Both the position numbers and the translations under genes were made by a program. Below, one piece after another: positions 1-45,020 of a DNA stretch of 45,020 nt. Source of the stretch: Gemmatimonadota bacterium (lineage in GTDB: Bacteria > Gemmatimonadota > Gemmatimonadetes > Gemmatimonadales > GWC2-71-9). The stretch is from assembly GCA_039591655.1 (NCBI GenBank), contig JBDHDE010000037.1, forward strand, positions 1-45,020, in the 5' to 3' direction. The notes below the pieces were generated by a model that was not told the DNA's origin, did no database searches, and saw only the letters and a list, made by a program, of their open reading frames with translations. Numbering within the stretch: position 1 is the stretch's first letter; each line of letters starts with the position of its first letter.

Positions 1-2
1 AA

Positions 3-206
3 CCTGCAGATAGCGCCACTCAGACAACGGTTCGTATGGCACTCATTCCGTACCCCGAAGGTGAGATACAGGTACACGATAGCGTAAAGGTCTGTTGGCA
101 CAGAGACTACGGCTACGAGCACGCGCATGCCCGGTGGCTCTTCGATGAGGATGATGCGCGGTCCTGGTTGACCTGTGTAGAGTACGGGTGCTGCGAGCCG
201 AGCTAG
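3..206 (+). CDS. 3' end of a hypothetical protein (partial, begins before the window) with a Cys-rich C-terminus
   Basis: Open frame from position 3 to TAG at 204-206: PADSATQTTVRMALIPYPEGEIQVHDSVKVCWHRDYGYEHAHARWLFDEDDARSWLTCVEYGCCEPS*. Not in the ORF track. Confidence 0.55.
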   Translation, partial: PADSATQTTVRMALIPYPEGEIQVHDSVKVCWHRDYGYEHAHARWLFDEDDARSWLTCVEYGCCEPS

Positions 207-320
207 GCAGGCGCGACACGCCGGTGCTGGTCTGAGCTCTGCCCTGACGGTTGGCGGCGCCCCGACCGCCGCACAGAAATAGCGCTGGCCTGATAGACTC
301 GGGTCCTAGTGGGCCGAGAC

Positions 321-1157
321 CTACTCCGGTGCCGTCAGCCCCTCCACGAACTCCCCCGCGCTCCCCTGTCGTTCGTCCGGCCTCTTGGCGAGGGCTCTAT
401 GGATCGCGTCCTCCACCCGCTGCGGCACGTCGGGTCGCACCACGCGGAGCGACGGCGGGCGCTCCCTCACCTGCCTGGCCATGATGGCCTGTGCGGTGCG
501 GCCGGTGAACGGTGGCTCGCCCGCCAGCATCTCGTACAGCAGGCAGGCAAGAGCGTAGATGTCGCTGCGGTGGTCGAGGTCTGGTGTGGCGGAGGCCTGC
601 TCGGGACTCATGTAGGCGGGGGTCCCCACCACCAGGCCGCTGGTGGAGAGCCGCTCCCCGCCGGCCTTCACGATGGCCCGGGCCACCCCGAAGTCACAGA
701 TCGCCGCGTGGCCCGCGACGAACATGATGTTGCCGGGCTTGATGTCCCGGTGCATCACGTTCCTGGCGTGGGCGAAGTCGAGGGCGGCGGCGATATCCCG
801 CGTGATGGCAAGGGCGTCATCCAGGCTGAGGCGGCGGTCCCTGAGCAGGCGCTCCTTGAGCGAGCCCTCGGCGGCGAACGGCATCACGTAGTACACCAGG
901 GTGCCGGCCTCGTCGGACTCGCGGAGGGGCAGGATGTTCGGGTGCTCGAGGGACGCGAGGAACTCGATCTCCTGATGAAACCGGTCGGCCAGGAGGGAGG
1001 TGGCGAACTCGGGCCGCAGGACCTTGATGGCCACGAGGTCCCCCGTCCGCCGGTCCCGCCCGGAGAAGACCGTGCACATGCCCCCGTGGCCCAGCGAGCG
1101 CTCGACCTCAAAGCGATCTGCCAGGGCCTGCTGCACGACCTCGAGCTTCACGGACAT
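321..1157 (-). CDS. Hanks-type Ser/Thr protein kinase, kinase domain only
   Basis: LGHGGMCTV Gly loop, VAIKVL, HRDIKPGN catalytic loop, DFG, GTPAYMSPEQ, SDIYAL. Start placed at ATG 1157 (MSVKLEV). Confidence 0.93.
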   Translation of the reverse strand: MSVKLEVVQQALADRFEVERSLGHGGMCTVFSGRDRRTGDLVAIKVLRPEFATSLLADRFHQEIEFLASLEHPNILPLRESDEAGTLVYYVMPFAAEGSLKERLLRDRRLSLDDALAITRDIAAALDFAHARNVMHRDIKPGNIMFVAGHAAICDFGVARAIVKAGGERLSTSGLVVGTPAYMSPEQASATPDLDHRSDIYALACLLYEMLAGEPPFTGRTAQAIMARQVRERPPSLRVVRPDVPQRVEDAIHRALAKRPDERQGSAGEFVEGLTAPE

Positions 1158-1264
1158 GGCAGGGGACCTCGAGCAGGCATTTGCCAGGCTCCTAATAGAT
1201 GGAATGGATCGGCACAGATCCACACTAAGTTGAACCTACTTGTCGGGTATCGCTAGGAGAGGCG

Positions 1265-2482
1265 CTACAGCTGCGCCGTCTCCTCCAGCTCGCGGCGGCT
1301 CGTCTCGGGGAGCAGCGCCAGGATCAGGACCAGCGCCGCCACCACGAAGACCACGGTGAGGGATACGGCGTTGCCCCAGCCGATGTGACCGGCGGCCCAT
1401 CCCACCAGCCCCGGTGCGATCACGTAGCCGATCCGTCCCAGGAGGTTGTTGGACCACGCAAAGGCGTCCGCCCGCATCTCGGTGGGAAACAGCTCTGTGG
1501 TAAAGGCGTTCAGGAGCGCCAGCAGCGCGATGGCCGCGAAGATGGCCCCGGAGAGGCAGAACGTGAGGGCCCAGAAACCGTCCAGCTGGTACGCCAGGAC
1601 CACGAACACGGTGCACACCGCGTAGATGAGAATCGCCCCGCGTCTCCGCCCCCAGTTGTCGAGGAGCTTGCCGATGGCGAACACGAGCGGCAAGGCTCCC
1701 AGTGACGCTATGGCCACTGCTTTGCCCACGGCAGCGTCTGTGAACCCACGCTCGCCAACTGCGAACTCCTTCCAGAAGAGCACGGCGGTGTTGGTGCACA
1801 TGTACGTGAGGCCCCAGATGAGGGCCATTTGGAGCACCCGCTTGCGGTAGGGGCTGCGGAGGATCGCGAAGAGGCTCCGCTTGGTGTCCCGGCGTTGCGC
1901 GGCATGTTCGGCGTACCGGCCGGTTTCGCGGAGGCCGCGGCGGGCATACGCCAGGAGCAGCAGCGGGATGACGCCCACGAAGTACACGGTGCGCCAGCCG
2001 TAGGGGGTCTGCAGTAGGAAGGGAACGACGGCGGCACACGTGATGGAGCCGAGGGAGTTGCACGCCTGGATCACCCCGATCACGAAGCCGCGGCGCTCGG
2101 CCGGGTACTCCTCGGCGGCGATCACCATGCTCAGCGCCCACTCCGCGATCAGGAACACCCGGGCTGTGAACTGGAACAGTGCGAAGTCGAACGCCGACTG
2201 GGACAGCCCGGTCATGAAGGTGAACGAGGCGTAACCCAGGATCGTGATCGCCAGGACACGGCGTCGCCCCCACCGGTCGGCCAGGCGGACCATGAGGAAC
2301 GCAAAGATGGTCCCGAAGGAGATGACGGAGGCCAGCATCCCCCCCTGCGCCTCGGAGAGCCCCATCTCGGCGCGGAGGTTGGGGAGGATCTGGCTCAGCG
2401 CCGTGAAGTCGTAACCCTCAAAGAAGGTCGCGACGCTGAGGAAGACGAAAAGTCGCCTGTGGTAGGTCGAGAGCCTGCTCAC
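1265..2482 (-). CDS. MFS transporter
   Basis: About 12 hydrophobic segments; FEGYD, motif A (LADRWGRRR; GKLLDNWGRRR), EEYPAERRG, TELFPTEMR, LPETS. Confidence 0.92.
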   Translation of the reverse strand: MSRLSTYHRRLFVFLSVATFFEGYDFTALSQILPNLRAEMGLSEAQGGMLASVISFGTIFAFLMVRLADRWGRRRVLAITILGYASFTFMTGLSQSAFDFALFQFTARVFLIAEWALSMVIAAEEYPAERRGFVIGVIQACNSLGSITCAAVVPFLLQTPYGWRTVYFVGVIPLLLLAYARRGLRETGRYAEHAAQRRDTKRSLFAILRSPYRKRVLQMALIWGLTYMCTNTAVLFWKEFAVGERGFTDAAVGKAVAIASLGALPLVFAIGKLLDNWGRRRGAILIYAVCTVFVVLAYQLDGFWALTFCLSGAIFAAIALLALLNAFTTELFPTEMRADAFAWSNNLLGRIGYVIAPGLVGWAAGHIGWGNAVSLTVVFVVAALVLILALLPETSRRELEETAQL

Positions 2483-2529
2483 CCGCTCTCCCCGCGGTCC
2501 GGCTGCGCCACGCTACGCCCCGTGACGGA

Positions 2530-2557
2530 TTGACGCAAGTGCGGTGAGCCGTAGCTT
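2530..2557 (+). promoter_or_regulatory. Putative sigma70-type promoter
   Basis: TTGACG-N16-TAGCTT upstream of the gene starting at 2602. Confidence 0.4.
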
Positions 2558-2601
2558 TGTCTTACCATTCAAACGGCGGACCGAGCGAAGGGAGCGGACT
2601 C

Positions 2602-3099
2602 ATGGTGCGGTCGAGCTTGGTGGTCGCACTGACGTGTGCGGCCATGGTAGCGTGCACGGGGGGAGGAATGACGCAACGGGAGCGTCTCATCGAGCAGCAG
2701 GTCGTCGAAGAGCGCGTGGCCACTTGGGTGAGGGTGATGAACAACGCCCGAGTGGACAGCCTGGTGGCGATGTACATGCCGACCCCCGACTGCAGAAAGC
2801 TGTGGGCCGACGGTCGTCGCAGCATCGGAGCGGAGCAGTTGGAGCAGGATCTGCGCGCGTTCTACAGCAGCATCAACTACATGAACTTCGTGCTCCAGGA
2901 TCCCGTGGTGGAGATTCTGAGCCCGGGCCATGCTCTCACTACGTTCCGGCACTCGACAGACGTCGTGCAGGCGGGTGGGGCGGGACGCACCGTCGCGCCC
3001 GGGCAGGGAGCCCTCGTGTGGGTGAAGGACCCGGCGGACCGGCTCTGGAAGATCCACCTCGAGCACATTTCGGTGCTCCCGCCGCCGCAGATGAACTAG
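2602..3099 (+). CDS. NTF2/SnoaL-like (DUF4440-type) domain protein, probable lipoprotein
   Basis: AGGGAG before ATG 2602; hydrophobic N-terminus ending MVAC; NTF2-like pattern (VDSLVAMY...LVWVK...WKIHLEHIS). Confidence 0.7.
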   Translation: MVRSSLVVALTCAAMVACTGGGMTQRERLIEQQVVEERVATWVRVMNNARVDSLVAMYMPTPDCRKLWADGRRSIGAEQLEQDLRAFYSSINYMNFVLQDPVVEILSPGHALTTFRHSTDVVQAGGAGRTVAPGQGALVWVKDPADRLWKIHLEHISVLPPPQMN

Positions 3100-3187
3100 C
3101 GCGGCGGCATCAGCTGCCTGCTGCGCCGTCGGCGGAGCCTGAAACCCGGGGCGCACCCCCTGCGAGGTGTGTCGCCCCGGCGGCGAC

Positions 3188-3225
3188 AACGCAACCGCTT
3201 GTGCGATCAGCGGTTGCGTTTTATT
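3188..3225 (+). terminator. Perfect 12-bp inverted repeat followed by a T-rich run (terminator-like, or a palindromic binding site)
   Basis: AACGCAACCGCT (3188-3199) and AGCGGTTGCGTT (3209-3220), then TTATT. Confidence 0.5.
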
Positions 3226-3257
3226 GTTGCGCAACCTTCCACTGGAGGCCCGGCGGG

Positions 3258-4373
3258 ATGTCGGACCCCTTCCTCAGCTCCGATGAGTACGCAGAGCACG
3301 CGCATCAGCTTTACAACGAGGGTTTGTACCGGGAGGCGATTCGAGAGCTTCGCGAGGGGATCGGATTGTATCCCCACGTGGTCGAGCTGCACGTCGGTCT
3401 AGCATACGCAGAGCTGGCATCCGAGGAGTACGCCTGGGCGCGGGCATCGTTCGAGCGGGCCCTTTCGTTGGATATCGAAAACGAGGAGGGCCTTGCCGGT
3501 TTGGGCGAGGCGCTCCTCAAGCTGGGCGAGCGTGCCCAGGCGCTGCAGTGCTTCGACCGGGTACTCGCCCTGGGTTTCCGGGGGGATCACGATCTGATGC
3601 TGCAGATCGGGAGGGCGCTGTTCCGCGAGGGGATGCTGCGCCACGCGCGCGGGTTCTTCGAGCTGGCGGCCCAGCATCACACGGAGTCCGCGGAGGCCGC
3701 GGCCTGTCTGGGGTACGCCGCGCACCGTCTGGGGGACGAGGATGCCGCGCTGTATTGGCTGCGCCGCGCTCTGGACCTGGACGACACGCATACCGAGGCC
3801 AGGATCTACCTGGGCAACCTCCTGTACGACCGCGGCGAGTACGAGACCTGCCTGTTCCACTTCGAGCAGACCGAACCCGGGGAGCACTTCGACGAGCTCG
3901 CGCTGTGGCGCACGATTGAGCTGAAGAAGTCGATCTACCGGCTCGGCAGCGACGACCCCGAGCTCGTGCCGTGGCAGCGCCGGTTGGGCGGGTTGATCGA
4001 CGAGCCCGACGCGGTGGACCGGCTCCTGGCGGAGGTCGCGGCGATCCAGCCCGATGGCTCCATCAGGGATCCGCGCCAGCTCGAGCTGTTCGGCACGCTG
4101 CTAACGGAGCTACAGGGCATGCAGCGCCGCGCGGTGGGTGAGGTGCACCGCGTGCGGACCACGGCCGGGGCGACGTATGCCGGGACCTGGGAGGAGATAG
4201 TCTTCCAGATGAAGATGGACGACCGGGACGGCGCCGGAGCTTCCGTCACCCAGTACATGGAGCGGGTGGCGCAACGGAGCCGCCTGGAGATGGGAGTCAT
4301 CGTGCCGGTGACGGACGCGGAGAGCTTCGTGGGTGGGGCCGCCGCGGCCGGACTGCTCAAGATCCTGCCCTGA
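3258..4373 (+). CDS. Tetratricopeptide repeat protein with an unrecognised C-terminal domain
   Basis: GGAGG before ATG 3258 (MSDPFLSS); repeated TPR-like helices (LAGLGEALLKLG, AACLGYAAHRLG, IYLGNLLYDRG). Confidence 0.85.
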   Translation: MSDPFLSSDEYAEHAHQLYNEGLYREAIRELREGIGLYPHVVELHVGLAYAELASEEYAWARASFERALSLDIENEEGLAGLGEALLKLGERAQALQCFDRVLALGFRGDHDLMLQIGRALFREGMLRHARGFFELAAQHHTESAEAAACLGYAAHRLGDEDAALYWLRRALDLDDTHTEARIYLGNLLYDRGEYETCLFHFEQTEPGEHFDELALWRTIELKKSIYRLGSDDPELVPWQRRLGGLIDEPDAVDRLLAEVAAIQPDGSIRDPRQLELFGTLLTELQGMQRRAVGEVHRVRTTAGATYAGTWEEIVFQMKMDDRDGAGASVTQYMERVAQRSRLEMGVIVPVTDAESFVGGAAAAGLLKILP

Positions 4374-4442
4374 GCCGCCCTCGGCGTCGGTGCACTGCAG
4401 CCCTCGGGGCCACTGGTCCCGGGGGCTGTTAGCTTACGGCCC

Positions 4443-7055
4443 ATGTCGTGGACCCACGGAGTACAGAAAGCGGTCCTGCCGAATGGCCTGACCCTCCTGG
4501 CGCAGCGGCATGAGTCGGCGCCGGTGGTCGCCGTAGTGACCCACGTGAGGGCCGGGTACTTCGATGAGCCCGACGAGTGGGTCGGGATCTCCCACGTCCT
4601 GGAGCACATGTACTTCAAGGGGACCGCGCGGCGCGGCCCCGGCGACATCGCTCGGGAGACGCAACTTCTCGGCGGCTATATCAACGCGGGCACCATCTAC
4701 GACAAGACCGTCTACTACACCGTGTTGCCCTCCGCTACCGGGGGGCTGGAGCGGGCGCTGGACGTGCAGGCCGACGCCTTGATGCATGCCGCCCTCGATG
4801 CCGGGGAGCTGGAGCGGGAGCTGGAGGTCATCATCCAAGAGGCGAAGCGCAAGCTCGACACGCCGAGCGCGATGGTGGCCGAGGGGCTCTACGAGCTGTT
4901 GTTCCGGGTCCACCGCATGCGCCGCTGGCGTATCGGCACGGAGGAAGGCCTGCGGCGGCTCATCCCCTCGGATGTGCGGCAATACTACGCGACCCGCTAC
5001 GCTCCGGGTCGCGTGATCGTGGCATTGGTCGGGGATCTGGACCCCGCCGCTGCGCTGCAGGCCGCCGCCGAGAAGTACGGCGTATGGCCCGCGCCCACTC
5101 CCCCGGTGGGGGGCTCCCCCGCCGAACCGAACGGGCCGGCCCCCGCCCTCCGAGTGCGACACGGCGACGTGGAGCGGCCGCTGGCGAGCGTTGGCTGGCG
5201 CACCGTGGGGTCGCTCCACCAGCACACGCCGGCCCTCGATCTCGCGGCCATCGTGTTGGGCGCGGGTCGAGGGTCACGAATGTACAGGGACCTCCGCGTA
5301 CCGGGCCTCGCCGCCCGCGCCTCCGCGTCGCACTACACTCCGACTGAAGTGGGGGTGTTCACGCTGGCACTGGAGGGCGAGCCCGACCGCATCGACGTGG
5401 CGGTGGGACGAGCGGTAGAGCTGGTGGCGGGGCTCGTGGCCGATGGGCCGTCGCACGCGGAGCTCGAGAGGGCCAAGGCGCTGACGGCGACGCTCTGGGC
5501 CCGCCGCTTCGAGACCATGGATGGTCGGGCGTCGATCCTCTGTGAGGCCGAGGCCTTGGGCGGCTATCACCTGGCCGACGAGCTCTACGGACGCTCGCTA
5601 GCTGTCTCGCCGGACAACGTCTCCGGTGTCGTGCGCGAGTACCTGGATCCCGCCGCGGCGTCGGCGGTGCTGTACCTCCCCGACGATACGAAGACCCGGT
5701 TCGACGGGGCCTGGCCGCCTCCGGTGGAGCCACGGGTGATCGCTCTTCCGGGTGCAGGCGGTGCGGTGGCCTCACCCCGCGGGTACGGCACGGGCGGAGA
5801 GATGCGTGAATACCCAGGGGAGATCGGGTACCGGTTCACTCCGGGCGCGGACCTGCTGGTGAGGCGCAAACGAGGAAGCGGGCTGGTGACGCTGCTTTTA
5901 CAGGTTGCCGGCATTCCGGGAAACGAAACGCCGGCGACGGCGGGGATCTCGTGGCTCCTGGCACGGGCTTCCCTGCGGGGGGCCGGTGGCCTCACGGGTG
6001 AGGAGCTGGCGCAGGCCGCCGAGCGGTTGGGTGGCGGTCTGAGCCCCGGCGTGGGCAGCGAAGCCATGGGTTGGGGAATCACCGTGCGGGCGGACGCGAT
6101 GCGCGAGGCGGCGGACCTGCTGCGGCGTGTGGCCCTGGAGGCGGAGCTGGCGGCAACCGAGGTCGCCGTGGAGCGGGATCTCCAGGTAAGTGATGCCCGG
6201 CGGGTGCGTGACGACATGTTTCACCACCCCCTGCAGCAGGTGCTGGCCCGCGCGTTCCCCGGCGATCCCTATGGGCTGCCCGCTCTCGGTGAGCCGGACG
6301 TCTTGGTCACGATCGACGCGGACCGCGTTCGGTCGTGGGCCGAGTCGCTGGGGCGGCGCCGGGCCGTGGTGGTGGCCGTGGGCGACCTGGAGCGGGACCG
6401 CCTGCTCGAGAACCTCGATCCGTTGGCGGCTTGGCCGGGGCGGGGCGAGGCCGGTGGGAAGCCCGCCCCCCTCGGGTGGGAGGCGGGGCGGGGTGCCGAG
6501 TCGCGGCGCAAGGAGCAGACGGCAGTGGCAATGGCCTTCCCGGCGGTGCCGTTCGGGTCTCCGGACCGCTATCCCCTCGCGGTGATCCGGGCGCTGTTGA
6601 GCGGTCTCGCCGGACGACTGTTTGAGGAACTGCGGGAGCGGCGGTCGCTGGCCTACCAGGTCGCCGCGCTGCCGTGGCTCGCGCGGCGCGGCGGCGTCGT
6701 GCTGAGCTACATCGCGACGTCGCCCGAACGGGAGGACGAGGCCCGGGAGGCGATGCTGGCGGAGCTCGCTCGGCTCGCGGTCGATCCCATCACGACGGAG
6801 GAGCTCGAGCGCGCCCGCAACTATGCGGCGGGGACGGTCGAGGTGCAGCGTCAGAGCGGCGGGGCCGTCGCGGCGGAGATCCTGGATGCCTGGGTGCTCG
6901 GCGTGGTGGCCGAGCTTGCCGAGCTGCCGGAGCGCCTACGCGGGGTGACCCTGGAGGACGTAGTCCGGGTGGCGGAGAGCGTGTTTCGCAGCGATCGGAG
7001 GGCGGAGTACGTGGTGCGGGGCGGTGCGGGTCGCGCGGTGGCGACCGGCCCCTAG
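4443..7055 (+). CDS. M16 family (pitrilysin/insulinase) zinc peptidase, two-lobed
   Basis: LPNGLT, GISHVLEHMYFKG (HxxEH), GGYINAGT; C-terminal lobe RLFEELRERRSLAY. Confidence 0.93.
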   Translation: MSWTHGVQKAVLPNGLTLLAQRHESAPVVAVVTHVRAGYFDEPDEWVGISHVLEHMYFKGTARRGPGDIARETQLLGGYINAGTIYDKTVYYTVLPSATGGLERALDVQADALMHAALDAGELERELEVIIQEAKRKLDTPSAMVAEGLYELLFRVHRMRRWRIGTEEGLRRLIPSDVRQYYATRYAPGRVIVALVGDLDPAAALQAAAEKYGVWPAPTPPVGGSPAEPNGPAPALRVRHGDVERPLASVGWRTVGSLHQHTPALDLAAIVLGAGRGSRMYRDLRVPGLAARASASHYTPTEVGVFTLALEGEPDRIDVAVGRAVELVAGLVADGPSHAELERAKALTATLWARRFETMDGRASILCEAEALGGYHLADELYGRSLAVSPDNVSGVVREYLDPAAASAVLYLPDDTKTRFDGAWPPPVEPRVIALPGAGGAVASPRGYGTGGEMREYPGEIGYRFTPGADLLVRRKRGSGLVTLLLQVAGIPGNETPATAGISWLLARASLRGAGGLTGEELAQAAERLGGGLSPGVGSEAMGWGITVRADAMREAADLLRRVALEAELAATEVAVERDLQVSDARRVRDDMFHHPLQQVLARAFPGDPYGLPALGEPDVLVTIDADRVRSWAESLGRRRAVVVAVGDLERDRLLENLDPLAAWPGRGEAGGKPAPLGWEAGRGAESRRKEQTAVAMAFPAVPFGSPDRYPLAVIRALLSGLAGRLFEELRERRSLAYQVAALPWLARRGGVVLSYIATSPEREDEAREAMLAELARLAVDPITTEELERARNYAAGTVEVQRQSGGAVAAEILDAWVLGVVAELAELPERLRGVTLEDVVRVAESVFRSDRRAEYVVRGGAGRAVATGP

Positions 7056-7510
7056 AACATCGACATTGCCAGGAACGAGCGCAGATTGTCGTTCGTGACG
7101 CGGAGGCGCTCGCTCAGCAGACGCACCACCGACCAGAGTACCTTGAAGGCGAGGTCGCGGTTGAAGTCGAGCAGCATCTCGAAGTCGGGCCGCGTGATGG
7201 TGACGAGCGTGCAATCGGTGTTCGCGATGGCGTCGGTGGAGCGCTCCGAGCGCTCGAATACGGCCATTTCGCCGAAGCAGGCACCGGGCTTGAGGACACT
7301 GAGGGCCTCCTCGCCCGAGCCGGGCACCTGGCGTGAGATCCGCACCTCGCCGTCTGAGATTATGTACAGGCGACCGCCGGGATCGCCTTCCTTGAAGATC
7401 GTCTGCGCGGACTTGAAACTCTGCTCCTCGCAGATCTCGGCGACACGCGCCAGCTCTTCTTCGTCGAGGTCGGCGAAGATCCTGGCCTGTTTGATGAGTG
7501 CGACGTCCAT
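7052..7510 (-). CDS. Cyclic nucleotide-binding domain protein without an HTH
   Basis: IFKEGDPGGRLYIISDGEV, CFGEMAV, ERSTDA; GGAGG before ATG 7510. Confidence 0.88.
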   Translation of the reverse strand: MDVALIKQARIFADLDEEELARVAEICEEQSFKSAQTIFKEGDPGGRLYIISDGEVRISRQVPGSGEEALSVLKPGACFGEMAVFERSERSTDAIANTDCTLVTITRPDFEMLLDFNRDLAFKVLWSVVRLLSERLRVTNDNLRSFLAMSMF

Positions 7511-7543
7511 GCGGCCTCCCGCTGAGGGGTGTGGCCTCGGAGA

Positions 7544-8077
7544 ATGCAAGCTACAGGACTAAAGGAAGGGCGGCAACCGAGACACCTCGTGCGGGCACCG
7601 GATGTGCTCACCGCGCTGCGGGTGCCGCTGGCCGTGGCCTTCGTCTTGGTGGAGAACCAGGGGTTCCGCTTCGGGATCCTGGTGTTGGCGGCGGTCACGG
7701 ACTTCTTCGACGGCTTCTGGGCTCGGCGCATCGGCGGCTCGCGCATGGGGGTGGTTCTGGATCCCGTGTGCGACAAGCTCTTCGTCGCCGGTGCATTCTT
7801 CGTGGTGATTCGCAGCGGTGTCCTCACGCCGCTCGAGGTGCTCGGCGTGCTGCTGCGCGACATCGTGGCGCTGCTGGCCTTTCTGGGGACCTGGATCCGC
7901 CGCCGGCCCACGACGCTCCCGGCTCGGGCGGGCGGGAAGGCGGTGACTGTAGGCCAGCTCCTCACCCTGCTTGCCTTCCTCGCCGGCTCCGACCTGTTGC
8001 GTCCGCTGGCCTGGGCCACGGCAGCCATCTCGGTGTACGCCATCGCCGACTACACCCGCTTTGCGAGGAACCGCTGA
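7544..8077 (+). CDS. CDP-alcohol phosphatidyltransferase family protein (PgsA-like)
   Basis: PDVLTALR and TDFFDGFWARR...GVVLDPVCDK signature. Confidence 0.9.
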   Translation: MQATGLKEGRQPRHLVRAPDVLTALRVPLAVAFVLVENQGFRFGILVLAAVTDFFDGFWARRIGGSRMGVVLDPVCDKLFVAGAFFVVIRSGVLTPLEVLGVLLRDIVALLAFLGTWIRRRPTTLPARAGGKAVTVGQLLTLLAFLAGSDLLRPLAWATAAISVYAIADYTRFARNR

Positions 8078-8604
8078 TGCCGATGCGCTTCTTGGCAACT
8101 GTGCTCGTTCTGGTGATCGCCGCTCCGCTCACGGCGCAGGAGCCCATGGAGCCGTTCGACGAGCCCGCCTCGCAGCCCTGGGCCAAGCTCGGCGTATTCG
8201 GGTTCGGTACCCGTCTGGGTGTGGATTTCGAGGGCGAAGGACAGCTCGTCGTGAGCGGGACCCTGGACGTCGGCTATGTCCTAACCCAGCAGCTGCGCAT
8301 CCGGGCCTCGGCGGACGTCGGGCTCTTCGGCGTTGATAACACCTACGTGGGGAACCTCGAGCTCGTGTTTCGTATCCTGCCGGATTCGGCTATTGCGGTG
8401 CCGTACGCGGGTTTGGGAGTCGGCCTGTTCGGGCGGGACGAGTGCGAATTGGATCCCGGCTGCCCGAGCCTGTGGGCGCAGTTCGTGCTCGGCTTCGAGG
8501 TACGGCTGCGGGACGAGATAAACTGGCTGGTGGAGTATCACCCGCAGGACGCCTTTCGGCGCCAGCGGCTGCTGATCGGCCTCACGACCCGGGGGAGGCG
8601 TTAG
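8077..8604 (+). CDS. Hypothetical secreted protein, small outer-membrane beta-barrel-like
   Basis: TGATG overlap with the previous stop; signal peptide ending LTAQ; alternating beta strands, VPYAGLGVG motif. Confidence 0.65.
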   Translation: MPMRFLATVLVLVIAAPLTAQEPMEPFDEPASQPWAKLGVFGFGTRLGVDFEGEGQLVVSGTLDVGYVLTQQLRIRASADVGLFGVDNTYVGNLELVFRILPDSAIAVPYAGLGVGLFGRDECELDPGCPSLWAQFVLGFEVRLRDEINWLVEYHPQDAFRRQRLLIGLTTRGRR

Positions 8605-8605
8605 G

Positions 8606-9022
8606 GTGCCCCAGAAGCGAGCCGTCCGCCTGGCGTGGAGTGGTGAGGGCCTGGCGTTCTCGGGTGGGGGCACGGCGCCGCCGTCTCCATCGGTGACGAT
8701 CGACGGGGACGGGGAGGCCGGCCCCAGCCCAATGCAGGCCCTGCTCCTGGCCTGCGCCGCCTGCTCGGGCGCCGACGCGGTGGTGATCCTGCAGAAGATG
8801 CGGGTGCAGCTATCCGCGCTCGAGGTCGAGGTCGAGGGGACCCGGCGGGACGAGGAGCCGCGGCGGTACGTGGCGGTACGGTTCCGGTTTCGGCTCGCGG
8901 GGGCGGGTCTGGATCGCGCCAAGGCCGAGCGTGCGGTATCCCTCTCTCTCGAGAAGTACTGCTCGGTCGTGCATTCCCTGGCGCCGGACGTGGACGTCGC
9001 ACACGACATCGAGATTGCGTAG
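8606..9022 (+). CDS. OsmC family protein (YhfA-like)
   Basis: GPSPMQALLLACAACSG...LQKMR...LSLEKYCSV. Confidence 0.9.
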   Translation: MPQKRAVRLAWSGEGLAFSGGGTAPPSPSVTIDGDGEAGPSPMQALLLACAACSGADAVVILQKMRVQLSALEVEVEGTRRDEEPRRYVAVRFRFRLAGAGLDRAKAERAVSLSLEKYCSVVHSLAPDVDVAHDIEIA

Positions 9023-9464
9023 CGTCATCGCGCTGCTGGTTGGGCTCGTCGCGGCCGCCGGCCCCGCCGCGGCCCAAGGGACCCTGGAATGGCAGGCCCA
9101 GGGGGTCGCTACCGTAACGGGGGCGGAGTTCTATGGCGGAGGCTTGGGGGTCGCCTACCGTACCGCGGGCCGTACCCGTGTGGGGTTCCTGGCCAGCGTG
9201 GGGGATCGTGACGGCGCCTTTGCGGGACGCGGCGAGCTCATGCTGTCGTACCACCTCAACCCGTACAAGCGTCGCGGACTCACGCCCTACGCGGGAGGGG
9301 GCCTCTCGGTCACGCTGACCGAGGACGCCAGCACGGAGTACATCCTGCTGGTCTTGGGCGTGGAGTCGAGCCCGGGGGGGCGGTTTGGCTGGTTCGCGGA
9401 GGTGGGTGTGGCAGGGGGAGTGCGGCTGGCATTGGGGATCCAGCTGCGCACGGGCCGGCGCTGA
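9015..9464 (+). CDS. Hypothetical secreted protein, small beta-barrel-like
   Basis: TTG start overlapping the osmC end; signal peptide ending AAAQ; LTPYAGGGLS and WFAEVGV strands. Confidence 0.6.
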   Translation: MRSVIALLVGLVAAAGPAAAQGTLEWQAQGVATVTGAEFYGGGLGVAYRTAGRTRVGFLASVGDRDGAFAGRGELMLSYHLNPYKRRGLTPYAGGGLSVTLTEDASTEYILLVLGVESSPGGRFGWFAEVGVAGGVRLALGIQLRTGRR

Positions 9465-9484
9465 GATGATGCCGGATACGAAGA

Positions 9485-9506
9485 ACCCCGCTCCCGGGGG
9501 CGGGGT
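9485..9506. terminator. GC hairpin between convergent genes
   Basis: ACCCCGCTCC...GGGCGGGGT between stops at 9464 (+) and 9543 (-). Confidence 0.5.
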
Positions 9507-9542
9507 ATGTCTACGAACCGGTCGCGGCGCCGGCGCCGCGGG

Positions 9543-9812
9543 TTAGCTTGCGGCGCCGACCGGCGGCTCGTGCTGGATCACGGGCTGGCAATAGCGCTCA
9601 CCCAGGGACCGGAGGTCGGCGAGCTGCGCTTCCGAGAGCGTGGGGTAGCGCTCGGCCATGTACTCGAGGGTATCGTCGAACCACTCCCGCTGATGCTCGA
9701 GTTGGGCCTCCAGCACGCCACAGCGGAGAATGTGGCTGTAGAGCTCGTCCCGAGCCTTGTCCAGTGCTGAAGGAGCGGCGCTCTTGCGGTTGTGCCTCTT
9801 GCTCATGCCCAT
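9543..9812 (-). CDS. Hypothetical small helical protein
   Basis: 89 aa with ordinary composition (ALDKARDELYSHILRCGVLEA...YCQPVI); GAGGA upstream on the minus strand. Confidence 0.75.
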   Translation of the reverse strand: MGMSKRHNRKSAAPSALDKARDELYSHILRCGVLEAQLEHQREWFDDTLEYMAERYPTLSEAQLADLRSLGERYCQPVIQHEPPVGAAS

Positions 9813-9970
9813 GATCCTCTTGTCGGTCCGATTACGGGAGGTAACCTAAACGGCTTCACTGCTCCATGCAAACGCAGTGGCGCGGTCGCTCCAGGGCGGT
9901 TTGTTTGCAGCAATACATAACCCGATCACAGTTTGGAGGACGTGTGACCCGAGCACGAGAAGCGTAACGC

Positions 9971-10273
9971 ATGACCGAGCCCGTCTATGACCCGTCACGC
10001 GCCCACCGGCTAGTGGAGCTGCTGCGCGCCCTCGCCGCCAGGATTCGGGAGCTCGCGGACGATCAGGCGCTCCTCGAAGCTGGTCCCGAGCTCATGAGAA
10101 TGATGGGTGACGCTCGGAGCGAGCTCTTCCATTATGAGGTGCGAACCACGTACGATTCACCGGAAGCGGCCGAGAGCCGACGCATCGTGGAAGAGGCCCA
10201 CCGGCAGATGGAGAGCCTCGAGTTCAACGACGACGAGGAGGACACGAAGCCATGGCGCAAGCCAGAAGCCTGA
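9971..10273 (+). CDS. Hypothetical protein
   Basis: 100 aa, helical and acidic; first gene of a co-oriented run and overlaps the dsbA start. Confidence 0.7.
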   Translation: MTEPVYDPSRAHRLVELLRALAARIRELADDQALLEAGPELMRMMGDARSELFHYEVRTTYDSPEAAESRRIVEEAHRQMESLEFNDDEEDTKPWRKPEA

Positions 10274-10932
10274 AGCCGTTCTACATCGGGCTTGGTCTGA
10301 TTGCAGCGGCGGGGCTGGCCGCCATCTGGATGGCCCGGCAGAGCAATGCCGCCCGCACGGCGGCCCGCGAGGTCGATCCGGTGCCCGTGAACGCCGCCGG
10401 CTTCCAGGGCTATGTCCTCGGCAGTGACACCGCGCCTGTGGAGATCCTGGAGTTCGCGGACTTCGAGTGTGGCGCGTGTGGGTACTTCGCCGTCCTCAGC
10501 GGGCCCGACGTCAAGAGCCGCCTGGTGAACACCGGACGGGTGCGGTGGCGCTTCCGGGACTTCCCCATCGACGGCCATCTGAACGCTCCGATCGCCCATC
10601 AAGCCGCAGCGTGCGCCGGCGAGCAGGGGCGGTTTTGGGACATGCACGACCAGATCTTCTTCAATCAGTCCGGATGGGCCCGTGATCGCCGGCCGGCCAG
10701 GCGGCTGAAGGAGTACGCCCGCACCGTCGGTCTGCAGATGGACCAGTACGACGAGTGCATGGAGCAGCAGCGCCACACCGCGAGGATCGCGGCCGGCAAG
10801 CAGGAGGGTCTGGCTTTGGGAGTGAACTCCACGCCGAGCTTCATCATCGGCGGCGTGCTCGTCATCGGGGCGCTGCCCTATGACAGCGTCCTGGCACTGG
10901 TGGAGCGGGCGGAGCGCGCGCTGCAGCCGTGA
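10252..10932 (+). CDS. DsbA-family thioredoxin-fold protein with N-terminal membrane anchor
   Basis: APVEILEFADFECGAC (CxxC), FRDFPI, GVNSTPSF cis-Pro loop. Confidence 0.9.
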   Translation: MAQARSLKPFYIGLGLIAAAGLAAIWMARQSNAARTAAREVDPVPVNAAGFQGYVLGSDTAPVEILEFADFECGACGYFAVLSGPDVKSRLVNTGRVRWRFRDFPIDGHLNAPIAHQAAACAGEQGRFWDMHDQIFFNQSGWARDRRPARRLKEYARTVGLQMDQYDECMEQQRHTARIAAGKQEGLALGVNSTPSFIIGGVLVIGALPYDSVLALVERAERALQP

Positions 10933-11366
10933 CGCACCGCATGGTGGGCGCCACGCTGGCCCTGGTTGGACTGCTGGTGTCGCTCTACCTCTGGCTCTGG
11001 AAGATCGGGGTCCTGGGGAGCATCGTGTGCTTCAACGATGGCTGCGAGACGGTGCAGCTCTCCCAGCACTCGGAGGCGTTCGGCATTCCCGTCGCCTTCT
11101 TCGGCGTCGCCGGCTATCTGGTGCTGCTGATCGTCAGCCTCGTTGGCCTGCAGCCGCGGTGGGCCGAGCGCCCTGAGCCGACCTTGGCTGTGGTAGCGGG
11201 CTCGGCGCTGGGCGTTGCCTACAGCGCGTACCTCACCTACCTGGAGGCCGCCGTCATCCACGCGTGGTGCCAGTGGTGCGTCATCTCGGCGGTGATCATC
11301 ACGGCCATCTTCGTTACGGCCCTGGCTGGCCTCCGCAACCTGCGGCGGAGCTTCCGCGCCGCCTAG
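10929..11366 (+). CDS. Vitamin K epoxide reductase (VKOR) family protein, DsbB analogue
   Basis: IVCFNDGCETVQLS loop cysteines, FGIPVA, WCQWC active site; GTGA overlap with dsbA. Confidence 0.92.
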   Translation: MTHRMVGATLALVGLLVSLYLWLWKIGVLGSIVCFNDGCETVQLSQHSEAFGIPVAFFGVAGYLVLLIVSLVGLQPRWAERPEPTLAVVAGSALGVAYSAYLTYLEAAVIHAWCQWCVISAVIITAIFVTALAGLRNLRRSFRAA

Positions 11367-11389
11367 GGCACCCCCTGGCTCCCCAGCGC

Positions 11390-11710
11390 GTGGCCCCGGC
11401 CCCCGGCACCTCGCAGGAACGCGCGCTGGCCGCCCCCGAACACCTCGATCTGGAGCGGAGCGAGGCATTTCGGCGCGCGGCCGTGACGCTGCTGGACGCC
11501 GTCCCGGCGGGCTGTAAGCGGCTGGTCGTGGATCTCTCCGCCACCGTCAGGCTGGACAGCGCCGGCATGCGGGCCCTGCTGCTGGTGCGGCGTCGGGCGG
11601 CGGCCCTGGGAGTGACGGTCCGGCTGCGAGGAGTTAATGGGCCGATCCACTCCCTCCTGACCCTCGCAAAGGTGGAGGACCTGTTCGAGCTCGATCCGGG
11701 CCCCGGCTAG
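11390..11710 (+). CDS. STAS domain protein (anti-sigma factor antagonist)
   Basis: LVVDLSATVRLDSAGMRALL with the conserved Ser motif; start uncertain (GTG 11390). Confidence 0.8.
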   Translation: MAPAPGTSQERALAAPEHLDLERSEAFRRAAVTLLDAVPAGCKRLVVDLSATVRLDSAGMRALLLVRRRAAALGVTVRLRGVNGPIHSLLTLAKVEDLFELDPGPG

Positions 11711-11771
11711 GAGCGGTCCGTGCTATATTGGACCCCGCGGGGAGGCCACCTCTCACCGGTGCTGCAGGCGC

Positions 11772-12140
11772 ATGGCTGAAACGGGCGTACGTCGCAAAGT
11801 CCTATTCATTGAAGACGAGGCTGATCTCCGCAGCGCGTACCGCCGCTATTACGACGAACGGTACAGGATGGCGTTCGCGGGGACGGGGGCCGAGGCCATC
11901 CCCCAGCTCTCGGCGTTCGGGCCGGACGTCATCGTGCTGGACATGCGGCTGCCAGATACAGACGGTATCGACCTGCTGCGCCAAATCCGCTCCGATCATC
12001 CCGATCTGCCCGTGGTGATCACTACGGCGTACACCAGTGTGGAACCGCTGGTTGAGGTGCTGGGCATGGGGCACAGCGGCTACCTGGTGAAGCCGTTCGG
12101 GCTCGATGAGCTCGCGGAGCGGATCGATGCCGCACACTGA
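11772..12140 (+). CDS. Single-domain response regulator (receiver)
   Basis: VLFIEDE, PDVIVLDMRLPDTDG, ITTAY, YLVKPF. Confidence 0.92.
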   Translation: MAETGVRRKVLFIEDEADLRSAYRRYYDERYRMAFAGTGAEAIPQLSAFGPDVIVLDMRLPDTDGIDLLRQIRSDHPDLPVVITTAYTSVEPLVEVLGMGHSGYLVKPFGLDELAERIDAAH

Positions 12141-12807
12141 TCCCACCGTCGCGGTGCGCGGCGTCTCGCGCCGCTTCGGGCACCGCTGGGCCGTCAGGGA
12201 CGTCTCGTTGGAGGTCGCGCCGGGGGAGGCCGTGCTCCTGGTGGGTGGAAATGGGGCCGGCAAGACGACTCTGCTGCGTGTCGTTTCCGGCCTGCTGAAG
12301 CCCAACCGGGGAACCGTCGAGCTGCGGGGAGCGGTGGGAGTGGTAGGCCACCACACCATGATGTACGAGGCATTGACGGCCCGCGAGAACCTCGCGTTCT
12401 ATGCGCGACTCCACGGCGTCCGGGACCGCGCTCGCCTCGACGTGCTCCTGGAGCGCATGGGGCTCGCACACGTCGCCCGTGAGCGAATCGGCACGTTCAG
12501 CCGGGGGATGCTCCAGCGGCTGGCCATCGCGCGGGCGCTGCTGCACGAGCCCGAGGTGCTGCTGCTCGACGAGCCGCTGACCGGGCTCGACGACGCGGCC
12601 TCCCGCACAGTGGTGGACGTGATCGGGGAGCTCAAAGCCCGTGGGGCAGGGCTGGTGATCGCCACCCATCAGCTCGTGGAGCTGGTGGGCTCCAGCGGCC
12701 GGGTCGGGTACATGGTGAACGGCCGGCTCGCGGCGCTCGAGCAGTGCGACGGCGACGCCGGGAATGTCGTGACACGCTACCGGGAGTTGGCGGACAGTGG
12801 CGGCTAG
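12127..12807 (+). CDS. ccmA: Heme exporter ATP-binding protein CcmA
   Basis: Walker A GGNGAGKTT, FSRGMLQR signature, LLLDEP; directly upstream of ccmB and ccmC. Confidence 0.88.
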   Translation: MPHTDPTVAVRGVSRRFGHRWAVRDVSLEVAPGEAVLLVGGNGAGKTTLLRVVSGLLKPNRGTVELRGAVGVVGHHTMMYEALTARENLAFYARLHGVRDRARLDVLLERMGLAHVARERIGTFSRGMLQRLAIARALLHEPEVLLLDEPLTGLDDAASRTVVDVIGELKARGAGLVIATHQLVELVGSSGRVGYMVNGRLAALEQCDGDAGNVVTRYRELADSGG

Positions 12808-13480
12808 CACCTTCTCGGCCACCGTCGCGATCGCGGCGAAGGATCTCCTGGTAGAGCGGCGGACGAAGACCGCGTTCTTCTCGTCGCTGGTCTTCGCCTT
12901 CCTGGTGCTCACGGTGATCTACTTCGCCCGGGATCGAACCGCGGTGGGGGACCTGGATCTGGCGCCCGGCGCCCTGTGGGTCGCATTCACCTTCGCCGGG
13001 ATGCTCGGTCTCAACCGGGCCTTCCTGTTGGAGCGGGAGAATCGGGCCATCGATGGACTCCGGCTCACGCCGGCCACCCCCACGGCGGTCTTTCTCGGCA
13101 AGGTATTCGGGAATCTCATCTTCATCGGGGTCGTCGAGCTCGTATCGCTCCCGGTGTTCGTGCTCTTCTACAATGTGCCGATCTGGCGGCAGCTCCCGGT
13201 GCTGCTGCTGGTGATCGCGCTGGCGACGGTGGGGTTCGTTGCGGTGGGAACGCTGATCAGCGCCATGGTGGTCCGCACGCGGTTCTCGGAAGTGATGCTG
13301 CCGGTCCTGCTGCTGCCGTTCCTCTTCCCACCGGTGGTGGCCGCCGTGAATCTGACCCGCCAGATCGTGGCGCTGCGGCCCTTGAGCGAGCTCTCCGGCT
13401 GGCTTAGCTTGCTCGCCGGGTTCGTCATCATCTTCTTCACGCTTTCACTCTTTCTGTTCGAGGCGATCCTAGAGGAATGA
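12797..13480 (+). CDS. ccmB: Heme exporter permease CcmB
   Basis: KDLLVERR, PGALWVAFTFAG, ERENRAIDGL, MLPVLLLP. Confidence 0.9.
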   Translation: MAASTFSATVAIAAKDLLVERRTKTAFFSSLVFAFLVLTVIYFARDRTAVGDLDLAPGALWVAFTFAGMLGLNRAFLLERENRAIDGLRLTPATPTAVFLGKVFGNLIFIGVVELVSLPVFVLFYNVPIWRQLPVLLLVIALATVGFVAVGTLISAMVVRTRFSEVMLPVLLLPFLFPPVVAAVNLTRQIVALRPLSELSGWLSLLAGFVIIFFTLSLFLFEAILEE

Positions 13481-14181
13481 CTAGGCGCGACAGCGCGCTC
13501 AGGACAGCGCGCCTGGGCGGCATGATCACCGCGGCGGCGCTCTTGGGCCTTGCCGGCATCTACGTGCGTGCGCTGATGTTCACGCCCGTCGAGCGGACCC
13601 AGGGCCTGGCGCAGAAGATCTTCTACGTCCACGCTCCGGTAGCGTGGGCGGCGCTCCTCGCCTTCCTGGTGACCGGGGTGGTGAGCCTGATCTACCTCTT
13701 CATGCGGGATCGCAAGCTGGATCTGGTGGCCTCCAGCTCGGCCGAGGTGGGCGTTGCCTTCGCCGTCGTGATGCTCACCACCGGGCCGCTGTGGGGGAAG
13801 CCCGTGTGGGGCACGTGGTGGACGTGGGACGCCCGGCTCACCTCCACCCTATTCATCTTCTTGCTCTTCGTGGGCTACCTGGTGTTGCGGGGCGCCCTCA
13901 GCGACTTTGACGTCCGGGCGCGGTTCTCCGCCGTGATGGGAGTGATGGCGCTCGTGCTGGTGCCGTTCATTCACGTGACGGTGTACTGGTTCCGCACGCT
14001 GCACCCCGAGCCCGTGCTGATGAAGCCCGAGCGACCGTCCCTACCGAGCGCGATGCTGGTGACGTTGCTGAGCTCGATTGCGGTGTTCACCGCCATGTAC
14101 CTCGGATTCCTCATAATGCGCTACGCGCTTGCCGTCCTGGAGGACGTGCGCGAGCAGGAGATCGTCGATGGAGTACCCTGA
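13477..14181 (+). CDS. ccmC: Heme exporter/cytochrome c biogenesis protein CcmC
   Basis: IFYVHAP, WWD motif TGPLWGKPVWGTWWTWDARLT, WFRTLHP. Confidence 0.95.
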   Translation: MTRRDSALRTARLGGMITAAALLGLAGIYVRALMFTPVERTQGLAQKIFYVHAPVAWAALLAFLVTGVVSLIYLFMRDRKLDLVASSSAEVGVAFAVVMLTTGPLWGKPVWGTWWTWDARLTSTLFIFLLFVGYLVLRGALSDFDVRARFSAVMGVMALVLVPFIHVTVYWFRTLHPEPVLMKPERPSLPSAMLVTLLSSIAVFTAMYLGFLIMRYALAVLEDVREQEIVDGVP

Positions 14182-14290
14182 CAACGGCGGGTACATGGTG
14201 GCGGCGTACATCGTGGCGGCGATCGTCATCGTGGTGTACGCGGTGTCGCTGTACGTGCGGGTGCGAGCGCAGATGCGCTCTCGGGGTTGA
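14168..14290 (+). CDS. ccmD: CcmD-like small membrane protein (40 aa)
   Basis: MEYPDNGGYMVAAYIVAAIVIVVYAVSLYVRVRAQMRSRG*; AGGAG upstream; overlaps the ccmC end; YxxxAY, one TM helix, basic tail. Below the ORF-track cut-off. Confidence 0.75.
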   Translation: MEYPDNGGYMVAAYIVAAIVIVVYAVSLYVRVRAQMRSRG

Positions 14291-14314
14291 CCTCACCGGC
14301 CGCTCGCTTCGTCG

Positions 14315-14992
14315 CTACTCCCCCTCCCGCGGCATCATCCACTTCCACACCACGCCCGCCACGGCGGCGCCCAGCAGGGGGCCGATCCAGTAGATGATGT
14401 GCCCGGTCCACTGCCCGCCCACCAGGGCGGGGCCGAAGGCCCGGGCGGGGTTCATGGCCGCGCCAGTGAGCGGGCCGCCCACCAGGATGTCGAACAGCAG
14501 CACGAGGCCGATCCCGAAGCCGCCCACGCGGGGCGCCTCCTTGGAGACGGCGGTGCCGAAGACGGCGCTGACCAGGAAGAGCGTGAGAACCGCCTCGATG
14601 AGCACGGCCTGCGTGTCGGTAATGAGCCCGGAGATCCGCGGGACCCCGTAGCCGCTCACCCCGCCGGCCATCCCGGGCAGAAGGAGACGGACCAGCAGGA
14701 CCGCCAGAACCCCCGCGGCGAGCTGGGTGACCACGTAGAGGCCCGCCAGCTTCCCGTCGATCTTCCCCGCCAGCCACACGCCAAACGTCACCGCCGGGTT
14801 CAGGTGGCCGCCGGAGATGTTCATGGTCGCGGTCACCATGACCGAAAAAGCCAGGGCGTGGGCCAGAGCGACCCCGAGCACGCCCAGCTCACCGCCCGTC
14901 GCCGCGTCCACCACCACGGAGCCGGCGCCGATGAAGACGAAAGCCGACGTTCCCAGGAACTCGGCCGCGAGTGGTCGGATCGTATTCCTCAT
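14315..14992 (-). CDS. MIP family aquaporin with TIP-like selectivity filter
   Basis: AEFLGT, ISGGHLNPAVT, AMNPARAFGP, YWIGPLLG. Confidence 0.95.
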   Translation of the reverse strand: MRNTIRPLAAEFLGTSAFVFIGAGSVVVDAATGGELGVLGVALAHALAFSVMVTATMNISGGHLNPAVTFGVWLAGKIDGKLAGLYVVTQLAAGVLAVLLVRLLLPGMAGGVSGYGVPRISGLITDTQAVLIEAVLTLFLVSAVFGTAVSKEAPRVGGFGIGLVLLFDILVGGPLTGAAMNPARAFGPALVGGQWTGHIIYWIGPLLGAAVAGVVWKWMMPREGE

Positions 14993-15029
14993 AGTCTGGC
15001 ATCTCCCGGTGGTGGTCCTACTCGTTCCG

Positions 15030-15278
15030 GCCGCCGGCGCCCCCGCCGCCGCAACCCGATCATCTGCCGTATTCCTAATAGTCGCCCGCGCCCGGCCGCC
15101 ACAGCCCGACCATCTGCCTTATTCCTAATAGTTTGCGGCCCCCGGCCGCCGCAACCCGATCGTCTGCCGTATTCCTATAGTCGCCGGCGCCCGGCCGCCC
15201 CAACCCGATCATCTGCCGTATTCCTATGGTCGCCGGCACCCGGCCGCCCCAACCCGATCGTCTGCCGTATTCCTAATA
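15030..15278. repeat. Tandem array of five ~49-50-bp units
   Basis: Core CAACCCGATCRTCTGCCGTATTCCTA at 15052, 15102 (variant), 15152, 15201 and 15250, joined by mutually similar GC-rich linkers. Confidence 0.95.
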
Positions 15279-16058
15279 GAGCGCAGCCGCCGCGGCCCAG
15301 AGCAGGAGCGCCGCCAGCGCCCCGAGCCCGGAGGCCGCCAGATTGACCGCGTTGTTGCCCAGCCACCCGATTCCCCGCACCAGTTGGGCCGTTGTCCCGC
15401 AGCCGTGGACGGATCGCTCCGTCCGCTCGTCGCACTGCTGGCAGTGGAACACAGCCTGCACCGTGGAACCCAGGACCGAGTCTCCCAGCATCCCGAGGAC
15501 ACCCCCCCCGCCGCCGGCGAGGGCGGCGCCCCACGGGATGCCCACCGCGACCGCGAGTCCGGCCATCACCGCTGCGCCCAGCACGCCGCCCAGAGTCCCG
15601 AGCCAGGTCACCGCCCCGGAGGTGCCGGGGGGAACCGGCCGCCCCGACGCGATGAGCCGTGGAGCCACCCCAGCCCGCAAGCCGATCTCGGTCGCCCACG
15701 TGTCGGCCTGGGCCGCTGCCAGGGCTCCGACCAGGACCGGCCAGCCGGCTGCGTGCCCCGCCCACGCCAGCGCGGCTCCCAGCGCCGCCCAGGAGCCGTT
15801 GGCGAGAACCTGGCGACCGGTTCGACCGGTGGCCGGCCGGACGCCATGTGGACGGCGCTGCAGTCCAGCCGTGTACGTGAGTGAGCTGCCGGAGACGAAG
15901 AACAGCGCGAGGAGGGCGGCCCCCGGCACCCCAGCCCCCGCGAAGATGACGGCGCCGACCGCGGTGGCGGCGACGGCACCGGCGGCCGTGAGCCAGCCGA
16001 TCACATGTCCCGCCAGGGCCAGGCCGCCGGCCAGTGCGGCCGCGGCCCCCGGCGTCAT
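15273..16058 (-). CDS. DUF92 (TMEM19-like) membrane protein
   Basis: FFVSGSSLT, RTGRQVLANG, ADTWATEIG, VPPGTSGAVT, DSVLGSTVQ, NNAVN; ATGA-coupled to the anti-sigma gene. Confidence 0.92.
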   Translation of the reverse strand: MTPGAAAALAGGLALAGHVIGWLTAAGAVAATAVGAVIFAGAGVPGAALLALFFVSGSSLTYTAGLQRRPHGVRPATGRTGRQVLANGSWAALGAALAWAGHAAGWPVLVGALAAAQADTWATEIGLRAGVAPRLIASGRPVPPGTSGAVTWLGTLGGVLGAAVMAGLAVAVGIPWGAALAGGGGGVLGMLGDSVLGSTVQAVFHCQQCDERTERSVHGCGTTAQLVRGIGWLGNNAVNLAASGLGALAALLLWAAAAALY

Positions 16059-16324
16059 GGCTCCTGCGGCGGTGGCTCGGTTTCGAAGAGGAGCTGCTCC
16101 AGCACGCGCTTCCTGAGGCCCTCGGGGGCTTCCTTGGCGCGGGTGCGGGCCTCCAAGAACCTGATGTAGGCCGCCTCGAACTCCGTGACGGCGAGGCACG
16201 GAGCGCACTTCTTGAGGTGAGCCCGTATCTCCTTGGCCCTTTCCGGGGTCAATTCCTCGTCGATGTACTCGTAGAGACGATCGAGCGCCTCCTGGCAGTC
16301 GATCTCCCGGGGCCCGTTGGTCAT
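16055..16324 (-). CDS. Zinc-finger (ZAS, zf-HC2) anti-sigma factor, RsrA/RshA-like
   Basis: DCQEALDRLYEYIDEEL...HLKKCAPC (HxxxCxxC); no TM helix; coupled to the ECF sigma gene. Confidence 0.9.
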   Translation of the reverse strand: MTNGPREIDCQEALDRLYEYIDEELTPERAKEIRAHLKKCAPCLAVTEFEAAYIRFLEARTRAKEAPEGLRKRVLEQLLFETEPPPQEP

Positions 16325-16887
16325 TCCTCTCGCCTCTTGATGTAGCCCATCTCTGCAGCGTAGTCGTATAGCTCCCGCTGCAGCGCCTGCCGCGCTCGGA
16401 ACAAGCGCGACTTCACCGTTCCCACCGGGACCTCCGTGATGTTCGCGATCTCAGCGTAGGAAAGCCCCTCGATGTCGCTCAGGATGAGGGTCTCCCGAAA
16501 CTCGTCGGGCAGGCGGTCGATCGCACCCAGCACCTCCTCATCCACCAGTTGATCGAAGAAGCGTCCCTCGGGGTCTGTCTCCTGGACCTGCTCGAAGACC
16601 GTGAACGCCTCGATGCGGTTCACGTCCACCTCCACCGCCTTCCGCCGTGCCTTGCGGTACTCGTTGATGAACGTGTGGCGGAGAATGGTCAGGAGCCACG
16701 CCCGGACGTTCGTGCCCGGCTTGTACTGGTGCCACGACCGGTACGCCTTGAGCATGGTTTCCTGGACCAGGTCTTCGGCCTGCGCCTCATTGCCCGAGAG
16801 GCGCAGGGCGACCCGGTAGACGGTATCGAGATGGGGCAGGGCTTCCGCCTCGAAAGCCCGGCGTTTCTCGTCCGGTGCCGATGTCAC
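16321..16887 (-). CDS. ECF sigma factor, SigR/SigH-like
   Basis: AEDLVQETMLKAY...PGTNVRAWLLTILRHTFINEYRK; region 4 LSYAEIA...PVGTVKSRLFRAR. Start taken at GTG 16887. Confidence 0.92.
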   Translation of the reverse strand: MTSAPDEKRRAFEAEALPHLDTVYRVALRLSGNEAQAEDLVQETMLKAYRSWHQYKPGTNVRAWLLTILRHTFINEYRKARRKAVEVDVNRIEAFTVFEQVQETDPEGRFFDQLVDEEVLGAIDRLPDEFRETLILSDIEGLSYAEIANITEVPVGTVKSRLFRARQALQRELYDYAAEMGYIKRREE

Positions 16888-17028
16888 GCTGTGGCGTTCC
16901 CCATGGTGGGCGGTGTCTCGACGTGCGGGTAGAATCGCCCCGCGGCCGCCGCCGCGCAACAGGGTGGTATCGGGTGAGATGTTGGGCTAACTTGCGCGCC
17001 GGATTCCCGTACCTTCACGCGACTCCCA

Positions 17029-17649
17029 ATGGCTGGCTCTGGGCGACCACTTCACGCCATCATCCCCCTGGCGCTGCTCGAGACGATGCGCGACCTCGAC
17101 GTGCCGGCGTCTGAGGATCCGACCGGCCTCCACCCGGAGCTCGTCACGCCGCGCCTCGGTACCAGCCGCACCGTGGCGGCGCAGATCGAGCGGTACGAGG
17201 CGCTGGCTCGCAGGAACCGGGGTGTCGATCCCGCAGAGGCCGCTGCGCTGATGCGCCTGGCGGGCCGGCGCAACGACGCCGGTTTGGTCTTTGCGGACGC
17301 CGGCCGCCGCGCTGCGGCTCACGCCGCGGCGCGGGTCCCCCTGACGGTGCGTCTCCTGTGGCGCGCGGCGCCGCCGGGCACCCGACGCCGGCTGGGGTTC
17401 ACTCTGGCGCGGCGTGTGGTGGAGCGGACCTTTGCCATCGCGCTGACCCGTGATGGAGCCCAGGTGGCCGCCGCGGCGGAGGGACTCCCCTCGGTACACG
17501 CCACGGAAGACGGCAGCGCGTGCGGGTTCTACGGTTCGGCAATGGCGGCGCTCCTGCGCCGCTTCACGAACTTCGACGGGGCGGTCCAGCACGTGAGCTG
17601 CGCGGCGCGGGGCGCACCGGGCTGCCGGTGGGACACCGCGGCGAGCTGA
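17029..17649 (+). CDS. Hypothetical protein with V4R (4-vinyl reductase)-like C-terminus
   Basis: ACGFYGSAMAALL...HVSCAARGAPGCRW three-Cys pattern typical of V4R domains. Confidence 0.65.
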   Translation: MAGSGRPLHAIIPLALLETMRDLDVPASEDPTGLHPELVTPRLGTSRTVAAQIERYEALARRNRGVDPAEAAALMRLAGRRNDAGLVFADAGRRAAAHAAARVPLTVRLLWRAAPPGTRRRLGFTLARRVVERTFAIALTRDGAQVAAAAEGLPSVHATEDGSACGFYGSAMAALLRRFTNFDGAVQHVSCAARGAPGCRWDTAAS

Positions 17650-17659
17650 GGAGCGGAAC

Positions 17660-18835
17660 ATGACGCCACTGGGGCATATCGATCAGGAAGCGCTGAGCGC
17701 GACGCTCAGGCAGCGGGGGCTCGACGGCTGGCTGGTGTACGACTTCCACGACAGCAACCCCGTTGCCCGACGGGTGCTGGGCCTGACGGGGATGCTCTCG
17801 CGGCGCGTGTTCCTCTGGCTTCCGGCGGTGGGACCGCCGCGAGCGGTGGTGCATAGCCTGGACCGCACTGCCATGCCGGAGTTCTCCGGCGAGTTCGATG
17901 TCTACACCACCTGGCAGGAACTGCACCAGCTCCTCACGCAGACAGTGGGTGGGCGGCGGATCGCCATGGAGATCTCGCCGGAGAACGCGGTGCCGTACCT
18001 CGACCTGGTGCCCGCCGGCGTGGTGGAGCTGTTGCGGCGGTTCGGGGCCACCCTGGTCTCGTCGGCGCCCCTGGTGAGCCAGTTTGCGTCCCGCTGGTCG
18101 GCGACCGAGGTGGAGGACCACCGCCTTGCGGCCGAGCACCTGGCGGCCATCGCCCGGGAGACGCTGGGGCGGGTGGTCCACGAGGTGGGCTCCGCCAGCG
18201 AGGTCCGGGTGCAGCGGAAGGTGCTGGAAGCCATGGCCCGGGCGGGGTTGGAGACGGAGGATCCGCCCATCGTCGCCTTCGGTGCCCACGCCGCTAACCC
18301 CCATTACGCTCCCGAGGAAGCGACGGATCGCACGCTGGCGGCAGGCGACGTGGTGCTCCTGGATTTGTGGGGCCGCTGCTCCCCCAATACGGTGTGGGCG
18401 GACCAGACGTGGATGGGGTACGCCGGCGGCGCTCCGGCGGAAGAGGTCGTGCAGGTCTGGGAGACGGTGCGGCAGGCCCGGGACGCAGTGGTGGATCGGG
18501 TCCGGACGGCCACGGCGGCTGGTGAGGCGGTGAACGGCGCCACCCTCGACACCGTGGCACGGGCGATCATCACCGAGCGGGGCTTCGGTGCGGCCTTCGT
18601 GCACCGCACCGGGCACTCCATCGATCTGGAGCTGCACGGCTCGGGGCCGCATCTCGACGACTTCGAGACCCACGACGTGCGCGAGCTCATCGAGGGCGTG
18701 GCCTTCTCGGTGGAGCCAGGAGTCTACCTGCCCGGCCGCTTCGGGGTGCGCAGTGAGATCAACGTGGTGATGGACGTGGCAGGCGTCGAGGTAACCCCGG
18801 CGTCCCCCCAGACCACTCTCATTACGGGGGGGTGA
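17660..18835 (+). CDS. M24 family Xaa-Pro aminopeptidase-like metallopeptidase
   Basis: ANPHY, LLDLWG, WADQTW, HRTGHSI, FSVEPGVY, GVRSEIN. Confidence 0.93.
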   Translation: MTPLGHIDQEALSATLRQRGLDGWLVYDFHDSNPVARRVLGLTGMLSRRVFLWLPAVGPPRAVVHSLDRTAMPEFSGEFDVYTTWQELHQLLTQTVGGRRIAMEISPENAVPYLDLVPAGVVELLRRFGATLVSSAPLVSQFASRWSATEVEDHRLAAEHLAAIARETLGRVVHEVGSASEVRVQRKVLEAMARAGLETEDPPIVAFGAHAANPHYAPEEATDRTLAAGDVVLLDLWGRCSPNTVWADQTWMGYAGGAPAEEVVQVWETVRQARDAVVDRVRTATAAGEAVNGATLDTVARAIITERGFGAAFVHRTGHSIDLELHGSGPHLDDFETHDVRELIEGVAFSVEPGVYLPGRFGVRSEINVVMDVAGVEVTPASPQTTLITGG

Positions 18836-18888
18836 GGGCCCTGTGCAGGGGGGATAAGTGCGTTCGGTTTTTGTTCGGTTGGCCGTGC

Positions 18889-18916
18889 TTGACACGCGCA
18901 ACCATTGGGGTAGATT
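18889..18916 (+). promoter_or_regulatory. Putative sigma70 promoter of the TBDR operon
   Basis: TTGACA-N16-TAGATT in an AT-richer intergenic region about 195 nt upstream of ATG 19112. Confidence 0.55.
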
Positions 18917-19111
18917 CGCCAAAGTCACACTAGGAGGGTGAGCCTCACGCAAGATTTTCGTCAGCCTTTCTTTAGCTCCCGACACAACACCGGTTTTTTC
19001 CCTCACGACGGCTCCGCCTTCGGGCTGACTGTCATGTGTAGTTTCGGTGGCGTGTCGCCAAGTTGCCAACTGGTAGTGTCTTAGAGGTCCATGTCAATGG
19101 AGGAAGCGTCC

Positions 19112-22100
19112 ATGACAGAGAATCGTCGAATTGCCTTCGGGCGCCTCGCACGGGTGCTGCTGGCCGTGGCCGTGCTTGCGCTGGGGGCCAGTGAACTCAC
19201 AGCGCAGGGCGTGGGCGGTAAGGTCCAGGGAACGGTGCTGGATCCCACCGGCCAGCCCGTCGCGAACGCCCAGGTCTTCGTCCTGGGAACCGCGTTTGCG
19301 GCGCTCACGAACGAGGATGGGTTTTACTTCTTTAACAACGTGCCCGCTGGTACCTACGACATGCGGGCACAATTCATTGGGTACCAACCCGCGGAAGTTC
19401 GCGCTCTTCGCGTGCTGGGCGACCAGACGCTGACCGTGAACTTCGGTCTCTCAGGCGCGGTGGCCCTCGAGGCCATCACGATCACGGCCGCTGAGACGCC
19501 GATCGTGCCGCGGGACCAGGTCACCTCCAAGACCACCATCACCGGACAGACCATCGATCAGCTACCGGTGGACGACCCCCGGGCGGCAATCAGCCTGCAG
19601 CCGGGCGTGGTCGAGTCGTGCACGGGCCGTGACTCGAATAGCCCGGCCTGTGTAAACGGATTGTCGCTCCGCGGCGGCCGGCCGGGTGAGGCGGTCGTCT
19701 ACGTCGACGGCGTGCCGGTACGGCGGCTGCGCACCGGCGGGGCCCAGCTCAATGTCGCCACCAACGCGACGGAGGAAGCGTCGGTGACCACGGGAGCGCT
19801 GGGCGCGGAGTACGGTGACGCGCAGTCCGGCGTGATCTCGCTGGTCACGCGCTCGGGCGGTCCGCGATTCCAGGGGAACCTGGTGTACGAGACCGACGAG
19901 GTGTTCGGTAACTCGATCAGCGTCGGCTTCAACCGGTTCGAGGGCTCCCTCTCCGGGCCGATCTTCGGCAACCTGACGTTCTTCGTCGGCGGCACGCTGC
20001 GCGGCGAGGTGTCCAACCGCCGCGGGATGGGCTGGGAGGATGTGCCGTACTACACGCTGGGCGGGCTGGACTCGACTCTGGGCCCGACCGTCACGATCGC
20101 TGGCGAGGCGGGTGACTCGGCTACCCTCGACATTCCCCGGTTTGTGCAGTTCACCGGCACGTGCCCGGAGGCCGACCCGGAGTCGCAGAGCGCCCTGCGG
20201 GACGAGATCCTTACCAACTACGGTCAGGAGTGCCAGGGTCGGCGGCTTCCGTATGACTTCAGCACGCAGTGGCGGGCAAACGCCAAGCTGACGTACTCGT
20301 ACGGCACCGGCTCGCGGGTCTCGCTCTCGGGCCTGTTGGACCAGGATCAGGACCGCACGAACCCCGGTAACGGCGTCTTCAACCCCGATGCCTACCAAGG
20401 GACGCGGACAAATTCCCAGGTGTACATCCTGAACTGGGTGCAGCAGGTGTTCCGCACTGCCGAGACCGAGCTGGCGTTCGACCTCAATCTCTCGTGGCAG
20501 ATCGACCGGCAGCGCGGCGGCGTGCTGGACAAGGAGTGGGACCTGAACAACCGCAGCCCGGCAATGGGGCTGAGCTTCTCCACCATGAAGTTCCTGGTGG
20601 ACTTCGACACGTTCTCGGCTGACACCGCCGACCAGTACGAGCTGATGGCGGATGGCCGGTCGCGCACGATCAACGCTCTAGAGAGCCAGGACGATTGGGA
20701 GCGGCTGATCAAGAACGTGCGCGACAACCTGGGCACGCGGTTGCCCTACCTCGACCGGGGGGATCTGCTCCAGAAGCAGACCTACCGGATGAACCCGTAC
20801 GGGATGATCACCGGTTGGCGCACCGGCGGTTTGGACCGCGGCTTCGGCCAGCTCGGCTACGAGCGCCGCGCCATCGGCCGGCTGAACGTGGACTGGCAGT
20901 TCGACCGCTACAACCGGCTCAAGTTCGGTGTCGAGGGAATGTCGGGCCGGGTCAACGAGTGGAATGCCAGCATTCAGGATCCGGCCTTCCAGGACATCTT
21001 TGCCCAAGACCCGAAGCGCTGGGCCGCGTACATTCAGGACCGCCTGGACCTGGGCGACGTGGTGCTGGAGCTGGGGCTGCGGTGGGACTCCTGGAATGCA
21101 GATGGTGTGTTCCCACTGACGCCGGCCCGGACCTTCACGCATCCGGCGTACGATCCCGACGTGCCGATCGAGCAGCTGACCTGCGTCGGCTCGGCGTGTG
21201 AAGCAGACTCCGCGATCTACGAGTTCGTCTGGGCGAAGGCCGAGACGCACACGGCGTGGTCGCCGCGGCTCCGGGTGTCTTTCCCGGTGACCGACCGGAC
21301 CAACGTCCGGCTGTCGTACGCGCACCAGGTGCAGTCGCCTGACGGCGAGAACGTGTACGGGTCGATGAACAACGACCTCACGATCACCAACACGAACGAC
21401 GCGTTCGGCGGCGACGTGCGGCACGGCAAGACGATCATGTTCGAGTTCGGCGTGCGGCACGCATTCACGCGCGACCTAGTGTTCGACCTTGCGATGTTCA
21501 ACAAGGACAAGGTGGCGGACCTCACCTACCGGATCATCGATTTCTTCGATCCGTTGGTGGAGCGTATCGCCCCGGTGAACGTGCTGACCAACGCAGACTT
21601 CGGCAACACGAAGGGCTTCGAGCTCAGCCTGTTGCAGCGTATCGGCAACTGGTTCAACGGGCAGGTCTCCTACACGTTCCAGGCTGCCAAGGGAACGGGC
21701 TCCAACCCGCGGACCTACCTCAATACCACCGCGCGTAGCTTCGTTGCCGTGACCGGTGACCGGCAGCCGCCGGCGCAGGCGACCTTCCGGACGGACGACG
21801 ACCGGTCGCACAACATCACCGGCTCGCTGTCGTTCAATTGGCCGAATGACTTCGAGCAGGGGACCTGGTACGGCCAGGTGCTGCGCAACGCGGGGCTGTT
21901 CATGCGGTTCCGCTTCGTGAGCGGTCTGCCGTACACCAAGCTCGTTGATGCGGGCAGAGGCCAGCAGGCATTCGGCGGCACGCCGTTCGGGCTGGAGGGC
22001 GAAAACGAGGACGACGTGCTGAACGGGCGCGAGCTGCCGTGGCAGTACAACTTCGATTTGCGGGTCACCAAGGGCTTGCGGCTAGGGCCGACCGATTGGA

Positions 22101-22507
22101 CGCTGTATGCCGATTTCCGGAACCTGTTCAACATCCGGAACGTGGTCGGGATCTTCGCCGAGACGGGCGACGTGACGAGCGAAGAGTACTTCGATAGCCA
22201 GGTCAGCTCGGAGCTCACCCGCTTGCGGGGCGACGCCGGTAGCGCGCGCCAGACCACCGTCATCAAGGACGGCGAGGAGATCGAGGCGATCGACGTCTCC
22301 GACTGTGATGGCTGGACGGGTACCGGCAATGAGGCCTCGTGTGTGCTGGTGCGGGGCGCCGAGGCGCGGTTCGGCAACGGCGACATGATCTACGATCTGG
22401 ACGAGCAGCTGACAGCGCTCGGGGCGTGGTATCAACGGTTCAACGGCGAGCAGGTGTTCCTGGGCAACCCGTTGCACATTCGCCTGGGCGTGGAGTTGGC
22501 CTTCTAA
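19112..22507 (+). CDS. TonB-dependent receptor with N-terminal carboxypeptidase-regulatory-like domain
   Basis: GGAGG RBS; signal peptide; GKVQGTVLD...GTYDMRAQFIGY; plug LRGGRPGEAVVYVDGVP...AEYGDAQSGVISLVTRSG; terminal strand IRLGVELAF. Confidence 0.92.
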   Translation: MTENRRIAFGRLARVLLAVAVLALGASELTAQGVGGKVQGTVLDPTGQPVANAQVFVLGTAFAALTNEDGFYFFNNVPAGTYDMRAQFIGYQPAEVRALRVLGDQTLTVNFGLSGAVALEAITITAAETPIVPRDQVTSKTTITGQTIDQLPVDDPRAAISLQPGVVESCTGRDSNSPACVNGLSLRGGRPGEAVVYVDGVPVRRLRTGGAQLNVATNATEEASVTTGALGAEYGDAQSGVISLVTRSGGPRFQGNLVYETDEVFGNSISVGFNRFEGSLSGPIFGNLTFFVGGTLRGEVSNRRGMGWEDVPYYTLGGLDSTLGPTVTIAGEAGDSATLDIPRFVQFTGTCPEADPESQSALRDEILTNYGQECQGRRLPYDFSTQWRANAKLTYSYGTGSRVSLSGLLDQDQDRTNPGNGVFNPDAYQGTRTNSQVYILNWVQQVFRTAETELAFDLNLSWQIDRQRGGVLDKEWDLNNRSPAMGLSFSTMKFLVDFDTFSADTADQYELMADGRSRTINALESQDDWERLIKNVRDNLGTRLPYLDRGDLLQKQTYRMNPYGMITGWRTGGLDRGFGQLGYERRAIGRLNVDWQFDRYNRLKFGVEGMSGRVNEWNASIQDPAFQDIFAQDPKRWAAYIQDRLDLGDVVLELGLRWDSWNADGVFPLTPARTFTHPAYDPDVPIEQLTCVGSACEADSAIYEFVWAKAETHTAWSPRLRVSFPVTDRTNVRLSYAHQVQSPDGENVYGSMNNDLTITNTNDAFGGDVRHGKTIMFEFGVRHAFTRDLVFDLAMFNKDKVADLTYRIIDFFDPLVERIAPVNVLTNADFGNTKGFELSLLQRIGNWFNGQVSYTFQAAKGTGSNPRTYLNTTARSFVAVTGDRQPPAQATFRTDDDRSHNITGSLSFNWPNDFEQGTWYGQVLRNAGLFMRFRFVSGLPYTKLVDAGRGQQAFGGTPFGLEGENEDDVLNGRELPWQYNFDLRVTKGLRLGPTDWTLYADFRNLFNIRNVVGIFAETGDVTSEEYFDSQVSSELTRLRGDAGSARQTTVIKDGEEIEAIDVSDCDGWTGTGNEASCVLVRGAEARFGNGDMIYDLDEQLTALGAWYQRFNGEQVFLGNPLHIRLGVELAF

Positions 22508-22521
22508 CGAGGAATCGGCGC

Positions 22522-22561
22522 GCGGGCGGCGCAGCGGTCGGGTGACCGCGGCGTCGCCCGC
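22522..22561 (+). other. Intercistronic GC hairpin with no U tract
   Basis: GCGGGCGGCGCAGCGGTC-GGGT-GACCGCGGCGTCGCCCGC: 18-bp stem with one mismatch and one G-U pair. Confidence 0.7.
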
Positions 22562-22587
22562 CTGAGGCGACAACATCTGAGGATCGG

Positions 22588-25500
22588 ATGATTATGAGGA
22601 CAAACTCGTTTATCCGCGCAGTCCGCGTTGCCGCGGTTATGGCGCTCCTGGGGGCGGTGAGCTTCCAGGCCGCGCAGGCGGAAGAGGGCCGCCGGGGCAG
22701 GCGCTCGCGTGGGGGCTTCAACCTCTTCGCGGCGCAGTTCGGCACCCTAGACGTCAACCGCGTCTTCTGCGGCATCAACAACCTCGGCGAGGTCTGCGTC
22801 GACCCGACGAACTCGCCGGGCGTGGGGGGCGGCTTCTGGCCGGTGGGTACCCCCAACCAGTACATCTTCAACTCGGGCCTGCAGCTGGCCGGGATCATAG
22901 ACGGACCGCCCGGCTTCGTGTGGAACGGTGACACGACCGGGGTCTTCTTCATGGACCCGAAGGGCACCGAGCCAGGCGGCGACCCGGTCACACTGACCTA
23001 CAACTCGCTGGACCCGGCTGATCTCGAGGCCTGGCCGACCCAGGCATTCGTGAGGGACACCGCGCTCTACGCCCCCGTCCTGATCGGGCGGAAGACGCTG
23101 GCGCAGCAGGACCTCTGGGTCCGGACGTGGGACGGGAATCCCAACGTCGCAGGCGGCCGGGTGCACCCTCTGGGAGTGCTCGTGGAGGAGCGCGGCCTCG
23201 CCTGGAACTTCCCGTCCGGCAATGAGGACATTGTCTATTTCGTTTACGACTTCTACAACATCTCGGCCACGGACCGGGCGGCGTACAACGGCCTGCACAC
23301 CGACGTCCAGGACAGCGTGTACGACATCGCCGTGGATTACGTGACGGGCACCGAGGCCCGGTTCGGGATCGACATCCCGGCAGAGGGCTACACGTTTACG
23401 GACTTCTACGCAGCGTTCTTCATGGACCCCGATGTGGGTACGGCGACGGAGAACTATTCGTCGGCCATCCTGCCGTTCGAGATGGCGCTTGCCTACAAGA
23501 GGGACTTCGTGGAGGACATCTTCACCTACTCGCCGGACATCAATGGTCCGCCGTTCTACCCCGCTCCCGGGTTCGTCGGGGTGAAGTACCTCAGGAGCCC
23601 CGTCGACCCGATCACGGGCCTCCAGATCGGGCTCACGATGTTCTCCAACACGCTGAACACGAGTACCGGGTTCCCGGATCCGGATGGCGTGGTCCAGATG
23701 TGGCGCTACATCTCGGGGAACATCAGCGTGGCGGCGGGGGACAACCCCTGCGACTTCCCGAACCCCAAGGAGCGGAGGTTGTGCTTCCTGTACCAACAGT
23801 TTGAAGACACCCGCTTCTATCAGTCCTCCGGGCCGTTCGATCTGGCCCCCGGTGGGACGGCGACCATCGTCGTGGCGTACGTGCACGCCGCGCCTGTGGC
23901 GGACGCGCTGCTCACCAGCGGGCAGATCGGCGGAGACCTCAAGCCGCTGACCCCGTACACGGGCGACTCGATCTTTGGGGGCGTCTGCGGCCGCAACCCG
24001 GGCAACGAATGCATCCGGCCGCTGGACTCGGTTGCCGGGTGGCTGACCCACAACGACGACAACGGCAACAGCGTGATCGAGCAGGACGAGGTCGTCTCGG
24101 TGCCGCGGTCGCTGCTGGACAAGGCGCTGGTGGCGCAGGCGGTGTTCGACAACAAGTTCCTGCTGCCGTTCGCGCCTGAGGTGCCGCCCTTCTTCCTGGT
24201 ACCGGGCGACAACACCGTTACGGTGGTGTGGGAGACGACGCCGTCGGAGGTGACGGGCGATCCGTTCTTCGGTATCGCGTCGGATCCGTTGTCTCCGTTG
24301 TTCGACGCCAACTTCCGCGAGTTCGACGTTGAGGGCTACCGGATCTACCGGGGCCGCGTGGCCAGCCAGTTGGTGCTGGTCGCGGAGTACGACTATGCGG
24401 GCACGGTGTTCACCGACAACTGGGGTGGGTTCGCCTATGACGGCAACTGCGCTCCGGAGCTGGGCATCACGACCGACTGCCCGACGTTCCCCAACGACGT
24501 CCCGCTGATTGATGATGTCGCGCAGGTGAAGGCGGGGTCACGCACGGAGCTGGCCGACGGGTCGGTGTTCATCGTGGATGCCGATACGGCGGTCACGGGT
24601 GGTGGGAACACCCAGTTCGCCGGGCTGCGCGACACGGGCGTGCCGTTCGCGTTCGTGGATAACGACGTGCTGAACGGCTTCACATACTACTACGCAGTGA
24701 CGGCGTACGACGTAAACTCGTATGCCTCCGGCCCCACCTCACTGGAGTCGCCGCTGGTGAGCCAGTCGACGACGCCGCGCAGCACTGCGGCCAACAAGGT
24801 GGCGGCCGATGACGTGACACTCGAGCTGATCGACCGGGACAACAACGTGCTGGACCCGGCGGCGGCGTATCCGACGATCGACCCGGCGACGGGCACGTTC
24901 AGCGGCCCGATGCCGCCTTCGGGTGCCTTCGAGGCGCTGGGTGCTCAGCTGTTTGCCGACAACCTGGTGACCCCGGGTTTGGAGGCGTTCGTCGAGGTCG
25001 ACTCGGTGGTCCTGTTCTACTATCACGACGGGACGTACTACCTGCATGGGACAGCGACGGGTATCTCGTCATTCAGCCCTGGGCTGCCGCTCGGACAGGA
25101 GGACGGCCCGGCGGTGATGGGCCCGATCGAGGGGCTGCTGGAGGCGAACTCGGCCCTGGCCGACTCGCTCGGCCTGGGTGAGGTGCCGTGGGCTGGCAAG
25201 ATTCAGACTCAGATCTCGGCCAACCCGGTGGCGTTCCAGTCGAAGGATACCGACTGGCATCCGCAGGTGGAGGGTGCGTTCTTCGACGTGCAGGATCCGC
25301 CGATGTTCGATGCCAACGGTGCGGTGGACTACGGTGGCTCGCGCTGGTTCGACGGAGCCAACGAGACAATGGCCCACCCGACCCTTCTGGGCGGGCACGG
25401 CATGCTGACGGGAGTCACGGCGATCTACTCGCCGGCGCCGTTTGCGCCGTGGGAGAATGCAGACGCCCACACGCGGCGTCCGATGCAGACGGTGTACCAC

Positions 25501-26398
25501 GGGTTCCGCGCTGCGGACATACAGGTGTACTGGGGTGCGCCGGGCGTGATCGACTCGGTGGTCGACATCACGCACAACATGTTGATGCAGTTCCAGCCGC
25601 AGAACCGCGTGGGTTGGGGCTTCATCCCGGACGCTTCATGCGCCGGTTGTAAGACGTTGGTGCCGGCCCCTGACGGCCTGATCACGTATGAGGACTGGCC
25701 CCAGGGGGCGTGCTTCACGGGCATGGGCAACTGGGATCAGACAGGTTGCGCGTCGCGCACGTGGGCGCCGACGATCACCGCAGCCGGTGGTCTCCTGCCT
25801 ACCGACACCGACGGTGACCACACGAACGGCACCGAGGGTTCAGGGTTCGGCCTGTGGATCAACAGCGAGGTGTTCTACTTCAACGTTGCCGCAATGCCGA
25901 CCAACGTGATGTGGACCCTGCGGACCTACATGGGTCAGGTGAACCGTGAAGGTGGGACAGGGAACTACTCCTTCGCGCGGGACAGGGAACTACTCCTTCG
26001 CGCCCGAGCCGTCCAACGCCCCGATTCCGGGGCTGAGGATCCGGGCGACGACGGGCCAGGGGGCACTGTACCCCGATACCGCGACTGTCGACCTCGACTC
26101 CGTGCACACTGTGCCGGATCCGTACTATGTGACGACGTCCATCGAGGCGACGGGGGACGAGAAGACCTTACAGTTCATCAACCTGCCCACGCAGGCGATC
26201 ATTCGGATCTACTCGTTGGGCGGGATCCTCGTGTCAATGATCGAGCACAACGATCCCGCGGGCGGCGGTACGGCCACGTGGAACCTCCGGAACCGGAATG
26301 CCCAATTCGTCGCCAGCGGCGTGTACTTCTACCACGTCGAGACGGCCACGGGTCAAGAGAGGGTAGGCCGGTTTACGATCGTCAACATGGCGCGGTAA
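22588..26398 (+). CDS. Large secreted protein with FN3-like segment and T9SS-CTD-like C-terminus; frameshifted as assembled by a 25-bp duplication
   Basis: Signal peptide ending AAQA; FN3-like PGDNTVTVVWE...EGYRIYRG...FTYYYAVTAYD. The tail VHTVPDPYY...LQFINLP...IRIYSLGGILV...WNLRNRNAQFVASGVYFYHVE lies in another frame (25946..26398). Deleting one repeat copy gives 3786 nt, a single 1261-aa ORF. Confidence 0.85.
25954..26003 (+). repeat. Exact 25-bp tandem duplication
   Basis: GGGACAGGGAACTACTCCTTCGCGC at 25954-25978 and again at 25979-26003. Confidence 0.97.
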
Positions 26399-26408
26399 CG
26401 GACACCAG

Positions 26409-26442
26409 CGGCGGGGCGGGGCCTGAGCGCCCCGCCCCGCCG
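26409..26442 (+). other. Intercistronic GC hairpin with no U tract
   Basis: CGGCGGGGCGGGGC-CTGAGC-GCCCCGCCCCGCCG, a perfect 14-bp stem just upstream of the RBS of the porV-like gene. Confidence 0.75.
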
Positions 26443-26456
26443 AATCGGAGGCACGT

Positions 26457-27608
26457 ATGATGCGTTTGTTCATTCGAGTCATAGGCGTGGCGGTGGTGGT
26501 CGGCCTGTTCGTGACAGCGCCTGCGAACGCGCAACAGGTTGTGGATGAGCCGACAAACCTCGCGGACGTCGATAACACCGCATACGGAACCACGGCAGGA
26601 GAGTTTCTACTCCTCGGGGCAGGTGCCCGCGGGGCGGCTCTCGGCGGTGCCTATGCGGCCTTGGTCAACGACATCGACGCGCTGTACTGGAACCCGGCTG
26701 GCCTGGCCCTGATGGATCGCGGCGGTGTGCTCGTGTCGACCTACAAGTACGTCGCAGACACGCGTTACAACTGGGCCGGCATCGCGTTCCCGTTCGGCGG
26801 TGGCGCCCGCGCCGTCGGGGTACACGTGGGCACGTTCGGTTTCTCGAACCAGCCCGTGTACACGGTCGACGCCCCCGACGGTGATGGGACCCAGTACGAC
26901 GTTCGATCCACCTATTTGGGTCTGACCTACTCGCAGAACTTCTCGGATCGGTTCTCGGCCGGTATCACCGGGAAGCTCATCGTGGATGCGCTGGGCGAGA
27001 CAACGGCGAGCTCGTACGCGTTGGACTTCGGCACGAGCTTCCATGCGCGGATCGGCGAGCGACCCATCTCGGCATCGTTCGTGATTCAGAACCTCGGGTC
27101 CTCGCTCAAGCATGACGGCACGCCGCTGGGGGTGGGGGTCGAGCGTGATCCGCCACAAGGTCAGCAGAACATCCCGCAGCAACCGGCCGAAGCGCGCCTG
27201 CGTACGAAGGATTGGGCGCTGCCGATCATGTTCCGGTTCGGGGTCGCGTTCGACTTCATCAACAACTCAGCCAGCCGACTCACGGTGATGGGCGAGTTCA
27301 ATCAGCCGAACAACTCCGATCCGTCGGCGGGTGGCGCGTTGGAATTCGCGCTGCTAGACATCAGCCAGAGCGGATTCGGCGCGATGCTGCGGGGCGGCTA
27401 CCAGTATCAGACCGACAACAACATCGATCCGACCGGTGCCGCCGGCTTCGAGTCGACGGCGAGCGGCCAGGGTTTGGACGGGCTGTCGTTTGGTGGCGGG
27501 CTGATGTTCGATCGCGGCTACGGGTTCGGCTTGTCGCTGGACTACGCGTATAGGAATCTCGGGCTCCTGAATGCGACGCACTACTGGAGCGCTACAGTCC
27601 ACTGGTAG
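26457..27608 (+). CDS. PorV/PorQ family outer-membrane beta-barrel (FadL-like)
   Basis: Signal peptide; EFLLLGAGARGAALGGAY...ALYWNPAGL family motif; ALDFG; LDYAYRNLGLL; terminal W. Confidence 0.88.
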   Translation: MMRLFIRVIGVAVVVGLFVTAPANAQQVVDEPTNLADVDNTAYGTTAGEFLLLGAGARGAALGGAYAALVNDIDALYWNPAGLALMDRGGVLVSTYKYVADTRYNWAGIAFPFGGGARAVGVHVGTFGFSNQPVYTVDAPDGDGTQYDVRSTYLGLTYSQNFSDRFSAGITGKLIVDALGETTASSYALDFGTSFHARIGERPISASFVIQNLGSSLKHDGTPLGVGVERDPPQGQQNIPQQPAEARLRTKDWALPIMFRFGVAFDFINNSASRLTVMGEFNQPNNSDPSAGGALEFALLDISQSGFGAMLRGGYQYQTDNNIDPTGAAGFESTASGQGLDGLSFGGGLMFDRGYGFGLSLDYAYRNLGLLNATHYWSATVHW

Positions 27609-27621
27609 GTATTGAGGCGGG

Positions 27622-27647
27622 CGGGGGTCGGCTGCGGCCGACCCCCG
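27622..27647 (+). other. Intercistronic GC hairpin with no U tract
   Basis: CGGGGGTCGGC-TGCG-GCCGACCCCCG, a perfect 11-bp stem. Confidence 0.7.
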
Positions 27648-27664
27648 ACGCTGAGCTATTTGGC

Positions 27665-29035
27665 ATGCGGAAACTGGGTTGGGTTCTCGCACTGGCCGCA
27701 CTGCTGGTCCTGACGTCGGCACTCGCGGCACAGACAGAGGGGGATTTGGAGCTGACTGCCGCGCGGTTCTACCGCGGCGGCACGACGTGGGTGAACGCGT
27801 TCTGCCAGGTGCCGTTCTCCCTGGTGCAGCCGCTCTCGGAGGACGTTGGCGGCGTCTACGCCATCTCCGTGAGCGTGCGCGACAGTTCCGGGCTCGTGTT
27901 GCACGAGTCCGAGTGGTCGCAAGCGGTGTCGTCGGCCGTGCTGCGCGTGGAAGGGACGTCCTCGGTCGAGTACTTCACGTTCGCCGCGCAGCCGGGCCTC
28001 TACACCATGGAGGTGGCGGTCAGCGATTCAGCGTCGGGCCGCGTCATGCGGCGGAGCGTAGAGGTTCGGGCGTTTGACGCAGCACCAGGGACGTCTGACC
28101 TGCTCCTGGCACCCACAATGCGGCGCGGTGGGCCCGGCGATACGGTGGCGGCGCCCGGGGAGGTCAGGAAGGGCACGCTGTTCCTCACCGCGGCGACGCG
28201 GCCCGTGCTCACGCCGACGCAGGCGACCCTGTACTACTACCTCGAGTTGTATCCGGGGCAGCAGGTGACGGCGAGGGTGGTGGCTCGGGTCATCGGAGCC
28301 GGGGGTCGGGAGTTGATCGTGGCGCCCCCGCTGGAGCTGGACGTTCCGCCGGCGGGAGGGGTGGTCAACTCCGGGCTGAACCTCGAGGGGCTGCCGCCCG
28401 GCGAGTATCGGTTGGAGATGACGGTGCGGTTGGGCGACGAAGAGCTGCGCCGGGACGCCGGATTCACCATGGCGGGCTTCGACACCGATGTTGCCTTGGC
28501 GCAGAGTCCCGCGGAGGAGGCGGGCCGGTTCGCCCACCTGACCGAGGTGCAGATGGACTCGCTGCAGGGTCCGCTGATCCACCTCGAGGAGGCGGATGAG
28601 CGGGGCGTGTACGGCGATCTCTCGGTGGAGGGGAAACGCAATTACCTGGAGCGGTTCTGGGCGAAGCGCGATCCCACGCCGGGGACGGCGGCCAACGAGA
28701 TGGCCGACGAGTTCTACGCGCTGGTGGCAGAGGCGAATCGGCGGTTTCGGGAGGGTGGCGCGGCAGGGGCGCCGGGGTGGCGCACCGACCGCGGCCGGAT
28801 TCTGATCCGGTACGGGGAGCCGGAGTTCCGGCTCCAGGAGGCGGTGCCCGACGGGCCGCGTCCGTGGGAAGTGTGGCGCTACGCAACCGGTCGCGGATAC
28901 AAGTATGTGTTTGTCGACGAGACAGGCTTCGGCAACTGGGCGCTGGTGTACAGCAACAACGTGCGAGAGCCGACCCGTGCTGGCTGGGAGGCGTTCTTCC
29001 ACGATGACGATTTACGAAGGGTTGAAACTTTCTGA
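27665..29035 (+). CDS. GWxTD domain-containing secreted protein
   Basis: Signal peptide; Ig-like N-terminal part (LPPGEYRLEMTV); FWAKRDPTPGT.ANE...EANRRF...GWRTDRGRILIRYGEP...WEVWRY...YVFVD. Confidence 0.92.
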   Translation: MRKLGWVLALAALLVLTSALAAQTEGDLELTAARFYRGGTTWVNAFCQVPFSLVQPLSEDVGGVYAISVSVRDSSGLVLHESEWSQAVSSAVLRVEGTSSVEYFTFAAQPGLYTMEVAVSDSASGRVMRRSVEVRAFDAAPGTSDLLLAPTMRRGGPGDTVAAPGEVRKGTLFLTAATRPVLTPTQATLYYYLELYPGQQVTARVVARVIGAGGRELIVAPPLELDVPPAGGVVNSGLNLEGLPPGEYRLEMTVRLGDEELRRDAGFTMAGFDTDVALAQSPAEEAGRFAHLTEVQMDSLQGPLIHLEEADERGVYGDLSVEGKRNYLERFWAKRDPTPGTAANEMADEFYALVAEANRRFREGGAAGAPGWRTDRGRILIRYGEPEFRLQEAVPDGPRPWEVWRYATGRGYKYVFVDETGFGNWALVYSNNVREPTRAGWEAFFHDDDLRRVETF

Positions 29036-29084
29036 CGAGACGAATGGTGGTCGATAGACCCAACGCATAGGGAGTGAGGACCAT

Positions 29085-30140
29085 ATGAACCGATTTCTCT
29101 TAGGCGTGATGAGCCTGGGGCTCGTGGTTACCGCAGGCTGCACGGAGGATCCGACTGAGGCTCTCCGCACCGGCCCCGCGCGGGTGGTGACGTCCCGGAC
29201 GTATCTCCAATTACTCCCTGGCGACTCGGCCTCGGTCATCGGGCGGACGCTCGACGCACAGGGGAATGCGGTCGTGCCGCTTCCGGAGGTGATCTCGGAG
29301 AACGCGAGTGTGGCTACGGTGAGCGTCGACGACATCCTTTCGGGCAACCCGTCGCCGGAGCTCGCCTTCTTCGTGAAGGGCATCAATCCGGGGCAGGCCA
29401 CCATCACGGCGACGGCTGAAGCGGTGTCGACGTCGTTCACGACGCTGGTGTTCCCGCTGACGTTCCCCGGGACGGCGGCGGTGAACAGCTCCGGCCGTCT
29501 CGATGAGGTTACCCTCACGGCCGATCCGGTGATCGAGTTCGACACCTCGGGCACGAGCGGCGTGCTGGTGGACGGGGCGTCGGCGGACATCCTCAGCCTG
29601 ACCGCCAGCGAGATGGTGTTCTCCTGGTCGGCTGCGGCGGCCGTCGCGGCCGCCGAGGTCACGCTCACCGACGTCCTGTTCCTGGGCGAGTTCCCGCTGG
29701 CGGAGCTCGTGCTGGCGGACCCGGTGGCGCTGACCCAGGACGGCGACGAGCCGGCCAACGACCTGGACGTGCCTGGTGGCGGCACGCCCACGACGGCCGC
29801 CTTCGGATCGGCCAACATCAACCGGGGATCCTCGGCGAGCGACGATGTCCGTGACTTCTGGTGCGTCACGATCCCTGGCGGTGATACCAGCTTCGAGGTC
29901 GCTTGGGGCGGCACCGGCGCCGACGCGGACCTCGACATTTTCGTGCAGTCCGGCTGCTCCACCGCGTTCGACTACTTCGCCGACGTCTTGGGCTTCGGCA
30001 TGGCGACTGGGGCCAACCCCGAGGCCGCCAGTGCGGTCTTGCCGGCGGGGGACTATCTGATCAACGTCGAGGTGTACGACCCGCACGATGTGCCGGATCC
30101 GTGGTGGTACCAGATCCGGGTCTTCCTGACGCCGGCCTAA
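29085..30140 (+). CDS. Lipoprotein with Ig-like and PPC (pre-peptidase C-terminal)-like domains
   Basis: Lipobox VTAGC; SENASVATV...GQATITAT (Big_2-like); DADLDIFV...ANPEAA...LPAGDYLINV (PPC-like). Confidence 0.75.
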   Translation: MNRFLLGVMSLGLVVTAGCTEDPTEALRTGPARVVTSRTYLQLLPGDSASVIGRTLDAQGNAVVPLPEVISENASVATVSVDDILSGNPSPELAFFVKGINPGQATITATAEAVSTSFTTLVFPLTFPGTAAVNSSGRLDEVTLTADPVIEFDTSGTSGVLVDGASADILSLTASEMVFSWSAAAAVAAAEVTLTDVLFLGEFPLAELVLADPVALTQDGDEPANDLDVPGGGTPTTAAFGSANINRGSSASDDVRDFWCVTIPGGDTSFEVAWGGTGADADLDIFVQSGCSTAFDYFADVLGFGMATGANPEAASAVLPAGDYLINVEVYDPHDVPDPWWYQIRVFLTPA

Positions 30141-30197
30141 CCAGGTCGGACGCGTAGCGGCGGGGAGCTGACAACATCCTGCCGGTGAACTAACGAG

Positions 30198-30233
30198 GAG
30201 CGCCCCCGGTTCCCACGGGAACCAGGGGCGCTC
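30198..30233. terminator. Probable bidirectional terminator between convergent genes
   Basis: GAGCGCCCC(C)GGTTCC-CACG-GGAACC(A)GGGGCGCTC between stops at 30140 (+) and 30269 (-). Confidence 0.7.
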
Positions 30234-30268
30234 GTATTGCTCCTGCCCTGTCTCAATCGCGCGGCCCG

Positions 30269-31645
30269 CTAACGTGTGGGATCCCCTGAGCCGGGTGCAT
30301 AGAGCGAGCCGATCCGCTGCGCCCGGAAGATGTAGAGTCCGTCGATCCCGGTGACCTCCCAGGCGAGGTTGCCGGCCTCGTCGAATTCGACGACCCTGCT
30401 GCCACGACCGAACGAGATCAGCGCGTGCCCGTTCGTGAGGTACTGGGTGCTCCCTCCCACCGACGCGAAGGTGTCGGGCCCATCCTCGAATCCCACCACC
30501 AGCACAGCCGTCTTCGTCACCGGGTTGAGGAGGTATCGTGCGCCCCGGGACGGCGGCGTGGAGCCGTTGTCGAGCAATTGGACCATGCCGGGCCCAGCCC
30601 GCCGCACCCCGTGCTGGCGCGCGAATCCGGGATCCGGGTCGTTCACGAAGGAGAACTGGTTCCGGACGCCGCCGAAGCGCCACAACACCTCGCCCGTCGC
30701 GCTGTCCACCTTCGTGATCTCGTTCAGGCTGCGGAACGACAGCAGCAGGTTGCCGTCCTCGTCGAAATCGATGCCGTTGCCGTGGGTGAAGTTCACGTTG
30801 GGACCGTTGGGCACCGCGGGCAGGTCCGTGATCTCGAAGTGATCGAACGCGTTCCACTCGAACAGCAGCTCGCCATCGATGCTCAGGTGTTGGACGACGG
30901 TGGCCGTGACCTGGGCGGAGTCCACGCCGCCCACGCCCGAGAGGTCCATGGTCCGCGTCTCATCACACAGGATCCAGGCACTGCCGTCCGCCTCGAGCAT
31001 CACCTCGTGGAACCGAGTCGGACGCCCCACGCAGCTCAAGTTCCCGATCTCCTCGCCGAGCTCGTTCAGCACCCCGAACACCCGATCCGAGCCCGACAGG
31101 CCCAGCAGCGTGTAATGCCCGTCGGGGTGCACCTGAAAGGAGTTGAGCGTGCCGTCGGGGGTGTGCTTATACCACACGACCCGGCCCGTATTGTCCACGA
31201 TCACCGGCCCGCCCGGCAGAGACAGCGCGACGAAGCCGGGCGTGGTGTCGCTGCCCTGCGCGCCGATCGCGGGGATCCAGTCGGGCAGGGTGTCGGTGAG
31301 GAACTCCGAGGTGTCGACCCCGGTGATCACCGAGTCGCCCAGCAGCAGGCTGGTCTCCACCAGATACGTGGCGGACGGCTCCAGTCCCAATACGGGCACC
31401 CGCGCCACCCCGTCCTCGAACTCGTAGGGTGGCGACTCCTGTGCCGCGCCGCCCTCCTGCCAGTAGCGCACGAAGGCGGCGTCGAACCCGGCGCCCGTGA
31501 CCACCGAGACGGCGCTGATCACGTTGATCGGGTTGGCCTGGACCTCGACGCTCTCGATCGTCGCCGTGGGTCCCTGGTCCTCGCCGCAGGCCGCGAACGC
31601 TACCGTGGCGGCCGCGACCGCCGCCCAATGTCGAATGTCACGCAC
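30269..31645 (-). CDS. Aryl-sulfate sulfotransferase (ASST)-like lipoprotein, paralogue 1 (458 aa)
   Basis: GGAGGA before GTG 31645; lipobox FAAC; IVDNTGRVVWY, FEWNAFDH, FTHGNGI, LLLSFRS, FARQH. Confidence 0.82.
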   Translation of the reverse strand: MRDIRHWAAVAAATVAFAACGEDQGPTATIESVEVQANPINVISAVSVVTGAGFDAAFVRYWQEGGAAQESPPYEFEDGVARVPVLGLEPSATYLVETSLLLGDSVITGVDTSEFLTDTLPDWIPAIGAQGSDTTPGFVALSLPGGPVIVDNTGRVVWYKHTPDGTLNSFQVHPDGHYTLLGLSGSDRVFGVLNELGEEIGNLSCVGRPTRFHEVMLEADGSAWILCDETRTMDLSGVGGVDSAQVTATVVQHLSIDGELLFEWNAFDHFEITDLPAVPNGPNVNFTHGNGIDFDEDGNLLLSFRSLNEITKVDSATGEVLWRFGGVRNQFSFVNDPDPGFARQHGVRRAGPGMVQLLDNGSTPPSRGARYLLNPVTKTAVLVVGFEDGPDTFASVGGSTQYLTNGHALISFGRGSRVVEFDEAGNLAWEVTGIDGLYIFRAQRIGSLYAPGSGDPTR

Positions 31646-33032
31646 GCTGTTCCTCCGTTTGGTTCTCGAAAGCCCGCTCTGAGTGTACCGCACCGCACCT
31701 CGTGGGGGCCACCGCCGGGCCGCTGCGGGGCGAATCAGTGGCAGCGACGGAGCGGCTTCGTACTGCGCGGGTCTCAGTGGGTGGGGTCGTCCGCGCCGGG
31801 CCGGTACAGCGATTGAATGCGCTGCGCGCGGAACGCGTAGATCCCGTCGAGGCCGGTGAGCTCCCAAGCGCGGCTCCCCGTCTCATCCACCTCGACGACC
31901 CTTCCGGCGCGGCCGAATGAGACCAGGGTGTGTCCGTTCGAGAGGTACTGCGTGCTCCCTCCGGTGCGGCTGTGGGCATCCGGCGCGTCCCTGAAGTCGA
32001 TGGTGAGCAACGCGGTCTTGCTCTGGGGATTGATCAAATAGCGGATCAACCGGGACGGGGGGTTTGCCCTGTTATCGAACAACTGGATCCAGCTGGGCCC
32101 GGCGGACCGCAGACCGTGCTGAAACATGAACCCCCAATCTGGATCATTGAGGACTGTAAACTCGTTGCGCCGGCCCCCGAAGCGCCACATCACCTCCCCC
32201 GTCGTCCTGTTGACCTTCGTGACCTCGGCGAGGGCGCGGAAGCAGAGGAGTAGGTTGCCGTCCGCGTCGAAATCGAGGGCGTTGCCGTGCGTGAAGTTCA
32301 AGTTGGGGCTGCGGGGTATACGGGGGACGTCCGTGATGTCGAAGTGATCGAAGGCGTTCCACTCGAACAGCACGGTACCGCCGGCGTCGAGGTGCTGCAC
32401 CACGGTTCCCTGGACGTCCACCGAGTCGAAGCCGCCGTAGGCGGTCAGGTCCATGACCCGGTTCTCATTGCACAGCAGCCACACGCTGCCGTCGGCCTCC
32501 ATGCGTGCCTCATGCGCCCGGGTGCGGTAGCCGACGCACTTGAGTATCTGCTCTTCATTGCCCAGCTCGTCCAGCACGGCGAACTGCCGCCCCGTGTCTG
32601 CGATCCCCAACAGGGTGTAGCGCCCGTTGGGATGCGCCTGGAAGTTGTTGACGGTGCCATCCGACACATACTTGTACCACACGACCCGGCCCGTATTGTC
32701 CACGATCACCGGCCCGCCCGGCAGAGACAGCGCGACGAAGCCAGGCGTGGTGTCGCTGCCCTGCGCGCCGATCGCGGGGATCCAGTCGGGCAGGGTGTCG
32801 GTCTGGAACCCCGAGGTGTCGACCCCGGCGATCACCGAGTCGCCCAGCAGCAGGTTGGTCTCCACCAGATATGTGGCGGACGGCTCCAGTCCCAATACGG
32901 GCACCCGCGCCACCCCGTCCTCGAACTCGTAGGGTGGCGACTCCTGCGCCGCGCCGCCCTCCTGCCAGTAGCGCACGAAGGCGGCGTCGAACCCGGCGCC
33001 CGTGACCACCGAGACGGCGCTGATCACGTTGA
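31170..33032. repeat. Near-identical ~358-bp direct repeat (31170-31527 and 32675-33032) inside the two ASST-like genes
   Basis: Offset is exactly 1505 bp; about 8 substitutions counted by eye. Confidence 0.9.
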
Positions 33033-33150
33033 CGGGGTTGGTCTGCAGCTCGACGCTCTCGAGTGTCGCCGTGGGGCCCTGATCGTCGCCGCAGGCCGCG
33101 AATGCCACAGCGAGCGCTCCGGCGGTCCACCACCGACTCACGTTCTGCAT
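31774..33150 (-). CDS. Aryl-sulfate sulfotransferase (ASST)-like lipoprotein, paralogue 2 (458 aa)
   Basis: GGAGGA before ATG 33150; lipobox FAAC; FEWNAFDH, FTHGNAL, FMFQH, LFDN. Confidence 0.82.
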   Translation of the reverse strand: MQNVSRWWTAGALAVAFAACGDDQGPTATLESVELQTNPVNVISAVSVVTGAGFDAAFVRYWQEGGAAQESPPYEFEDGVARVPVLGLEPSATYLVETNLLLGDSVIAGVDTSGFQTDTLPDWIPAIGAQGSDTTPGFVALSLPGGPVIVDNTGRVVWYKYVSDGTVNNFQAHPNGRYTLLGIADTGRQFAVLDELGNEEQILKCVGYRTRAHEARMEADGSVWLLCNENRVMDLTAYGGFDSVDVQGTVVQHLDAGGTVLFEWNAFDHFDITDVPRIPRSPNLNFTHGNALDFDADGNLLLCFRALAEVTKVNRTTGEVMWRFGGRRNEFTVLNDPDWGFMFQHGLRSAGPSWIQLFDNRANPPSRLIRYLINPQSKTALLTIDFRDAPDAHSRTGGSTQYLSNGHTLVSFGRAGRVVEVDETGSRAWELTGLDGIYAFRAQRIQSLYRPGADDPTH

Positions 33151-33197
33151 CCCGTTCCTCCCTCCCGCGGTACCCCGCGTCGACGCGGCGGGTCCTT

Positions 33198-34145
33198 CTA
33201 TGCCGCCCGTTGCGCTGCCGCGGCTCCCTCCGGCGCACCCGCCCGGCTGCTGCTCACCGTGAGCCACATCAGGTAAACCAGCGCCACCCATACCGCTGTT
33301 CCCAGGGCCGCGTGCATCCCCCGCCAGAAGGAGGGCAGGTGGGTGAGCACCATGACGGCGCCCACGGTCACCTGGGCGACCACCAGCCCCACGGCCGTCC
33401 ATGCGGTCCCCTGGAGGCGCCGTGGCGCCTGTTTGCGCCGCAGGCCCATGCCGAGCCCCAGCACGTGGAACAGGAGGGCGTAGGCGAGCAGCCGGTGCGT
33501 CCAGTGGATGTGGGGCAGGCCCGAGCCCGTCGCTGAGGGCCAGATCTCGCCGTTGCAGAGGGGGAACCCCAGGCATGCCGGAGCGGCGCCCGTGGTGGCG
33601 GTCATGCCCCCCAGCAGGAGCACCGCGGCCGCCAGGACCGTGGCCGCGATGATGCCGCCCCTGGCGGGCCGCTCCCCCGCGGGCAACAGGGTGACCCCGG
33701 CGTGCACCCCGGCTCTGAGGCCCAGGACGACCAGCGTGGCGAGCAGGGCGATCCCCGTGCCGAGGTGGAGCACCACCGTGTGAGGCGGCAGCTCGAGCTT
33801 GACGGTTATGGCCCCGAGGATCGACTGGAGGATGAGCAGGCCCAGCGCCAGGAGCGCGGGCCGCTGGGTGCCGCCGGGTCCGGAGCCCCCTGCCGTGCCA
33901 CGCAGGCGCAGGGCGTGGGCCACCACCACGGCCGTGAGGGCCGTGAGGCCCAGAACTGCGATCCGGTGGGAGTACTCCAGCACGGTCTCGATGGAGTCGA
34001 GAGCGGGCACCAGCCTGCCGTTGCACAGCGGCCAGTCGTCGCCGCATCCCATTCCCGAGTTGGTGATTCGCACTACGAAGCCCAGTACGATCACGGCGTA
34101 GGCGAATCCGGCTGTCACATACGCGAGTCGGCGGAGTGTCCTCAT
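33198..34145 (-). CDS. ctaA: Heme A synthase (COX15/CtaA family)
   Basis: GMGCGDDWPLCNG, EYSHR, VVLHL, ACLGFPLCNG, HWTHR, GMHAA. Confidence 0.9.
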   Translation of the reverse strand: MRTLRRLAYVTAGFAYAVIVLGFVVRITNSGMGCGDDWPLCNGRLVPALDSIETVLEYSHRIAVLGLTALTAVVVAHALRLRGTAGGSGPGGTQRPALLALGLLILQSILGAITVKLELPPHTVVLHLGTGIALLATLVVLGLRAGVHAGVTLLPAGERPARGGIIAATVLAAAVLLLGGMTATTGAAPACLGFPLCNGEIWPSATGSGLPHIHWTHRLLAYALLFHVLGLGMGLRRKQAPRRLQGTAWTAVGLVVAQVTVGAVMVLTHLPSFWRGMHAALGTAVWVALVYLMWLTVSSSRAGAPEGAAAAQRAA

Positions 34146-34203
34146 GGTGAAAAACTCGCTCCCGGGCGGCGGCCCCGCCAGGCCTGGGGCTCTTGCTCGC
34201 CCG

Positions 34204-35631
34204 CTACAACACGGAGCCGAACGCCAGGAACAGCACCGTCGCTCCCGTGGCGGCGAGGAGGGCGTACGGTAGTTGGGTGCGCACGTGATCGATGTGGTCG
34301 GTGGCCGATGCCATGGACGCCACGATAGTGGTGTCCGAGATGGGAGAGCAGTGGTCGCCGAAGATCCCGCCGCCGAGCGCGGCTGCCACGGTGAGCGCGG
34401 GGTGCAGGCCGAGCAGCTCCACCATGGGGATCACAATGGGGATCATGATGGCGAAGGTGCCCCACGACGTCCCGGTGGAGAAGGCGATGAAGCAGGCGAG
34501 CAGGAACACCAGCGCGGGAATGAGCCAGGTGGGGAGCGTTGCCTGGGCCGCCTGCGCCACGAAGACGCCGGTACCCAGCGCACGCGTCGTGGCGCCGATG
34601 GTGAACGCCAGCGACAGCACGATGACCAGCGGGATCAGGCCCTGCATCCCCTTGATGATCTCTTGGGTGGACTCCTCGATGCTGAGGATTCCCTGAAGTC
34701 GGTAGGATACGACGGCCACCAGCACGCCCACGATCACGCCCCACAGCACCGCCTCGGAGCCGCTGCCGGCGGAGAGGTCGCCGTCCCCGGTGATCAACAG
34801 GACCACGGGCACCATGCCCACCATGGTGGCGATGGGCAGGATCATGTTGACGGCACGCCGCGGCACGCCCTCCTTGGCCCGCTCCCCCGACACCTCCTCG
34901 GAGATCATCGGCTTGGCACCGTCCCGCAGCAGCTTGCCCTCCTCCGCGACGCGGCGCTCCGCTTCCCGCATCGGACCCAGGTTCCAGCCGGTGAGGATCA
35001 CCACCAGCGCCAGCACCAGGGCCAGCACGCTGTAGAAGTTGAGCGGGACCGCCGCCATGAGGATCGTAGCGGGGCGCTGGATGTCCTGCGCCACCAGGAG
35101 CGCTGCCACGTACGCGCCCCAGGCGTTCAGCGGCAACAGGGACCCGATGAGGATGCACTTGGGCGAGCAGGTGGCGTCGATCACGTAGCTCAGCTTCTCG
35201 CGCGAGATGCGGAACTTGTCGTACAGCGGGCGCGCTACCGACCCGGAGACCAGCAACCCGAAGTTGGATTCGAGAAAGACGGCCATGCTGACGCCGGCCG
35301 TGAGGAGGCCCACGGAGCGCCGCGACCGGGCGAGGCCCAGGCGCTCGACCCCGTGCACGAACCCCTGCATCCCTCCCGATGCTTGGGTGAGGGTGATCAT
35401 GGAACCGATGAGCACGCTGAACATGAGCACCCGGGCGTTGTCGGCGGCCGTGATGGCGGCGACGTAGGCGTCTACCGATGCGACCAGTCCGGCCACCGGA
35501 TTCCACCCGCTCATGATGGTCCACCCCAGCCACACGAAGAGGGCCAGCGACAGGTAGACCTGCTTGGTCTTGATCGCCAGGCCGATGGCGACGACGGGCG
35601 GGAGGATGGACAGCCAACCGAACGTTTCCAT
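34204..35631 (-). CDS. NhaC family Na+/H+ antiporter-like transporter
   Basis: WLSILPPVVAI, SREKLSYVIDAT, FSTGTSWGTFAIM, GGIFGDHCSPISDTT, DHVRTQLPY. Start at ATG 35631. Confidence 0.9.
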   Translation of the reverse strand: METFGWLSILPPVVAIGLAIKTKQVYLSLALFVWLGWTIMSGWNPVAGLVASVDAYVAAITAADNARVLMFSVLIGSMITLTQASGGMQGFVHGVERLGLARSRRSVGLLTAGVSMAVFLESNFGLLVSGSVARPLYDKFRISREKLSYVIDATCSPKCILIGSLLPLNAWGAYVAALLVAQDIQRPATILMAAVPLNFYSVLALVLALVVILTGWNLGPMREAERRVAEEGKLLRDGAKPMISEEVSGERAKEGVPRRAVNMILPIATMVGMVPVVLLITGDGDLSAGSGSEAVLWGVIVGVLVAVVSYRLQGILSIEESTQEIIKGMQGLIPLVIVLSLAFTIGATTRALGTGVFVAQAAQATLPTWLIPALVFLLACFIAFSTGTSWGTFAIMIPIVIPMVELLGLHPALTVAAALGGGIFGDHCSPISDTTIVASMASATDHIDHVRTQLPYALLAATGATVLFLAFGSVL

Positions 35632-35761
35632 GGTGCGTCTCGGGTTGCAGGGGGCGTCGCGCCGGGGAGGCCATTGGGGGCGCCCCCCGCACGATCCGGC
35701 GCGAATCGTCCGAAGGTAACGGCCCGCTGTTCCGCTGCCAAATGGGGAGGGATGGGGCCGC

Positions 35762-35790
35762 TTGACCCCGCGTCCGGCCTCGGCTAAGCT
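35762..35790 (+). promoter_or_regulatory. Putative sigma70 promoter of nadA-nadC
   Basis: TTGACC-N17-TAAGCT about 25 nt upstream of ATG 35816. Confidence 0.45.
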
Positions 35791-35815
35791 CCTCATCAAA
35801 GGTCTGAAGGTTTCG

Positions 35816-36808
35816 ATGTCGCTTCCCCTTCCTGTCATCGAGGAAACTCGGCTTTCCCCCGCACAGATCGAGGAGCTGCACGGCGAGATCCGCGCGCTCG
35901 CGCAGCGCCGCGGCGCCGTCATCCTGGCGCACAACTACCAGCGCCCCGAAGTGCAGGACGTGGCCGACTACGTGGGGGACTCCCTGGGCCTCTCGCGTCA
36001 GGCGGCGGAGACCGAGTCCGCGGTCATCGTCTTCTGCGGCGTCCACTTCATGGCCGAGACGGCCGCCATCATCTCGCCCGACAAGCGGGTCCTGCTCCCC
36101 GACCTGCGGGCCGGGTGCTCGCTGGCGGCGTCCATCACCGCCGAGGACGTGCGGCGCTGGCGGCAGGAGTTCCCCGACTACGTTGCGGTGGGCTACGTGA
36201 ACACCACCGCCGAGGTCAAAGCGGAGCTCGACTTTTGCTGCACCAGCGGCAACGTGCTGGGGGTGATCGACTCCATCCCGGCGGACCGGGGCATCCTATT
36301 CCTGCCTGACTTCTTCCTGGGCGCGCACGTCCGGCACATGCGTCCCGAGCGGCGCGTCGAGGTGTGGATGGGGGAGTGCCACGTCCACAAGGACATCAGG
36401 GCCGGGTCGGTGAACGCCCGGCGCACGGAGCATCCGGAAGCCGAGGTGCTGGTCCACCCCGAGTGTGCCTGTGCGGGGCAGCTGGTCTACGAGATGGGAC
36501 TGGGGGACGTGGATCCCGTGGGGGTGTACATCGAGTCCACCGAGGGAATGGTGCGGCGCGTGCGGGAGAGTGAGGCGCCCAGCTTCATCATCGCCACCGA
36601 GGCCGAGATCATCCATCGCCTGAAGCGGGAGGCGCCCGGCAAGGAGTTCATCCCCGCCGATCGCAAGGCGCTGTGCGGCTACATGAAGACGATCATGCTG
36701 GAGAGCGTGCGAGACTCGTTGGTCCGCGACCAGTACGCGGTGACGGTGCCGGAGGAGACCGCCGCCCGGGCCCGGGCCGCGCTGGACCGCATGGTGCAGA
36801 TTGACTGA
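35816..36808 (+). CDS. nadA: Quinolinate synthase A
   Basis: ILAHNYQ, GDSLGLS, VFCGVHFMAE, AGCSLA, YVNTTAEVKA, CTSGN, GECHVH, LVHPEC, LCGYMK. Confidence 0.96.
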   Translation: MSLPLPVIEETRLSPAQIEELHGEIRALAQRRGAVILAHNYQRPEVQDVADYVGDSLGLSRQAAETESAVIVFCGVHFMAETAAIISPDKRVLLPDLRAGCSLAASITAEDVRRWRQEFPDYVAVGYVNTTAEVKAELDFCCTSGNVLGVIDSIPADRGILFLPDFFLGAHVRHMRPERRVEVWMGECHVHKDIRAGSVNARRTEHPEAEVLVHPECACAGQLVYEMGLGDVDPVGVYIESTEGMVRRVRESEAPSFIIATEAEIIHRLKREAPGKEFIPADRKALCGYMKTIMLESVRDSLVRDQYAVTVPEETAARARAALDRMVQID

Positions 36809-37691
36809 CCCCGGTGCGCGGGAGCCCGCGCTGCAGGATCCCCTTCCAGACATCGAGGCCGATGCGCGGCGGGTGGCGGAGATGGCCCTCGCCGAGGACG
36901 GCGAGCGTGACGCCACCACCGAGCTGCTGGGCTGCGCCGGAGCTCCGGTCGGCGCGGTCGTCCAGTACCGCGGAGGTGGGGTAGTCGCCGGCACGGCGTA
37001 CGCCGACGCGGTGGCGCTGGCGTGCGGCTGCCCGGGCTTGGAATGGGCGGCCCTCGACGGGACCGCTGTGGAGCCCGGAGCCGCCATCGGGCGTCTGTGG
37101 GGGGAGTTGGTCGCCGTCCTCCGCGCCGAGCGGCCCATGCTGAACCTGCTGCAGCGAGCCTGCGGGATCGCCTCCACCACGCGCCGCTACGTGGAGGCGC
37201 TGGCCGGCCTGAGGTGCACGGTGCTCCACACCCGGAAGACCGCCCCCGGGCTCAGGGGCCTGGACGTGCGGGCCGTCCTGGCCGGGGGTGGGGGGCAGCA
37301 TCGGGTCGGGCTCGCGCGGCGGGTGCTGTTCAAGGACAACCACTGGGCGGCCCTGGCGCGGGAGGGCGGCGACCTCGGCAGCGTGCTGCGGGTGGCGCGG
37401 GATCGGGGCATCCGGGCGCTATACGTGGAGGTGGAGTCGCTGGAGCAGGTGGAGCAGGCTTGCGCCGCCGGCGCCACGCGGCTGCTGGTGGACAATCAGC
37501 TGCCGGCGACCGTGGGGGAGTGGGCGCGGGTGGCCCGCGGCCTCGCTCCCGGCGTCGAGCTGGAAGCATCGGGGGGGGTCACCCTGGAGAGCGTGCGGGC
37601 GTACGCGGAGGCCGGAGCCGACTTCGTGTCGATCGGCGCGCTAACTCACAGCGTGGCTGCGGCCGACGTCGCGCTGGAGATCGCCAGCTAG
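36801..37691 (+). CDS. nadC: Nicotinate-nucleotide diphosphorylase (carboxylating)
   Basis: ALAED, AERPMLNLLQ, TRKTAPGLR, HRVGL, FKDNH, VEVES, EASGGVT, GADFVSIGALTHS. Confidence 0.95.
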   Translation: MTDPGAREPALQDPLPDIEADARRVAEMALAEDGERDATTELLGCAGAPVGAVVQYRGGGVVAGTAYADAVALACGCPGLEWAALDGTAVEPGAAIGRLWGELVAVLRAERPMLNLLQRACGIASTTRRYVEALAGLRCTVLHTRKTAPGLRGLDVRAVLAGGGGQHRVGLARRVLFKDNHWAALAREGGDLGSVLRVARDRGIRALYVEVESLEQVEQACAAGATRLLVDNQLPATVGEWARVARGLAPGVELEASGGVTLESVRAYAEAGADFVSIGALTHSVAAADVALEIAS

Positions 37692-37705
37692 CGAGCGGGA
37701 GGGGC

Positions 37706-38760
37706 CTACGTCGGCGCCTTGCGCAACATCCACAGGCCCGCGCTGCCGAACATGATGTTGGGGAGCCAGGCGGCCAGGGTCGGGGGGATGAGGCCGCCGG
37801 AGCCGATGGTACGCGAGAGTTGTACCAGCACCAGGAAGGTCACCGCCGTCCGCTGATGCGCGGCCCGCCCACTACCAGCGGGACCGAGAAGATGGCGATG
37901 ATGATGCAGGTGCACGGCACGGCCAGCTTGAGTGCCAGCTCGACCCGCAGCAGCCGGGGGTCCCCTCCCGAGCGTTCCAAGGCGTCCACGTACCGGTCCA
38001 GCTCGGCGTAGCGCATCTCCTGGGGCTTCTTGGGCTCCACCATGAGCTGTGCGGGGTCCTCCACCAGACGCTGGAGCCGCAGCGAGTCGAACGCGAAGGT
38101 GAGCTCGCTGGAGGGGCCCTCAACGAGGCGGAAGCGGCCGTTCTGCAGTGACCATTTCTCGGTGCCGTCGTTGTAGCGGGCCCGCTGAGCCTGGATCGAG
38201 AGCGTAGGATAATCCGGGCCCGTCCCCTCCCGCGCCAGCACCACGCCTTCCATGCGGCGGCGTGTGAGGTTGAGTTGCCGGACCATGTACACCCACCCCT
38301 CCTCCGCACGGTACACGAAGTTGTATCTCGCCCCCTGCGTGCGCTGGGCCAGCTCGCCTAGGAGCTCGAGGTTGCGGCGGGTGGCGGGCGGGGCGAGCTC
38401 GCCGATCACCAGTCCAATGCCCGATGCCACCAGCGCGCCGATGAGCACCGGTACGACGAGGCGGTGCACGCTGCGACCCGAGGCCTTGGCGGCGGTGAGC
38501 TCCGTGTGGCGGTTCATGTTCCCGACGCTGAACACGGTGGCGAACAGTACGGCGGCGGGGAGGATGAGGAAGATCCGGTCGGGCAGGCTGAAGAAGTAGG
38601 CCAGGGCGATGGCGCTGGGCTCGAGGTCCTTGATCAGGTAGTCATCGAGCTTCTCCGCCAACTCGATCACGATCACGAAGACCGGCAGCCCCAGCGCCGA
38701 GAACAGGAAGATGTTCACCCACTCCCGGAGGAGATAGCCGTCGAGGATCGTGAGCCGCAT
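37706..38760 (-). CDS. lptG: LPS export ABC permease LptG; frameshifted near the 3' end as assembled
   Basis: MRLTILDGYLLRE, ILPAAVLFAT, ELTAAKASGRS, KLAVP. The frame stops at 37840, but the LptG tail (FLVLVQLSRTIG...LAAWLPNIMF) continues in another frame to 37706. Confidence 0.85.
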
Positions 38761-40262
38761 CAGGTCGCTGCGGCCCGGGCTGCCAGGGCGGGGCCGCGGC
38801 GCCGGCCTCGCCGCGGTGCCGTGCCCTCTTTGCGCACCCACCGGAGGCCCGCCAGGCCCAGGATGGTCATGAGGATGTTGGAGCCCCACATGGCCAGAAA
38901 CGGTGGGACGATGAGTCGATTGGCCAGCGTCTCACCGGCGATCAGCCCGATGTAGTAGACCAGGAAGATGGCCATGCCGGCCCCCAGCACGAGCCCGATA
39001 CCGCCCCGGGGAAAGCGCACTGCCAGGGGCACGCCTACCAGGACGAAGACGATGCAGGCGGCGGGAATCGAGTACTTCTTGTGCAGCTCCACCAGGTATA
39101 TCGCTTCCCGGATGCGGGCGGCGTGAGCCCGCTCCCGCAGCAGGCGCACGTTGCTCGGCCGGACCTGCGGCACCACGCCGCTTCTGAAGGCGCGGCGCGC
39201 GGGCTCGTTGAACTGGGACGTGAGCGCGCGTGTGGCGGAGTCCTGGGCCGCCTCCGGCGCCCTCGCCGCTCCTTGCTGCGCCTCGAGCTCCCTGGGGCCG
39301 AACCAGCCGGCAAACACGCCCAGCGCCCGGCAGTAGATGCTCCCCCGCCGGGGGGGCGGCGTCGTGTCCGGCGCCTGGGCGGGCAGCCCCACCAGGCCCC
39401 GCAGCCCGTTGGTCGCGGCCTCCGCGGCCTGCCGCCCGATGGTCACAACCTCCCTCCGGGAGTTCAGCACCACCTCCTCGAGCTGGCAGATCCCCATCTC
39501 GCGGTCGCCCCGGTAGTCGTCACCCTCACGCCGCACGAACTCGCTCCCGACCCCCCGGACCAGCACGGTCTGGCGGGTGAAGCCGGTCTGTTGGAACACC
39601 CGGGGGTCTTCGCGGTCAAACTCATGTATGGCGCCGTCGTACAGCGTGAGCTGGAGGTCCTCCTGGTTGGGGGCGAAGGCCATGTAGCCGCTGTCGGCGT
39701 AGATCGTGCGGGTCTGCTCCACGAGGTTGTAGAGCGTGACGTCCCGCAGGCGGTAGGTCGCGTAGTCGATATGGGCCGCTCTGAGCAGCACCCGGCCCTT
39801 CTGGACCTCGTTGATCACGTGCTCCTTGAGGGAGAACGTGGGCTTCTGACGATAGATGTCGGTCATCAGGGTGCGCAGGCGGTGGTTGGTGCGCGGTAGC
39901 ACCTGATCGCCGAACAGGAAGGAGACCAGGGCCACGACGGTGGCGGCCGCCAGGAGCGGCCGCAACAGCTGTCCGAGCGACACCCCTCCCGCCCGGATGG
40001 CCGTGAGCTCGCGGTCGCCGGTCATCCGGCTCATCGTATACAGCACCGCCACGAGGACGGCCATCGAGAGCGTGATCGCGATGAGGAAGGGAATGGTGAG
40101 GAGGAAGAACTCGACGATCACCGTCCAGGGGAGTCCCTTCCCGATGAGATCCCCGAGCTTGCGCGCGATCTGGCGCAGCAGCTCGAAGCTCGTGAGCGCC
40201 GTCAGGGCGAACACGAAGGGCAGCGCATGCTGGCGCAGCAGGTAACGCCGCAGGATCTTCAT
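38760..40262 (-). CDS. lptF: LPS export ABC permease LptF
   Basis: MKILRRYLLR, DRELTAIRAGGVS, ELHKKYSIPAACIVFVLVGVPL, MWGSN; TGATG-coupled to lptG. Confidence 0.9.
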   Translation of the reverse strand: MKILRRYLLRQHALPFVFALTALTSFELLRQIARKLGDLIGKGLPWTVIVEFFLLTIPFLIAITLSMAVLVAVLYTMSRMTGDRELTAIRAGGVSLGQLLRPLLAAATVVALVSFLFGDQVLPRTNHRLRTLMTDIYRQKPTFSLKEHVINEVQKGRVLLRAAHIDYATYRLRDVTLYNLVEQTRTIYADSGYMAFAPNQEDLQLTLYDGAIHEFDREDPRVFQQTGFTRQTVLVRGVGSEFVRREGDDYRGDREMGICQLEEVVLNSRREVVTIGRQAAEAATNGLRGLVGLPAQAPDTTPPPRRGSIYCRALGVFAGWFGPRELEAQQGAARAPEAAQDSATRALTSQFNEPARRAFRSGVVPQVRPSNVRLLRERAHAARIREAIYLVELHKKYSIPAACIVFVLVGVPLAVRFPRGGIGLVLGAGMAIFLVYYIGLIAGETLANRLIVPPFLAMWGSNILMTILGLAGLRWVRKEGTAPRRGRRRGPALAARAAAT

Positions 40263-40283
40263 ATAGGAGCGTAACTCACCAAC

Positions 40284-40312
40284 TTGTAACGACTTGAGGC
40301 GGCCATTATATT
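40284..40312 (+). promoter_or_regulatory. Putative sigma70 promoter of sprA
   Basis: TTGTAA-N17-TATATT in the lptF/sprA divergent gap. Confidence 0.45.
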
Positions 40313-40357
40313 CTCCAACCTCACCTCACACAAGGCTTACCCGCTTCCGGGTCCAAA

Positions 40358-43300
40358 GTGTCCCGTTACCGCGTCACGGTCGCCCTGACGGCGTTCCTCG
40401 CCGCGGCGGGTCCGCTGGCCGCGCAGCAGCCCGGCGCGGCGCCGCCCCGGGTGCCGCTGCGTATCGGGCCGGACACCCTGGTGTTGCGCACCTGGGCGGC
40501 CCTGCATCCCGGTGGGTGGTTGGGGCCTGCCACCACCCCGGCGCTCGTGACCGATCGCTGGGAGGTCGATACCCGAGCGCTCATCGCCCGTGCCCGTGCG
40601 GATCGCGCCCGCGGTCACCTGCTCACTGCGCTCGGCCTCCGGCCGGGTGTGCCGGCCGACACCGGGCGCCGGCGCATCGCCATCCCCCGCCCCGCGGACA
40701 TGGCAGCGCAGCCCGAGGCGCCCCGGGCATTTGCAGCCCTCGGCCGATATGCCGATATCGGGCTCGACCTGCGCGCCCGCCTGGAGATGAAGCTCGACCG
40801 GCTGCGCAACGCCCAATGCACGGCTGCAGACGTGGGCAACCCGGCCTCGGGTTGTCAGGGCGGCTTCCCCACGCCGGGCTTCGACCAGCAGTTCCGCGTG
40901 CTGGCCGGAGGCGTCTTGAGTAACCGGTTCTACGTCAACGTGGACTTCGACACCGAGCGGGAGTTCAGCGTCAACAATAACATCAATGTGTGGTATCAGG
41001 GGCTGGAGGACGAGATCCTGCGGCGGGTGGAGGTAGGAAACGTGACGTTCCGGGCTCCCGGCTCCCGGTTCATCACGGCCGGCATCCCATCCAACTCCTT
41101 TGGGATCATGGCCGATGCCCAACTCGGCCCCATGGAGTTCACCGGGATCTTCGCGCAGCAGAAGGGCTCGTCGGTGCGCACCCGGTCGTTCACCGTGGGC
41201 GAGACGACGACCCAGCCCGTGAGCGTCGAGGCGCGGGACCTGGATTACGAGAGCGGTCGGTTCTTCTACGTGCTGGACCCCCTCACACTGGCGGGCTATC
41301 CCGACATCGACATCCTTTCGATCAATCGCGAATTGCTACCCCCGGAGCAGCAGCTCACTGGCGTGCGCATCTACCGGTTGCGCGCGCAGGCCGGGAACCA
41401 GGGGACCAATGCCAATCTGGGGGGCATTGATGCTGTGGCCGTTCGGGATGACAGCCAGCAGCGCGTGGGCCCATTCACCTGGGAGCTGCTCGTGGAGGGG
41501 CTCGACTACTACCTGGATCCCTCGGGGGTGTGGTTCGCCATGGCGAGCCGCATAGGAACCGATGACTTCCTGGCGGTCTCGTACACCACGGCGTCCGGGG
41601 ACACCGTGGGAACCTTCCCGGCGGTGAATGAGACCGGCGACACCCTCCAGCTGATCTACGAGCCACGGCGGGGCACCGATGTGCCGACGTTCTTCTACGA
41701 GATGCGCAACGTGTACCGCATCGGCGGATCGGGGATCGAACGCGCCTCGCTCGAGCTCACGATCGTAGTCAACGAGTCGGAGCGGCCGCTGGGTGGGGAG
41801 GGCACCTACCTGTCGGCGCTCGGCCTGGCGCTGTCCACCGACCAGTCGACCATCGACGAGTTCAACCGTGTGTTCCCCCGCCTGCGCGACCCCAACAACG
41901 GGGCCCCCATACACGAGATGTACGTGGTCTTTCCCCACGCCACGCCCTTCGACGACAGCGTGCGCCTGCAGCCCGGCGACCTGAACGACTCGCTGTACAA
42001 GACGCCGACGTACCTGCGGCTCAGCGAAGGACCGCCACCGAAGTTCAACCTGCGCTTCCGGTACGAGGCGACCGGTGCGGGCGACCGCTCGACCTTGAGC
42101 CTCGGGGCGATCCAGGTCCGTGACCGGAGCGAGAAGCTGTTCATCGGTAACCGGGAGCTGGTGCGGGGTGCGGATTACACGATGGACTACCAGCTGGGGA
42201 TGGTCACGTTTCTGAATCCCGACTCGCTGTTCGTAGGGCCGACTGAAGTCCGGGCTCAGTTCGAGGAGAACCAACTGTTCGACGTCGCTCCGCAAACCCT
42301 GATGGGCCTGGCGGCGACTTACAACCTCACGCGCAACAGCCGGATTCACGTCATCGGCATGCTCCAGCGGGATCGCACGACGTTCACCCGCCCCCAGCTC
42401 GGGTTCGAGCCGCAGGCAGGCTTCATCGGCGGCGTCAGCGCCGAGCTGCTGTTCCGGGGAGAGGGACTCACGACGCTGCTGAACGCCCTACCGCTGATCG
42501 AGACGACTACACCGTCGCGGATTGAAATCAGTGGCGAGGTGGCGCTGTCGAAGCCCAACCCGAACCGTACGGGCACCGCCTACGTGGACGACTTCCAGGG
42601 CCAGGCATCCGTCACGGTTAGTCTGCTGGAACGCGAGTTCCAGTTGGGGAGCATGCCAACCTCGGGGCAGGGGCTCCCCCCCAGCTACCTGGGAGGGGGC
42701 GGGGAGTTCGTGATGGAGGACGCAGTCCCCATGGTGTGGCAGAATCTGGTCCAGACGGCCACCGGCGCGCTCGACTTCCAGCTCCAGGAGATCGACTCGA
42801 CCGTCGTGCTGGTGGGGTCGGGCGTCCAGACCGAGCCGGTGCTGTGGCTTTCTTTCAAGCCCGACACCGTCGGTGGAGCGCCGGACCCGGTGACCGGGGA
42901 GCCGCGGTGGTTCCTCCCCCACACCCCCGGACCGCGCTGGCGCAGCATCTCCCAGCCCTTCGGGTTCGGGTCCGGTGTGGGCATCGATCTGTCACGAGTG
43001 GAGTTCTTCGAGTTCTGGGTGCTGGAGGACGCGGTGATGACGGCGCGTGCGCAGAATGCAGTGCTCGTATTCGACTTCGGAGCGGTGCAGGAGGATGTGG
43101 TCGGAACCGCCCCCGAAAGTTTCCGCGCGGAGAACGGCGACACCACGTTCAACGGATTCCGGGTCGTCGGTCTCGACGTTCTCGATTCCGAAAAGGACAG
43201 CGTCACCAACACCTACAACGCGTTGGTGGACGATATCGGGATCCTGGGGGACCTCCTGGACTCCATAGTCGATGAGAATACGGGCGATGCAATCCGGGAT

Positions 43301-45020
43301 TTCGCGATGTGTGATCTAGGGGGCGCAGCGGGACTTCCGGTCTTCCCCCTGGGGGATCTGGAGACCATCTGCACGCGGCGCAACAGCCGTCTCAGCACCG
43401 AGGACCTGAACGGAGACAACCGGCTGGACAAGGCGCTAGGCGTGACCGAGGAGAACCTGTTCCGCTACGTCTTCCCCATCGGCGACGAGCAGTTCCACGT
43501 GCGAGACGGAGTGACCCACCTGGATGGGCTCGGACGGCCCCTGACCTGGCGGCTCTACCGCATTCCGTTCCGCGTGGATACGGCGGAGATCGGCCAGCCC
43601 AACATCCGGCAGGTGCAGGCCCTCCGTATGACCATGGTGACGCCGGACCTAGGTGGCGCTGAGGAGGAGTTCTGGGTCGCGATGGCCCGCCTGCGGTTGG
43701 TGGGGGCGCCGTGGATCAAGCGCTCCGACACGCCGATCGCCGGGATAAGCGGTGAGGGGGGGGAGTTTCACGGCGAGGTCCGGGTGACTGTGGCGAGCAC
43801 CGAGGACCAGCAGCTGGGCTACGAGCCCCCACCGGGGACCACGAATCTGCCGGAGCAAACAGGCCAGGCATTCGGGTTCGGCCTCACCCAGATCAACGAG
43901 GCGTCGCTTCGAGTGCTCGCGTTCGACCTGAGGGAAGGGGAGCGGGCTGAGGCGCTCATCCGCTTCACGGGGGAGGCCGACAAGAACCTCCTCAGCTACC
44001 GGAAGATGCGGGTGTGGGCCCGGGGGCGCGGCGCCGGATGGGCAGAGGGCGACCTCGAGTTCTACATCAAGGCGGGACACGACCAGGACAACTTCTACAT
44101 GTACAGGTTGCCGGTTCGGACGGACAGTTGGGAGCCGGAGATCGTGGTGGACCTGGAGCGGTGGCTCGTGCTCCGCGCCCTGATCGAGGAGACCTGGCTC
44201 TCCGGCGTGCCTCCCACGGGGTCGGCGGAGTGCGGCGGTGACAGCACGGCGTACGTGGCCTGCGATGGTCCGTACCTGGTGCACGTGAAGGATCCGGGTA
44301 TCTCGCCCCCCAACTTGGCTCGCGTCTCAGAGATGGCCACGGGTATCCTGCGGGTCGCCGAGACGGTCACGGCGGACCCGGCAGAGCTTTGGGTGGACGA
44401 CATCCGCATGAGCGACGTCGTCGACGATGCCGGCTACGCAACAGCCCTGGACGTGCGCCTCGCGGCGGCGGACGTCTTCGAGCTCGACCTTGGGTTCAGT
44501 CGGCGAGATGACCGGTTCCGGCAACTGGACCAGCGTCCCACCTACGTCACGGACGCTGCGCTCCGGATTGGCGGCGTGTTCCGGGTCGACAAGCTCCTGC
44601 CACAAGCGTGGGGGCTGAGCGTGCCCTTCACCCTGAGCTACACCCGCAGCAGCGCCGATCCGTTCTTCCTCAACAACTCGGACATCTTGGCGGATGCTCT
44701 CACGAGCCTGCGAGAGCCGAAGGCATCCGCCACCCTTTGGGACATCACTTTGCGGCGGGTGAAGCGGGGCGAGGCATTCTGGGAGCGGATGTTCCTGGAT
44801 CCGGTCGTGTTGCAGGTGCGCGGGCAAAACGGCTCCGGCACAACTTCGCTCAACACCGCCACGACCCGGAACCGGCAGTACCGCATAGGCTACGCCCTCT
44901 CTCCTGGGGCCCAGACCATCGCCGGGGCGCCGGGCTTCCTCGTGAACCTGGTCAACTCGCTGCCCGGGTGGATCAAGAACAGCGAGTTCGGCGAAGCCCT
45001 GCGGACCTCCAGGCTGCGGT
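40358..45020 (+). CDS. sprA: SprA (T9SS outer-membrane translocon homologue), 5' part; runs off the window
   Basis: Frame checked at several points from GTG 40358 to the window end (>1550 codons): signal peptide MSRYRVTVALTAFLAAAGPLAAQ; FDQQFRV...VNVDFDTEREF...NINVWYQGLEDEILRRVEVGNV; IFAQQKG; YEMRNVY; LVRGADYTMDYQLG; AYVDDF; TEDLNGD; WRLYRIP; LWVDDIRM. Missing from the ORF track. Confidence 0.9.
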   Translation, partial: MSRYRVTVALTAFLAAAGPLAAQQPGAAPPRVPLRIGPDTLVLRTWAALHPGGWLGPATTPALVTDRWEVDTRALIARARADRARGHLLTALGLRPGVPADTGRRRIAIPRPADMAAQPEAPRAFAALGRYADIGLDLRARLEMKLDRLRNAQCTAADVGNPASGCQGGFPTPGFDQQFRVLAGGVLSNRFYVNVDFDTEREFSVNNNINVWYQGLEDEILRRVEVGNVTFRAPGSRFITAGIPSNSFGIMADAQLGPMEFTGIFAQQKGSSVRTRSFTVGETTTQPVSVEARDLDYESGRFFYVLDPLTLAGYPDIDILSINRELLPPEQQLTGVRIYRLRAQAGNQGTNANLGGIDAVAVRDDSQQRVGPFTWELLVEGLDYYLDPSGVWFAMASRIGTDDFLAVSYTTASGDTVGTFPAVNETGDTLQLIYEPRRGTDVPTFFYEMRNVYRIGGSGIERASLELTIVVNESERPLGGEGTYLSALGLALSTDQSTIDEFNRVFPRLRDPNNGAPIHEMYVVFPHATPFDDSVRLQPGDLNDSLYKTPTYLRLSEGPPPKFNLRFRYEATGAGDRSTLSLGAIQVRDRSEKLFIGNRELVRGADYTMDYQLGMVTFLNPDSLFVGPTEVRAQFEENQLFDVAPQTLMGLAATYNLTRNSRIHVIGMLQRDRTTFTRPQLGFEPQAGFIGGVSAELLFRGEGLTTLLNALPLIETTTPSRIEISGEVALSKPNPNRTGTAYVDDFQGQASVTVSLLEREFQLGSMPTSGQGLPPSYLGGGGEFVMEDAVPMVWQNLVQTATGALDFQLQEIDSTVVLVGSGVQTEPVLWLSFKPDTVGGAPDPVTGEPRWFLPHTPGPRWRSISQPFGFGSGVGIDLSRVEFFEFWVLEDAVMTARAQNAVLVFDFGAVQEDVVGTAPESFRAENGDTTFNGFRVVGLDVLDSEKDSVTNTYNALVDDIGILGDLLDSIVDENTGDAIRDFAMCDLGGAAGLPVFPLGDLETICTRRNSRLSTEDLNGDNRLDKALGVTEENLFRYVFPIGDEQFHVRDGVTHLDGLGRPLTWRLYRIPFRVDTAEIGQPNIRQVQALRMTMVTPDLGGAEEEFWVAMARLRLVGAPWIKRSDTPIAGISGEGGEFHGEVRVTVASTEDQQLGYEPPPGTTNLPEQTGQAFGFGLTQINEASLRVLAFDLREGERAEALIRFTGEADKNLLSYRKMRVWARGRGAGWAEGDLEFYIKAGHDQDNFYMYRLPVRTDSWEPEIVVDLERWLVLRALIEETWLSGVPPTGSAECGGDSTAYVACDGPYLVHVKDPGISPPNLARVSEMATGILRVAETVTADPAELWVDDIRMSDVVDDAGYATALDVRLAAADVFELDLGFSRRDDRFRQLDQRPTYVTDAALRIGGVFRVDKLLPQAWGLSVPFTLSYTRSSADPFFLNNSDILADALTSLREPKASATLWDITLRRVKRGEAFWERMFLDPVVLQVRGQNGSGTTSLNTATTRNRQYRIGYALSPGAQTIAGAPGFLVNLVNSLPGWIKNSEFGEALRTSRLR

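Follow-up and report, generated by a model that had tools for sequence, protein, structure and literature searches.

Which protein captures the substrate of a TonB-dependent receptor (TBDR) when the gene following it does not encode SusD? This question is raised by an operon in the window analysed here (the whole 45,020-nt stretch of Gemmatimonadota contig JBDHDE010000037.1), in which five ORFs, lying on one strand and separated by short gaps, encode a TBDR, a T9SS cargo with a C-terminal sorting domain (CTD), a barrel of the PorV/PorQ family, a GWxTD protein and a lipoprotein. We propose that these genes specify a TonB importer together with a SprA-exported, barrel-docked surface capture partner that replaces SusD, a reading that we consider about equally likely to be right or wrong.

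Organization of the operon

The following features were identified:
18889..18916, + strand: sigma-70-type promoter, TTGACA-16 nt-TAGATT (motif scan)
19112..22507, + strand: TBDR, about 1131 aa (Pfam plug, barrel and CarboxypepD_reg)
22508..22587, + strand: stem-loop in the gap after the TBDR gene (z -2.76)
22588..26398, + strand: large T9SS cargo, frameshifted in the assembly, about 1261 aa when intact in relatives
25954-25978 and 25979-26003, + strand: exact 25-nt tandem duplication, shifting the cargo frame
26072..26398, + strand: T9SS C-terminal sorting domain, type-A-like (TIGR04183 24.1 vs 23, marginal)
26409..26444, + strand: stem-loop between the cargo and barrel genes (z -3.79)
26457..27608, + strand: PorV/PorQ-family outer-membrane barrel, 383 aa (NF033709 140.8, cut-off 90)
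27665..29035, + strand: GWxTD protein, 456 aa (TIGR04514 78.4 vs 28; PF20094 39.4 vs 26.9)
29085..30140, + strand: lipoprotein, 351 aa (acidic residues after the lipobox; PPC-like domain, weak match)
about 30198..30233, + strand: strong hairpin ending the operon (z -4.50), opposing convergent arylsulfotransferase genes
40358..45020, + strand: 5' part of sprA, the T9SS translocon (TIGR04189 509 vs 200), the remainder being on contig C11

The ORF positions and short gaps corroborate the five co-oriented genes described in the earlier note, and the signal peptides that it ascribed to all five products are visible in the sequence, as is the lipobox of the last one (both judged by eye). Its assumption of one promoter and one terminator held in part. 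A single promoter match is at the chance level for a 14-kb region; 28 of 30 orthologous TBDR genes, as opposed to about 1% of shuffles, are preceded by a similar site, with a post hoc pattern that was relaxed after its strict form had matched only 1/29, and this conservation supports the promoter. The terminal hairpin is supported by its z value, whereas its U-tail is weak and the terminator scan gave no call. Values of z < -2 were obtained for the gap after the TBDR gene in 85% of 33 relatives. The operon is located behind an M24 peptidase gene in 30/33 loci, its linkage to sprA and lptFG is conserved, and its promoter is of the constitutive (housekeeping) type. No sugar-enzyme genes neighbour the locus in this window.

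The ~1260-aa CTD-like cargo reported previously is valid for the relatives, and not for the window itself, where the duplication breaks the frame: the called ORF (22588-26460) specifies 1290 aa, the last ~160 of which are out of frame, and the CTD is encoded in another frame (25946-26398). The duplication, which lies inside a stretch common to a paralog, is probably an assembly error. The contigs carrying this paralog (C35 and C6) break within ~6 bases of the duplication start, C6 contains one copy of the 25 nt, the flanks are 96-100% identical between the paralogs, and in a library protein (P0085) the frame is disrupted at this very position by another error. Moreover, an intact full-length ORF with a CTD is present in 30 of 32 TBDR-linked orthologs (length filter; the L064 gene is split). 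It is therefore quite improbable that the duplication is real in the cell and removes the CTD, making this copy broken or phase-variable in a system otherwise as described, even if the paralog, nearly identical in this stretch, could be the source of the contig without the 25 nt (run X2).

A receptor without SusD

The TBDR is composed of a signal peptide, a CarboxypepD_reg domain, a TonB-box-like stretch, a plug and a barrel with a C-terminal Phe, and the very large extracellular loops of the barrel contain Cys. Membership of the SusC/RagA family was ruled out (TIGR04056 score 35.2, cut-off 368). The earlier observation that no SusD-like gene follows the receptor proved correct, the next gene being that of the CTD cargo, and a genome-wide profile search with PF07980, the sole SusD profile used, gave no match while its control responded. 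Genes for ExbB and TonB were found in the genome. The module and SusD occur together in many genomes of the family. SusD was detected in 0/15 genomes of families f10-f12, which contain 4-13 PorV-family barrels each, and the cargo was found in 0/16 genomes of a SusD-rich family (f7, SusD in 14/16).

The cargo protein and its barrel

The cargo belongs to an unnamed family of ~1200-aa proteins (498 representatives at E <= 1e-10) and is built of a signal peptide, a beta-supersandwich N-domain (residues 48-526), an FN3 domain with an insertion (527-733), a variable third domain (about 736-1130) and the CTD. No Pfam or NCBIfam match was obtained for the N-domain, and no match was found for the third domain. 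Structure comparison aligned the modelled N-domain with the N-domains of GH15/94/65/116 enzymes (Z 18.9, rmsd 3.2, 253 aligned residues), and at Z 12-14 with mutarotases, a PL26 lyase and a GH174 fucanase. As modelled, it forms a beta-supersandwich of the carbohydrate-enzyme type and includes no catalytic barrel. Identification of the cargo as a GH15, GH65, GH94 or GH116 enzyme was rejected, since the (alpha/alpha)6 barrel is missing and the model of residues 527-1130 is beta-rich with FN3. The fold likeness of the N-domain alone shows no function. Conserved charged residues of this domain (D280, D282, R373, D407, R409) include acids that could bind calcium. In many paralogs the N-domain has diverged past recognition, with FN3 and the CTD retained.

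The Ig-like CTD proposed in the earlier note is supported by the TIGR04183 match and by a confidently folded model; 34/36 orthologous CTDs match this profile at E <= 0.01, and weak matches to the tails of PorZ and PorU were also seen. A type B assignment was rejected (CHU_C 19.1 vs 27, no TIGR04131 match).

The only PDB sequence match of the barrel is PorV (6h3i_F, E 1e-12). It is not assigned to PorP/SprF (no TIGR03519 match at E <= 0.1), and no member of the PorP family was found across the genome with TIGR03519, a search in which no control responded. Its scores also lie below the cut-offs for PorV and PorQ orthologues (NF033710 44 vs 250, NF033711 64 vs 220). Because porU-adjacent barrels miss those cut-offs too, a tree is the better test of orthology. 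In a quick tree, another barrel of the same genome (C22) clusters with porU-adjacent PorVs (SH-aLRT 99), and the operon barrel is placed elsewhere; judged by this tree, it is a lineage separate from the general PorV.

A complex of the CTD with the barrel was predicted at ipSAE 0.90, as compared with 0.05 for the best of 3 controls, which agrees with the contact anticipated in the earlier note. At least 86% of contacts agree between runs, the partner pLDDT is at least 80, and the ipSAE mark is reached by 116/157 solved pairs and 2/215 mismatched pairs. The score of this model may mirror likeness to already solved PorV-CTD complexes. The predicted complex gives no specificity for the operon barrel over C22. 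The genome also contains a second TBDR gene with a cargo paralog (C35/C6) that is encoded without a barrel and may use the operon barrel too. Thus, of the earlier claim of a “private” barrel, the separate lineage stands, and exclusive use by this cargo is put in doubt by the barrel-less paralog.

Conservation of the module and of the secretion genes

The neighbourhood survey bore out the conservation of gene order: in class-level loci, the TBDR gene is directly upstream of the cargo gene in 32/33, the barrel gene is next after the cargo gene in 31 of 32 scorable cases, and the GWxTD gene follows the barrel gene in 30/30. The GWxTD protein consists of a signal peptide, two Ig-like domains and the GWxTD domain; a literature search on such proteins yielded no relevant paper. 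The lipoprotein is divergent in sequence and conserved in position, a lipobox gene following GWxTD in each of the 29 scorable loci (27 recognised by pattern, the other two by eye).

The core triplet (TBDR, cargo, barrel) extends to Glassbacteria and Rhodothermus. It was found in 5/5 cargo-selected loci of another class, in 12/13 hand-picked barrel loci and on a plasmid of R. marinus, and TBDR-cargo adjacency is kept from class to class, and in Rhodothermus too, even in loci with an unrelated cargo body (L089-L091). The GWxTD gene was present in 0/12 Glassbacteria-type loci, and 5/12 of these have carbohydrate-related neighbours by a strict count (9/12 by a loose one). Second copies of the cargo gene occur without an adjacent barrel gene and mostly without an adjacent TBDR gene (L052, L058, L060 and C35/C6 of this genome).

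SprA, which the earlier note placed nearby, is indeed encoded in the window. Its gene is outside the operon yet linked to it: at least 27 of 47 class-level relatives carry it on the same strand, within ~25 kb on the downstream side. It was detected in 120/151 genomes, and comparison of the lists by hand placed it in 62/62 cargo-positive genomes, while the cargo was found in 0/31 sprA-negative ones. No cargo match was obtained in 58 of the 120 sprA-positive genomes, including one of the same genus (G059), and many sprA-positive genomes have just one PorV-family match at E <= 1e-20. PorU was not found in this genome or in any of 136 Gemmatimonadetes genomes, in contrast to 15/15 in other classes. 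The cargo therefore likely stays on its barrel, and cleavage of the CTD is unlikely. Bacteroidota need GldL, GldM and GldN for cargo release. Each of these three proteins, to which the motor search was confined, was found in 0/151 genomes, with no control genome responding, and export through this SprA is for this reason only inferred.

Relation to known systems

As in PorZ-PorQ and PorU-PorV of P. gingivalis, a type-A-like CTD would be retained and a PorV/PorQ-family barrel would hold the protein at the surface; in contrast to those pairs, ours has a cargo body with no relation to PorZ or PorU, comes from a class in which no sortase was detected, and is encoded together with a TBDR (PMC5562754). 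The type B pairs exemplified by PorE-PorP-PG1035 share with our locus one cargo, one adjacent dedicated barrel and non-covalent surface anchoring, the GWxTD gene occupying, by analogy, the porE position as a possible periplasmic partner; however, the barrel here is of the PorV/PorQ family, the CTD is under the type B cut-off, and PorP/SprF loci are not described with a TBDR in the available text (PMC9143113). BamG-BamH of the Bacteroidota BAM complex, in which a FadL-like 14-stranded barrel bears a surface protein on its loops beside a larger barrel, is a further parallel, but that complex has lipoproteins as partners and BamA as its large barrel, and T9SS export is not involved (PMC12578637).

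As in SusC/SusD, the TBDR is followed at once by a putative surface binding protein. The receptor, however, is not SusC, and the partner, whose capping role is putative, is not a TPR lipoprotein but a T9SS cargo of ~1260 aa with a barrel to itself. The triplet fills the transporter slot of the R. marinus alginate locus, in which tonB-hypA-hypB-hypC, encoding a TonB receptor, a T9SS-CTD protein (hypA; at 2181 nt shorter than our cargo gene) and a PorV/PorQ protein (hypB), lie among alginate lyase genes, in a paper where the word “SusD” occurs 0 times (PMC9530828). The same order of TBDR, T9SS-CTD hypothetical protein and PorV/PorQ barrel is shared by the xylan PUL Rmar_1070-1072, although the barrel is named only for the alginate locus; both PULs were published as annotation of hypothetical genes without a mechanism, so that the likeness is one of gene order and annotation (PMC9530828; PMC6987092). 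This alginate locus and the Glassbacteria neighbourhoods support an uptake context.

Proposed mechanism and alternative explanations

All five proteins would be carried across the inner membrane by Sec. The operon's own barrel, and not the general PorV, would then recognise the cargo CTD in SprA, as suggested by family membership, the tree and the predicted complex. Without the PorU sortase, the CTD would remain uncut and the cargo barrel-bound, by analogy with PorZ on PorQ or PG1035 on PorP. We regard these three steps, taken jointly, as quite likely. The FN3 and third domains may hold the conserved N-domain off the membrane, where it would bind a glycan or glycopeptide and pass the ligand to the large TBDR loops. 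TonB-ExbBD would finally open the plug, a step established for the TBDR family. The GWxTD protein is likely a periplasmic or surface scaffold and the lipoprotein likely an accessory surface binder, both being class-specific additions.

The cargo might instead be displayed on the barrel and work without the TBDR, either as an adhesin or as a structural protein of the surface, the operon serving co-expression only. Its FN3 and beta-rich architecture fits such a role, adhesins with type B CTDs on PorP-like barrels are known (PMC9143113), some paralogs are flanked by neither a TBDR nor a barrel gene (L060 and the second copies in L052 and L058), and the TBDR-cargo pair does not stand out in length-matched rate covariation (0.59 for TBDR and cargo N-domain vs 0.57 for TBDR and barrel). 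We nevertheless consider this unlikely, given the persistence of TBDR-cargo adjacency across classes with even unrelated cargo bodies, and the position of the triplet in a published polysaccharide locus (PMC9530828). That the cargo is a surface enzyme (an epimerase, lyase or hydrolase of galactose-mutarotase-like fold) producing fragments for the TBDR, and not a passive lid, appears rather improbable: the five conserved charged residues and the mutarotase, lyase and fucanase matches would suit it, but the best fold matches are non-catalytic N-domains, family profiles are silent, the acids could serve calcium binding, and the N-domain is lost to recognition in many paralogs that keep FN3 and the CTD.

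A very improbable explanation is that the module has a housekeeping role, in a T9SS without a motor or in envelope assembly, and that the TBDR (like PG0534 of P. gingivalis), or TonB pulling on it, helps to free the barrel-cargo complex from SprA. It would account for the 120 genomes with SprA and none with GldL/GldM/GldN, and for the linkage and promoter type described above; release from the translocon requires energy in F. johnsoniae (PMC10994853), and a TBDR-like T9SS component has been listed (PMC5445135). On the other hand, almost half of the sprA-positive genomes, including the same-genus G059, have no cargo match, many possess a single PorV-family match, and multi-copy cassettes with sugar neighbours suit uptake better.

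To return to the capture partner in place of SusD, it is possible, though doubtful, that a third design of outer-membrane nutrient capture exists across FCB lineages, with a large T9SS-exported lid clipped non-covalently to a dedicated PorV-type barrel, and that Gemmatimonadetes build it with a reduced T9SS (SprA and barrels) that lacks the PorU sortase as well as the GldLM motor, the latter being thought necessary for ejecting cargo.

Significance

Soils and sediments harbour abundant Gemmatimonadota and related FCB lineages. SusC/D counts serve to judge the polymer uptake capacity of such lineages (PMC10469786). R. marinus, a cultured organism, has triplets, one of which lies in an alginate locus whose enzymes are characterised, and with SprA present but GldL/M/N undetected in 120 genomes, the energy source of cargo release becomes directly testable. 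If our reading is true, it would provide a function for the unnamed cargo family and a first context for GWxTD proteins. Moreover, if the triplet is an alternative capture system, lineages that lack SusD and have up to 13 PorV-family barrels would have been mis-scored.

Organization of the operon

The contig that makes up the window belongs to a 3.3-Mb genome which is 95% complete. The ORFs bear out the five co-oriented genes described in the earlier note, which encode in order a TBDR, a large T9SS cargo with a CTD, a PorV/PorQ-family barrel, a GWxTD protein and a lipoprotein. The relevant features are as follows.

18889-18916: sigma-70-type promoter upstream of the TBDR gene (promoter pattern)
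19112 to 30140: operon of five co-oriented genes (gene calls)
Barrel gene of the operon: PorV/PorQ family (NF033709, 140.8; cut-off 90)
Third gene after the TBDR gene: GWxTD protein (TIGR04514, 78.4; cut-off 28)
40358: start of sprA (TIGR04189, 509; cut-off 200)

The large cargo gave no match in searches with Pfam and NCBIfam profiles. The TIGR04189 match confirms that SprA is encoded about 10 kb from the operon. As for the single promoter and single terminator that had been claimed, a sigma-70-type site and a strong end hairpin are present, but this closing hairpin was not called by the terminator scan. A stem-loop follows every gene of the operon, that of the last gene being the strongest. 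A promoter-like site was detected upstream in 28 of 30 orthologs, versus approximately 1% of shuffles, using a relaxed pattern chosen post hoc, after the data for the strict sigma-70 pattern (found in only 1/29 relatives) had been seen.

Two tandem arylsulfotransferase-like lipoprotein genes, with almost identical N-terminal halves, occupy positions 30269-34047 (minus strand), and an ASST gene is also located near the operon in five relatives. Elsewhere in the window (7498-9464), an OsmC gene is surrounded by two small secreted ORFs, beta-rich and with outer-membrane-barrel-like ends, neither of which matches Pfam or NCBIfam profiles.

The model of the GWxTD protein comprises two Ig-like domains and the GWxTD domain. 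Its structural matches were generic Ig-like ones only (best Z 10.9), and the GWxTD domain itself was barely covered. Five more GWxTD-like proteins, three of them in tandem, are encoded in the same genome outside any triplet of TBDR, cargo and barrel (C16:62390-68682, C16:46395-47816 and C17:31773-34175).

Conservation of gene order

The cargo was detected in 62 of the 151 genomes sampled from the phylum. All 62 cargo-positive genomes carry sprA and none of the 31 sprA-negative genomes carries the cargo, in lists matched by hand and with related genomes not being independent. Gene order was examined in 38 cargo-selected loci taken from the stronger matches (33 at the class level and five from family f10). 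At the class level, the TBDR directly precedes the cargo in 32/33 loci, the barrel follows it in 31 of the 32 scorable ones, the GWxTD protein comes after the barrel in 30/30, and a lipobox gene is next in 27/29. An M24 peptidase gene lies upstream of the operon in 30/33 loci, and of 47 class-level relatives at least 27 carry sprA in the same orientation, no more than about 25 kb downstream.

The five loci of f10, a family taken as Glassbacteria from the name of one 72%-identical protein, contain the triplet and lack the GWxTD protein. Among hand-picked barrel loci the triplet was found in 12/13, the remaining one being truncated by a contig end. Three triplets (L089, L090 and L091) have cargos of 1330-1430 aa without a Pfam match, whose kinship to the window cargo is limited to the CTD. 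On an R. marinus plasmid (pRMAR01, L072:5648-18160), the order TBDR-hypothetical protein-PorV/PorQ is followed by genes for an Amidase_2 peptidoglycan-recognition protein and a serine hydrolase; an FG-GAP CTD protein is also encoded beside the triplet, and a CRISPR-Cas locus lies on either side. This triplet is possibly a peptidoglycan-scavenging unit.

The neighbourhood survey thus found the order kept in Gemmatimonadota, and the triplet also in the Glassbacteria-type loci and on the R. marinus plasmid. Since triplets without GWxTD occur in other lineages, the core is a three-gene unit, to which the GWxTD protein and the lipoprotein are lineage additions. A contig search with the single cargo returned one locus (100% identity over residues 1-419). 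Other phyla were sampled through a plasmid collection and unaligned Atlas clusters only, and the clusters from Ignavibacteriota and Fidelibacterota are leads only.

Cargo anatomy and predicted docking on the barrel

Residues 1-1130 of the cargo were modelled with a pLDDT of 87.5. The N-domain (48-526) resembles the beta-supersandwich N-domains of GH15, GH94, GH65 and GH116 (best Z 18.9, rmsd 3.2, 253 aligned residues) and is followed by an FN3 domain (Z ~11.9); no catalytic helical barrel was found in the model. In the orthologs both domains are conserved and the third, which had no usable match in the Atlas, is variable. The CTD fell below the type B cut-off and cleared the TIGR04183 cut-off, albeit narrowly, in agreement with the type A CTD that had been expected.

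The anticipated contact between the CTD and the barrel was also predicted: the complex scored an ipSAE of 0.90, versus 0.05 for the best of three controls, with at least 86% of contacts agreeing between runs and a partner pLDDT of at least 80. The score mark, which is only roughly applicable to this pair, was met by 116/157 solved pairs and 2/215 mismatched ones. As PorV-CTD complexes have already been solved (PMC10994853), the pass may reflect likeness to them. In the CTD, conservation is higher in the interface columns than in the others (0.77 vs 0.60); in the barrel it is barely so (0.65 vs 0.62). Tethering of the cargo on the barrel, a modelled interaction, is well supported computationally.

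Cargo copies without an adjacent barrel (L034, L052, L058, L060 and that on contig C6 of the same genome) mostly deviate after the first strand of the CTD and in its last residues. The loop after this strand and the last CTD residues, conserved by eye in the operon copies, are possible specificity determinants.

The frameshift in the cargo gene

The cargo gene contains an exact 25-nt tandem duplication (25954-26003), which places the CTD in a different frame. The proposed CTD-bearing cargo of ~1260 aa therefore holds in that the CTD is encoded and the orthologs in relatives are intact, but the window copy itself is frameshifted. A second cargo of the same genome lies partly at the end of contig C35 and partly at the beginning of C6. 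This paralog shares 96% identity with the window cargo over the 646 nt before the duplication and near-identity over ~150 nt after it; each of the two contigs breaks off no more than about 6 bases from where the duplication begins, and a single copy is present on C6. The 25 nt are missing from a contig of run X2, though this contig may come from the paralog instead. Judged from this comparison, made at the level of contigs (as were all sequence runs used), the duplication is very probably an assembly artefact.

The second cargo (67% identical) and a second TBDR (44%) are divergently transcribed, without a barrel (L073:11886-19245 and L074:1-423). The 96-100% DNA identity of the 3' part of this cargo to the window copy suggests recent gene conversion. 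Further exact tandem duplications of 16-64 nt, not multiples of three, are present on contigs C9, C30, C80, C101, C120, C130 and C140, and some of these may be comparable assembly errors. In one relative the cargo is in three ORFs with the rest of the operon complete (L064:8194-12441); at L040 the TBDR is likewise split.

Proposed uptake function and comparison with known systems

The statement that no SusD gene accompanies the TBDR was upheld by a PF07980 search of the whole genome, which gave no match; nor did SusD appear in 15 barrel-rich genomes of families f10-f12. It is present in 49/74 genomes of the organism's own family. Among outside evidence, uptake is best supported by the alginate locus of R. 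marinus, where a tonB receptor, a T9SS-CTD protein (hypA), a PorV/PorQ protein (hypB) and hypC are encoded among alginate lyases (PMC9530828); SusD goes unmentioned in that paper. The xylan locus of this species is described as containing a TBDR, a CTD hypothetical protein and another hypothetical protein beside a separate susCD pair (PMC6987092). Both sets of chromosomal genes are likened to the operon at the level of annotation.

In a scan of 69 selected proteins, five of 12 Glassbacteria-type loci had glycosidase, beta-helix, esterase, sugar-kinase or symporter neighbours, four more had GFO-type oxidoreductases or a propeller sensor kinase, and three lay by heme-synthesis genes. None of these sugar-type neighbours accompanies the window operon, for which a peptide or glycopeptide substrate is as possible as a glycan.

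The cargo could cap the TBDR in place of SusD or, less probably, sit on the barrel and work independently of the TBDR. Rate covariation across 26 loci was highest between the TBDR and the cargo N-domain (partial r 0.83), but once lengths were matched this lead was lost (0.59 vs 0.57 for TBDR-barrel, i.e. a tie). The lid is a plausible, proposed contact.

CTD proteins held non-covalently on a dedicated FadL-like barrel have been described for PorZ-PorQ (PMC5562754), and similar display for PG1035-PorP and SprB-SprF (PMC9143113). The module can be likened to a SusC/D pair made of T9SS parts, but it is not a member of that family, and it lies outside the type B/PorP families. The triplet order is already in print as annotation; in the openly accessible literature, supplements aside, the module was nowhere found described as a system.

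T9SS background

The possibility that the operon barrel was the genome's only PorV (tblastn) was ruled out by an HMM search, which gave three PorV-family barrels; the genome also has four CTD-like matches. A quick tree, built with a subset of operon barrels and with "solo" rows (L099-L112) so labelled without neighbourhood inspection, placed the barrel of contig C22 together with barrels encoded next to porU in other classes (SH-aLRT 99) and that of the operon in a separate group. The latter is therefore a dedicated paralog. Its separate lineage agrees with the "private" barrel of the earlier note; the C35/C6 cargo, which has no barrel of its own and may share this one, calls for a caveat.

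A 141-aa protein encoded between selB-like and clpB-like genes (L077:3177-3599, contig C7) contains a T9SS CTD (TIGR04183, 23.9 vs 23) and nothing else apart from its signal peptide. It could serve SprA or PorV as a plug or placeholder. A candidate general PorV substrate is the secreted protein at C13:46533-48995, which ends in a weakly CTD-like stretch.

A T9SS in Gemmatimonadetes has been mentioned as possible (PMC11285876). SprA was found in 120/151 genomes of the phylum. PorU was found in none of 136 Gemmatimonadetes genomes, an absence with an internal control, since it was detected in 15/15 genomes of other classes. GldL, GldM and GldN were each found in 0/151 genomes, in a search that included no positive-control genome. 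In F. johnsoniae, energy is reported to be needed at the release of the carrier-substrate complex from SprA (PMC10994853; PMC12635249). An apparently motor-less and sortase-less T9SS is a real question that this operon adds.
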